Of a stretch of 64,000 bases of DNA, positions 1 through 64,000 are shown in pieces; the first letter of the stretch is position 1, and every line of letters starts with the position of its first letter. Source of the DNA: Leidyana gryllorum EB-2025a (lineage: Eukaryota; Protista; Apicomplexa). The stretch spans positions 1 to 64,000 of the forward strand of contig JBLWGC010000211.1 in the NCBI GenBank assembly GCA_048772705.1, given 5' to 3'. A program made the position numbers and the translations under genes. The notes under the pieces were generated by a model, which searched no databases, was not told the DNA's origin, and was given only the letters and a program-made list of their open reading frames with translations.

Positions 1-675
1 CAACAAAAGAAGGGGACAATGGCATAGGATAGACCAGTTGGGTTGCAACGAGCAGTTACTCGATCGGTGCCGAGACCGTGAGACGTCATCCGCAGCCGTA
101 CCGTACCACCGAAGACAGGAGACGTGAATAAGTTCTCACTAAACTCGACTTGGCCTCCGATACGAGGATAGGGGGCAGTGCAGCCAAGAGGACCCCTTTG
201 AAGACGGCTGACAGAAGTGTTCAGCCGTAATTATTAATAGCGGAGCAATTCGGGAGGGTTCGCCCATATTGACGGGAGAGAGGGCATTACAAAAAGCTCT
301 GCTGAGCAAATTAGCTCCGCAGCGTCGCCGTTTGTGGATAATTAGCATTCCGACGCCAGGCGAAGGGACCGTGCAGGTTCGACTGGCGTCTTTGAAGAGG
401 AAGAATTGCTCACCTCGTTGGGGGGCAGACTGGCCATCCGACACGCGTATCAGCTGGTAGGGGCAGCCCAGCTGAGTGGATCAAACTCCAGTTGGGGGAT
501 TATGAGATATGAGATATGTACACCCATTCACACCAGCCCCTCGTTCTAACATGACAACAATCTTTGGATCATTAATCGAACGGGCAGAGTATCACCACTA
601 CGAATATTTAGGGAAGGCTGAAGGCTAACTTCCCAAAGTTGATATTCCACGGCCCAAGTGTATGTTGAAAGGAGA

Positions 676-2330
676 CTACTGGCGGAATACCACCACAGAC
701 TCCATCAAACACATATCACCGACAGCAATGATCGGCAACTTGTGCTTCCTTCCCCACAACCCATCATTCCGCGCCTCCACCTCAAAGAATGCCGCCTGCA
801 ACGGTATTTGGGAGGGGTCCTTCCACACGAAGAAAGCTCTGGTGGAGTCGTTCGCCGGTTTACACGATGCGCAATGCACACCCAACCTGTGTTCAGTGGC
901 GGGGCTCCTCGTGCACGGACAGTACCAGCTTACTTTGGGGTCCCGTTCACTGTGTTCCCTCATGTGAGTCGTGAAACTCTTCATGCAGTCGTGCTCCTCC
1001 GAACAAAAGGGGCACTTTATCAGTTGGGATTCCACTGTTCCGGGCCGGCGTCGTCCCTGCATAGGCTTCGTTACGCAGTTTTGCACAAGGGCGTTTTCTA
1101 TTCTAGACAGCCTCCGGGGAGATTCTATCCGACGGCGGTAGATGGCAACGGGGACACGTTCTTCGTCCTTATTGAGTCCCATCGGGCTTAGCATTTACAT
1201 TACTCTGATCCATAATGGAAGTCGCGATTTCCGTCCCTAACTGGGCGGATGTTTGGCCACAAGTGTTTGTAGCCACTTTTGTTTGATTTTCTGGAATAAG
1301 GTCTGGTTTCATCTCAAACACAGACATAGCTTTATCGACCGAAGTCGACTCTGCAGCCGATGTTTGGTTATCGCAGTCAGCCAGCATATCGACGAGTGGC
1401 ATCGAACGGGGGACTTGGACGGTGCAGGATTGGTGCCCCTCTAGCCGTCCAGTCGCATTATCATGCACTCTCGGACCAGCAGGCATTGCTGCTTCACCAA
1501 TGGCACTTGCAGGTCTAAATTCTTTGGGTTTCATCGGGTGGAGTGCCGTCGCAGATATAAAACCCTTTCCCGCAGCCATATCGGCTTCGAGTCGAGGCCT
1601 TTTGCTTTCTGACTCCTCCAAGTCATCAGAGTCCCGTGTGGGAGCTCGAGCCTTTTTGCGAGAAGTTCGCACAGGTGTGTTGGGCGCTGGTGGGGGAGCG
1701 GGAGCTCCCAGCTGCCGGGGAGGGGCTGGAAGACTGTCGGAGCGACACCCCGTCCCGCCAACTGTGGCGGAGACCGGCTGGAACCCCTCGGTTCTCGTAT
1801 CCTTGGCCCTTCTCCCATAGCACTGCTATTGTGCTGAGCGGGGTCTGCTGTTCCACCGGGTGGTGGATTGGCCTCGCGGCCGTTTGATTGGTAGTTGGGC
1901 GCTCGGCGGGCACTGCGGCTCCACCCTGTGATTCTCTGGTCGATGTTGGGTTCCAATGGTGTGTGGTGGTTGGACTTGACCGATTACTCCGCTGGGGGGT
2001 GCCTTGTGAGCATCCGCCCCACCGGTATTTCGGACTCCCACCCTCCGCTGGGTGGTTCGCGCTTGTTTGGTCATGGAACGTCGGGTTTGTGGTGTGGATG
2101 GCGCGGTTGGTTGTATCTTCTTCCTGTGGGCAGCATTGACCATAAGAAAGTATCCTCTCTGTCTTTCAGCCGTGTCTTCGGGGTTCGCCCCCAGGACGCC
2201 GCAATGACATAGTGTGACAGGACAATGCTTTGGGTTCCGAGAGAGGAGCAGCGGCCACCCTAATTGGGGTCGTCTCCGGAATCTCCCCCATTGTACAGGT
2301 TGGAGTAGTGTTTGGCATCCTTAGCGACGA
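676..2330 (-). pseudogene. Frameshifted sister copy of the N-terminal half of the non-LTR retrotransposon ORF (zinc fingers present; no RT/RLE seen in window)
   Basis: ORF pieces match the 1789-aa ORF collinearly: 1826-2143 (TPQTRRSMTKQARTTQRR vs TPQIHRLATKQAKTNQQR), 1531-1956 (REPRGSSRSPP vs REPRSSSRSPP), 1169-1672 (AAMPAGPRVHDNATG...GTEIAT, near-identical) and 676-1194 (CPFC..H..H, CPC..H..C, AFFVWKDPS). A 1-nt insertion near 1172 shifts the frame. Confidence 0.85.
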
Positions 2331-2400
2331 GGGCCAACTTTACTATTCAAAATCCACTCAATTCGCGAATAATGCGATTACTGGGTAACGAAAGTACTTC

Positions 2401-2572
2401 GCACACGTATGGCACTCGGGTCGTTACGCGACTCTGACTGACAGATGCTCGACGAGCGGGATAGCACAATTACAACTCTTGAGCAAGTTGGATTTTGATC
2501 AACTTTAATGAGCTTTATAGTCACCGAAACCACAACCACAACCACAACGGATCGTCTGCGCCAGGCGAAGTT
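2401..2572 (-). ncRNA. U1 snRNA-like segment, copy 2
   Basis: Starts AACUUCGCCUGGCGC (U1: AUACUUACCUGG). Hairpin AAGUUG-AUCAAAAUC-CAACUU presents GAUCA, like the U1-70K loop. GUCG-CGUAA-CGAC hairpin followed by GCCAUACGUG, like the SL3/helix H junction. No Sm site seen. Confidence 0.4.
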
Positions 2573-2574
2573 TG

Positions 2575-2694
2575 TGGACCGCTTCCACGGGGGGGAGCAC
2601 ACGTTTGCACACGTTTGGTGGCAGAACCACCAAACACACACTCAGAAAACAGGTTCATAGGAACCCGTTTCTGCGTTTAAACAGAAAGAACTTA
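2575..2694 (-). ncRNA. 3' part of U2 snRNA-like sequence, copy 2 (starts at the AAGUUCUU preceding stem IIa)
   Basis: UAAGUUCUUUCUG-UUUAAACG-CAGAAA (IIa), CGGGUUC-CUAU-GAACCUG (IIb) and GUUUGGUGG-UUCUG-CCACCAAAC (III). Shares motifs with 8487-8633. Stem I and BSL are missing; stem IV is degenerate. Confidence 0.55.
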
Positions 2695-2890
2695 GCGAAA
2701 ATCGATTGGTTCAGCGATTGACACAAAACAGATAACCGGCGCAAGTGCGAAAACTTGGTACCGCATTTCACTTACAATGCACTATTCTTTTTCTTCAAAT
2801 GGAGAGTGGTTGTGACGTTTGTGTCGGCCTCCTGTGTTGCAAGAAAGCCGTGTGTTCGGGTAGAGGAATTGTTGGCGGGTGGCCGTGGTG

Positions 2891-5800
2891 TCATCTGCGG
2901 GACGTGATGAGATTTATCATTCGAACGGTGCCTTTGGCAGCCAGGAGGGAGCATCTTGCAGCGATTGCTCGTGCGTGCTTCTCTGTGAAACCGCAGGCAT
3001 TGAGGGCCTTTAAAGTGTCCGTTGGGACGTGGCCGAGATCTCCGATGACGATAGGGTGGAACCTGAGGGCACTGTTGGGGTGGAGGAGGGCGTAGCCGGG
3101 AAGCCAGGCCTCGGAGTACTTGGCTATCTTCTCCTGGGCGCAGGCGGCAAGGTACTCGGGTGAGGTTTGGTGACGCACTGTGACGTCTAAGACATGGATA
3201 GTCCGTTTCTCATTGTCAGTAATGACGAGATCCGGGTGGAGGTTGCAATTTGCGACTTGAGCGTGTCTCGTTTCGTGCGAGTTGATGGGTTGGTCGCTGG
3301 CATTGGCGGCCCACTCGATCGCCTTGACGATCTGATTGTGGCGGTTCTGCACAGCGTTCCTCATTGCCGCGTCACTGCACCCGCCGAGGTGACATAGCGT
3401 CTCCTCCTGCCGGTGACAAAGTCGGCACATCTTATCGATGTCCGGCTCAATCTTGGCGCGGCGGGCGTTCAGGGGCAGCAGTCCGATCTTGGCTTTGAGG
3501 ACTGTGGTGAGTTGCCACGGAGAGAGTTTTTGTGGGCGGAATAGGTAGCGATTGCCGATGGGGTCTTGGCATCGCGTTGTCCATCCCTGGGCCTTCTGTT
3601 TGCTCCATTCGTTGAGGTATTTTTGTTTGTGGGCTCGTTTAAAGTGGGCACAGATATCTGCGATGGGCGTTTCCGTGGATCGGTCGTACGGGACGACGTC
3701 TCCGTCGGGGCCCGCGCGCAGCTGCACCCCCTTCTGGCCCAGGAAGAGTGGGAGTTGGTTCCAGAGTCGCCGTTCGTTTGCGCGGCTCGCGGCTCGGGCA
3801 TTGTCGTTTACGCAATGGTTCAAATACATCAGGGCCTCCGTCAGCGTCTCTGCCGGATCCGGCGGAAAGGGTTCGTCCGGTCTGGCGGCCGCGAAGGCTC
3901 CGAGGCGGGCTGCGATCCGGATTTCCGGGTCTTTGGAGTTGAGTAAATATAGCGCTGCTGAACAGCGGAGTTTCCGATGGATATCGTCCAAGGGCTCCAC
4001 ACCCAGACCACCGTCTGGGACGGGGCTGTGTACGAAGCCGCTGCTACTTTTCTTGGGCAATCGAAGGCAGTGTTTCAGCGCTGCCCGTACTCTGCGGTCA
4101 AAGTCCTGCATTACTTTCACGTTGGTCGTGCAGCTCTGGATGTGATAAACCACTGACGGCAGAATGTGTCTTTTGATCAACATGAATTTGTACACTGGCT
4201 CCAGACAGCTTCTAGCGACGATCCAACATCGCTTGGCCAGTTGTTTAAGTACGCCGTTGATGGTGGTCGAGGTCGGGGCCAAAGGGTCGTCATCCTTTCC
4301 CAAATAGTTCATCTGCTCGTCTAACTGGGCGAGGGGCACCAGCTGTCCCTGCACTCGCAGTCGGTACTGCTCCGGCACGTCGACAGTCTGGACCCGTCCG
4401 TCCACTTTGCGGATCGATTGGTGTTTGCATTTGCTCACATTTGCCGTCAGTCCTGCCTTTACGAGGAACCAATTGACAATGTCATTGGCTTCGACCATTC
4501 TCGATGGGTTGTTCTGCATCACTCGAATGTCGTCGGCATACGCCAACACACTGAATGGCGGACCTCCCGGACATGTGGCGTACCCACTCGCTTTGAGACG
4601 CAGCAGTCTCCGAAGGAGGGGCTCTATGCACAGATTGAACAATAAGGGCGAAAGGGGATCGCCCTGGGCCACGCCTCGTCGTTGAGGAACGTTGCGCGGT
4701 GATCCGTTTACCCTCAGTAAGCGACAATTCGCCGGGTTACAGTATATATCGATTATTGGTTGCGGCACACGCAGAGCGCCTAACACGGCACGTGTGTACT
4801 CGAGCGGGATGCTTCCATAAGCGTCCTTCAAGTCATACTGGACGACATTGTACGTTTGTTTCTCATCGAATGCCTGTTTACGTGAGTCCTCAGCCACAAA
4901 CAGGTGCTCAAGGCACCCTCGAATAGGGACAAAGCCCTTCTGGCAGGGTGAGATCAGGTTGTGGGCTGTGCACCAGTTGCCGAACCGCGCCGCCAAAATG
5001 GCACTAACCATCTTGAAGGCGTTGCATTGCAAAGCAATGGGTCGATAATTGGTCACCACACTCGGGTCCCCCTTCTTATATATCATAGTGAGTCGAGTGA
5101 CTCGCAGACACTCTGGGACGCTCCCTGTTCTCAGTATGGCGTTCACAATATCAGCCAAAGACTGATGTAATACAAATATTGATTTCCATACGTTATACGA
5201 TAATCCATCGGCTCCAGCCGCCGTGTTGCCGCACTTTTTCATTACCCTTCTCACCTCCTTAACGTCAACCTCCTGCCCCAATAACTTGGAGTCATCGGGT
5301 TTCAGCTTCGGCAGGTGGGCCAACAGCTCGGCGTAGTCCTCTGCTGGCGGTGCGCGTGAATATTTCTGTTCTATTAGTTGCACAAATTCCCGGGCGGGGG
5401 GAGCGCGACGTCTCCTGGCCTGATACACCTGTTCCAGTCCGATGGCGTCCAGCGGGGTGCCCGCTCGGGCTCGCTGCGCCTCGTCATCCTGATACAGCCA
5501 TCTCAGCCCCGCTTTAGGGTTGCGTATAACGGCGTCCTGAATCGCTTTGACGCGTTTCCGTTGAGCTTCTCTCCTCTGCTTCCGCGTCGGCCCCCGGCCT
5601 CCCCTCGAACCGCCGTCCTCCCGCTGAGCGGCCGGAGCGTCCCGAGGGTCGGTCAGGTCCGGCGGGCCTTGAGGCTGCCTTGGCTCGTAGTACTTTTTTA
5701 GTATCTCGTAGAGCTCGTGGAGGAACAACTTGATGGCCAAGTTTACATCTTCGACATCGTGGGTACCCAGTCGTTCGTACAGAAATTGTCGTTGGGCCTT

Positions 5801-8248
5801 CACGGCCCCAATCAGTTGGTGCCATTTCTCCGGGGGTATCCTGACGATACGCCCTATCGGCGGCCGGGGCTCCGAGGAAACCGCTCGGGCCTCGTCACGC
5901 CAGTCGGGTGGCTCATACATTGAGCCTCCGCCGGGTGAAGGTGGCGTTGGAGGTGGTGGCGGTCCGGGTGGTGGCCGACCCAAGTCGGCAAAGTCGTTTC
6001 CTTCCTCCATACTCGTGTCGTCCATAGGGGCGTCACTCGTCGGAGCGCGGGTTGGGTCCCTGGACGGTTGTTGGGGCACTGTAGTGTTGTTTGTCTCTCT
6101 CGGCCTCGATCCTTCTGCCGCCCTCGGCTGGTTGGACGCAACTCTGGCGCCTACTCCAGCTATGAGCGGTGCATCGTCGTCTTCTTCCATGTCCTCGTCC
6201 GCTGTCGCGCCTCTCGCCTCTCCCACTGAAGCCGCGGGCACAAACGGCGCCGCAGACGCCCGCAGTGGTGGTGGGTTTCGAGCCGCCGCGTCCGAGTTCC
6301 GATTACGCCGGGGTACGTAAGGCAACGGGGCCTCCACAGCACGCCGACCTCCGAGCTCCGTAGTGGGCTCGATATTCCTTCTTATCGCTTCGGTCTCTCC
6401 AACCGTTACCGGCCGTTCAGAGAGAGTTACAGCGCCCGTAGGCGCACACTGTTCCGCAGTAGTGACGGTGGCCGCAGCCCGCGCCTCTACCTGGGAGGGT
6501 ACCGCCTGCGACGCTCGTCGGGACGGATCCTTCCAAACGAAGAAAGCTCCAGTGTAGTTGCAGGGCGCCTTGCACATTGCGACATGTTCCAGCAGATCCT
6601 TTTCGGTGAGGAAATGTCCCCCGCAAGGGCAGTTCCAGCTCACTTTGCTGGGGTCCCACTCACTGTGTGACTCTACGTGGTCCCGAAAGTCCCGCATAGA
6701 GTCATATCCCTCCAAACAGAAAGGGCAGTTTATCACACGGGAGGCAAACCTCTTCCTCAAGGTCTCACTATCAACGAATTCTCGCTTAATGAATTTCATG
6801 TCGCCCTGAGATACCAGGGTGCATTCAATATCCCACGCCTTCGCAGAATCGGTAACGGGGTGGCGGTAGGTCGCTACAAGAACATGTTCTTCGTCCGTAT
6901 GAGCCCCGGCGGGCTTCGTATTTACATTAGTCTGATCCATAGTAAAAGTCGCTATTTCCGTCCCTAACTGGGCGGATGTTTGGCCACAAGTGTTTGTAGC
7001 CACTTTTGTTTGATTTTCTGGAATAAGGTCTGGTTGTAGCTTCATCTCAAACACAGACATAGCTTTATCGACCGAGGTCGACTCTGCAGCCGATGTTTGG
7101 TTATCGCAGTCAGCCAGCATATCGACGAGTGGCATCGAACGGGGGACTTGGACGGTGTTGGATTGACGCCCCTCTAGCCGTCCAGTCGCATTATCATGCA
7201 CTCTCGGACCAGCAGGCATTGCTGCCTTACCGGACCTGTCGGCAGGAATAGGTTCTATCAGTCTAATACGCTTCCTAGGCTCCTCATCCACAATAGGTGG
7301 GATGGGGGTTAGCATAGTGGTCTTCCGACGCGGCCCCTCCGCCACTCGGCCTCCTACGCCCACATCGGGCCTTCGGGGCAACGGCTTTGGGGTCCGCAGG
7401 GGTTTCTTGGCGTTGGCTGAAGGAGCTGGGGTTCCCGAAAGGGTTCCAACAGGGGCACCCGCAGGGGTTCCCAGCTGAGACGCAGGGCCTAGGGAGACCG
7501 AGGGCACTCCACCCCGTCCCACCATCTTAGGTGGTGACCGGCTGGAGCTCCTCGGCTCCCGAAGCTTTTGGCGTTCAGTCCTGGCACATTGGTTGTGCTC
7601 AGGTTTCTGGCCGTGAGTTTGCCCGGCAGTGCCATTGGAGGCGAGACCAGGATGGTGGTGCAGTGTTTCAGCCATATCGGCTGCACTGTGGGTGGTGGGG
7701 TGGGTTGGGAGCACCCAGGCTTCCCCGATCGCTTGCATGTTTGGCAGTTCGAAGTCACCTACGGGATCATCCATAGGTTGTACGACGATGTTGTTCAGAG
7801 TTGGTGGGGCCCCGCCAATATCGCCAGCATTGACGATTTCAGCCATGGAGTCATCATCCCTATTCTGGATTCGCTCTCGGATACCTTCTACTCCAGTGGC
7901 TCTGACGGCGGCTCGTTGTTGGTTGGTCTTCGCTTGCTTGGTGGCGAGACGGTGGATTTGAGGAGTGGCAGTTTGGCTGTCCTTTGACTTATGTAGTTTC
8001 GTTGGTTTCGGATGAGTACGACCTTGAGGTGTTTGTCCGGGAAGTACCACGGCGGGCGATACTTCCAATGCGCTGCTCAGCGGGGCCGCGGACCCTCTGA
8101 GTTTTCGCAGCTTAGTGTGTAGTTGATACGGTGCTTTGACGATCTTCTTTGAACTTGGATTAGGAGGCGGAGACATACTGACATCATCGGTCATCCCGAC
8201 GTGTTCAGCCATCTCGCCGTCCTCCATCTCCATCTCAACAGAATCCAT
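2891..8248 (-). CDS. Non-LTR retrotransposon protein: zinc fingers, reverse transcriptase, CCHC knuckle, PD-(D/E)xK restriction-like endonuclease
   Basis: ZnFs CPFC..H..H and CPC..H..C. RT motifs NYRPIAL, QKGF, YDLKDAYGSI, GVAQGDPLSPLLFNL, YADD, GGLG. CRLC..ETLCHLGGC, RHNQIV, PDLV..DVTV..KIAKY. Uninterrupted frame; first ATG at 8248. Confidence 0.97.
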   Translation of the reverse strand: MDSVEMEMEDGEMAEHVGMTDDVSMSPPPNPSSKKIVKAPYQLHTKLRKLRGSAAPLSSALEVSPAVVLPGQTPQGRTHPKPTKLHKSKDSQTATPQIHRLATKQAKTNQQRAAVRATGVEGIRERIQNRDDDSMAEIVNAGDIGGAPPTLNNIVVQPMDDPVGDFELPNMQAIGEAWVLPTHPTTHSAADMAETLHHHPGLASNGTAGQTHGQKPEHNQCARTERQKLREPRSSSRSPPKMVGRGGVPSVSLGPASQLGTPAGAPVGTLSGTPAPSANAKKPLRTPKPLPRRPDVGVGGRVAEGPRRKTTMLTPIPPIVDEEPRKRIRLIEPIPADRSGKAAMPAGPRVHDNATGRLEGRQSNTVQVPRSMPLVDMLADCDNQTSAAESTSVDKAMSVFEMKLQPDLIPENQTKVATNTCGQTSAQLGTEIATFTMDQTNVNTKPAGAHTDEEHVLVATYRHPVTDSAKAWDIECTLVSQGDMKFIKREFVDSETLRKRFASRVINCPFCLEGYDSMRDFRDHVESHSEWDPSKVSWNCPCGGHFLTEKDLLEHVAMCKAPCNYTGAFFVWKDPSRRASQAVPSQVEARAAATVTTAEQCAPTGAVTLSERPVTVGETEAIRRNIEPTTELGGRRAVEAPLPYVPRRNRNSDAAARNPPPLRASAAPFVPAASVGEARGATADEDMEEDDDAPLIAGVGARVASNQPRAAEGSRPRETNNTTVPQQPSRDPTRAPTSDAPMDDTSMEEGNDFADLGRPPPGPPPPPTPPSPGGGSMYEPPDWRDEARAVSSEPRPPIGRIVRIPPEKWHQLIGAVKAQRQFLYERLGTHDVEDVNLAIKLFLHELYEILKKYYEPRQPQGPPDLTDPRDAPAAQREDGGSRGGRGPTRKQRREAQRKRVKAIQDAVIRNPKAGLRWLYQDDEAQRARAGTPLDAIGLEQVYQARRRRAPPAREFVQLIEQKYSRAPPAEDYAELLAHLPKLKPDDSKLLGQEVDVKEVRRVMKKCGNTAAGADGLSYNVWKSIFVLHQSLADIVNAILRTGSVPECLRVTRLTMIYKKGDPSVVTNYRPIALQCNAFKMVSAILAARFGNWCTAHNLISPCQKGFVPIRGCLEHLFVAEDSRKQAFDEKQTYNVVQYDLKDAYGSIPLEYTRAVLGALRVPQPIIDIYCNPANCRLLRVNGSPRNVPQRRGVAQGDPLSPLLFNLCIEPLLRRLLRLKASGYATCPGGPPFSVLAYADDIRVMQNNPSRMVEANDIVNWFLVKAGLTANVSKCKHQSIRKVDGRVQTVDVPEQYRLRVQGQLVPLAQLDEQMNYLGKDDDPLAPTSTTINGVLKQLAKRCWIVARSCLEPVYKFMLIKRHILPSVVYHIQSCTTNVKVMQDFDRRVRAALKHCLRLPKKSSSGFVHSPVPDGGLGVEPLDDIHRKLRCSAALYLLNSKDPEIRIAARLGAFAAARPDEPFPPDPAETLTEALMYLNHCVNDNARAASRANERRLWNQLPLFLGQKGVQLRAGPDGDVVPYDRSTETPIADICAHFKRAHKQKYLNEWSKQKAQGWTTRCQDPIGNRYLFRPQKLSPWQLTTVLKAKIGLLPLNARRAKIEPDIDKMCRLCHRQEETLCHLGGCSDAAMRNAVQNRHNQIVKAIEWAANASDQPINSHETRHAQVANCNLHPDLVITDNEKRTIHVLDVTVRHQTSPEYLAACAQEKIAKYSEAWLPGYALLHPNSALRFHPIVIGDLGHVPTDTLKALNACGFTEKHARAIAARCSLLAAKGTVRMINLITSRR

Positions 8249-8311
8249 TGCAATAATCACTGGCGACCACGGGTAATTTTATTTATCCACGGACCTCCAG
8301 CGACCTCCGTC

Positions 8312-8483
8312 CACACACACGTAGGGCTCACTAGTCGTTACGCGACCACGGCCAATGAATAGTCAAAGTGTACACCTTGTTTACAGAGCTTGATCACCTC
8401 TTTTACAGCAGCCACTCCACAGGGGTATCTTTGAGGAATAACTCCCCAAAGCCCCAATCCACACGTCCGCGCCAGGCGAAGTT
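8312..8483 (-). ncRNA. U1 snRNA-like segment, copy 1
   Basis: 5' AACUUCGCCUGGCGCG. AGAG-GUGAUCAAG-CUCU loop. GGC..UGGUCG-CGUAA-CGACUA..GCC hairpin followed by CUACGUGU, which can pair back to GCGCG (helix H-like). An extra hairpin is inserted at ~8422-8456. No canonical Sm site. Confidence 0.45.
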
Positions 8484-8486
8484 GGT

Positions 8487-8672
8487 GGCCTGCTCCCGCT
8501 AGATGCAGGGCAGGGCAGACCTTGGTGTCGGAAGGTGGCAGAACCACCAAACCAACACCCCAACGAAAGAAACTCCGGTAAACGGAAGCGGGTTCAATGA
8601 ACCCGTTTCTGCGTTTAAACAGAAAAGAACTTATAAAATACAAAAGATCTGAGCGAAAGCTCGAGAAGGTAC
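8487..8672 (-). ncRNA. Divergent full-length U2 snRNA-like sequence (186 nt)
   Basis: GUACCUUCUCGAGCUUUCGCUCAGAUC vs canonical-type AUACCUUCUCGGCCUUUUGGCUAAGAUC. IIa UUUCUG-UUUAAACG-CAGAAA; IIb CGGGUUC/GAACCCG. CGUUUA is complementary to loop IIa (IIc). Stem III GGUGUUGG..GGUGG-UUCUG-CCACC..CCGACACC. Stem IV GGUCUGC.CCUGC-CCUGCAUCUA-GCGGG.A.GCAGGCC with UGCA in the loop. Confidence 0.72.
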
Positions 8673-8716
8673 ATTTTTTGTCCGCTCTCAAGTAGTGTCC
8701 GAACAATAAAAAAAAG

Positions 8717-8829
8717 CGGGTGGGCGTCATCCCTGTTTTCGGGACAGAAAACCTCATTTCTGAAACGACGGGTGGGTGTCATCCCTGTTTTTGGGACAGG
8801 AAAACCTCATTTTTGGCCCGCGGGTGGGC
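8717..8829. repeat. 52-bp direct tandem repeat (2 copies plus start of a third) just upstream of the U2-like sequence
   Basis: cgggtggg(c/t)gtcatccctgtttt(c/t)gggacag(g)aaaacctcattt at 8717 and 8769; cgggtggg recurs at 8821. Confidence 0.9.
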
Positions 8830-10569
8830 CAGTGAGATTATGACCTATCGTCTTTGATAGAGGGATGTTCATTTGATGGGTTGCGGGGTACTCAGGGGGC
8901 GCTCCTCGTCCCTCGACGGTTTCGGTTTTTCGTTGCCAAATCGTGACAGCTTCTCCCCATTTAAGCCGCCCCCCCGAGTAACCACGCGCCCCTAATCTCT
9001 CCTTTGCCCACCGCCCTTCACATCCCCATCTTTTTGAGTTGGTAGAATAGATTCTCCATTCAAATTGAGATCCTCAGATCCCGTCTTCAGTTCAGACAGA
9101 AATCTGATCGATTTGGAGAAACAAATACCAAAATTTTTGGCCAGCAGCCAGTGTGCGTCTGAACAAAGAAAGATTGTTGCAAAAGGGTGCGATCGATTAC
9201 TGTAAAAGCCGCCGAGTTGCTAAAGATATTTATCAGTCGTACCCTCTGAGCTTCGTTTCAGAATGCCTCTTTTGATTCTTACCGAAGACATGGTGTGGAA
9301 CTTTGGTCTGATCGATGATGGACAGAGTGCCCATGCTTCCAGCCTGGACTATTGCAACTCTCACTGCTCGAAAGACGCCTTTGATGGCCACCGACGGCGT
9401 CGAACGCGACGCTCTCTTCCATCAACTACTCCCAGAGGCTCCTTTGACAGCACCCGTCGCGACACGTGGGGCGGAGGACGGCGATATTGAGCAGTTGGTG
9501 TGAGTCGCGAGGCGGAGAGCAATGTTTGCTCAGACTTTATGTTCGTCCATATGATCCATTCTACGAGAGTATGTCGCTCTGCGATCGACGTATCGTTAGT
9601 GATTCCCCTCTCCCTCACCCTCTCTCTCGCTCTGTTCCACCCCTGTCCAGACACCTAACTCCAAAAGCGATCGGTCCAATTCTCTCTCGGTTGCTCGAAT
9701 CGCTCTCCGTTCTCTCTCAATGAGTGTTGCCCGCAGTTATGTCCGTCCTTTTTACGGGTCGGGGCGAAGACCATTGAGTGACAGATCCGAGATCGTCGAG
9801 CTGGAGATTCAGATCTCACTACTCACTATGCCATTATAACGATCTGTGTTGTGTTCAAGGTACTCCCGAGTATGTCGGGTATGTTACGCCAAACCCGACT
9901 GCACTATACTTTACGTCTCTCATCGAATGTTGACGCTGCCCCAAAAGAGGAGTCGTTCCAGACGAACGACCGACCTGTCAATGTTAGATTGCCAAAGGTG
10001 GAGGAGAGAGGTGATCACTCGGCTACAGCAGAAGAAAGACTCGAAAGCGCTGTAGACAGACGCGACTCTTTTTCTCACCGCAAATGGCTCCGTATCTCTC
10101 TTATCCGTTACCATAAAATAAATCTGTTAACCAAAAATTCTACACAGCCCTCATTGATGGGGTGCTCAGCTCCTGACATCGCCGTCCCCTTCTGTGAATT
10201 GGCTTCTGTCGTCTGCTATCGACGCCGCCGGAGTGGTGAGTCGGGAGCGCTCTCAGCGTGGGTGAGACGATGTCGCCCACTGCTGGACGGAGGAGCGGAT
10301 TGGTTCGGGGGCGTAGTTTGGGTTCCCTCTCCTATAGTGTGGTGGTGAGTGCTCCACTGACGAAGTGAAGTGGTGGAATGCCCTACACACTGCGTTCGCG
10401 CCCTTCCTATACCGTCCAGGTGCACAGTACCCACACGCCGTCTCGCCCTTCTCGCTCCTCCCGCCCCAAACGAGACCCCGTGTCGCAGTGTCGCACCCGA
10501 CCGGCCGGTGTGTGTGTGTGCTGTCTCTGCACACCTACTTCTCACCGAGGGTCGCGATGCCGCCGCTGA

Positions 10570-11300
10570 CGTGCTGTCGGATACGACCACTGCTTCTAAG
10601 ATGCGCGGGGAATTCCCGACCGACCACTCTTCCGGTGATATATGATAAGTCTCACCTCGCCATAGGAAGATCCCGGTCGCCACAATGTCCAAGGCGCCTT
10701 TCACTATACCGTCGCTCGGCCCGGCCGTGTCTTCTGCTGGTATGAGAGTATTTGACACTGCTGCGCGACCTCGCTGGCATCGCGACGGCCAATTAAGCCG
10801 CTTCAACTCGACGGTGGCGGGGGGCCGCGGGATCCCTCAGGGCGCATCCACGGCGCCGCAGCGGTGATACAGGTAAGGTCCACCAAATGAGCTCTCTCCT
10901 CGTGCCGCCAGAGCACCGCGTTCGCCCTGAATGGTCCGGCTGTGCTCAAACTCGTCCACTGTTTACCTTCGAACACGGGCAGAAGCCTTCATCCCCTTCA
11001 GCCGCCACGTCGATTGAATGCGATAGCCGATGGCTGCGGCCATCGGTGGGGCATTGTCAAAGCGGCGAGGGCGGAATACGTCGTTTCAGAGGGTCCCTTT
11101 CTGTCCTTCGCGGGAATCGATCTCAAACTCGTAATCGCTCAGCGTCATAGCCTCATAGGCGATCTGTCGACCAGTGGCTATCCAAAGCCACTCGGACCCC
11201 TCAGGATCCGTCCGGACAGAATCTTCGCTGATGCAACGACGACTACGTCCTCAAATGTACGCCGGTGATCGAAGTTGCGCCTTATGGGGGCCCACGAGGT
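10570..11300 (-). mobile_element. Decayed Ty3/Gypsy-like pol remnant (RNase H C-terminus and start of integrase)
   Basis: Manual translation VRTDPEGSEWLWIATGRQIAYEAMTLSDYEFEIDSREGQK..*NDVFR resembles the Gypsy RNase H end (TDH..L.WL...GR.ARW...L.EYDFEI.YRPG..N..AD..SR). Downstream LKRLNWP and VVVSD resemble integrase motifs. Many stops and frameshifts. Confidence 0.5.
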
Positions 11301-14300
11301 GTCTTTGACCCGGCCAAGTCATTGCTGAGCCCGGAGTCGGTTTCATCCTCTCGCGGCCTCAGTTGCCTCGGTGGCGCAATTCAGCCTACTGGGCCACCTC
11401 GGGTGAAACCCGACCCTCACGGCGGGGCTTAGAGTCGCCGGTGGGATACGGAGCAGCAAGAGGGGCTCACACGCAGCTGCGCAACTGTAGCTCGGCGCTG
11501 AGGACAAGCCCAGCCAGCCGCCCGTGACGTCCTCCTGCCAATGATTGGACCCCTCGTTGGCTCTTTCAATTCTCACTGTTCTTCTCAGCGTCGTTTTGGA
11601 GGAACTAAACACAGCGCTCGAAGGCCTCTCTCACTGACTCTCGTTTTGTGCGCGGGATTCCAACAATTACGACAAGTGTCGATCACAGGTAGACTTTGTG
11701 CAGTTTGCGTTCGCGATGTCCTCTCCTCGTGCGGTTGGATTGCATCGCGTCTCGAGGTGATTTGCCGCTGGCCTCATTCGTAAGTCGAGTGGTGCCATGT
11801 CCAGTCCAGTCTGGCGGTTGTCTGCCAACATCCGATTGCCCAACGAGAGTGTCGAGGCGCAGTTTGGAGACGTCCAGAAGGTCTCGTTGAGCGTCGGTCG
11901 CCCGGGATTTCACCCTTCACCGATTCACGGAGCTAATTGAATCACCCGTTGGGGCCTCGAAGGGCGCGCTCGACGAGAGTTTTAGCGATTTGGCGATTCG
12001 GCGGCGGAACGAGGGTCGCTGCTGTTTGGCGAGTTTCATTTCTGCTGCAGTGTCCTTCGCGTCCCCATTCTCGGAGGGAGGCAGCGCGATGCGTTGTTGT
12101 ACGTTGGTGAGATAATGAATGACTCAGTGACTGGAACGCTGTGGTCGGTCTGAAACCCTTTTTAAACTGTCGCAGTCGCGTGCTGCACTGCCAGCGAGAC
12201 TGGGCTAGCGGAGACGGAGTCTCCGGGCGCGAAAACACAACACTCGGTCAGTGAATTGTAGATTAGATGTTTTTTTCCTCAGACCACAGAGGCATGGCCA
12301 GATGGCCAGCCGGCACTCGAAAGTTCCAAACAGGGCACAGTGGGATATGAACGTGCCTTTGTTAACTAACTATGGTGAGCTGACAGCCAAAACGCTGTGT
12401 ATTGACGTCAAAACGACGTTCGCGAATGTGCATTGCGGCGTGGTCAGGGGGCAGCGGATTGGGATTAACGCCCACGCGGTGATCAACGGCATCGATTACT
12501 TGATCGATGCGGCGAAAAGGGGTTCCCACAGAGTACTCTGTGGGCGGGATTGTTTTGGGCTGAACCACAATACTCTGCGGCGGGGGGCTGTTTTTGGGCT
12601 GGGCTGAGACCAGAGGGCTACAGCTGAGAGATCGCTCCTACTGGCGGTTCTCTCAGCAAAGTTACGCGGCGGACCAAAAGGAAAGAACGCGATGATACGA
12701 TTTTACGATCGTACTGCGATCGTAATTATGTTAGGGAGGCGGACGGACCGCACGAAGAAGAAAAAAAAAAGCCACGCAAAAAGGACAATTCAGCTCAGCG
12801 ATGCAGAGCCACGGCTTCGGTCCAGATTTCTGCGGGACGCCCTCTCAAACTCAGGGACGCTCCCGCGACTCCTCCGGCGCCTCAGAGGACCCTTGCATCC
12901 TCCCGAAGGCCTCCATTGAGACCCCCCAAACCGGTGATGAGGGGTGCTCCTCCTGAGCAACCTCCTCCGCAGCCGGCTCCTCCTCCGTCAAACCCCCTTC
13001 CTCCGCCGGCGGACACGCCTCCTCTGTGACAGAGGCCACCTGCCAAGGGGCCTCGCCAGCGGACCGGACGCACCTCAGAGATAGGCGGACAACTCCGCCA
13101 CTCCTCCGCCCGGCTCTTGCGCGCGCAAGAGCAACAACCAACTCCAGGGGGGAAACCACGAACGACGACCGGAGGCCAGCACGGCGCTCAACAGCGGCCG
13201 CCACGCCCCTCGCGTGGCGGGTGGGTCTTCGAGAGGCTGCACTGGACAGCCGTCCCGGCTCGGCTCTGCACGCCACCTTCTTCGTGCAGGTCTTTATGAC
13301 GGAAAGTTGCGCCGCCATCCCGAAAAGTCGCGTGCCGCTCCAATTAAAACACCAAGATCCAGGGAGTCTGGATCTTAAACTTTGATGTTGAGCTGCACAC
13401 AACTTCTTTTTAAATAAGTTTCCAGTATATACCCTACAGTTTTACTGGAAACCTATTTGCAACTCATACAAACATGAGGCCAGATCGCATCAGATCTGGC
13501 CATTTGGGACTTCTTACGATTCCCAAACCTTTGGAGGGTATCTTTGATACCCTCTCAAGCCATTTCCACGCGATCGACACACCCAATACAGACATCAGAT
13601 CACACACACTCGCGTTTTTACGCACACAAGTGTTCTGTCTGGTTCGATATTGCGCGATTTCGCGCGAGGACGCGCGCATTTCCGCGCAGGCATACAAAGA
13701 TCCCACTCAATGTACTGAACCCATCAGCAGCAAGTCGAACCATCATTGAATAGATAGTTAGCACTCTACAACATGGATGCTTAACCCGGCCCAGCCCTCA
13801 CCGGTGCTCCACAAATTACACATCCACTTACACTGTATACACTTGATGCCCAAGCGGGTGCTCACACATCACAACACTACATAGACAGTTACTTAACACT
13901 TCATACAAAAAGATGCCCAATCCACCCAACTTCACCAGACAGTGCTCCATAAAGCCCATCTGACACAGTACAGTGTATCATATTACCCTCAATCAGCCAC
14001 TAAGGCGCAACATACCCCAAGTCAGCCAGTAAGGCACCTGGTCGGAATCGCAGCGATCCCACTTTGGGCCATCATCTATTAAAGCCACAGTTGCAGTTGA
14101 TTGATAAGCCGTGTCACAAAAGACTCCGACGCTTGACCACTTCACCACGAAAAGCCCATACACTGGCATCAACACACATCATTAGTCATCCTATCACACT
14201 CGCTCTTGTGTCGACGGCACAAAACCGCTCCGCTTGATGCGTCTCGCTATAAACGACACCTCGGTATCCCGGTGAACCGATGAAGGAGCTCGAGCATTGG

Positions 14301-14638
14301 ATCGAGCACAGCACAGCAACGTCCTTTTCACAACACAGCAACGTCCTTCTCACAATGCATCTAGGCAGCGCCGCATGGTCGATTTCGCCAAACGCGCGAC
14401 TGGGTAAGTTTGACCTAAGCTGGCTTAGCCTATTCACTCACGGCGTTTACTCCACAAGTACAAGTGCATTAATGTCTCGATGTAACATCGATCTAACCGA
14501 AAATCAAAGCAGATCGCCAACAAATAAATAGTGTGTGCGACGGAGACACAAAGACTGATCAGCTTTTGATATCCGAAATTCGCTCACCCACCCCTCCTGA
14601 TTGTATTATCTTCCAAGCTTTTGATTTGATCCATCCTG

Positions 14639-15742
14639 ATGCGTTCATTCCAGCTGCTGTTGGCTCTTGGCACCGCCATGCTGGGCGCCGAGGCTCATGG
14701 CACAATGTCCTTCCCGCCGACCCGCAACACTGTGAATTCCTTCCAATGTCCGCAGTGCGCAAATGGCCCGAGTGTCTGTGGAAGCGGCACTGGTAGCCAA
14801 TGGCTGGCGGATGACGCTCAAGCCTCTTTACGCGATAGTATCTACGTGACCCCTCTGACAAACCTGGTTTCAGGGGGAATGGTTGAAGTTGAGGTATACT
14901 TTACCGCTCCGCATATGGGGCACTTTGTTGTTGAGTTATGTTCAAACCCCGGCACCACCATCGACAACTCTTGTTTCCAAAGGTTGGAAAGAGATCCTAC
15001 GGACACTCGCTACGGTCCCTATTTGAGCCAGTATCCCACGCTGTTCTTCTTGCCTGACAACAACTGTGTCAGTACTCTCCAGCCGAATGCGCCGCTGAAG
15101 GCCCGGTTCAAAGTCCCTTCGGGAGTCACTTCCGAGCACGCTATATTGCGGTGGCAATGGCAGTCTGGTAACTCCTGTGACTCCTCTGAAGCCAGCACAG
15201 GACGTTCTGCGGACGACGCCTTGAGGGGCTGGTCGAACACTATCAACGGACGCAGTTGCAGTGCAGCAATGTCGAATCTCTGGATTCCGTGTGGTACAGA
15301 TTGTCCGTCGCCTGCTTGCGCTGGTGAGCAGTTCCGTACGTGTGCTGATGTCAAGGTGATAACTGGAGACACAAACACGGTTGTCGGATCAGGCAACGCC
15401 ACTTCGGAACCCGGCAATGGCGGTAACACTGGTGGTAACACTGGTGGCAACACTGGTGGCAACACTGGTGGTAACACTGGTGGTAACACTGGTGGTAACA
15501 CTGGTGGTAACACTGGTGGCGTTGGGGGTGTCAATGTTGGTGCTGGTGGCTGGACAGCTGCTGAGGTTACTGCTTGCCAGGGAAGTGTCAGAGGTCTCTA
15601 TAGGGACTGGGACAACTACTGTCAGAACACGTGTACCGAGTATGGTACTGATGCGACCAGCCATGGAGCAATCTGGTGCAAGAATGCCGGGGTTAGAGAT
15701 TTGGCTCAGTGCGTCCGCACTCTGCAGGCTGCCTGCAATTGA
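14639..15742 (+). CDS. Secreted lytic polysaccharide monooxygenase (AA15-like, chitin-binding type 3 fold) with GGNT linker and Cys-rich C-terminal module
   Basis: 19-aa signal peptide ending AEA, then His1 (HGTMSFPPTRN). Second His in TAPHMGHF. HAILRWQWQSGN and EQFRTCADV motifs. C-terminal DWDNYCQNTC..WC..C..C. Intronless. Confidence 0.88.
   Translation: MRSFQLLLALGTAMLGAEAHGTMSFPPTRNTVNSFQCPQCANGPSVCGSGTGSQWLADDAQASLRDSIYVTPLTNLVSGGMVEVEVYFTAPHMGHFVVELCSNPGTTIDNSCFQRLERDPTDTRYGPYLSQYPTLFFLPDNNCVSTLQPNAPLKARFKVPSGVTSEHAILRWQWQSGNSCDSSEASTGRSADDALRGWSNTINGRSCSAAMSNLWIPCGTDCPSPACAGEQFRTCADVKVITGDTNTVVGSGNATSEPGNGGNTGGNTGGNTGGNTGGNTGGNTGGNTGGNTGGVGGVNVGAGGWTAAEVTACQGSVRGLYRDWDNYCQNTCTEYGTDATSHGAIWCKNAGVRDLAQCVRTLQAACN
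15419..15520 (+). repeat. 12-bp coding tandem repeat encoding (GGNT)x8
   Basis: ggtgg(t/c)aacact units seen directly. Confidence 0.95.
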
Positions 15743-16452
15743 GGTGAAGGAACTCCTCCTTTCGTAGTTGCACGAAGATTTGTTGATATTTCCCAAGGTA
15801 TTTGTTAGAGAGCCGATAACGACAGTCGACTGGATCTCGGGGAGCGCTTATTTCTGAAGCTCCCTTTGACTTGGTTGGCGTCCTTTTTGCACACGTCATA
15901 TTCCCGTTGAGTTGGTTATCGGTTAATTTTGCTGGCTGTTCCTAACCAAACATGCGCGAGTAAAGGACCTCATTTCTTCTGTGCTTTTGTGTCTGACACC
16001 TTCCAATACTTCTCTTCCCTCGTAGACAATTGTGTTTGAACGACCGGAGATCCGCGATAATGGCTGGGGGCCAGACGCGATAAGGAGAAGCTAAGTTGGT
16101 TAGATCCCGTTTGTGATTGATCTGCGGAGTTGTGCGTAGTGAGTGTTGAGTAGTGACTGTTGGGTGGTGACTATTACTTGATGTGCACCCACCAACAACA
16201 ACAACTTAAATGAGCATCGGGTCCTCAGCACCTTTGAAGTAGCCCAAGGCCTCGACTCCGCTATGTTTTCATCGCCACAGCCGTCTCTGGATGTGATCAA
16301 CAGAGTGGCGGGCGCAGACTGAGCCCCAAAATGGTCTAAATGGAAGAGTTCTTCGTCCGCTCTGCCCCGCAGGTCGAGTTTGGCTATTAAGAGCGAAAAA
16401 GGTATGACTTGAACATTGCCAACAAGACAGACACACAAGACCGATAGCCGCT

Positions 16453-17316
16453 ATGGTTGGGCTCAATGGCGCTCAATGCAGGCCGAAGCTCATGGCCTAT
16501 GATCGTACCATCATACCCCCGGCTGTCCCTTCTGAACACGGAGTGGACCTCTATATTGTGAATTACATCCACCAAGTGAGGGTATTGGTGGAAGATTTAT
16601 ATGGGGAGGACATCAGAACAGTGCGAAAGCGCATTGAAGTCATGGAGGAACTGATCGCGGAAGCAGAGAGAGAATTGGACAACGTGGAGGCAGAGATCGC
16701 GGATGGCAAAGTGACACAGAAGAGCTATCAGAGGACGCTACAGGAGCTGAAAGGCAAAGAGCCGAAGCTGCAGGCAGAGGTTGACAGCTTGGAAGACTTG
16801 ATAAAGAGTATGGAGCTAAACTTGACGACTTGGGATGAGGTAGCGAAGAAGCGAGAGAGGGTTCAGAATGTGATCGAAGGGTCGCGCGAGTTCATCCAAA
16901 ACGCGTCAAAACGTCGTCAGGAGGCGCAGCAGGAACTCGATGAGTATAAGGCGACGCACTCCGCCATTTCGGAGCAGCACGCAGCCGTGTGCGCTAAGAT
17001 TGCAGAGGTGGAGGGCGAGCTCGAAGCTTTGGAGGCGAGAGCAAAGCGATGCGAAGAAAAGCACGAGCACGAGAGAGGCCTGTTGAAGTACTATCACGCG
17101 ACGCTAACGAATATGCACGGAGAAGTAGAGGCACTAATCCAAATGCGAGACCAAAAGGCAAGGAGTTTGGCAGGGGCTTGTGCAGATGCAGCCATATGCG
17201 AGCACCAACAAAGCATGTCCTCGAGACATGAAGAAGGCGGTTTTGTTCCTCACAAGGAAGGGCAACAAAGGGGCGATGTAGCGCTGTACTTTAATTCAAG
17301 CCCAGCCACTCAATAA
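16453..17316 (+). CDS. Coiled-coil hypothetical protein
   Basis: 287-aa ORF rich in E/K/L/A heptads. Confidence 0.7.
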   Translation: MVGLNGAQCRPKLMAYDRTIIPPAVPSEHGVDLYIVNYIHQVRVLVEDLYGEDIRTVRKRIEVMEELIAEAERELDNVEAEIADGKVTQKSYQRTLQELKGKEPKLQAEVDSLEDLIKSMELNLTTWDEVAKKRERVQNVIEGSREFIQNASKRRQEAQQELDEYKATHSAISEQHAAVCAKIAEVEGELEALEARAKRCEEKHEHERGLLKYYHATLTNMHGEVEALIQMRDQKARSLAGACADAAICEHQQSMSSRHEEGGFVPHKEGQQRGDVALYFNSSPATQ

Positions 17317-17381
17317 CCATATCTGAGGGTGTCTATTTTGGTTGTCAAAGACCGTCAAGTAGCAAAAAAAAGTCGATCATC

Positions 17382-17867
17382 ATGGACGGGCGCAGCCTGT
17401 TCTTCACGTCACTGTGGGTGACGCAATTATTGCGAGCTGCCCTTATCACACTGTCTATCCTGCTGGCCGATGCTCGAGTTTGGTGGTGGTGGGATGTTGT
17501 GGTTCTATCTATCCACCTCATTGTCCTATGCTGGGCCCACGGCGCTCCCTCCGCCAAGTGGCAACGCCGCGGTATCGTCCCTATCATCTTCATCTTCTTC
17601 TGGGTCGATGCCTGCCGAGCAATCCAAGCACTCGACTGGCTAAGCTTTCATCTCGACGGTCTCCCCCTCTTTGTTCTCAAGAAACAACCACCCTACATGT
17701 GGGAATACGGATACACACACTTCGTTCGAGATGCTGACTTGTGGCTTTCTCTAAACCTGGCCGCAAGACTTTTGATGACTATATTCGTCGCCCTAGGAGT
17801 GTCAGGCTACAACTTGGCGTGCCGGAAAGTTCGTGAAGAAAACAGCAAGCTGAGACTCCCCCACTGA
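17382..17867 (+). CDS. Small multi-pass membrane protein
   Basis: 161 aa with about 4 hydrophobic segments. Confidence 0.6.
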   Translation: MDGRSLFFTSLWVTQLLRAALITLSILLADARVWWWWDVVVLSIHLIVLCWAHGAPSAKWQRRGIVPIIFIFFWVDACRAIQALDWLSFHLDGLPLFVLKKQPPYMWEYGYTHFVRDADLWLSLNLAARLLMTIFVALGVSGYNLACRKVREENSKLRLPH

Positions 17868-18123
17868 ACATACTATCGCGCCACAAGTCATCCGAAGGTA
17901 TTCAGAAGAATATCCATCAATTATAACACGCGTCTCACACCGAAGAGCTGTCATCCGCACACGCCTTCGTGCGTGTGTGCTGATGAGTTCACTGGCTTCT
18001 TCTCTTTCTTTTACCTCCCTTGTCACGTCCTTTGGTCGGACGGTGGCCAGCTCGGTTGCCTCAGCCCGGTCACTCCCCATTCATGCTCTCATACCACCAA
18101 ACTCCCAACCAAGATCGAGTCAA

Positions 18124-19930
18124 TTATTGCTCGCCGAGACGCATTACTTCAGGTGCCTCGCTTGGAAGTACATCTTCTTCTTTGCTAACATTTGATGAAT
18201 ATAGGTTAACCAATTTGTTATATGAAGAGGAGTTTGTTTCCTTTGACTCTTGTGTCGCCGCCGTTGTTGCCCCAGCAGACGCGTCCAATGCCGATCGCTG
18301 CTTCGCCGACTTGGCTGTACCAACCTTCGCCGAAAGGGACGCCTTGTAGCTTGAAGGTCGCTTTGCGTAATCCTTGCCACTTGCTAGCGCTCGATCCCGC
18401 TCTTTCTGCTGGAAGCCTTTCACCAAATCTTCAGAGCTTATCTGCTGCGTTCCCCCGCTCTCGCCCTCCTCCAGTCGTCGTCGCTTGTGCCACTTAGACA
18501 GCACTATAACCAAACCAAAGTCAATAGGAACCACAGGACTTTCCCGCATCTCTTCGTCGCTGAACTTGATCAAAGCCGTCAACTCTCCCGTCACCTCATC
18601 TTCGTAAAAATCTGTAAACTCACCCGGCCGCCATTCACACCTAAGCAAAGTCAGCCATACTGGACAGCCAAGTGCACCGTCATACTCACTTGTAACACGC
18701 CAACACGTCAGCTCCTCGTTTGAACTTTTTTGGGTTCGCTTTATTCCTACGTTTACGCCGACGATGCTCGGGCAGGGTGCCCAACTGTGCACCGTAGTAC
18801 GTCTTGATCTTCACCGGTAACCGTGGCAGCACAACCGTCCCCAAGTAGTTGTCCTCTGCCAATAAAGCCTCCACGTACACGCCGAATGTTCTGCAAGACA
18901 GCGATAGATCGATCCATCGAACGTGTGTGCTCTCACATTTCATTCTGTGGATTCTTGTCCAAGTAAGGATTGAATACTTGGTCATCAAGCAGGGCGCTCT
19001 CGAACCAGGCCCAAAGCTGTGGAGCATGAAAAGGCGTATCCCCACAAATTAATGCCAATCTTACAGGATTGACGAATGCATTCAGCTTTCATCGTACCTT
19101 TTCCGGCGGATGCACGAAACGGAGCCACAGGTATCCGGCAGCGCGCGCAAAGATGTTCTTGTCCTCCAAAAGTAACATCAGCTGCAATGTGGCCGTATTA
19201 GGTGATCGAGCAAGTGTATGCACACACACGGGTTCCTACCTCTTCAGCTGTCAATTTCATTGTGAACAGCTTGTAAAGACAGCAAATGAAGGTTGAGGGA
19301 GCTCGGCCGTTCCTGGACACCCAGGGTTCGGCGTGCTCCACATATTGCTGTATTTCCTCAATGATCTTTGCCACTGTGCTATATGCGCTGAGCGGAGTTG
19401 ATGGAAGTAAGTATTGGTAGACACTGAGTCGAGTGCTTACAAGAGCGATTTGTAATACTCGGACGACAGAATATTCTCTCGTAGCAGCGTCGGGAGATTA
19501 TAGGTGCTGGTATTGGTCCTGTAGAGCATTGAACTCATCATTAGGGTGTTCCTCTTACATTTCCAGACAATCTCTCTTTGCAGAGTAGTTGACAGCAGCA
19601 TGGAGCTGCGCGATTCGTGCTTGATGATGCTTTCAACTCAAGATGTTGAGTATAATGGGTTTGTTGGCTCACCACAGCCATTTTGTACTTTCTGCATAGC
19701 TTGCAGCTCAATATTGGTTTGGAATGGACATGGCATCGAGGCACTTCGCTGGTAGCCGCGAATGTGCCACTTGGAACATATACTCGGGCGCCTGACGGGG
19801 CAGTAACAGTGGTGGGGCCCGTTTTGGAGGCGTTAGACTGTTGGGGGGGTAGAGATGACAGAGTATCATATCCTTGTCCAGGTGCCCACTCTTCTTGTGT
19901 CCACCCAAATGGTCTGGGTATGCCGGCCAT
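18124..19930 (-). CDS. PRPF38B: Pre-mRNA splicing factor Prp38B-like (multi-exon)
   Basis: Exons read YNLPTLLRENILSSEYYKSL, VEHAEPW, PSTFICCLYKLFTMKLT, GYLWLRFVHPPE, LLAEDNYLGTVVLPRLPV, RPSSYKASLS. Confidence 0.8.
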
Positions 19931-19964
19931 ATGAGGTAAATTTTGAAACGGCAAAGTCACGTCA

Positions 19965-22900
19965 ATGCAGGGTGATGTGATAGCATTCGCACGTTGCATA
20001 AAGCTCGCGAGGACAATCCAAGGGTCGAGGTCTATCTCGGCATCACCAGATAATGACAGCTGTATGGCTCTGTGTTGTCAAGACGTTATATATATAGTAT
20101 CTATCCCAAAAGCTATCGACTCACTCCCGAATGGGAAGATATCCGAGTCTGCATGGATGCAGGGGCTCTTGGCTCTGCCTGAGGTGAATAGTGCCTGGGA
20201 GCGTCACGCGAAGCTCAAGATGGTGCCCCCGAGACCCACTCGCAAGAGTTTTCGTCGATCCGCGAGCCGTCTTAACATTGAGCAGTACCCCCGGAAAGCA
20301 GCCAATGCTCGTTCCTACACGCAAGTCGATTCTACCTACACTACTCTGGGACGTCGGAAGGCCCCCGAGGTATTTGCGAGTGGCACGGTGAGCAATGACG
20401 AAGCGGAGGATCGGCCCATCAATCGGAAGAGGAGGCGGCGTAACAGCGCCAACGAGGCTTTTGTGGACCTTCGAGACTTGATGGAGGGGTTCACAGAGTC
20501 TGAAACTGAGGACAATAGGGAGAAGAAGGCTCCCGCGACTCCCAAGGACGAGGAGGCGGCTACCGGTATTCAAGAGGAAATGAAAATCTTCAAGGATTTA
20601 TACACAGCCAGAGGGTTCCCGGCGCCCTCGAACGTCATCCGGCCGTCTCGATCTCTCTCGGGTTACATTTGGCGGTGTCCCCTGAGAGATTTGACGAGTA
20701 ACACTTCGGAGAGGCGGTTCCAACGGGCCGTTATGAGTCCGACGTTTGCGGGCAATGTGCAGCTGTGTGCGTTTGCTACGGGTGATGGCGATGTGGGAGT
20801 CTTTGTAGTGGACCCGTCTCAGTTTGCGGCCTCTGTCACTCCCCACGGCTTGGAGGTCAGCTGTCTCCTTTCCGCTGAACTACTGGGTCTGAGGCAAGAA
20901 GGGCTGTCAGGGATCCCCTTCCACTGTTATCACGCGAAAGCACCGTCGCTGAAACACGCGTTTGTCCCTGAGAGCCAAATGATTGGCCCCGTGATGGGGT
21001 TTGCGTCCCGTCCGATTGGGTCTCGCATCCTGTTTGTGTTGTGCTACACCGACCTGGTGTTCTACTGGTGGGTTTCGAAGACGGGTGATGCGGAGTTGGC
21101 GGCGGCTGCCTTGTTGCCACTAAACCTCCAGCGGCCTGGGGACGTTTGGACGCACAGCATTTCGTCTGTTTCAGTGACACTGTGTGCGTGCGAGGATAAG
21201 AAGTCTCCACAGTTTACCATTTCGTTTGGCACTTCAAAAGGTTTGTTATTTATTCAAACTTGCGAAGACCTGACGTTCAAGAAAAGTCCGAATCTTATTG
21301 ATGTGTTGGATAAAATTGCACCCACCCCGGCCTACTGCGTCGCACACTTGACACAGGTGCCTGTGAGGTTTCTTCGCCACCTCGAAGTTACAGAGACCGA
21401 TTTCATTGATCTACCTCGCTTGGCACCAACAGGGAAGAGCGCAGTGCTGCTCATCACCTGTTTGCGAGGGTGCGAAGCTCTCATCCTCAGACATCACGTG
21501 CCGTCGGCCACCACCACTCTGGTGTTCTCTGCCAAGTCGAACGATGTCGTTCCCCCCTCGTTCATGGGTCTGGTGCCCACGGTGAATCACGGGGCCAAGT
21601 TGACTCTTCTGGCAGCGAGCAATGTCGGGACGATATACAGCTGCACTGTTGGCGAGTCCCCGTGCTGGACGGTGGTGTCGAACGCAAACACGAGCAGCAA
21701 GAATCCGACTCTGCTCAGCTGGCCAGAGACAGTGTATGATGCCCCGCAAGACTTTCAAATCGCGCAAGCCTTCCCCGCGGCGACGTCTCCAGACCACAAT
21801 ATTATGCCGCTGAGCCAAGCCAATAAGGGGAGCAAACAGATATTAGGTAAGGGGCGAAGGGTTGACTGACTGAGTGAAAAAGATGCTGGCTGTACTTTCC
21901 ATCAGACTCGTTGATTCCCGCGAACGACACGTTGATGATGTCGATGCACACCTTCACCATCTTCAACGATATATGTGCCGCCTTCACTCCAACAAGTCCT
22001 CTGTGGGTGGTATTGGGGGCGATGATCGGCGGCGAGTCGATCTCTTGTGGTCTGTCACTCAGAATGGCGTGTAGAGGACGCCGTTACTCTCCTTCTCAAT
22101 TGCCGGACGTGTTGGCCCGGGCCCCAGAGACGTCCCGGCAGGGTAAAAAGCGGGTCGTGAACACGCCGACGCCGACGGCTCACTTGGAGGACATAGAGCA
22201 GCTTATGGCAGGACGAGAGGTGGCCGCGGAGGAGGAGGAGGGGTTAAGCCAAGCGAAAGCGTTGACAGAGGTGTGGAAGGAAGCGGTGGAAGCAGTGTCT
22301 GAGGAAGATGTGGAGAGTGCGACGGGTTGGTCGGTTCGAAGTTTGGAGAAGTTGGGGACGGCAGTGTGCTATGGTTTACTTAAGTTGAGAGATGAAACCA
22401 ATAAGATCGGAACAGATTGGTTGGTGATTCTGGAGATAAGCAGAAGCGCATTCAAACATATGCTACTCAGTCTGAAAGAGTCTTATCAGAATCTGACGAG
22501 TAGGGCATCAGTGGGACAACAGGAGGCGGACGCCACAGTTTGCGGCTTGTTGCGCATCCCAAAGATGGCCTTTCTATTGCATGCTTTTCAGCCAAAGCGT
22601 CGGACAGCAGACACACACCATATGATTGGAGTGCGTGTTGGGTCAACGGCATCCGATGGCGATACAGGTAATCAATCCATCTTCTTGACACTCACTCACT
22701 CATTTCGTCCGTCCGTCCGTCGGTCCAACCAGAGCTCCGACGCTTATGTATGGCCTTGTTGACAAAGGCAATAGCCGTGGCCTTCCTGGGAAGCGACGAT
22801 CACGGACGTCGAGACGCAAGGACCTCCACGCTGCTGAGACTTCCGCGGAGTTTCACCGCAGCCGAAAGAGATCTGGTCAACACCATGGAGAACGAAGTGC

Positions 22901-23109
22901 TTCTGTTAGAAAAGGAGAGCTTTTTAAGCTCAGCAACTATGGCAACGGCATCGTCAGCCTGTGTATTCCCCGTCGCTCGCGAGAATGGGCCGTTGAATGG
23001 TAATGTAATTTTATGGTGGCCAAGGACTCTCTCATCTTCCACCGTGCAGTATGTCGCGTGTGCGAGATGGAGTGGGCAGAATTTGAGGTTCCTTGGCTGG
23101 ATTGGGTGA
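19965..23109 (+). CDS. Large multi-exon hypothetical protein (possible beta-propeller)
   Basis: Consecutive long plus-strand ORFs 19965-21869, 21911-22762 and 22750-23109, separated by intron-like GT..AG gaps. Confidence 0.6.
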
Positions 23110-23173
23110 CGAAAGACGGCTCGGAGTGCCCCTTCTGTGGCTGTTGCGATATGATTCTGGCAGTATGCTGATA

Positions 23174-24842
23174 TTATTGTTTTGCCAATCCGGGAGGTTG
23201 ATGAGGAGGCATAACCATCGAATGCATGGCAGGTGGTGGTGGCATCGCAAGGCGGTTAGCTGCAGCAATGTTGGTCTCAATTTTAGGATATTCGCTCCGG
23301 TCAATGAACGGGGAACTGAGCATATCGGGGGTCACCGGGCTGTAACCCCCCTCGTCGCACACCGTTCCTACAACCACAGTGTGATGTTCAATGGGCGTCG
23401 CGGACCATGGGAGTTTGGCATTCTGCTCCTCCGCAGAGAGCGAATACCAGTGGGGCAGCGCTTTGACGCAGTATACGTGTAATGTTGTCCGGAACTGTAT
23501 AGGGTGTGGAATCATTGGCCAGGGGGTCATCTGCGGGTAGGCAGCCATTGGTGGCGGAGGAAAGCCACCTGACGGTCCTCCCATCATGTCATATGGGGCC
23601 ATGGGTTTCGGGGCGGAACCGGACTGCCCATACATCATATCCTGGCCAGATCCTTGGGGGTGGGGAGAGGGAGCTCCGTAGTCCTGATAGTGGTTGTACA
23701 TCATTCTGGATTTATGGTTGGGGGAGGAGGAAGTGCTCGCTGGGGAAACTGCTTCTTCGATTTTCTGCTTCAAGTGGAACTCCTGGGCCAACTGGAGCAT
23801 CGCAGGGGCCTGTAACAAGGCTGCTTTCTGCTCGTTCGTCGCGTTTTTGCCGTATAACAATTCAGCAAAAACCTGAGCCTGTTCTTGGATAAAGCCCGTC
23901 AATCCCACAACATCCGACCGAGTCAACCCTGCGAGTCGGAATGGAGTCTTCCAAGGGGTCTGGGGGCCGTTAGCGAGGGCAACAGCTGAACAAAAACGTC
24001 CAAAAATTTCGAATAATTCACCCACCTGCTTGAGCCTTGGACAACCCTTGGGTGTTGTCCACCAACAGATCCATCAGGAACTCCAGATGGATTCCTGGCG
24101 TCTGCTGTAGTGTTTTCAGTACACGTGCACAAACCTGCATCTTCACCATCGCCGAGTAGAACACACTTTGATATCGAGTAGCGCATCCCTCCAGCCGATA
24201 AAATCGCTGCCCCACACTTTCCAGCCAAATGTGAGGAGACGCTTCCGGCTTAGGACCATAGTCAATTATCCAATTCACAATCTCAACGCGCACTGGATAA
24301 GGCTGGTCCTTGTACAAAAAGTCCTCCCCCGCTCCTAAAGCCCTTTGCTTTTTGTTCCGCTTTGCCTTCCCGTTCGTCACCTCCAACCCCTGCGGCGTGG
24401 TCACCATTTCCGACAGTGCTATCAGTCGTGCATAAAGCAACAACGGCCCGTTCTTCCCACTCCGCTCCGCGGTCTCTAGTGGAACTAATCTTTCAGCCCG
24501 TCTGTTATATACGATAAAGTCATCTGCATAACAGCACCCTCTGTTCGACCCATCTCTACCCCGGTATGGATCAGGTACGGTTTCCTCAGGGTAGTACTCT
24601 TCCCCGTACTTGTGAAATCCCGAAATACCCCTCGGAGCAAGAGGATGCCTCGACCGATGCGTCGACAGAGAGTCCAAAGAAGCACTCCGCTGATCCCCAC
24701 TTTCTTCACTATCATCTGAGCTCGAACTGGTGGCAGGTGAATCTGTCGCAGAAGTCACCTCCGACTTGACCTCCAATTTCATCTCCTCATCCTTGACCAC
24801 CAACCCATTGGGACAGCCAGCGTCTGGGCTATCGGTGGTCAT
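23174..24842 (-). CDS. Protein with RFTS (DNMT1 replication-foci-targeting) domain and Pro/Met-rich tail; no methyltransferase domain
   Basis: DDFIVYN..LVPLE, VEIVNWIIDYG..IWLES..FYRL..RYQSVF..K...VLKTLQQTP..L.FL fits the DNMT1-RFD pattern. Intron at about 24025. Confidence 0.65.
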
Positions 24843-25027
24843 ACTGAGCCAGAAATTTTAGACCGATCATAACCATCAGACCGACCGTGCGATCGCTGCA
24901 ATCCGCCCTCAGGGTGGCTTTTAAGCACCAAAGCATCCACCAACGGTCCAATTCGGCTTCAGACACTTCTCACCCAGATATGCTGCTACTCCGCACACGT
25001 GTGTGCTGAAGATCATAGTCCTTGAAC

Positions 25028-25918
25028 ATGTTCGCATCGTCCCGTATTCTTACACTGGCTTTAGTCAGCACAGCCGTGCACGCGCTACAGAGTGTGGATA
25101 GTGAACCCACAGTCGCTCCACGTCTGCTGTCACCTGATTTCCGTAGTGATCCTTGTGAACGCCAATTCGCAGGATACCTTCAAGAGCCTAGCGAGCCAGG
25201 TAGGTTCCCACGATAATGCTTCATCAGTGGCGCAGAAACCAAAAATCAATGGCTGAATGTCACACTCGATGTCTACAAAGCAACATTCGCAAATGGCGCT
25301 GGATATGACAGATCGTTCGACACTGACAAACTGCTACACCCCATACTATTCACAACGGCGGAACCGCGGTGCATGACGTTACGAGATCCCGACAAGGAGC
25401 TCGTAGTGTGTTGCAGCACATTTCGATGTGCGCGTCAATGGTGGATGGCTTTCACTCGGATGAGTTTGTGCGCACATCGGCCTCCAGTCGAAGAGCCGGA
25501 GGAAGAAACACTGGAGGAAGAGTCGTTGACTTCGCAGGAGGCTGAAGGTGCTGAGCAAGCAGGCAATGCCGGAAGCGTCGGCGCAGAAGGAAACAACTCA
25601 GTCGACACAAATTCGGAAGCAAAGGAGGTTGGTGAAGAAGACGAAAACTCTGCGACCAGTGATGAAAAGGCCGGGACAACTTCAGCGACCGCGGACGAAG
25701 GGACGACGGACTCCGAAGGCGCGAGCGGACTCCTTGATGGTGATGAGGCGGCTAAAGAGTCCCATGAAACCAAGGGAGCAAAGACGGCGAAAGATTCCAG
25801 AAAGTCCCAAGACCGATCAGCTGGGCAGGCTCCTTCCGAAGCTCCTCCTACCCACGATAAAGGTTTGATCATCTTCATCCCATCTCAGGGAAAGACCTCA
25901 ATAGTGCGAAGCCCATGA
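25028..25918 (+). CDS. Signal-peptide protein with PH-like domain and acidic tail
   Basis: MFASSRILTLALVSTAVHA; FAGYL...CMTL..ELVVCCSTFRCARQWWMAF (PH C-terminal helix with W). One short intron near 25200. Confidence 0.6.
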
Positions 25919-26472
25919 GAGCACCCATCTTTGGAGGTTGCAATCGGATGAGGCACCATACCCGGGTCAAAATTGCCACAATAAATAAGATGGAGATTGT
26001 TTTTGTCGTGACTGTTGTCAGTCGGGCCCATTTGGACTTTGGCCGTCTCTCGATTTGGCAATGAGGCCATAGTGACCACCTACAGCTTCGGCCAGAAGTG
26101 ACAGTCTTCTACGCGACGTCATATGAGCCGCCCAAATCAACTGGGAAGCGTGATGACACACCACTGTTTAAGGCCTCGACCCGCACAGGAGACTCTCCCA
26201 TTCTCTCCAGCGCGACCACATTTACAAATGATGAGATCGGGGGGAATGCCGACATGAAAGGAGAGATCGGACACCGAGCCCGCTTGTCGGGGTGTTTTGA
26301 ATTGTTTACTATCACGTTTGCGCGGAATCGCAACTCAATCACTGGTCAACTCAGGTGACTGGGTTGGCCACTCGTCTCAAAGCTATTCATAGAATGACCT
26401 TTCGGCATGTGTACTTTCAACAGGGTTGGAGGCACGTGCACGTTGGATCACCTCCACTTTTGTTGAAAGAGG

Positions 26473-26817
26473 ATGAGGTGTCTCTCGTTACTATTGGCAG
26501 GAGTGGGAGTCACGGCCTGTTCGGCTCAGAGTTACCCGTCTCTACGTGAGGCTGAGGCGTTCTACAGAGCCTTGAGAGAAGAGGCGGATGACGCGGGGCC
26601 CTGGCGATCCTCCCGTCGCTTGGGGAGGCTGGAGCCGCAAGGATTCACATATCGCCGAGGGGCCGTTGGTCCTTATCCTACGTATCAGGCTTATGAACAG
26701 GCCAACTCTGGTGTCAGCAACCGTCGCTCGGTTAGAGAGAGTGGTGGTGATTTGGGCAGGGATCGTGCTACGGTGTTTATGGATCCGATGGACGAAACTA
26801 TTCAAAAGCAGGATTGA
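26473..26817 (+). CDS. Small secreted hypothetical protein
   Basis: Signal peptide MRCLSLLLAGVGVTACSA; 114 aa. Confidence 0.65.
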   Translation: MRCLSLLLAGVGVTACSAQSYPSLREAEAFYRALREEADDAGPWRSSRRLGRLEPQGFTYRRGAVGPYPTYQAYEQANSGVSNRRSVRESGGDLGRDRATVFMDPMDETIQKQD

Positions 26818-26975
26818 GGGTGGATGATCATATTGTTTGGGTGTTTATTTCCAGCTTTCTTCGTTCCGAATAACCGAAGTCTTTGAATTACGTATCTAAG
26901 CTCTCAGCGGGCTGACTTGAGGATTGATGTGTTGATAGAGTATGAATTCTAGTTTGATCGCATGCTTGCTCCCTG

Positions 26976-27599
26976 ATGTTTCTGTTTTGGTTTATTGCAT
27001 TGGTCTGGCTGGCCGAATCCGCTCTCCTACGAGGATGTGCTGGTGACCGAGGTGGGAGTATAGGGGCTAAGGAGGTACTGCAACCTGGAAGCGATGCTTG
27101 CTGGCACCCGGATGATGTTACTGAACGGCTTCGGAATCGTTCGCGTGTGAAAGCTTGGCTGACAAAGCTGAAGAGATCTGCCTCCCGCGTACCCCGATCG
27201 ATGAGGAAGCGACAACAGACCCCCCCTACATTCGAAGAGTTTGTGAAAACTAAGAGTGCGCCCGCGCCTGATGCAAGGGGACCGGTGACACCCCTTATCG
27301 GACGTGTTTCTTCGGTGCGGGAGAAGCCAATGAGAGATCGAGTGCAGCCGGCTCGCAGGCGTAGTGGGTCGCTGGACATGGGGAGGTTCAAGGCGAGTCC
27401 TGTGTCTATGCCTCAGGAGGCGAGTTCTACGTCTACGGCACGTCCAAAAGTCAACGTGGATCCGAATCCCGAGTTGATGGATTATTTGGATGATGCGCTT
27501 GAAGCGTTGGACGATGAGGAGGATGAAGCTGACGCAAGACTCAGGACCGCCGGTATCCAGTTAAGGGATGTCGGAGGTGTCAAGGAGACCTCCATATGA
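26976..27599 (+). CDS. Secreted hypothetical protein
   Basis: Signal peptide MFLFWFIALVWLAES; basic middle region, acidic end. Confidence 0.65.
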   Translation: MFLFWFIALVWLAESALLRGCAGDRGGSIGAKEVLQPGSDACWHPDDVTERLRNRSRVKAWLTKLKRSASRVPRSMRKRQQTPPTFEEFVKTKSAPAPDARGPVTPLIGRVSSVREKPMRDRVQPARRRSGSLDMGRFKASPVSMPQEASSTSTARPKVNVDPNPELMDYLDDALEALDDEEDEADARLRTAGIQLRDVGGVKETSI

Positions 27600-27643
27600 T
27601 TTTAATTTATTGATAGCAACATTTGATAGAGGGACCTGGAGTA

Positions 27644-28285
27644 ATGCGCATGGCATGCACCATGAGAGTTGCTGTATGGTTGAGTGTTTTGATTGGGTTT
27701 GGTGAATCCTACCGATCTGCCGCGGGCCGAGTAGATGTGTGGCGCAATAGAGAGCCCATCTCAGCCGAAGCGCAGATTGAGGCACTGTACAAGCAGATGG
27801 CTGACAATACACTGAACTACCAGAGTACGCTGAGCGACGCTAAGCTTAATTCAATGAGTGATGATGAATTCTTTGGAGGGACCCCAAACTACGATGCGAC
27901 CACTTTTCTGACTCCAGGACAACTCGCAGGAGACGAGTTGCTCGAGGGGGAGACTGAAGATGGGGAGGATACAGCAGAAGACACTGTAAGGCCCAAGAAG
28001 CCACACTTTTGGATTAGCCGAAGAGCAAAACCAAAAAGGAAATTCGAAGCGAAGAAGCCGGACAAAGAGTGGTTGGAGCGATATGGGCCCCCTCTGGAAG
28101 TCAAAGAAATGTATCCAACAAAGAAACCTGCCGAGAGGGTCCTGAGCCCTATGCAAATTAAGAGACAGCAAGAACTCCGCGAACTTGAGAAGGAGAGAAC
28201 TGCGCTAAGACGCCCTGGGCGTAAAGGTATTCTTAAGCACACGCCCCATTTTGACGATCAGAAATCGATGATTACACATCTGTGA
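27644..28285 (+). CDS. Secreted hypothetical protein
   Basis: Hydrophobic N-terminus MRVAVWLSVLIGFGES; charged body; exact start uncertain. Confidence 0.6.
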   Translation: MRMACTMRVAVWLSVLIGFGESYRSAAGRVDVWRNREPISAEAQIEALYKQMADNTLNYQSTLSDAKLNSMSDDEFFGGTPNYDATTFLTPGQLAGDELLEGETEDGEDTAEDTVRPKKPHFWISRRAKPKRKFEAKKPDKEWLERYGPPLEVKEMYPTKKPAERVLSPMQIKRQQELRELEKERTALRRPGRKGILKHTPHFDDQKSMITHL

Positions 28286-28363
28286 TGATTTTCTGTCATT
28301 CTCTAGCCACGCCATGGAGATTGACTTGAGTGTGGGGTGACGTGACGTGCACGTTGTGCGAAC

Positions 28364-28855
28364 ATGAAGCTTTCAGTTGTCCTCTGGATCTCGTGCCTGA
28401 TGTTGTCGGTCAGTGGCCTTTCCATCTTTAGACACAAACAGGTGGACGACGAGCTGCAACCAGTGAAACGGAGCAAGAGGAACCGGTCCCGCCGGCTGGG
28501 TCTTCCGTCACAGGGGGCAGATCCCAACCGACATCGAGTGTGGCGAGTATACACACAAAAGGGCTGGGACGGAAAGCTTCGTATCAACCCCTCCACACTC
28601 CCGAAATTGCCCACAGCCCCCTTTGTCCGACCAACTCTGGACGGAAGCACCATAACAATTCCCCGTGCACGACTCTCCTCCGCCCCCTATGACGATCGCC
28701 AGTATGCACAGAGCGGCTTCTCATTGCCACGCGTGAGATTTGCACCGGATACGCGACTGCCACCAGTATCCGAAGACGACGGAACGATATCGGACGACGA
28801 GAAAGAGGCTTCTTGGTCACCTTACCCAGAGGAGCCTCTGGTAGATTACGACTGA
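28364..28855 (+). CDS. Secreted hypothetical protein
   Basis: Signal peptide MKLSVVLWISCLMLSVSG. Confidence 0.65.
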   Translation: MKLSVVLWISCLMLSVSGLSIFRHKQVDDELQPVKRSKRNRSRRLGLPSQGADPNRHRVWRVYTQKGWDGKLRINPSTLPKLPTAPFVRPTLDGSTITIPRARLSSAPYDDRQYAQSGFSLPRVRFAPDTRLPPVSEDDGTISDDEKEASWSPYPEEPLVDYD

Positions 28856-29074
28856 GAGTAGCTGCACATACAACGAGATCATCAATAGAATGTCCAACGA
28901 CAGACTATGAATAGCGCATACTGCATTCTGTCCCTATTTATCAGGCCCCCAAAGGGTATTAAACGACCTTACAACAACAACAAGTTTGTTCCATTTTGTT
29001 CCACACACACAAAGTTTAGGTGCGTGCGTAACCCAATGATCTAGAAGCAAATAGTGGTAATCGCATATACTTTC

Positions 29075-30148
29075 TTATTCGGCTCCGCCATTTGGCGAAT
29101 CTTCCGGAGGAGATAAGGCAGCCTTGAGAAGGCAATCGGGGATCAACTGCACAATCTTGAGTTGATCCAACTTCACCCGATTCACTATCCATTTCGGCAC
29201 TCCTCTAGACTTGACATCAGCATCATTGAGATACACAATTCTGTACTCATTAGTACCTTTCTTGTGCTCCAACAGGAAACCAGCAGCCTGCAACAACGCA
29301 CATAACAACGTGTGTCTCCCTAGCAAACACCGGCTTACATATACAAACCCTCGCACAACTTTGGCTTTCAGTCCGTTATACTCCTCAACCTTCTCAGGCT
29401 TCAAGAGCTTTTCAATTTGGGCCACGTGCCATTGCGGCACAGAGGAGGCACCAATCAGTAATCGTTCGAATTCGTCGTCGTCATCGCGCTTCTTCATGAT
29501 GGTTACAACAAAGTCGCGACCACTGATACCAAATCTGCCTTTGAAGATTTGATCGACGACATGACAGTCCACATTTTCGTGGTCGTGCAGTACAAACATC
29601 CGCTCCGTGAATTCATCATATTGAGATTTGGTCTTTTCATCCCATAAGAATTGATCAATGAAGTCAATGTCATACAAAGGCCCGTCTTCTTCATTGGGTT
29701 CGAGAGCTCGTACCGCAGATTTGAGCGGAACTGTCCAGGTCATTTGGCCCTTTCCAACGAAACGGCCGTGTTCATTGGTCAATTTTTCAATTTTGAGGCC
29801 TTTCTTGTCCTCCCAGACTTGCCAGTCGTCCTCACTCTCAATTACACGACGTAGCTCACGGCATCCGGCTTCACCCCAAGTCAAATGGAGCCCGCGGAGA
29901 TCCTCCACGGGCACTTCCTGATGTGAGCCCATCGATTCATTTGAGGAGGATGCAAATGAAGTGTCAACAGTTGTCATGGACACTCCAGATCCAGGGGCAG
30001 GCTGATCGCCGTCAGCTGCTACCGAGTCCTCGAAGCCGGCCTTGACGATCTTTGGAGCCGCGGAATTGGCGGAAGGGTTTGAGCTGGACGACGAAACGGG
30101 CAGAGTGGGTTTCTTGACAGAAGTGAGAGACTTCAAGAACGACGCCAT
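29075..30148 (-). CDS. START-domain lipid-transfer protein
   Basis: WQVWEDKKGLKI, KSQYDE, ISGRDFV, YLNDADVK..VPKWIVN. One in-frame intron likely near 29290-29340. Confidence 0.8.
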   Translation of the reverse strand: MASFLKSLTSVKKPTLPVSSSSSNPSANSAAPKIVKAGFEDSVAADGDQPAPGSGVSMTTVDTSFASSSNESMGSHQEVPVEDLRGLHLTWGEAGCRELRRVIESEDDWQVWEDKKGLKIEKLTNEHGRFVGKGQMTWTVPLKSAVRALEPNEEDGPLYDIDFIDQFLWDEKTKSQYDEFTERMFVLHDHENVDCHVVDQIFKGRFGISGRDFVVTIMKKRDDDDEFERLLIGASSVPQWHVAQIEKLLKPEKVEEYNGLKAKVVRGFVYVSRCLLGRHTLLCALLQAAGFLLEHKKGTNEYRIVYLNDADVKSRGVPKWIVNRVKLDQLKIVQLIPDCLLKAALSPPEDSPNGGAE

Positions 30149-30274
30149 CTTTGATGCTGTGTGGGTGGAGGATGGGAGCTTAGGCTTTCAAACGTACCGG
30201 AGAGCAGTCAATTAGGAACAGATCTATCTACTAAAGCTGAAAGTGGCTTTCGAGTCTGAGCACAAGAAGCTCTT

Positions 30275-31353
30275 TCAGGATTGGTGTCCCAGAGGAGACT
30301 GTCTCTTCAATTTTTTGGGTGCTTCAAGCTTTTCTTTATCAGTGGTTGTCGTCGTGGTGCTGAGTCTGCGTTTGCGACGGCGACTTTCCGCTCCCCCGTT
30401 GCTTTCGTTCGAGAGGGAAATGTCAACGACTCTTCGAAAAGTGAGATTTACTCGAGGTGTCTTGACCGAAGTTTTCTTGAGCACCGCGTGGCGGTAAAAG
30501 ACTTGGGATGCGTAGTCCATGACAACCAGATCGCCGCTATTCAGATCAACAGTCAGATCAGACTCAGCCAAAGGATTCCCTTCGAGTGATTGTGAGGAGT
30601 GAATTAAAGTACTGTACTCCCTCCCTTACACTGAGAAGTGAGGGTCTTGTCAAAGTGTTTGGCCTGCGAGGCGATTAACTTGCGTGGTCTGAATGAGAAT
30701 GGGCGAGTAGCTCCGAAAGTGACTGGGCAGCAGCATGAAAGGCAGATTCCAAACGAGTGGAGTCACAAACCTGAAGCTATGGGTCCCTGGAGCGATTTCT
30801 CATCGTCACTGTGCCATCCTGCGGGCGGAGGACGGAATGAGCGGTCGGTCAGCCACGGTACACACGATTACCGATGTAGTCGTTGCCGTCCCGGTAGAGG
30901 TTTAGGAGCACAAAGTTGAAGAAAGGGCGATAGGGGACGAGCTTCTTTTGGAACAATAGCTCTTCGACCTTCTGTGCCACTGGCATCAGGAAATCCGGAA
31001 GCTACGGTGAAGAGTCTGTGTGTGTGAGCGCACCAGTTTCGTCCTTTCCCCATGTTAGGGGTGTGCAAAGGTCCCCCCTTCTTCCTGCTCACTCTGGGTC
31101 CGGTGTTGGAGCGGCCTGTGTATCGATAGGTGACAAGGTCGGTGTCGTCTGCGGATTTGGGGACGGTGAAATAGCAGGTTTGACGAGGTTCATCGACTTG
31201 GCGGCCGAACATTAGGAGTTTCCTGGACTTCCAGTCTGGAAGTTTGAGGAGGTCTGAGAGAATGGCATCGGATTGAGTCTTGGGCAGAATGGTCCGGTGG
31301 TGATAGCAGTTGACGACGGAATCTGGTTTGAGGGGGAGGGTCTCCCAGTTCAT
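30275..31353 (-). CDS. AlkB-family Fe(II)/2OG dioxygenase (ALKBH2/3-like), multi-exon
   Basis: MFGRQVDEPRQTCYF, YRYTG, FNFVLLNLYRDGNDY, HSDDE, SFGATR, LNSGDLVVM..HAV..RVNLTFR. Confidence 0.88.
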
Positions 31354-31381
31354 TACTACACTATTTTTTCCGCAAGTAAAA

Positions 31382-32959
31382 TTAAGCGAGGATGCCTTCC
31401 GCAATTGCGCACTCTGCATTCACAATAGAACCCCCAGCTGCTCCTATGACAGTGTTGTGGGATAAAGTCACAAATTTGACATCAAACAGCTCGCAGGGCC
31501 GTAGCCGACCGATCGTAACAGTCATTCCATTGCCTATTGAGGGAGAAAGAGGAAAGAGAAGCATAATTGGGGGGTGGGCAGCGTTCTCACCTTCATTCAC
31601 ATGTAATCGCGGTTGAGGTTCATTCTCTTTGGTCATGACCTTGATGGCCACTTTCGGCATCCTGTAGCCAAGAAGTGTTCGGCAGGTTGGGGGCGAGCTC
31701 GACTTACGTGGGGAGACTGGAGAAGCGGCTCTCGAAGGTTTTATTGAACCGATCAATCGCAGCTTCGACCTCAGAAACGACCCGCTTACGGTCAATCTGC
31801 TTTTTGAATTTGACCGACACCTGTCGAGACGTCAAATCAGATCGCAGAGGGTGAGGACCAATCTTACCGACACCACGTGTCCATCCAACACGGGTACCCG
31901 ATGTGCCATAGCCGACAGTGTCATCTCATGAGGGACGAATGAGGGCTCTGTGCCGGCGGTACCGAAACGATATTCACCCAAGATTTTCTTTGGTTCCTTT
32001 TCGATCTTGTACTCCTCCCCTACGGTGCAGTGCGCCGTCGCAGGCTGCTGAGAGACACTCACCCGAAATGTTAGGAATTACGTTACCCTGAATGTCCCAC
32101 CAAGATATTCCCGGATATCCAGCGCCTAATGGGGACATCAGTCACGAAAGAGGCCGCCGGCAACGCCACACGCATGAAACTCCCTCCTGAGTGCAACACA
32201 CTGCTCACCGGAAACGGCTTGGAGAGTACATACAAGGACCTTTTCGATGCCGAAGGCATCTTCCAACGGTCTCAGAGCCACGGCGAGACCCGTAGACGAA
32301 CAATTAGCATTGGTAACAATGAACCCCCCTCCACTTTTATATTGCTCCTGTTCGCGGACCATATGTAAATGATCACAATTCACCTAAATAAATAATGTCA
32401 ATATGCACTCTGTCTCTCCCAACCTCCTCGGAGGGACCTTCTGCCAAGCCCTTCTCTTACATGAGGAATCAGGATAGGGACCTGAGGGTCATATCTGTGC
32501 GCAGCCGCGTTGCTGAATACTGCCAGTCCTGCGGCGGCCAGCGACGCTTCTACAGGCTTTGCGATGGAGCTGGCCAGCGCCGAGAATATAATGTCGCTGG
32601 CACTCTCATAACCCGACATCGACCACATTCGACTCCTACCACTCATCGATAAAGTAACGTTCATCTTTTAGCGCGTCATATACGGTCAGCGATCCGACCG
32701 CGCTGGGCAATTCACATTCAGGCAACCGCCATTGACAGGCATCTCTATACTTCTGGCCAACAGAGCGTTCCGAGGCTCCTAGTGCCACGATTTCAATCCA
32801 TGGGTGATTCCGCAACAAGGCAACAAACCGTTGTCCGACGCTGCCCGTTGCACCAAGAATACCGGCGCGGAATTTCGGATTTAAGCTTTCCTGCCCCGCG
32901 AGACTCTCAGCCGAGTGCTTGCGTTGCTGAACCTTGACGTTCTCTTTGCCACTACTCAT
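31382..32959 (-). CDS. asd: Aspartate-semialdehyde dehydrogenase (fungal/archaeal HOM2 type), multi-exon
   Basis: [25 protein letters not shown] (catalytic Cys), [40 protein letters not shown]. Confidence 0.95.
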
Positions 32960-33235
32960 ACTAGAATTTTGACAAAACTCAGTCTCATCGCCACCCAAAA
33001 AGGAAACTTGGACTTGATGATTAAGCACGAAAACACACGTATTTATACTGCCGAGCTCAACTGCTCAGCTCCTTCCCCTATTCCTCCCCAGCATTCGGGT
33101 ACCTCGGTCCAAAACGTTCTGCCAAAGTCCACGCACCCCGTGACTCTGGCTGTGTCACTTCGCTGTACATATGACGTCTTCGACACCGCACATGTCGAAG
33201 ATGAATCACATCAGAGGAACCGGCACCTCTAAGAC

Positions 33236-36200
33236 TCATCGGAGTAAAGAACACATCACTAAGAAATAAAGATATACAAAGCACACGTGTGTGCCCCACC
33301 TGTTGGTCGCCAACTTTGAAGGGCTGTCCAGACGCTGAAGGGCCCTCTGACGCACTTGCGCACGTTTGTATTCCGTCCAGTCCCCTCGGGCGGTGTGCCA
33401 GTACAGTTCAGTGTCTTGTATTTCTGGAGTCACATGACGACGACATGTTCGAAGAAGGTGGGAGGCTGCCTGAATGGGCCAACGGTCTAGTAGGAAACCA
33501 CGGAGCAGTCGGGTGAACTTTGTGATGACGGACTTGAATAGGCTGTTGTTGGTGGGCGGTTCTTCATCATTTACCAAATGACCGCTCCGACTGAGGAGGG
33601 AGGCCTGTTCAACAAACTCACACGCTGGACACTCAGTCGTGGCAACATGTCTGCTATTGCTTCGGGTGGGGGGCTGAGGGGTAGCCCGGGAAGTGGCGCT
33701 AAGGGCTGTCGATGTGGACGCCGCCGACTCCTTCGGGTCTATCAACTCTACCTTGGGGGGCTTGGGGGGAATCATCTCCGCTGCACAAGCCTTACGATGG
33801 ACCGAAAAGTGTCGACGTCCAACCTTGCCGGAAGAAGGTCTATTTTCATCCTGTTGATGAGCAGTTGCCACAACCATTTCCAATGACAGGGGTGGTCCGT
33901 TGATCAAATGCGCGAACTTGTGTTTGACTTGCTTCAAGCGTAGCCTTTCCTCAGCCCCTAAAGGTCGTAACGAATAAAACGAGATTGGCAACATACATGA
34001 GGGTTAAGCGGGAGAGATCACCGCTCCAAAAAATCAACTGATGTACTCACCTGTAGTTCTCTCAAACACTCCACGAAGAGGACCCAAATCCTGATTAAGC
34101 CGCGCCCGTGTATCTTCAGTTACCAATTGTCGACCGACTGCTAAACGACCACGGGGTATCCTCCTCTATGATCTCACAGCGATGGAAGAGAAGATCTCAG
34201 CTTAAAAAGGGGCTTACAATGCTGCTGCCCTTCTGGAGCTGAACGCCTGTCACTATATCCGATATGTACGATAGGTACGCGGCCAGGAAGTCCTTTATCG
34301 ATCTGACGAACTGTGGTAGGAACTCTTCTTCGCCTTTCGAGCCGCCAATACTTTCGCCACCACTCTCAGAACCCTGTGTCTTCGACACACACAGACATTT
34401 CAGTTACGTGTTTGTACCCATCGTGGTCCTTACCGGTGGCTCTTGACCCAAGAGTCGCATAACATCGGCCCCCCGCATCATCAGTATCCCATATTCCGCC
34501 ATTGTTTCCAGTACTTGATTCCACGACCACTACCAATCAATAAGCGTGGTAGATAGGTTACACCCGATTCAGCTTTCCCACCTGATTATACCGCTCCAAT
34601 GCCTGTTCAAGTCGTATGTACGTGTCCCGATCCGCCTCATGGACATGCTGCGCGGCTTCGGCTATCAGCTTTACCCTTCTGCATTGGTTACAGAGTCGTT
34701 CTTTTTGTGTCTCCAATGTTGCTTCGAAGGAAGTGATATCGAAAGCCGCGAGCTCGTCCACAGCTCTGTAGACTTCACTTAGTTCCGTATAGTATGGATG
34801 CTCGAAGTCTTTGCCATAAGTGTTCGTAGCCCAGATTGCGAGCATTTTGGACAAGGATGTACGTTTGTCCACGTCCTGAAAGACTTTCTCGTCAGGCGGG
34901 TCATTGTAATAGTCGTTTAAACGGAGCAGCGATCCCATTTTGAACCCTCTGGCCGGCCCTCCAGGATGAACACCAGCATTCAAAAAGTTTCCGAGCCACA
35001 GTATAACTTCAGCCGTTCGCGTCATTGCTCCACCCGGCCTCAAAGACTCCGTCAGTATGCTAACCGCATCGTGCTGTGTGATCAGTACTCGGGCCAGATC
35101 ACGAAGATCCAACTCCTGCCTCACCCGACTGTTGTAGAAATCAAAGTATGACAAAAGGTGGCGAAAGGGCTCGTTCACTCACTCTACACATGCACGAGTC
35201 AGCAGGTCGAGATTAGGGGTCTCGGTGAGCCGCACAAGTGTACATTCTGTCGGATCCATCGTGGCACCGCTCTTGAATAGATTCATGAGGGCTTTTTGCT
35301 CGTCTGCAGTTGGCCAGATGGTCAATAAGTGTTCCAATTGGCCAATCTGCAGGAATTTCCTTTCTGTCTTCCGGCCTCTCATGGCGGAGTTCAACGAGTT
35401 CCTTCCAGTTGGACGAGCACTCCGCTTCGCCGAGGTCATATCGGAGGTCGATTCGTTGTCCTCAAAACGTGGTGAAATGGCATCCGAAGCGCTGTCTAAG
35501 GAGTCAATCGCCTCGGTGGTGGCCACAGAACTCGACGGATTCTTCTTGAGTATCGATGGCCATGGCTTCTGCTGATTTTGAGTGTCCGGAACTGCGGGCA
35601 CATGTCCTCGTGGTCGGATATTACTCAGTCCCCACGGGCCGTACGATGCTTGCATCGGTGCCGACGATAGGGGCGGCGGCGAAAACAACAAACCCTCATC
35701 GTTACTACTGTCGCATGACGATAAAATGGTATTTACAAATGCCGGCTCCTCTGACGGAGCCCGTGAATTCCGTGGTGGCGTTAGGGGGAGTGGTGGTGGG
35801 GGGCTACTAGATCGTTTCTTCGGTTTGGGAGAACACAGACGTGCCAGAGATAGTGGCATTGTCTGAGGGGTGTCGATCGTGACCGGCAGTTCCCCAGGCT
35901 CAGCTTGCGTAATTTCGTCAATGATGTGATAAACGCTCAAGATCACGACCGCTGCGGTGTTGATCTTATTTCCTTGGAACCAAATACCGATCTGATGAAG
36001 TCTTTTCTCATCGAGAGCCGTCTTCACTTTTGGTGCTGGCGGCTTCGTGATGCTCACATGAGCGACTTGGCGCTCTGACTTGCCGTGACCACCCTGCAAA
36101 GGCCCTTTCCAGCGTTTACAGAAAAGATCGAGCAGATCCTGCATACGCGTGTGTGTTTGCACACGCTCACAATATAAAGCAGAACAGTGCTGGATAATGA

Positions 36201-37768
36201 TCACTCACATCACTTCGCACAAGGATAGGAGGGATTTGGTCTGTCAAAGCCAGTGGTTCATTGACCACAGCAGCATCGTTCAAGACGGGATCATTAGCCC
36301 GTCCACAGGCTTGTACGCGTGTGGAGAGGTGTCTCCAGAAATCCGCAAATGGAGGTGACTTAGTGTCAAATTTGAGAACGTTCCAGTGAAACTTCTTGGT
36401 TGGTTTCCAGCCAACAACAGCCGGTCTTTTGCCAATAGCGTAACTTTCGAACTCATTGATAGCTTTATATACGGGCTCGGTCACGCCTTCGTTCGCTGCT
36501 CCGCGTGCTGCGAGGAGGGTCTTTTTCGAAGGCGGCGGAGCCTTCTTTTTCGGCGGCGGCTTCTTTGGGTGTACTGCCGGGACTTTGGCGCTGCCAGGCG
36601 TCGAGCGCGTCAGATTGGTGGATGGGGTGGCTGTGGATGAGGGTGACCCCTCGCTTAAAGCGTTTTTGACGGCTGACCACGGCTTGTCAGTTGGCGGTTC
36701 GAGATCATTGGTTAGATTGATGCAATAACGGAAACTCTTGGCGGAGGGCCACAGTTTCTCGTAAGTGACATTGGCCTGTGGAAGACCGTTGGATTGGCTG
36801 GGGCAGATAGGTGCGGGTGAGTTTCCTGGGTGCGGGGGGGCTCTGGGCCGCGGGAACTGTGGTTTGGTGAGATGCCCTGGCGGCTTCGAAGGCGTCGAAT
36901 GAGTGCGTGATCTGATAGGTGGTGTAATGTTTCGTGGTGGCGTGTAGGGCGGCATAGGCTTGCCAGTAGGTGTGTGTGGATAGCATTTAGCAGTAGGCGA
37001 TGGGATGGTGGTCGCTGGTGAGGGACCTTTACGTTGTTGTGTGAATAGGTGGCGAGCAGCGGGTGAGGCGGAAGGGGATAGAGTGGGTACGGACGCATTA
37101 CGTCGACGGGGGACTGCGGGGTCATTAGGGATCGTCGTGCCCGTTTGCACGGGTGGAATTCGCATCGTTTGGCCACGTGGTGAGACATAAAGTGTGAGTG
37201 GTTTTAGGTTGCCATTTTGTGCTGGGAGATCACAAGAGATGTGACACTTAACGGCGGCACCGTCGGCGGTGTACAGCCAGGCAGTGGCGGTGGCCTTCCC
37301 GTTGCTGGAGTCCCAGATTGCTGTGCAAAAGGGCTCGTGGTCCTCGCAGCTTTTTGGGACTGGGGTGGCTTGAAGGTCGGGAGTGATTGTGAGGGAGAAG
37401 TGGTTGGCGTGTTCTACTGCGAAGGGGGGGGGTGTCGAGTCGATGTGAATGCCGGTGACAGTGCGAATCGCAAGGGGGCGGGGGTAGTAGGGGGTGTCGA
37501 AAGGGGAGTCGTCATGGAAGACACCGGAGTCGACAGAGTAGTAGTTGGTGCTGGTTCGCCCAAATACGCGCTCGTCGCACCAGCTGCTGTCGGGAGTCCG
37601 GAATCGAACGTGAGACGAGGAAGGGGACCCAAGTTTGGTGGAGGGAGGGGGGGAGGGGGTCTCAATTCGCGAGGTCGGGGACTCGAGGTCGTCTCCGCGA
37701 TCGGGGGACGAGTCATTGCTAACAAAGTGTACCTGACGACCGCGCTCCACAACAGAGGTATGCATGAC
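33236..37768 (-). CDS. Divergent formin (FH2) with Pro-rich N-terminus, multi-exon
   Basis: KKFHWNVL (lasso), LDEKRLHQIGI (knob), WPTADE, ILWLGNFLNAG..ARGFKMGSLLRL (post). 3' extent uncertain. Confidence 0.8.
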
Positions 37769-37863
37769 CACCTGAACAACGGCGGGTTTTAACAACCAAC
37801 AACGACAGACCCCCTACTGTCGCGTGTCTCCCTGCCCCTCCCCCCTCTACATTCAATCTCACA

Positions 37864-40800
37864 ATGGACCCTAACAACGTTGAGAACGTCGCACCAATCC
37901 TAGCCAACGTCGACACCACCGCATCAGCTGCACGCAAAGACCGACTGGTTCTAGACCGGATTGAACTTGAGAATTTCAAGTCTTATGCAGGCAAAGTAGT
38001 TGTCGGTCCTTTCCATCAGGTGAGAAAGAGCGAGCGAGCGAGCGAGTCACAATCCTCCTCTCTACCAACTATCCACCAAGTATCCTCCAAGTATCTATCA
38101 ACTATATCACTCACACACTCACTCACACACTCACACACACACTCACATTCACACACTCGCTCACACACTCACTCACACACTCACCGACAGCACTTTTCGG
38201 CTATTATTGGGCCCAATGGATCAGGAAAATCTAACATTATCGATGCTATGCAATTCGTGTTCGGTCGCAGAGCTGCACAGCTCCGCCAGAAGAAGGTGGC
38301 CGACCTGATACATGCCAGTCAAAATCACCGGCCGAAATCGGCCAAAGTGTCTGTGTATATGGCTCGTGTAACGGAAGACTGGAACGTTGGCGACAATTCA
38401 GTGGAACTGCGATCAAAAGTTCTCGAACGAGTCCCGGCATTCTGCGTTTCTAGAGAAGTCAATGCGGATGGGTCGAGCCGCTACACACTCGATGGGCGAT
38501 CAGTGCAGCACTCCGATGTTGTAGCCTTCCTGAAAGGCCAAGATATCGATCTGGAACACAATCGATTTCTCATTCTACAGGGAGAGGTCGAACAGTTGGC
38601 AATGATGGCTCCGAAGGGAAAAGTGGGTCCACCACACTCTTAATGCCGCCCCCTCACACCTCTCTCTCGCAGAAACCCGGGGAGAATGGTTTTTTAGAAG
38701 TCCTCGAAGATCTGATCGGATCCAATCAGTACATCGAGATGATCGAAGCCTGTGATCAAAAGGCAGACGAACAGCGTGGCGCCGTCGAAGACGCTCAGCG
38801 TAAATACACCTTTGCCAAGGCCGAGATGGATCAGCTTGCGGGCCCCTGCCAACTGGCTGCGGGGTTTGTGCGTTGTCACAAGAAGGTCGTGACCTGCAAG
38901 GCTCGGCAGCACGCCAAGAGACGCTGGGTAAGACAGAGAGAGAGACAGAGAGAGACAGAGACAGAGAGAGAGAGAGAGACACCGCCTTCATCACTCACTC
39001 TGTCCACCTCATCAGGGACTGCACAAAGACCTGCTGACCACGGAATCCAAGTTGGTGGAGGTCGAAAGGGCACTGGCCGAACATCGGGACCAGCGAGCCG
39101 AACAGGAGGCAGAGATGAAGAGTCTGCAGGCGGCCGTCTCTGCTGCCGAGCAACAGCTCCGAGCTCTCCAAGCAGAGAAGGACAAGGTGATCAGTCTGTG
39201 CCAAAATCGCCAAGTTCTTCCTCTCCTTTCATAGATCACTAAGGCTCTCAAAGCCTGCGAGGTCGAGGACAGCTCGCTCAGCGGACGCTTGCGGAATCTG
39301 GAAGTCAGAAAAGCCAAGACGGAGGTATGAGGCGGCTAACTCCTATAGCTTCCTCCCCCCAAATCTCCCTTTTCAGGAAAGCATCGAGACTCTCCGGGCT
39401 GAGGCAAAGCGTTTAGAGACGGACAGCGAGAGTGTATTGGTGGAAGCCGAGGCCCGCAGGAAGGAACTGCCCACTTTGGAGGCGCAGCTCGACTCTCTTC
39501 GTCAAGAGACACAAAAGATGAACGATCGATTAGCAATGGAGTACGCCAAGTTGACCGAGGAACAGGCACCAATCGACGAACGACTGAAACAGTTGAGGGA
39601 CGAAGGGTTTGGAATCAGTGCCAAAGTCAGCCACGCCGAGGTGAGACACTGTGACACTGTGACGCTGTGACACTGTGACACTGTGACGCTGTGACGCTGT
39701 GACACTGTGACGCTGTGACGCTGTGACACACCACCTCGCCCCGCCCCGGGCGTGAACAAAACTTTGATTGACAGAGTGAGGCGAATGAGGTTCGGCGGCG
39801 TCTGAATGAGACAGGAGATAAAGCTGTGGCACTCCGAGAGAAACTGGCGGCGCGTAACGACGAGCTGAAAGAGTGTCTGGGCAAATTGGAGGATTTCAAG
39901 CAGGAGCTGAGGATGAAGGAGACAGAGTTGAAACAGGCGAACATCCGGATGCAGACTGCTAACGCTCAAGAAGAGGAGAAGAGGAAACAGAAAGCCGAAA
40001 TGGAGGTGGAAATGACTCGAAAGACACAGGCACACCCCCCTGCGAGCTGCCGGATGGTTCATCACCTGAGGAAGCAGTTCTCTCAGTCCGGACATTTGCA
40101 TCAGATCGGCTCCTTCCTCCTCGATATACTGTCCGAGACCATGACTTCCGACAGTGTGAGACAATATGGCCCCGCTTTGTCGGCCGCCGGGTTGGGGAGT
40201 GATCCCGTTTTGGTGTCCAACGAGAAGTGCGCCAAAGCGGTCCTGGACTACGTGAGAGAGAAGCAGCTCGGACGTGTGGAGTGTCTTGTGCGCGATCGCG
40301 TGTTGCGGGCTAACCGTGAGAAAGCTCTACAGTTCAAGAAGCGGATCGAGAGCGGTTCCAGAATCCCACCAAAGTGCGTTCCGGCTCTGCAACTCCTCCA
40401 ACTGCCACCGACCGACGACGACGCTCTGTGGATTTTGTTTTACGCTCGTCTGGGCGAGACTTTTGTCACCGACGAATCGGATCCCGCCGAGGTCCGTAAG
40501 ATTGCAGAGCATTCCGGAGAGCGCTTCCGAGTGGTCACAGCCGCTGGACAAGTCTACGAGCGATCGGGAGTCGTCTCGGGCGGTGCTGCGGCCAACTATT
40601 TGGAACAACGCCGCATAGAACCCGAGGGATCCTCCTCGGACACGTTGAGTAAATACAGGACCGCCATTGAGAAGCTGGATTTGGAGATCCGGAATGCTGC
40701 GACTACGAAACGCGAGGCTCAGTCACACGCCACTAACGTCGCTGAAACCATCAGAATGCTCAATCGCAAGTTGAAACAAGCCGAAGAAGAGTCCAATGCA

Positions 40801-42943
40801 CTTAAACAGCTCCAGAATGAGCACAAGAAACAGCTCAAAGTCTTGCAGGAACGTGATGTGGACCCCGCCCAAGCCGCTGAAGACAGAAAGGCCTTAGCCC
40901 AACTCGAACAGCTCCTTCTCAAACTCCAAGATCAAGCCGTGCATATCCAGTCGAAAATAACTGTCGAAGAGAAGAAACGAGAAAGGTGAGACCCAATGTC
41001 AACACTTCAGCCTCCCCCTTCATCACCACCCGTCAATAATCAGGATTCAACTCAAAATAGCTGAAGTCGGCGGACCTGCCCGAAAGGTGCTCAACGATAA
41101 ACTCGTCAAATTGGAGGCTGGTGAGCAACAAATCGCAACTATACGACACCCGATACACCACATATACACACGCCCAAAAACCGACACACCAGATAACACA
41201 CACACACACATATACACATACACATATACACACAAGCGCTCGCACACATACATACACACACACACGCCCAAAGGGCTCGCACACACATGTGATCATCAGA
41301 TTTGAAACATGCGCAAGATGTGACGAACAATGGTACCGTCAAGAGTCAGGCCGCTAAGGAAAAGGCAGTGAATATCGTCTCGAAGCAAATCCCAGAAAAA
41401 GAGGCTGAGATTCTCACGATCGAGGAAGAACTTAAGGCGACTCATGGGAAAATAGAAGAACTCGAAGCCAAGGGCATACACTTGGTGAAAAGTGTGGCTG
41501 ATCTTGAAGCTCAGGTTCACCAACTCGAGGAGGTTATCGCAGAGAAGAAGGCTCTCAGAGCAGACAAGGAGGTCGAATTGAGAAATCAAAGCTCCGCTGA
41601 ACTGGAATTAAGGGCACGTGTCGACGAATATCGCGCTATCTCCATCAAACTAAAACACAATATCAACGACATACAAAAGACAATCGACGATCTCCAAGCA
41701 GACTTTGAGAAGCTACCCAAGATCGATCCCGAATTAGAAGACTCATTGGCTGGTCAAGGTCTCATCCAAAAGGCAGGGGCAGACGATTCACAAGCAGCCG
41801 TCAAGTGTGAAAGCGTCGCAGCCACCACTTTGGTTCGTGTCAAACGGGAGATTACTGATGTCGATGAGGTGCAAATGGAGGAGAGCCCCCAAGAAAATGC
41901 AAACCAACGTCGATTAGTTGCCCGCGTGATGGATGTTTCTTGGCCCGACCTGGCAGAAGACACTATTGTCAACGTCAGTCAAGGAGAAATTGATCTGGAA
42001 CTTTACCAGGCGGAGGAGCTGCTCACCAATTTCGGTACACAGGAAGGAAACAAAAAGAAGGGCGAAGATGTACTCATGGACCTCACAGTCCTGCAGCGCT
42101 TTCAAGAGAAATCCGGCCTCTATAGGGAGGCAAAGCGATTACTGGATTTGCAGAATAAGGTGAGTGGGCACCTTTGTGTGCTGATAGTGCCGTTTCTGCC
42201 CGTCGCACACGTGTGTGTGCCCGTTACAAGAATACCATCACGGCAATATGGCAACCTGCAGACTTTGGAAGATTTGTGCGACAAGGCGCAGAGTCTGAGG
42301 ACGAAGCGTAAATCCGATTTTCACGACGGCTTCATGATAATCAGTGAAAAGGTGAAGGAGATATATCAGATGCTGACGCTGGGAGGCGACGCCGAACTCG
42401 AATGGAAAGACCCGTCTGATCCTTTCACTGAGGGCATAGAATTCAGTGTGCGTCCACCAGGCAAATCGTGGAGGGTGATACAGAACCTGAGCGGAGGAGA
42501 AAAGACGTTGTCGTCACTTGCACTGATATTCGCCCTGCATCATTACAGGCCAACCCCCATCTATTTTCTGGATGAGATTGATGCGGCACTGGACCCGAAT
42601 AATGTTGTAATAATTGCGAGTTACGTTGCAGCGGTAAGCGGTTCGATGTTTGTCATGTACTTGGGACGGACTCGACGAGTGTTGGGCTGTCGGCTGGGCT
42701 GTGTTCTTTACCCGAGTATTTTAGAGTCGCACGGAAGGCGCGCAGTTCGTGGTGATTAGTTTACGGCACCAGTTCTTCGAGAGGGCTGACCGGCTGATAG
42801 GGGTGTGCAAGGTGGCGAACGTTACCCAAACGTGCGCTCTGGATCCTGACGCCTTTGGAGCCAAAGTGGGGGCAATTGAGGTGGAAGCCTCAGTCACAAA
42901 GAAACGACGTCTTCCACTTGAAAACCTAGTAGCTTTTCAATGA
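37864..42943 (+). CDS. SMC4: Condensin subunit SMC4, multi-exon
   Basis: LENFKSYAG, GPNGSGKSN, DLEHNRFLILQGEVEQ, hinge FRVVT..SGVVSGG, LTLGGDAELE, LSGGEKTLSSLAL, DEIDAALD, ISLR. Confidence 0.97.
38108..38184. repeat. (CA/CACT)n microsatellite in SMC4 intron
   Basis: cactcacacactc repeats. Confidence 0.9.
38929..38980. repeat. (AG/AGAC)n microsatellite in SMC4 intron
   Basis: agacagagagagagacag directly after a GTAAG donor. Confidence 0.9.
39641..39729. repeat. 8-bp tandem repeat CTGTGAC(A/G), about 10 copies, in SMC4 intron
   Basis: Begins at the donor GTGAGACA. Confidence 0.92.
41146..41290. repeat. CA/TA-rich low-complexity tract in SMC4 intron
   Basis: acacacacacatatacacatacac. Confidence 0.85.
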
Positions 42944-42981
42944 TGCTTTTGGCCTAGTATTCATCTACACTCTTCGTGAGG

Positions 42982-44085
42982 ATGTGCACAGATGCGCTTA
43001 CCCTGAATCCCTCCCGAACTTCTCCGCCTCTAGTCCCTTCCTCTCCCCATCCCATCTCGCCTTCTCTATTGGAACAAGCTATCAATATCCATACTACCCA
43101 GACCCTGTCTGCGAGTCTTAACGTATTTATACAGTTGGCTGATAATATTGAGCGTCAGTGGCGGGAACAACCGGCTCGAGTCAACCCTCAGCTGGGTGCC
43201 ACTCTCGTCAAAAGCGTGTTACAGTTCAAGCAGCCAGGTGCCCTTTCATATTATGAGCTGTTGACGGACCTGACGTGGAAGTTTCAGGAGGTGAGCGTGT
43301 AATTCAACACCTTTGACATTGTGTAACTTCAGCTGACCCCTTGCGACTTTCTCCGAAAGGCATACCCGTTGTTACAAGTGACAAGCAGCAATGCCGACGA
43401 CGATGGCGACAGAGAAATGGTCGCACAGCCGCCCCCAATACAACGGAAAGAGGCTATCAGAGGTTATCGGCGCACCGACTTGTATCGGTTGCGATTCTTG
43501 AGCCATCTCTTCGAGTTATTAGGCATCGAAGTTAACGATAATAAGGCTCCTGCGACCTCGAGAAGTTGTTCCACGACCCGGGAATTCACTAAACGCTTAC
43601 AAGAGGTCATAGGCGAGCTTCAATTAGACCTGGAAACTGCACTCGTCGGAAGATGCTGGTCCTTCTCTACGTCACGAGGGAGCTTCAACGGAGCGCAATA
43701 CCGCTCTCTGACCACATCCTCGTCCCGCCTCCCCAAGAATAAGTCCCATCGAGGTACCGCTCGCCCAGACAAACAACCCCCCACCTGGGCACTCGAGGAC
43801 TATTCGTCCCAGAATCCAAGCTTAGAGATACCGTCCGTCAATCAATCAGACTTGGCATCTGTCAGCCACAACCGCTCTGAGCAAACGCCCAGCACTGCTG
43901 GTTCTTTGGAGCAAACTTGCGACAGTACGACTTATTGCGATTCGAGCCCTCCCGCTCCTGCAGATCCAATATCTCAGCTATTGGAGATGATATCAGCTCC
44001 AAGGGCCCCTCCCAATTATTCGCAAGAGGATATTGGGCGAGAGTCCGGGCACCACTGGTTAGAAGTCCTCCCCGGTCTCTGGTGA
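42982..44085 (+). CDS. Hypothetical protein (at least 2 exons)
   Basis: ORFs 42976-43302 and 43369-44085 joined by a GTGAG..CAG intron near 43291-43333. Confidence 0.5.
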
Positions 44086-44749
44086 GCCTATCTGTCTGGC
44101 CGACCTTACATTTGTGTGCATAGGTTGGTGGCCCACGACGAGTACGTTCTTGACTATGATGTTCAACCTCGCTGTGGCGGCCGATTCATCACGCATGGTG
44201 AGTCCTATCGCGACGAGCATTCCTCAGCGGCGCGGCAGAGGGACCGAAGCAATGCCGCAACCCCCAACCGAATGCCCCGTGCTGTGCCGCTGGAGAATGA
44301 ATGCCCGTCGATTCAGCTTGACAGCAGACTCATTGTGTGTTATTCCTTTGGCAGTCCTCAATTGTACGTATAAGGTTCCCGTGGTCGTGCCTCACACAGA
44401 CAGGGCCAGGCATGATATGGTCATGAAGGAGGGCTGTAGACCCAGGACCGCCGCCGCTAGACTGCTGCGTGGGTGTCTTTTCATCACGCAGTCCATGATC
44501 TACGGCGGTAATCTTGCCCTTCCGTTCAGACCTAATAGTGCTGATTCTACTCTGTAAGTCTTTGTTCGCCATTTCACCACATATCATGTGTGTGTTGTGT
44601 GTGTGCAGAGTGTATCTCACGCTAGTCAGCTACCTGATGCTGTCTCTCGCCTTGCCTGTAGAACGAGCTCTGGGTTTAGCGGAGGGCTTTCTCACTGGTT
44701 CGAGAGGAGTGGCCAAAGCCGTGCAGAAGCCAGGTCAGACACACTTGGC

Positions 44750-46690
44750 TCAGCTGTATGCGCTGGCTAGGCTTCTGAGCCGTGCAGGTGCTTCCGCTCC
44801 TACTTCTTCGGTCCGTGAGGAAGACGAAGAGGACGAGGTAACAACGTGTGCGACGTATCCTTCGGGCGGCCTACTAGAGTCCGGAAAGTGACTCGAAGGA
44901 TCAGATCTCGCCCAGTCCGAGCGTTTTGGAGGATGCTCCGCAGCTGCGCGTTCGCTGAGGGCTCCTGCAATCGGATGTAGCGCGAGAAGGCAAACACGGC
45001 GTCCTGCTGGACGGAGCTGAACGTGTCCCATTTATACGTTTCCGGGGCTACATGAATAATAAAGATTATCCACCAAGAAAGGTTCTCCCCTCAATGCTGC
45101 TTACCATCACTCAAGTCGTCCCTCACAATGCTCAGGCTGACCCCCGAATGGCCAATATACGGTGCCGTTCCGAGTGTGTTCAAATCCACGCAGCGTAGGT
45201 AGACTGCGACGAAGTCGCCCCCGTTGTTAATTCTTTTTGCGGCTTCCCCCCCGACCCTCATCGCTTCAATCCTTTTGGCGGGTTCGCACTCCAGTTGGAA
45301 CTTCAACTCCAAGCCCGTTCCATCCCAGATCTCGTATACAGAACCGAACTGTGGACTGACAATGGCCGTAGGTCGGCGGCCCGGAATGCCTGTTTAGGAG
45401 TTAGTGCTCACGACGATCATTTCCCGCTTTACCTTTATTCTTGGCCAAAGCCCTCAAATACTCAAATTCAAAGATCCTCCATCTGACCGTCAAACTCAGC
45501 ATGTACGCTCCGGGTTCCATGAACTTTAGCTCGGACGACTCGGCGATGAGTACCCTCTTATCCTGCCCCAAAGTGGGTTCTGGGCACCCCACTGGACCCG
45601 TTTGGCACGGCGGTTGTGACAGGAAACAAGAATTCAGTGATTGAGAAGGCGAACACATTCCTACAAGTTTGTCAGGATTCTGCTGCTGCTGCTGTTGCTG
45701 TTGCTGCTGTTGCTGCGGTAATCTCGGTGGTGGGGGTGGTGGTAACTGAGCCCTCTCGAGCGTTGGCAGAGCTCTCGTAGTCTCAACTACTGCTGTTCTC
45801 TGAACGGCTTCAGGCTGGGGAGGGTCTGCAGGAGGGTCAGCTGCCTTGTGCGCCACATCTATCGAAGTTTGGGTGCTCGCATCGGCCAACTCCATCAGCG
45901 CACCCCCCCCTCTGTTGTCCTCTGGACTGGCTGGCCGCGCCGTGGGGGGCAGCTGGAAGGAGAAGAGCTGTTCACTGTCTGGGAACAGAGTGCCAACACT
46001 CAACGGGCAGTTGTCAGCCTTGTTGGGCGGGGGCGGCTGCGACATAGAACGTTGTCCGCCCAGAACTCGTCGGCCACCCAGAACTCCGCCGCCTCCTCTC
46101 CGCTTGTTCGAGCCGAGAGGGGGATAATTCGATGCCATCGGATTGAATTTGTTCACCAATCTCCACAGTGTGTCAGTGAGGGAGCGCGTAGCCCGAGTTT
46201 CCCGTCCCTCTTGAGCGGTCGCCCTCCTTCCTCTTTCCCTCAGTTTCCGCGTGTTATTTTGGACCAACACACTGTAATCACTGCTGCTCCTGGAACGCAA
46301 TGAGGAGGAGGTGCTGGATGACCGCCGATGTAGTCGCCGTGAGTCCCGTTTGTCTTGTCGGGCTTGCCGCCGTCGTGGTTGTCGTGCATATCGGGGGGCT
46401 CGAGGGGCCGGAGTAGTGTAATTGGGGCCGGGCCACGCCGCACACAAAGCGGCTGCAGACGGAGAGAAGGGTGCCGTCTGCTGTGGCACGAGGGGCACTG
46501 GCGTACCCCAGTTGGGCCATCTGGGACTGGGAAGCTGTGACGGCGAGGAGCAGCAGGAGCAGGAACACGAGCAGTCGTCGCTACCACTGAGTGACGAGGA
46601 CGAAGGTGGTGAGCCCGATGACATTGGCCGCAGCTGTGAGGGGGGCGGAGACATTCCCCGATAGAATGTGCGAGGAATTGGGCCCTGCAT
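44750..46690 (-). CDS. Hypothetical low-complexity protein with polyQ and a globular (possibly C2-like) C-terminal part, multi-exon
   Basis: 429-aa ORF plus downstream exons (AVYLRCVD..YIGHSGVSL). CAG repeat at 45681-45716. Confidence 0.5.
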
Positions 46691-46754
46691 CGCCTTAGTG
46701 CTCTCAAAGGTGCACCTTCCCGAGATGAGATTTGGCTATTGGGTGCCACACCTC

Positions 46755-49700
46755 TCACTCGAGTCGTAATCGACGGCGTTTGCGCGCTTCGTCTTTACCT
46801 TTTTTAGCGTATGACCGTTTCCTCTCCAACTTGGTGGCCGCAGCTTTGATCTTGTCCACCCGCTCCTGCTCCTTGGCTTTCTTTTGCGCGACCGCTTTGC
46901 TCTTCTCCTTCATTAGTGCCAACTTTTCACGTTTCTGAACAGCAGCTCGTTTCACTAATGCTGCCACGTGTTCTTCCTGAGCCGTTAGAGTGGGTGCTAA
47001 CAGCCGGTGCTCTTCGCGTTGGTCGGCAGTGGCCTTGGGCAATAACTTCGGAATCGACTTGAAGGGCAACGCTTTGACCAAAGAGGCGGGCAACCGCATC
47101 GGCTTTGTCTTGACCTCCGGATGTTCCGGTTTGGCGCCATATTCACCCATCTTTGACGATGGCGGTGGGAGTTGAAGATCTGAGAGCAGTATGACACATA
47201 AAAAAAGTGCGCGACACACATACCTTTGCGAACTTCCATGAATGTTCGGAGACGGTCCCACGACTTGATGTCCAGCATTGGATTACAGAACGGCTCTAAG
47301 GGTACTTTATACCACGTCTTGCAGATAATGACGTCACTGCGACGAATAGGAGCCTCGAAAGCAGCTCGGAATTCCCCCTCGTAACCGCGGGCCTTCTTGA
47401 TGATACCGCGAATACCAGATTGGGTCTGGATAGAGACGCCTTGAACTTTGCTGACTTCAAGATCGGATGTGAACATATTCTTGACGAACGCTGTGTTCTT
47501 CTTCACCTCACTGACTTGGCCAACGAACTTCAGTTTCTTCATAATCTTCGGGTTCGGGGTGTTCTCCAAAACCGTTCCGGTCAAGGAGATCCTAAAGTCT
47601 GCCAGCTTTTTGTTGCCGTGTTTTATGGCCAACACGCCAGCACCCGGAGGAGTGTTGAACCCGTGAATGAAGGTCAAGCAATGCATGTGTTCCGGTGTAT
47701 ACTTCAGATAGCGGATTCGTACATCGTTACGATCTTCCATTGCAAAGTAGGGTAACGACTGATACCGCCGCCATCCAATACTGAAAGTCAACGGTTCCGT
47801 ACTTTTGAGAACACGCTGATTGTACCGATGCTTCTTCACACGACAGTTCAGATAAGTCAGTGTCCGTTCACCTGCCAAGACGCCACCCAAGACCACAGGA
47901 CGGCTTCCGTCGAACTTGGTGACTTCTTCAACCCATTCCTCCGGCAGTCCTCTGATAACGATACGGACGAACGTCCCTATGGGAATATCGCTCGATCCCG
48001 AAAACTGTCCCATTACTCCCTCAACATCTTCTTTGCGTAACTTGGCTTCCGCCTGTTCTTTCTTCCGTTGCTCAAACATTTGCTTTTGGTATTCCTCAAT
48101 ACTGTCCGGTAACTCCAATACCTCCTTCTCCTCCGTCGTCATACCTGCGTCCCAACCTCCGGTGATGAAGAAGATGGATCGGAGCGTTCGCAACCGCTTT
48201 ATCGGGAACATTCGAAGACGCTCTTTGTCACGTATAACATCGGTTCTGCCTTCGTCGTTATCATCTGACGGCGCCGGCAGACCTTTGACCAAAGAGTAAC
48301 GGAACGCATTGGATGGTTTAGTGAGGTCCGGGAGATCGGCATCGAGCCGATCGGAGACACCAGGAGTGTCGTCTTCCTCGTCAAAGAGATCCTCAGCTTT
48401 GGCTGTGGCACCCATCAAACTCTTTCCTGATGACATTATCTCATTGAATATCATCAGATCAATCGTTTTCAGACGTTTCGGGGTATAGATGGCCTCTTGC
48501 CAATTCAACCTCCATTCCCTCGGGAGCTCCTCTTCGGCGGCCTCGGCAGCAGCAGCAGCCCGGCGTGAGACCCGATCGAGGGTCTTTGAGATCCGACTCA
48601 CAGATCCCGACATTTTTTCGCTGTCTGTTGTGCGCCGCCCCCTCCTCGATGACGTCTCGTCTTCCCCATCCGAAGAAGCTGTCGTCTCGGGCTCTTCATC
48701 ACTGGAGGAGGAGTTATTATCCTCCAGGGCGATTTTCCGCCCGGCTGCTCCATGATCTTCTTGATCAAAGTCTGTCACGGCCAGTCGCGCCCAGTCATCG
48801 TCCGAGAGCTCATCGTCCTGATCCAACAGAGCCTCGCGCTCTTTGGTTGCGTCCTGAGAGGCTCCTTTCCATATTCTCACAGTGGTCTTCTGCACCTGTT
48901 GCTCCAGCGCGTCTTCGGCTCGGTGTAAAACCCGCATTTTACGCACAGCGTCAGTCATACTGTCCTCACCCTCAGCCTCAGGTGTCTCCCCACCGTCGTC
49001 AGAATCATTGTCATCAGAGTCCTCCCCGGCTGGGGGAGCCTCACTCTCCTCGTCAGAGGTGTCCCAATCCGTGTCTGAGCCTGAGGCCTCCGCCGCCTCG
49101 ACAGCACCGGCGTCGTCCTCGGCCGGTTCCGCGTCAGAGGCACCGTCGTTCCCGTCGCGGTTTTCGAGGGCGGCGGCCGGAGTGAAGGCAGCCCGGTTGG
49201 ACGGCAGCTTGATATATATGCTCGCCCCCTCCACTTGCAGATTGCCCACGTCACACAGAGGCGCGTATAGAACGCGCTCGTTCTGCTTGAGGCGTTTGGG
49301 GCCGGGTTCCACCAATTTGCGACTCCCAGACTCGGGTAAGGGACACGGGTCGGGAATGACGTCCACAGTCTCAATCTCAAAGTCTCCAGCACCTGGGATG
49401 TGAATTCTCTGGTTTCCGTGTAAGCGAGTGCCGCGCACATAGCCCGAAAAGGCCATAGCGCGAGTGCCCTCCATGTCTTTATCTCCATTGTAAGCTTCAA
49501 GCTCGATAGCCAGAGGCAGGAGATAGGGATGCTGAGACCGCCAAACGAGCGGTTGGTAGCGTTGGACAGCAATGAAGCGACTCAGATTGAGAACTTCGCG
49601 CTTAAGATACCTCTTCCCTTTCAACCCGGTAAGGAAGAAGAGTTTGGCTCCGTCATAAACTTCAGTCCAGAAGCGATGTTTGAGAGTCTTCTTGAGCTTT

Positions 49701-50309
49701 TTGCACGCCTTGTTGTCTTTGAAAGCGTCGAGCTTCGACAGTACGCCCAGAACGCGTGGAAACCCGTGGGTTTGCATAATATTGAGAAACTCAAACGTAT
49801 CCATCTCGAGCCCTTTGGTGGCATCAACCATCAGGATGGCCAAATCAGCAATCTTGGCCAAGTCAAGGAGGGCCCCAATGTCATTGGGCGCCTCCACAAA
49901 GGTCAATCGACGACTTTTTGATACCACTGTGGTCACAGGACCCGCCAAACTCGTTATCGTCTGTTTGGTATAATGCTTAATCAACGATTTGATTAGCGTC
50001 GATTTTCCGACCCCTGGGGGACCTTGGACCACAACAATATACGGGGGAGCGTCTACTAAGGGCGTTTTATCCACAACGCGCTCATATTTCTCTCGCTTCT
50101 CAGCAATCTCAGCCGCCCGCTGGTTCTTCTTTTGCGCCGAACGCCAACCTCCCGAGAACGTGAAAGCCTAGAAAACTGTAATATGGTCCAGACCGCAACC
50201 CACCTACCTTGTGATTGGGCTTTGAGACATTCTGCTTAGCCTTCTTCTTATTAACCTTGGCTCCTGACTTCTGCGCCCGGTGAGCCTTCTGGCGAGGCTG
50301 GCCTTCCAT
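46755..50309 (-). CDS. BMS1: Ribosome biogenesis GTPase BMS1
   Basis: PPYIVVVQGPPGVGKSTLIKSL, KIADL, HGFPRVLGV, WRSQHPY, SIGWRRYQS, LKYTPEHMHC, KKLK..KNMF, SGIRGIIKK. Confidence 0.97.
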
Positions 50310-50344
50310 CAGCACAGCCCGTAAATTTTTCAACCACCTGACAA

Positions 50345-51301
50345 ATGGCCGCCCCCGCCGCGCGTGACTAGTGAGTGAACCGATGCCGTTCCGAGTGTTC
50401 GATGCCTTCTCAGCAATCATTTGCTGAAGCTAGTCCTGATTGGAGACACTGGAGTGGGGAAGTCATGTTTGCTGCTCCGTTTCGCAGTAAGATCTCCCAC
50501 GTTGTCGCCCACTCCCATCTTTCCTATCAGGACGACACTTTCACTGACAGCTATATAAGCACTATCGGTGTTGACTTCGTAAGAACACTTTCACTTTCAA
50601 TGATTCTGGTGACTTTACAGAGATTCCGTACCATAGATATTGATGGAGAGATTATCAAGCTGCAAATCGTGAGTCGCTCGCTACAGCACACACATTACTG
50701 CACACACGCAAACTACATCGCAGTGGGATACAGCCGGTCAAGAACGATTCCGAACTATCACTTCAGCGTACTACCGCGGGGCTCATGGAATTGTTATAGT
50801 GTATGACTGTACCAATGAGGTAAATTTCATTGAGCACTGTTTGGCAGTGAGGCGCGCGTCGTTGTCCAACGCCCCCCTGCCCTGCCCTGTTTCGTGGCTG
50901 AAAATGGAATTTCACTCGTCGCAGGAGAGCTTCAACAATGTGGATGCTTGGGTTGCGGAGGTGCAGAACCACGCTGATGAAGCTACCCCGAAGATTTTGG
51001 TTGGCTGCAAGTCTGATTTGGCTGATGCGCGAGATGTTACAACGGCTGATGCTGAACGGAAAGCCAAGGAACTCGGAGTAGAGTTCGTGGAAACATCAGC
51101 TAAGGATGCAACCAATATTCAGGAGCCGTTTGTCCGAATCGCTCAAACGATCTTGAAGCGTTTGTAAGTTGGCATGAATATACATCTACCATTGGATTGA
51201 TTATTAATAGGGAGGAACAAGCACCTCAAGCACCGAGCAATCGGCTAAATATTGATGATCAAGCGTCCGACTGGAGCAGTATATTCGGCGGCTGCTGTTA
51301 G
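50345..51301 (+). CDS. RAB1A: Rab1 GTPase (Rab1A-type), 7 exons
   Basis: Spliced: [64 protein letters not shown]; ETSAK; C-terminal GGCC. G4 motif reads CKSD. Confidence 0.93.
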
Positions 51302-51323
51302 TTTGAGCTAGCTAAATCTTGTG

Positions 51324-53954
51324 TCACGTTGGAACTTTGTTGTCGTCTTTGTCTTCTTCACAACCTCCCACATGCTGCTGCTGCTTATTATTGTTATCTT
51401 CAGCATCGCCGTGTTGCAGATGAACAATTTGCGCACTGTCTTCGCAAGGATCATTTTCCTGATGATCGTTAGGCCCCCCGTCACCCCAAAGGCTTTCTTG
51501 CGGCGTTTCTCCGAAGTCCCAGTCATCTGAACCGCTGTCATCGGCCGCTTTGGGTGTCTCCACCGCACCCTTCTTTGCTGCGTCGTTGCCCTCCTCACCA
51601 AATTCTCCTTTATCCAGATCCGGGCTCTTGGGCGGCCACTCCTCGTCCCCTGTTTGAAATGCAGGCGCAGTTGTTGCACCAGGGGCGAAGGTCTCTGGGT
51701 CCCGGAATTGGTCCGCAGTGTCTGTTGGCCAACTCTCCCGCCTTTCACTGGTGATTGAAGGAGCTGCGGCCTCCTCCGGAGGCGGCGGGTCAGGTTTATA
51801 TCGCGCGGCGCGCAGCTCCTCGGGGATTTCCACCCCGGAGGCTGTCAGCACTCTTTCGAGCGCGTCCAGACGAGATACAAACTCTTCCCCAGCGACCAAA
51901 AGGGTCAGAGCAATACCTGTGGGACGCTTTAAAAGCAGCCAACTCGTGTGTGTGTGTCACCTACCATTGGCTCCAGCACGGCCCGTGCGGCCACATTGAT
52001 TGACATAATCTGACATTTCGCGAGGTACTCCATAGTTCACCACCGCATACACCCGCTTGAAGTCGATACCACGACCCAGCAGATTGGTTGATATAAGTAT
52101 ATTTATTAGTCCCTTTTCGAACTTCCTCATGACCTGACAGATAATGTCAAGAAGGCTCGACAGCGGCGGCGGCTGCCTACTCACCTGCTCTCTCTCGTCT
52201 TGACGCTGCTCACCGTGGATGAGTGCGCAAAGGTGGTTCGGTAACTCTCTCTTGAGAGCCTCTTCGACGACAAAGAGGTCTAAGGGTGAGTGAGTCTCTC
52301 GTCCCTGGACGAAAGTAAGATTGGGTGCTCACCTGCTCGAAATGTTGTGAAGACAATGACGCGGTACTCGGGAATCGGTCTCAGGAAGTCGATGAGTGCT
52401 GTGAGTCTGTCCTCTTTTCTGTTGACAGTGATGAAACGATGTTCAATGGTCTCGATAGTGTGCGCTTCTTCGGTCCCAATCGTCATTCGAATCGGAGGAG
52501 TGTCGAAGAGGTGGTGCGAGAGGCTGTTGACCTCCGGATTCCAGGTGGCCGTCCACAGAAGTGTTTGACGATCGGGCCGAATATGTCTGCCAATGCGCAA
52601 TAGATCTCTGTGGAATCCGCGGTCCAGCAGTCGATCAGCTTCATCGATTACAAAGTATGTCACATCGCACAGCTCGACCTTTCCCTTCTGCAAGACTGGA
52701 TGGGAGAGGAATTGGCAAAAATGACTCACCGAGACAAAGTCCAATAGCCGGCCTGGTGCGGCGATAAGAACGTGACACTTGGCTTGATTGAATGCATCTT
52801 CGACCACCATACGGTTCCCCTGTCCTCCGATGAGAAGAATTGATTTGTAGCCGAGAAGGTCTAAGAACTCATTGGCTTCAGTCTGAATTTGAGTACATAA
52901 TTCTCGAGTGGGAGCGAGTATTAGTGCTCGAGGCCTCTTCGGCTTAATTGGCAACAATTCTTCGTTGGCCTCCAAGTGGGACAAGAGAGGCACGACATAA
53001 GTCAAAGTCTTTCCCGTGCCGGTTTCCCCGACGGCTATCAGGTTGTGACCTGAACAGACTATAGGCCATCCTTGCGCCTGGATACTCGTGGGAGCTCCGA
53101 ACTTTCCCTGTAGTTTCTCGGTGACATCGGTTCTGAACCCCGCGACATCGAACACCACACACGGGTTCGGGGGGTCAACTGCGGACAGAGTATACAATCA
53201 ACAGCAGTTTCCTACGAGTGAACTCACCCGCAAATGGGCCGTCCAACTTGACTTTATAGCGTTCGCGCATCGCCTCTGCCTCCGCAGGAGCCATTGCAGC
53301 CACTGCTGGTGCTGGACGGTGAGTGTCCCTCACAAAGGGGGCGAACTGAGAACTATCCAATACGGGCATTGCTGCGAGAGCCCAGGGTTTGGGTGACCGG
53401 TTTCTGCGGGTCGCGTTGGCATCATAGGGCTTCTCTCCATAGCGAACCCGCGGCTCTGGCAGATGATATACGGGGCGGGGCGGGGCCGCCAGGCCGTAGT
53501 GCATTGGCATTTGAGGTGGGCCTGGAGGCCCATGATAATGAGAGTAGCGCCCGCCTGGTTGCGGGAAGGCGGACACTGGGGCTGCTGAGTAGTAGGCGGA
53601 GGAGGGACGGTGCAGATAAGGACTCATCGACCGTGAGTGGACCCAGTGTTCGGGTGGAACGCGACCATGCTGCTGCTGTTGCGGCGGCGGATACATACTA
53701 CGATAATGAGGGGGCGGCAAATACGGAGGGGGAGGATACTCAGTTGCTGGGGGGTGGTAGGAGGGCCGTCCCCCCCAGCCTTCATGATACTCGTCTGGTC
53801 CCCACCCAGGTTCTGCTCGCCTGGAAGGCCTCTCGCGTGGTTGCGAACGAGAGCGGCGGGTGCGTCTCCGTCTCCTTTCCGGATAGGGGGAGCTACTGGA
53901 GTCGGAAGAACTTTCGTAGTCGTGGGAACTCCGGCCCCGCACCCTCCTAGCCAT
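51324..53954 (-). CDS. DEAD-box RNA helicase (DBP2/DDX5-like, divergent), multi-exon
   Basis: PTSIQAQGWP, GTGKT, PTREL, PGRLLDF, DEADRLLDRGF, IRPDRQT, TAT, GRGID, QCGRTGRAG. Confidence 0.9.
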
Positions 53955-53995
53955 CGTGTTGTTGTTCTTCTTGGGGAAGAGCGCCCGAAAAAGGC

Positions 53996-55312
53996 ATGAC
54001 ACTTATTGTCGGACGGATTGCAACTACGCTGCTCTTCCTGAATCTCGGGTTTGCGGTCGGGGTGTGGGTTAGCTCAATACCCGACTTGAAGGAAGCCTTC
54101 AATTTGAATGGCAGTCAGCTCGGGTTCATGATTTTCCTCTCCGGAATCGGAGCAGGCGGAATGGCCTTTCCGTTCGGATGGGCTATCGACAAGTTTGGTC
54201 CCCAAGCGATCGTCTATTGCAGTTTCGTAGTTAGCCAACTGCTCTATATGTGGCTACCGAAGATAGCAGCGGCTGGTTTCAGACCCTACGCGTACTTGTT
54301 TCTACTCAGTGTTACATCGGCGGGCGGCGGTATAGCCATGAATACGCGGGCCAGCGAAGTCGAGGTTCTCTGGGGTTCGCCCGTGATGTCCAGCTTCCAC
54401 GCCGCGTTCAGTCTGGGGGGTGTCCTTGGGTCTGCGCTGTATGCGGGTCTATTGAAACTCGGGCTAACATGGCCCGCTGCATATCCTATGCTGTGCCTAT
54501 TTACTGCTTGCACAACCTTCACTGCCGCCTCCTTCATGAATAGCGGCGTAGATAGATCCCTAATCCTCCGCGAGCCCTGCACTCCCATCTCGCCCACCTC
54601 CTGGCGCAGCTACGTGGATATCGTTGTGCTGTGTCTGGGCTGTATCAATTTTCTCGCCATGATGACTGAGGGCGCTATTGGCGACTGGACGTCCCTATAT
54701 TTTCAAGAGGTGGCTCACACGCCGCCCTACATGGCCCCCTTGGGCTACACCAGCTACGCATGTGCTATGGCGTCCCTTCGATTCATGGGCGACCTCATTA
54801 TTGGCCGATTCGGACGCCGGAACGTCTTTAGAGCGGGCGGCGCGTTGGCCTTCTGTGGCTTGGCCACCATGCTGACCTTTCCCTACTTCAAGCCGGACCT
54901 AGTTGCTCTCGTCCTAGTGGGCTGTGGAATGTCCAACATGGTGCCTATCGTCATGTCAAGTGCAGCAGCTCGAGGAGGCCGAGACGGGCCCGGCTTGGCC
55001 ATTGCTACTGCCTCAGTCATGGGCCAAGTGGGACTCCTCGCTGGCCCCTGCATCATTGGCTTCCTCGCTGACTACGCCGGAACCTTGCGGATAGCTCTCT
55101 GCACCTTGCTCGGGACTACTCTCTTGATCATGGCTGGGGCAGGGCTGGTGGTGGAGGTGAAGCCTCTCCCCACCTCAGATACGCAGAACATTGAGATTCT
55201 CATTGACCCAGCTGAATGCATGAGCTCTTCGAACGTTGCTTATGCTGCCTACGAAGACATGGGAGGAGAAGCGAGTACGCGAGCACCCAGCTTCGCAGCC
55301 CTTCAAAAGTGA
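53996..55312 (+). CDS. MFS transporter (bacterial YbjJ-like), intronless
   Basis: About 12 hydrophobic helices; IPDLK, MSSFHAAFSLG, EGAIGDW..Y, RFMGD..RFGRR, GP.IIG.LA. Confidence 0.9.
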   Translation: MTLIVGRIATTLLFLNLGFAVGVWVSSIPDLKEAFNLNGSQLGFMIFLSGIGAGGMAFPFGWAIDKFGPQAIVYCSFVVSQLLYMWLPKIAAAGFRPYAYLFLLSVTSAGGGIAMNTRASEVEVLWGSPVMSSFHAAFSLGGVLGSALYAGLLKLGLTWPAAYPMLCLFTACTTFTAASFMNSGVDRSLILREPCTPISPTSWRSYVDIVVLCLGCINFLAMMTEGAIGDWTSLYFQEVAHTPPYMAPLGYTSYACAMASLRFMGDLIIGRFGRRNVFRAGGALAFCGLATMLTFPYFKPDLVALVLVGCGMSNMVPIVMSSAAARGGRDGPGLAIATASVMGQVGLLAGPCIIGFLADYAGTLRIALCTLLGTTLLIMAGAGLVVEVKPLPTSDTQNIEILIDPAECMSSSNVAYAAYEDMGGEASTRAPSFAALQK

Positions 55313-55322
55313 ATTTTTCGCC

Positions 55323-56711
55323 ATGTCAGTATTGGTAGAGACCTCAGTTGGTGACTTGACCATTGATTTGTTCGTCGATGACGCTCCACTCATCGTTACA
55401 AACTTCCTAAAGCTCTGCAAGATCAAATACTACAACAACTGCATATTCCATCACATCGAACAAGACTTTGTTGCCATCTGTGGTACCGAAAAAGGCGCTG
55501 GCTTAGTCGCTCCACGCAATAAGGATGACAATGTATCGGGACCCACAGTCTGGGGCCTCCTCGACCAACGATTTGCGGGCCTCTTCGATGACAAACCTGA
55601 GGAACAGTACGTAAAGTACCTCCCAGACTCAATTTCGGACAAGTATAAGCATGACCGCGTCGGGATAGTCGCCACTGCCAATGAGCGCCACCATCAAAAC
55701 GGAGCCACCTTCTACATCACGCTGGCCAAAAATCTGAGCTCCCTCAACGGCAAACACACCATCTTTGGCATCGTCGTCGAAGGCATTGATGATGTGCTCC
55801 GCACCATCAACAAAATACCCGTTGACGAGCGTCACAGACCCCTCCAACCCGTCCGAATCCGCCACACACTCGTCCTTGAAGACCCTCTACCGGATCCACC
55901 ACATCTCAAAAGACTGGTGCCCTCCCGATCACCCACTCCTGTCCGTGATGCCAAGCTTTCAACCCTCCGTACCAAGGACGACGAATTGAGAGTGCTGGAA
56001 CGCATCAGTGAAGGAGAAGCGCGCTCCCGCGCGATCGCCCTGGAGATCTTGGGCGACATACCCGATGCTGACATGAAACCCCCCGATAATGTGCTCTTCT
56101 TGTGCAAGTTGAATTCCTACACGGAAGAGGAGGACCTCAAAACTATATTCAGCCAGTACGTCATCGCTGTGTTCGTTCGTAAACATACACACTATCTTTC
56201 AGGTTCGGCAAAATACTGTCATGCAACATCATTCGCGACTGGAAGACAGGCGACTCCCTTCAATACGGATTTATCGAATTTGAAGACGTCAAATCATGTG
56301 AAACAGCGTACTTCAAGATGCAAGACGTGCTCATTGATGATCGCAGGTAACCATTCCTTTCTCTGTGGCCTTCTCCATACGTTTCCCAGGATCCACGTCG
56401 ACTTCTGTCAATCAGTCTCTCGGCAATGGTTCCAGAGTCAGCGTGCGGGTAATCGGGGGACCAGACAGGACTTTATGGACATCCAACAATTGGTGGATGG
56501 ACATGCTGCCAACGGGCCCCCGGCCAAACGGCCAATCACCGAGCGACCCCGCATCGACAAAGGCCCTTACCATTCGGGTCGAAACCATCGAGACGCTGGG
56601 TCTCGCGATCGGGGTCGGGACAGAGAACGCGATCGTGATAGGGACCGCGACCGCCACCGCCATTCCAGATCTCACGACCGATATCGGGATCGCAGAGACT
56701 ATCCCGCATAA
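55323..56711 (+). CDS. PPIL4: Cyclophilin-RRM protein PPIL4/CYP59, multi-exon
   Basis: [64 protein letters not shown]; RD-rich tail. Confidence 0.93.
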
Positions 56712-56723
56712 TAGTCTGAGCCC

Positions 56724-57866
56724 TCAACGACGTTTGGCCTCCTTACGCACCGCAAAAGAGTCCCCCGTGGCCCACTGGTCCTGCGAAACCACCATATGAG
56801 CATAAGGGGTACTCCCACTTGACGGACTTACAAATGCATAAGCTTCCCGCTCCTTCCGCATGACATTCTCGCGATGTCGTGCCTCACGATCACGACCACC
56901 CATCCATTGCATGTCCTCTGTATATAGGACGCTCTTGTCCTTCAATAACGTAACATTGAGTAGAAGATAGTATGAAAATAGTACCTGATGCTTCCCGCCC
57001 TTGGGAATCGCTTGCTTGAAGATAGTTCCACGCAGACGTGGCTGCCCTTTGCTGATGTATACTGTGCGCTTTCCATTGTGATCTGTGAAAACGGGAACTC
57101 GACGCATTGTCTGGTGCCCACAAGAAGCGCAAAACTTGTTGTCACCCCGCTCTGACAACTTCTTGCAACTCCTGATTGTGACAAACAAATGTGGTCTTAC
57201 AATCTGTTATGGTACTTACGTGCAAACTTGCGTCCATTGCTTCAGACGAGTGATACGCTTCCCAGTAGGTGTCGTGATAGCAATCCCAGACAAGAGTAAT
57301 ACGTTTTGAATTGCAAAGTCTCCAGTTATGCATGAGACCGCAGCAGGAGCGTCTTCAACTTGTTTCGTTCTGCTCTTGCTGAATTGGAAATTCTCAGCCG
57401 TCATCCATTCCCCGTTACCATCATCTTCATCGTAGCCTGGAGCAATACCACTTTCAACCGCAATTGGACTGCTGTCCATTTGCGCGTCAATCGAATCACG
57501 CTCCTGACGTTTCCGAGCTGGAGGCTGAGTCACCGTCAGTGCTTCTCGCACGTCTTGCTCGGACCGTAAAGGCTCTCCTATCAACTTCTGATGATACACT
57601 GCCAATGCAGCAACCAGTTTGTCAACCGTCGATAGAGCCCCCAGGTCTCCGCTCAGCTGTGCTATCTGCTCCACATATTTGATAGCTGCTTCATCTGGCT
57701 GTTCCACATGCAAAAAGGAACCCATCACTTCCAGATGCTCTCTCCCGCGCCCATCCTTGACTTCTTGAAGTACCTGGCCAGGGCATACGTATTTGACCGT
57801 CGGATCGAAGAAATTCCCGTGACGCACAATGGCGCCAGTATCTACGACTACCACCCTTTCTGCCAT
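56724..57866 (-). CDS. NOB1: 20S pre-rRNA endonuclease NOB1, multi-exon
   Basis: PIN motifs VVDTGA, EVKD, GD..LS.VD; TGDFAIQNVL; Zn ribbon FCASCG..TMRRV; RGT.F.IP. Confidence 0.9.
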
Positions 57867-57968
57867 CCGTGTTCAGCAATTTTTAGGGATTTTCGCAACC
57901 ATATTCAACCAATCATTGACTAGATAGCCGAGCACACGTGTGTTTGCCGTTAACTGATCAGTCAGTTA

Positions 57969-60179
57969 ATGATGCTAGTGCATTTTTCACTTCTTATATC
58001 TATCGCTATTGCATCAGCACATCAACAGGCGACTACTCGACGATTATCAGCTGAAACTGAAGCTTTAGTCAATTCACGGTTGATCTTTGTCTACGACGAT
58101 GGTGAATGCCGCGAATTAGAGGGCCTTCAGGAATATGGACCAAACTTCGAAGTGCCAGGCGATATGCCCTATCACCGGATGCGCGCACTGGGTGAACTGG
58201 AGCGTCGTATCACGGAACAGTGGAAAGAACGTGCGGACTACCGGGATCGCACTCGGTCCCTCGAACAGATATCCCACCCGCCTGCCGTGCGCACTGTTTA
58301 TCTTGAAGCTTTACAAATGGAGATAGCCAATGTACCTGAGGGTATGTCCCTCCGAGATCTTGAACAGATAGCACATGACTTGCCGTGTGTGAAATTCGTA
58401 TCCCGAGACGATGTGAAATTCGCTGAACCAGAACCAGTAGAAAATGTTGACGCAGACCTCCTATTGAAGAATCAAGACGAAGATCGGAGCACAGAGAGCT
58501 ACCAAAGCGGTCCTCCATCGGATCCCCTCTGGCGATATCAATGGGGCTTACAAAAGGGTGACGAGGACAGTTATGGGATCAATGCAGAAGCTGTATGGAA
58601 TGATTATGATTGGAGGGGATCTCCGAATATGGTGATAGCCATCATTGATTCCGGATGCAACCTCAATCATCCAGATATGACCGGGAAGTTCTGGCGGAAC
58701 CCTGGCGAAACGGATTGCAATGATGGAATTGATAATGATGGCAACGGCTTCATCGATGATTGCTGGGGCTGGGATTTCGTGGAGGAGGACAACGAACCTC
58801 AGGCAAAAGGAACTTCCCATGGAACTGCAGCCGCAGGAATCATAGCTGCTCGATCCAATAATACCGAAGGAGTTGTTGGCGTTTGTTGGGAATGCCAGCT
58901 GATGTGCTTGAGATTCATATCGAACACTGAAGGCACTGTGGCTAACGAGGTCCGGGCCATCGACTACGCTGTCCGCATGGGAGCAAAGATATCGAACAAT
59001 TCTTACGGAGGATATGCTCACTCGTAAGTATACCTGATCTACAGATCGCATTCTCCCTTAGGGGTAGCCGAGTTGAACAAGAAGCCATAGAGCGGGCCAA
59101 TAAGAAAGGACACCTATTCGTCACCTCTGCGGGCAATAATAATATCGGCACAGATGCTTCGGAGTGAGTTGGGATGATTTGCTGGCACATCACTCCTTGC
59201 AGGTACATCCATACACCCTCAGGGTACCCTGTTGCAAACATTCTTGCTGTTGGGGCATCTACCGAGAGCGGTCGCAAGACCTCTTTTTCCAATTGGGGAG
59301 CCCAAACCGTACACATGTTCGCGCCTGGTCGAAATGTCATTTCGACTGGTCGTGATGGTTATCTCATCAATCAAGGAACTAGCTTCGCTGCTCCACATGT
59401 GGCCGGGGTTGCTGGATTGATATGGTCGAAATTCCCTCAATTGTCGTCTGACGACATTGTCAGTGTGTTGATGGACTCCTGTCGAACAGCTGTCAATTTG
59501 AGTGAGTTAAGAACGGGTGATCTTGGAACACATAGACTTGTCAGAGGGTTTGGCCAAGTGTGGCGGAGTTGTCAATGCTGAGCTGGCGTTCCGAAGGGCA
59601 GAGCAGTTGGCAATGGAGAAGGACGAACAGACGGCAAGAAACGGTGCTTCCGTTCCGTCGGTTACATACTCCACGATTCAGGATACACTACGTAAGCTAC
59701 CTTCCATACTACGACCTGTTATTACTGCTATCTCTCGAATGCCCCCTCTGGGCCCTCCTATAACTTTTCCGGGGGAGGCGGCGCTGAAAGATGCTTTCGA
59801 CCAAGGCTTACTGCCTCCCAGTCGTCGTCGTCCCCTGGCTGCTCTACCAATGCCAGTCTTTCCACCAATCACCGCTCCAACCTTTCCACCACTCTCCGCA
59901 TCATCTTTCCAATTGCCAAGTTGGCCTACCTTGACGCCATTGAATCCCGTCGCTGTACCGCCTTTGCCAGTTCTTGGAGTTCAGGAAAGCAATGACGACA
60001 TCACCGGTTTTGATTCGACTGCGGCGGGCAAGGAACACTCAGGAGACTACGACTGGCAGCGGCTATTCGACTGCAAATTGTTTGCTGGTCGTGAGCACTG
60101 CCGCTACATCGGAGATCGTAAGTCGGAGGGTGTCCGGGTAGCCCGGGCGGAACGAATGCTGAAGCTAAAAGGCAGCTGA
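57969..60179 (+). CDS. Secreted subtilisin-like serine protease (S8), multi-exon
   Basis: Signal peptide; IAIIDSG, DNDGNGFIDD..GWDF, HGTAAAG, SAGN, GTSFAAPHVAG. Confidence 0.95.
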
Positions 60180-60276
60180 ACAAGGAGACCAAGGAGCGGT
60201 GCGGGTGGAACTGGACTATACATACGTGTGACTTCGCTCTACTCTTTTACCTACTGTCTGCCTTTTGAGATGAGTA

Positions 60277-61332
60277 TTGCTTACAGAAGATGGAGATGGG
60301 TTGGAGGTTGCCCCACCTGCGGTGGTTGCATTCTCCCCTCTCCCTATTACGTCTGAGCCTGATCTGCAGGCACACGTCACTGGAGCCGCCCCTCCTCCGC
60401 CCCCAGTGGTGTTGGGCGGTGGAAGAATTTCAGCGTCCGCGAATCCAAATACGTTGGCAGGGTGGTTCTCCAATCTGGTACTCAGCCCCACCCCCCCTAG
60501 CGGAGTCACGAACGTCTTGAATAGCTTGAGAGCTGGTGGATGGGGGATGAGCGCGCCACTATCCGAGAGTCATGGCCACCATAATGTGCGAGTCGCGGGC
60601 GTTGGTCAGGTGCGTTTCTTACAGCTTTGTCTCCCCACTTGCCACTAGGTACCCACCGAGGGCCATACTTCGTTGGCTGTGGATTTGTTGAACAGCACTG
60701 GTATTAGCGTCAATCCGAGTGAATTGGCTCTTGATCCGTATGCGGCTTACGCTGGAGGTGTCACAGCTTCGCTGCCAGCTACTTACGGGGATCTCTGGGC
60801 ACCAGGTATTAGAGCCTCCACCTTGGCGCATGGCGGCGCTCTCACTGACTGGCTCCCAGTTGCACGACGGATTGCCCGTGCTCCCTTCAATGGCGTTCTC
60901 GACTTTGTGTCGGCGGGAATGCAGCGCTTCCCTCATCACGCAGTATCGAGGCACATGGATACCAGCGGAGGACTGTATTCCTTTGTTCCACCCCACTACA
61001 TGATCGGCAATAATGGCCTATCGGCCTTATATCCATTCACGTCCCCTTTTCTGAGTGGATTCGCAGTTGGCGACAACGAGAATCTGCTAGAAACAGTGCT
61101 ACGGGAGACCGAAGGTGACGATGAGAAGCGAATACAGTGGAACGACGACGACCTGACTGCATTCGTGGATTTCGAGAAGTATCTAAGCCTCGGGGCACGA
61201 CAGAGTCGAGGAATTGAGAACTACGTTGTCGCAAGTGAGGACTGTGTAGATGCCGCGTTCGAGGAGTCTGGACCAGAGCTCCCGATCTTAGAGACCTCGG
61301 CAACTTTCTTCTTAAAGTTGTTGAGGAAGTGA
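60277..61332 (+). CDS. Hypothetical protein (probably spliced)
   Basis: ORFs 60277-60648 and 60673-61332 with a CAG/GTGCG..TAG intron candidate at 60610-60648; true start unclear. Confidence 0.45.
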
Positions 61333-61364
61333 AGGTGTTGCTAGTTAGTTATTTTTCATGAACT

Positions 61365-62174
61365 TCACTTAAGAGAAGGTGGTAGAGAAACGTTCGATGC
61401 TGCTGGTCCCGAGGAAGCTGGTACCCGACTGCCTGTTTGGGTTGTCGATTGAGGACTTGACGGTCGTTGTACTGGGACGATCTGCTGCGCAGGACTGGGA
61501 GTCGGATGTGTTGGGGTGGACACTGGCACTCGTTGAGTAGTTTCAGCGATAAGTGGGCGTTTTTGAGACGTAGTCGCAATGGGAGCAGGACGGGGACGTG
61601 ATTCTGCGACAACGGTCTGAGACGTTGCAAGACCGGCTGGCCTTGTTTCAGCAAGAACAGGTCGGGGAGGTGAGAGGGGAGTCGACGCTGGTCCGGGCAA
61701 CCGGTATGCTGGTGTCGCTACAGGTGATGAAACTGGTGCTTGGTAGGCCGGTTGGGCTGGAGGCACAACCGGCGTAGATTGGGGAGCGTCAAATGGCAGG
61801 GTGGGAGCTATTGCAGGCGTGGTGAGCGCCAGCGAATTTGTTTCGCCAGGCGGCAGGAGGAAGGGGTACTGCCATGCTCGCTTCAGTGGCTCTAAGAAAT
61901 TGAATGCCGGTCCTGTGTTGATGGGAGACAGAGGGGGAAACCAGTCAGGCAGCGGTCGGGGGGGCGGTGGAGGGATCGGAGGGGCAAAGTGTGTGTCTTG
62001 GCCGAATGTGGTCGGATAGAAGTAGGCTACCCTCAAATGCGGAGGCGGTAGCCTCAACGGAGCCAAATTCCAGTTCTTCGGCCTGAGCATTCTCAAAGGT
62101 GATGGTGCTTCCTCATTGGTGGCGATCTGTGCTGCGGAAATAGCGATAAGGCAGGAAGATGTGTACCTGAACAT
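61365..62174 (-). CDS. Secreted proline-rich protein
   Basis: MFRYTSSCLIAISAA signal-like N-terminus; P/T-rich body. Confidence 0.6.
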   Translation of the reverse strand: MFRYTSSCLIAISAAQIATNEEAPSPLRMLRPKNWNLAPLRLPPPHLRVAYFYPTTFGQDTHFAPPIPPPPPRPLPDWFPPLSPINTGPAFNFLEPLKRAWQYPFLLPPGETNSLALTTPAIAPTLPFDAPQSTPVVPPAQPAYQAPVSSPVATPAYRLPGPASTPLSPPRPVLAETRPAGLATSQTVVAESRPRPAPIATTSQKRPLIAETTQRVPVSTPTHPTPSPAQQIVPVQRPSSPQSTTQTGSRVPASSGPAASNVSLPPSLK

Positions 62175-62200
62175 TGGGTATATGTGGACACACACGTGTG

Positions 62201-62569
62201 CTATCCTTGAACTATTCGTTTGACGATGGCATCGATGGATAGTTGACTGTCGGGGGTGAGTGGAGCAGAGCGTCCAGCAGAGTCCGAATGTATCAGGCCG
62301 GCAAATGCCAAGATCTGTTGATGGGTCGGTTTGAAGATTTGGCCTGCTCTTATCATGTAGTGGACAAACTCCTTGAGGGATATGTTGGGCCTCTTATTGG
62401 TTATGTACAACAAGGCGTTTCTAACTTCTGCAGCAACAGTGACATCGTTATATTTGGCAGCAGCAGCCAAGTATTGGACGTCATCTAGGGGAAATCCTCC
62501 CCTGACCTCAAAATCATAAGCCAGGGCTTTCTGTTCAAGTGGGGACACGCGTCGGCCAATCGCGCTCAT
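62201..62569 (-). CDS. Hypothetical protein (may extend upstream)
   Basis: 122-aa ORF with globular-looking composition. Confidence 0.4.
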   Translation of the reverse strand: MSAIGRRVSPLEQKALAYDFEVRGGFPLDDVQYLAAAAKYNDVTVAAEVRNALLYITNKRPNISLKEFVHYMIRAGQIFKPTHQQILAFAGLIHSDSAGRSAPLTPDSQLSIDAIVKRIVQG

Positions 62570-62868
62570 GAGGAGGCACAGTTCAGTGTAGGTAATTTCC
62601 TCGTTCCGGTTGCCTTTGAGGCGGCTCAGTTCACTTAGTATGGGTGATGATTTAGTAGGGTAGGGTGGCTTCTGTCGGTTGGCCTTCAGAAGGCGTTGCC
62701 GGCGTTCAAGGGTAGCTTTGAACGCATCGGCGACGTCTTTTTGCTAGTTAGATCATGGTTCAGACAATGTTTGGAGTGAACTTACGCGTGCTTTGGAATT
62801 GCCTGGAAGCATTGGAGCACTGTTTGAAGGTGCATGACAGTGTCAAGCTGGAGGGAAAAAAAAAGTAG

Positions 62869-63601
62869 ATGAGTCGGCTGTTGGGGGGTGCATTGCCCGA
62901 AATCAGTCCTTTGTATGAGCGAAACCAGGAAGCTACATTATATGTAGGTAATCTGGATGCTCGTGTGGACGAGGATATTCTTTGGGAGCTATTCACTCAA
63001 TGCGGGCCTGTCAAGAATGTTCATGTGCCACGTGATAAAATCACCGGGATGCATCAAGGTGGGGTGCTGTGGCGGTTCAGCGTGTAATTGGGCTCTGACT
63101 TATGGCAGGTTACGGATTTGTGGAGTTTCAGTACGAGTTGGATGCTGAGTATGCAATGAAAGTGATGGCGCCTGTAAAGCTATTTCAAAAGCTGCTGAGA
63201 ATAAATAAAGCCGCCCAGGACAAGCGGCAATTTGAGGTGAGTCCGGCGGCGGGAAGTAGGTTATGGCGCATTCTGAATGTCAGGTGGGGGCGAACCTGTT
63301 TGTGGGCAACTTGGATCCGGACGTTGATGAGAAGAAGTTATATGATACATTTTCGTCCTTTGGTACCATATTGACGACAAAGATAATGCGGGATGCGGAC
63401 ACGGGTGAAAGTCGTGGGTTCGGTTTCGTGAGTTTCGATACGTTCGAGGCGTCCGATTTGGCATTATATTCGATGAATGGGCAGTTCCTGTGGAACCGAC
63501 CTGTTCATGTATCATATGCCTACAAGAAGGATACGAAGGGCGAGCGTCATGGGTCAGCGGCTGAACGGCTGATTGCAGCAAATCGTGTTGGAGTTGAGTA
63601 G
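62869..63601 (+). CDS. SF3B4: Splicing factor 3B subunit 4 (SAP49), two RRMs, 3 exons
   Basis: [77 protein letters not shown]. Confidence 0.96.
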
Positions 63602-64000
63602 CAACGGAGTCGTAATCCAATCGGGCAGCAGCTAATTGTAGTTAGGCAATGCAGCAATGTCGAGGATCTAATAAAGTTGGTCTTTTAGCATTTTTGGTGC
63701 CAAGCTGGTTCGCCCGGGCAGGCGGGCAATTCTTCCTACTCTATACCAAACGACTAAACTATGCGTTCTCGGGACCCCTCCCCGTCGAGGGGACAGATGA
63801 CAATCACTCTCAAGACGGCGGCAACTGCCGCTGGTGAACCTGATGAAACAGTGAGTGCTGCCTATATTTGTATGGATGTACTGTGTGCCCCAGGCGCGCG
63901 TGCGCATAGAAGTGAACAACCCTGAGCTGGTTGCTGAGCGCGTTGTAAATCAGTTGGCTAAAAGGTTCCCACCGGAGAGTGTAGTCACTCTGGCCGCTGG

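What the first reader, a model, noticed from the sequence alone, without database searches (positions are those of the whole stretch)
8312..8672. Retrotransposon led by a fused U2-like + U1-like snRNA module, repeated in front of both element copies
Seen: on the minus strand, ~360 nt upstream of the RT ORF read as a 186-nt U2-like fold followed after only 3 nt by a U1-like segment. The same module, lacking the U2 5' end, sits in front of the sister copy (2401-2694). The two leaders are mostly diverged but keep exact islands: UAAGUUCUU..CUGUUUAAACGCAGAAACGGGUUC, GUUUGGUGGUUCUGCCACC, AACUUCGCCUGGCGC, UGAUCAA, GUCGCGUAACGAC and UACGUGUG. They also keep hairpins with different stem sequences. Known: Utopia (RLE) and Keno (Tx1) elements insert into U2 genes, and crocodilian SINEU elements derive from U1 or U2. 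I am not aware of an autonomous LINE carrying a chimeric U2-U1 mimic as its 5' UTR. Inference: the element may use snRNA mimicry for transcription or capping from an snRNA-type promoter, for binding U1-70K, U2B'' or SF3b, or for nuclear re-import of its RNP.
Basis: partly seen in the sequence, partly recalled or inferred. Interest (0 to 1): 0.93.

Follow-up and report, generated by a model that had tools for sequence, protein, structure and literature searches.

The report
U2-targeting Utopia retrotransposon array
Two head-to-tail copies of a Utopia-type jumping gene sit at the one spot in a U2 snRNA gene that this family always targets, in a gregarine parasite genome; the "U2-like leader" is real and is the back half of U2 that travels in front of each copy, but no U1 part was detected.

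Summary
Rfam matches a full-length U2 at 8672-8480 (-) (76.5 bits, cut-off 46). The U1 half is not supported: there is no U1 match at E<=10, even in a 261-nt search, and the segment folds no better than shuffles.

The ORF (1785 aa) has zinc fingers, RT, a CCHC knuckle and a restriction-like endonuclease. Its 3' UTR abuts U2 sequence that starts exactly at nt 39. That junction is the published signature of Utopia (Kojima & Jurka 2015), who also saw "intact U2" upstream of oomycete copies. The host is a gregarine, where such elements were unclassified.

The new point concerns who owns the U2 fragment. In an oomycete genome with two independent arrays, U2 nt 39-192 plus spacer follows the element downstream of it, with sharp boundaries at nt 39. 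So the mobile unit probably includes the U2 3' part, and each insertion rebuilds a U2(-like) gene under whose promoter the new copy sits. It does not support snRNA-protein mimicry.

Verdict: a new member of a known kind, with a useful reinterpretation.

The parts
8717..8803 (-). Two tandem copies (52-nt period, 91% identical) of a 35-nt motif, ending about 45 nt upstream of U2 nt 1. Candidate snRNA-type proximal promoter of the head U2-like gene.
   Evidence: the repeat finder; sequence read. The promoter role is inferred from position only.
8634..8672 (-). Head of the array: U2 nt 1-38. Nt 1-28 resemble U2 (CUUCUCG, stem-loop I, AGAUC). Nt 29-41 are scrambled: GUAGUA is absent and there are 2 extra nt.
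   Evidence: Rfam alignment. The similarity to unit B stops here.
8480..8633 (-). Leader of unit A, U2-derived part (U2 nt 39-192). It has SLIIa, SLIIb, SLIII and SLIV.
   Evidence: RF00004, 76.5 bits; fold; similarity to B starts at 8633 = nt 39.
8249..8479 (-). It has four short islands shared with B.
   Evidence: No U1 or other Rfam family at E<=10; fold z = +0.57; islands located.
2891..8248 (-). ORF A, 1785 aa from the ATG, intact. Zinc fingers at aa 508-559, RT at about aa 1058-1293 (from the ATG; 1062-1297 in the GTG-started ORF) with YADD at 1237, CCHC at aa 1608-1624, and restriction-like endonuclease motifs RHN 1636, PD 1672, D 1688, EK..KY 1706-1711.
   Evidence: (best PDB matches are R2 proteins, E=2e-46).
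2695..2890 (-). 3' UTR of unit A, ending directly against U2 nt 39 of unit B.
2569..2694 (-). Leader of unit B, U2-derived part. It starts exactly at U2 nt 39 and keeps SLIIa, SLIIb, SLIII and a short SLIV-position hairpin.
   Evidence: It does not reach any Rfam threshold on its own.
2402..2568 (-). Leader of unit B, spacer with the same islands as A.
769..1838 (-). Remnant of ORF B (matches aa 221-594 of A). The segments lie in different reading frames, so this copy is dead. The window ends before its RT.
   Evidence: tblastn and blastn; overlapping ORFs in different frames.

Best explanation
This is the 5' end of a Utopia-type non-LTR retrotransposon: restriction-like endonuclease, NeSL/R2-like RT, target U2 snRNA genes. 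Two copies are stacked head to tail at one U2-derived locus of a gregarine genome.

Each unit has four parts: a U2 nt 39-192-like segment, a spacer of about 230 nt, one ORF (zinc fingers, RT, CCHC, RLE) and a 3' UTR of about 196 nt. Unit A is 8633..2695 and is intact. Unit B is 2694..<1 and is frameshifted. U2 nt 1-38 and a promoter-like tandem motif sit only at the head.

Proposed mechanism:
(a) Inferred: transcription starts at the head U2 promoter and reads through the U2-like part and spacer into the ORF.
(b) Established for RLE elements such as R2, and shown here only by the junction: the endonuclease nicks a U2 gene between nt 38 and 39, and the RNA is copied in by target-primed reverse transcription.
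(c) Inferred by analogy with R2/28S co-transcripts: the end of the cDNA, complementary to U2, joins within the target's own nt 1-38. The insertion therefore rebuilds a complete U2(-like) gene and leaves the old nt 39-192 behind the new copy.
(d) Shown by the layout: repeated hits on the rebuilt site stack units head-first. The head-proximal copy is the young one (A, intact). The distal one is old (B, decayed).

The 'U1-like' stretch is simply the rest of the 5' UTR. My probabilities: Utopia-type element with an nt-39 junction, about 0.9; the U2 nt 39-192 plus spacer being carried by the element and not being resident array DNA, about 0.65 for this window.
For: U2 CM match. ORF architecture and RLE motifs. 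A's 3' UTR abuts U2 starting at nt 39, and A/B similarity begins exactly there. This is the published Utopia/Keno junction, and 'intact U2' upstream of Utopia was reported in Phytophthora (PMC4640811).

The nearest library relatives (29-31% identity) include three U2-flanked lineages. L006 has an intact U2 (142 bits), a 342-nt spacer, an ORF, a 3' UTR, then U2 from nt 39, spacer and ORF. L007 has U2 from nt 39 after its ORF. L005 has the U2 5' part before its ORF.

Test of who owns the leader, in genome GCA_006386115.1 on two contigs. Every unit starts at nt 39. Family X units at two loci are 97.6-99% identical from nt 39 through the spacer and ORF to the end of the 3' UTR. In array L008 the order is Y0|X|Y1|Y2. 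The U2 type and spacer always match the element downstream: Y 3' end | X-type U2 + X, and X 3' end | Y-type U2 + Y. No U2 fragment is chimeric. X- and Y-type U2 halves are 84% identical, with the Sm region, SLIII loop and SLIV conserved and the SLIII stems compensated.

In the window, the leaders are as diverged as the ORFs (56% against 65%). The age order fits head-first stacking, with A intact and B frameshifted.
Against: There are only two units in the window, and no other copy of this family could be retrieved. Ownership of the leader in the gregarine therefore rests on analogy with the oomycete arrays plus co-divergence.

The head U2 lacks the branch-point sequence, so 'rebuilding a working U2' does not hold here. 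Nt 29-41 are scrambled, whereas a homology-guided 5' join should be seamless.

Homogeneous tandem units could also arise by unequal crossing-over. A 348-nt patch of 90% identity in the ORFs shows that A and B exchange sequence, so the exact islands may be conversion tracts and not constrained sites.

Four of seven relative lineages examined showed no U2 on their mostly short contigs. No RT tree with labelled references was made. No transcript data exist.
Confidence: 0.72

Rival explanations
1. Resident-array model (Kojima & Jurka 2015). The U2-like sequences and spacers are members of a pre-existing tandem U2 gene array. Each Utopia insertion at nt 39 deleted the upstream spacer remainder plus U2 nt 1-38, so a whole neighbouring U2 ends up in front of the element. 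The leader is not part of the element.
For: It is the published interpretation of the same layout in Phytophthora. The head U2 has its own promoter-like repeats. With two units the window alone cannot exclude it.
Against: In the oomycete arrays the U2 variant and the spacer go with the downstream element family in all six cases seen. Identity equals that of the element body and the boundaries fall sharply at nt 39, in two separate contigs and in an interleaved Y|X|Y|Y array. In L006 the head U2 follows an ordinary protein gene, not another U2. In the window the two 'array members' are only 56-58% identical, unlike homogenised snRNA arrays.
Confidence: 0.22
2. The element carries a fused U2 + U1 mimic as a functional snRNP decoy, used for TMG capping, for binding U1-70K, U2B'' or SF3b, or for nuclear re-import.
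For: The U2-like part keeps four U2 stem-loops. Short U1-like words (ACUU..CCUGGC, GAUCAAG) are conserved in both leaders.
Against: No U1 match at E<=10 in three searches, and no excess folding energy. The branch-point sequence is absent and the Sm site is unclear in A. The SLIV loop is not conserved in B. The presence of U2 sequence is fully explained by the known target site.
Confidence: 0.05
3. The leader is an evolutionary accident with no role. It would be a chimeric retrocopy made when the RT switched templates from the element RNA onto a U2 (read-through) transcript, as in U6-L1 chimeras, and was then simply inherited.
For: The oomycete X leader has an A35 tract 165 nt after the U2 3' end, like a fossil poly(A) tail between U2 flank and the original 5' UTR.
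Against: This explains origin, not persistence. Two oomycete families and two gregarine lineages all keep a U2 half that starts at exactly nt 39. In the oomycetes that half preserves U2 structure by compensatory change. No poly(A) tract is present in the gregarine leaders.
Confidence: 0.1

Closest known systems
Utopia (NeSL-clade RLE non-LTR retrotransposons targeting U2 snRNA genes; Kojima & Jurka 2015, PMC4640811)
   Same: A single ORF with N-terminal zinc fingers, RT, and C-terminal CCHC + PD-(D/E)xK endonuclease. The 3' end is joined to U2 at nt 39. There are tandem arrays of diverged families. A whole U2 lies upstream of the element, as in Phytophthora.
   Different: The host is a gregarine apicomplexan, which is not among the listed hosts. 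There is no RNase H upstream of RT, unlike the oomycete subgroup. It is only 29-31% identical to any protein in the library. The flanking U2 is degenerate, with no GUAGUA. The paper treats the upstream U2 as resident DNA, whereas my analysis suggests it is carried by the element.
Keno (Tx1-group, APE-type LINE in U2 genes)
   Same: The same insertion site in U2.
   Different: [quoted passage not shown] This ORF shows no Exo_endo_phos match and has an RLE instead.
R2 (28S rDNA-specific RLE element)
   Same: R2 proteins are the best solved-structure relatives. R2 depends on the host gene's promoter through co-transcription, and upstream target sequence in the transcript helps form the 5' junction (my own knowledge of the R2 literature).
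   Different: The target is U2, not 28S. No HDV-like or other ribozyme family was detected in the leader at E<=10. R2 does not rebuild its target gene.
YURE (Ciona), related to Utopia
   Same: YURECi (Q76IP0) is the closest named protein in the word-indexed search.
   Different: YURE inserts in U2-derived satellites only occasionally.
Prokaryotic integrative elements that carry the 3' part of a tRNA gene (analogy; my own knowledge)
   Same: Integration inside a small RNA gene is healed because the element brings a replacement for the displaced 3' part.
   Different: Those use DNA recombinases and attP/attB identity. Here the process would be reverse transcription of a co-transcript.

Membership tests
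Utopia | 3' end of the element joined to U2 sequence beginning at nt 39 | tested here: met
   A's 3' UTR ends at 2695 and U2-like sequence starts at 2694. This aligns to 8633, which is model position 39 in the Rfam alignment.
Utopia | One ORF with N-terminal zinc fingers, central RT, and C-terminal CCHC + restriction-like endonuclease | tested here: met
   ZFs at aa 508-559, RVT_1 at E=2.4e-29, CCHC at 1608-1624, RHN/PD/D/K motifs aligned with relatives. Best PDB matches are R2 proteins.
Utopia | RT groups with Utopia/NeSL/YURE in a phylogeny | tested here: inconclusive
   No labelled reference set was available. The closest named protein is YURECi. Three of seven nearest relative lineages are U2-flanked, including an RNase-H-type oomycete Utopia. 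No tree was built.
Utopia, oomycete subgroup | Archaeal-type RNase H domain upstream of RT | tested here: not met
   Pfam finds only RVT_1 in the 1789-aa ORF at E<=0.01. L006 and L008 proteins do carry RNase_H/RVT_3.
U2 snRNA (RF00004), functional gene | Covariance-model score above the gathering threshold | tested here: met
   76.5 bits against 46 for 8672-8480. The B fragment alone does not score.
U2 snRNA (RF00004), functional gene | Invariant branch-point recognition sequence GUAGUA (nt 33-38) and a canonical Sm site | tested here: not met
   The model's GUGUAGUAUCUG (nt 31-42) is replaced by GUAUUUUAUAAG, preceded by a 2-nt insertion. No AU(4-6)G Sm site is evident in A. The sequence is U2-derived but not a working U2.
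U1 snRNA (RF00003) | Covariance-model match, even a weak one | tested here: not met
   No match at E<=10 in 12 kb, 261 nt or 441 nt searches. Fold z = +0.57.
Keno / Tx1 | APE-type endonuclease N-terminal to RT | tested here: not met
   No PF03372 match. An RLE is present at the C-terminus.
Self-cleaving ribozyme at the 5' junction (as in R2) | Match to HDV-like, hammerhead, twister or other ribozyme families in the leader | tested here: not met
   None at E<=10. Caveat: pseudoknotted HDV-like ribozymes are often missed by covariance models, and no descriptor search was run.

The most novel reading that the evidence does not exclude
Utopia elements of SAR protists (oomycetes and this gregarine) carry U2 nt 39-192 plus a spacer as their own 5' end. 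Every insertion at nt 38/39 then rebuilds a complete U2 gene in front of the new copy. This would be a self-healing, self-renewing target site for a LINE. It would put the element under the U2 promoter. It would explain why arrays show one intact U2 followed by many 5'-truncated ones. It would also resolve the published puzzle of how several families persist in about 10 U2 genes.
Probability: 0.6. Interest if true: 0.72.

Novelty: new member of a known kind. Interest (0 to 1): 0.5.

Why it matters
As first stated, with a LINE carrying a U2-U1 snRNP mimic, the finding would have been a new kind of element, but the evidence does not support that. What remains has two points of value.

First, it classifies a gregarine non-LTR element as a U2-targeting Utopia. 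That extends the family to Apicomplexa, where the one survey I found left such elements unclassified (PMC9141347).

Second, it bears on an open question in the Utopia paper: why whole U2 genes, not nt 1-38 stubs, precede the elements, and how several families survive on a handful of target genes. If the element brings its own U2 3' half, insertions cost the host no U2 gene and always recreate a target. That is a strategy known from tRNA-integrating prokaryotic elements but, to my knowledge, not from retrotransposons. It also matters for current efforts to use site-specific RLE elements as gene-insertion tools.

Tried and rejected
1. U1 identity of 8261-8479: three Rfam searches at E<=10 and a fold-versus-shuffle test were all negative.
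2. Other copies of this family:
   - An exhaustive HMMER search of 1.8 billion representatives gave nothing above 31% identity.
   - Exact look-ups of two window ORFs found nothing on record.
   - Two metagenome DNA pattern scans with leader islands gave zero hits.
3. Relatives P0001 (L001-3), P0241 (L004), P0301 (L010) and P0325 (L011) have no U2 on their contigs, so they give no help either way.
4. Extending L006 to see the array's end failed because the contig stops inside the poly(A) tract of a third unit's leader.
5. A cross-phylum MAFFT/RNAalifold alignment of U2 3' halves recovered only SLIIa, with compensatory AU/UA swaps. SLIII and SLIV misaligned, so I used per-sequence folds instead.
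6. I considered that the head's scrambled nt 29-41 is the stub of a severely 5'-truncated earlier insertion. The resemblance to A's 3' end (ATTTT..TAA) is too weak to claim.
7. I considered the window to be oomycete because of the Utopia precedent. The BMS1 search rejected that.
Nothing in the window was taken for human.

Full report
WHAT IS THERE. On the minus strand, Rfam's U2 model matches 8672-8480 end to end (positions 1-192, 76.5 bits, gathering score 46, E=2.6e-13). It is the only family in the 64-kb window to reach its threshold. Downstream lie a 231-nt stretch (8479-8249), an intact ORF of 1785 aa from the ATG at 8248 to the stop at 2891, and a 196-nt 3' UTR. Directly after that, at 2694, comes a second U2-like segment that lacks the U2 5' end. 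It is followed by frameshifted remnants of a second copy of the same protein (769-1838). The two leaders are only 56% identical overall, yet they share exact runs of 27, 19, 15 and 13 nt. None of 20,000 permutations of the match pattern reached this. Per-sequence folds show SLIIa, SLIIb and SLIII in both leaders. SLIV is a 12-bp stem in A and a 5-bp hairpin of different sequence in B. The descriptive part of the finding is therefore accurate.

THE U1 PART. There is no U1 match at E<=10 in 1-12000, in 8240-8500 alone, where the filters are laxest, or in 2300-2740. The segment 8261-8479 folds at -67.3 kcal/mol, against -70.0 +/- 4.7 for dinucleotide shuffles (z = +0.57). What remains are short words resembling the U1 5' end and the SL1 loop. 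I treat this segment as the rest of a 5' UTR.

WHAT THE ELEMENT IS. Pfam finds RVT_1 (E=2.4e-29). The best solved-structure relatives are R2 retrotransposon proteins (E=2e-46). The C-terminus carries a CX2C..H..C knuckle, then RHN, PD, D and EK..KY motifs that align with relatives. Two zinc fingers lie at aa 508-559. There is no APE domain and no RNase H. The element is therefore a restriction-like-endonuclease LINE. The key fact is the junction. The similarity between the two leaders begins at 8633/2694, which is position 39 of the U2 model, and 2694 is the first base after A's 3' UTR. Kojima & Jurka (PMC4640811) defined Utopia by exactly this: RLE elements of the NeSL clade whose 3' ends are followed by U2 starting at nt 39. 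Keno, an APE element, uses the same site. They also reported that Phytophthora arrays hold different Utopia families, and that upstream of the elements they found 'intact U2 genes instead' of the expected nt 1-38 stub. The window shows that layout.

HOST. The window carries long intron-free eukaryotic genes (BMS1, SMC-type, cyclophilin, MFS, subtilase). The BMS1 ORF's best matches are Gregarina sp. and Blabericola (867-911 bits), well ahead of coccidia (about 640 bits). The source is therefore a gregarine apicomplexan. The apicomplexan mobilome survey found about ten non-LTR candidates in G. niphandrodes but could not classify them, and it does not mention Utopia or NeSL (PMC9141347).

RELATIVES. 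No protein above 31% identity exists among 1.8 billion cluster representatives, and the window's ORFs are not on record. Two DNA scans of metagenomes with leader islands found nothing. Covariation across copies of this family is therefore out of reach. Contigs could be fetched for seven distant relative lineages, and three of them are U2-flanked. L006/L008 is an oomycete-type element with RNase H + RT in NCBI assembly GCA_006386115.1. L007 has U2 from nt 39 right after its ORF. L005 has U2 nt 1 to about 60 just before its ORF. Four lineages showed no U2, mostly on short contigs.

WHO OWNS THE U2 FRAGMENT? Kojima & Jurka explained the upstream intact U2 by deletion of nt 1-38 and spacer within a resident tandem U2 array, and they called the persistence of five families on about ten U2 genes a surprise. 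The two contigs of GCA_006386115.1 allow a test.

In L006 an ordinary transporter gene is followed by a canonical U2 (142 bits), a 342-nt spacer, ORF X1, a 3' UTR, then U2 from nt 39, the same spacer and ORF X2. The two proteins are 99% identical, and identity between the units starts exactly at nt 39. A third unit begins before the contig ends.

In L008, on another contig, the order is Y0 | X | Y1 | Y2, and every unit starts at nt 39. The X unit there is 97.6-99% identical to the L006 X unit from nt 39 through the spacer and ORF to the last base of the 3' UTR. Y1 and Y2 are 99.7% identical. X and Y share only about 64% identity in parts of the ORF and 84% in the U2 half, and their spacers cannot be aligned.

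The U2 variant and spacer always match the element that follows them, not the one before. After Y0's 3' end comes X-type U2 and then X. After X's 3' end comes Y-type U2 and then Y1. No U2 fragment is a chimera, so crossing-over inside U2 is not what interleaved the units. The X and Y U2 halves keep the Sm region, the SLIII loop and SLIV. They differ in the SLIII stems, yet both fold equally well (-17.1 and -16.4 kcal/mol).

The simplest reading is that the mobile unit is [U2 nt 39-192 + spacer + ORF + 3' UTR], inserted at nt 38/39 of a complete U2. Each insertion then rebuilds a whole U2 in front of the new copy. Arrays grow at the head, and there is one intact U2 followed by many truncated ones, which matches the counts in the paper's Table 3. 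None of the later papers I checked that cite the Utopia paper makes this point.

BACK TO THE WINDOW. The same model fits. The array has a head (U2 nt 1-38 plus a 52-nt tandem motif ending about 45 nt upstream, a candidate promoter), then unit A, then unit B. The leaders are as diverged as the ORFs (56% against 65% nt identity), unlike homogenised snRNA arrays. The head-proximal unit is intact and the distal one is dead, as head-first stacking predicts.

Several things do not fit neatly. The head U2 is not a working U2: GUAGUA is replaced, there is a 2-nt insertion, and A has no clear Sm site. The scrambled stretch (nt 29-41) lies right at the insertion site, whereas a homology-guided join should be seamless. 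A 348-nt patch of 90% identity inside the ORFs (A 6899-7246, B 1172-1513) shows that the neighbours exchange sequence, so the leader islands could be conversion tracts and not constrained sites.

MECHANISM, WITH STATUS. Shown: the element type, the nt-39 junction, the unit structure, and the association of leader with element in the oomycete. Established elsewhere: bottom-strand nicking and target-primed reverse transcription by RLE elements, and R2's reliance on host-gene co-transcription. Inferred: transcription from the head U2 promoter with read-through into the ORF, and 5' joining by pairing of the cDNA end with the target's nt 1-38. Not supported: snRNP mimicry.

VERDICT. The U2 observation is confirmed and the U1 observation is not. 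I rate the novelty as a new member of a known kind. It has a new host phylum, no RNase H and a very divergent protein. It also comes with a testable reinterpretation of how these elements treat their target.

Noticed in passing
window 8717-8803 (-): A 35-nt motif in two tandem copies (52-nt period, 91% identical), each containing a short palindrome (CCCTGT..ACAGGG). They end about 45 nt upstream of U2 nt 1, so this is a candidate gregarine snRNA promoter element.
   Followed up: partly
window 6899-7246 (A) vs 1172-1513 (B), minus strand: A 348-nt patch of 90% nt identity (exact runs of 82, 81 and 58 nt; 87% aa) inside ORFs that are otherwise 65% identical or unalignable. It looks like a gene-conversion tract between the neighbouring copies.
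   Followed up: partly
window 8632-8644 (-), U2 model nt 29-41: The stretch that is most invariant in U2 across eukaryotes is scrambled here, with a 2-nt insertion, exactly next to the Utopia insertion point, while both sides still match U2. It could be an imprecise 5' junction or the stub of an earlier truncated insertion. Unexplained.
   Followed up: partly
L006 5659-6000, L006 13193-13527, L008 6407-6758, L009 tail: The family-X leader contains an A-rich tract of about 35 A, 165 nt after the U2 3' end. It resembles a fossil poly(A) tail, as if the leader arose by template switching onto a polyadenylated U2 read-through transcript. The assembly of L009 breaks inside it.
   Followed up: partly
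L008 8147-9980 vs L006 7389-8008: The family-X ORF holds a 144-nt (48-aa) tandem repeat whose copy number differs between the two loci.
   Followed up: no
L005 61-171: This relative has U2 nt 1 to about 60 just upstream of its ORF. U2 therefore runs past nt 38 on the 5' side, as expected for the roughly 20-bp target duplication described for reptile Utopia.
   Followed up: no
L007 2020-2206 (-): A weak U1 match (23.6 bits, gathering score 69.5, E=0.036) lies inside the ORF on the opposite strand. I take it as noise, and it shows what sub-threshold U1 hits look like.
   Followed up: no
window 46997-50074 (-), 41302-42759 (+), 55236-56711 (+), 53996-55312 (+), 57969-59027 (+): Long intron-free ORFs for BMS1, an SMC-type ATPase, a cyclophilin, an MFS transporter and a subtilase. 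BMS1 places the source among the gregarines.
   Followed up: partly
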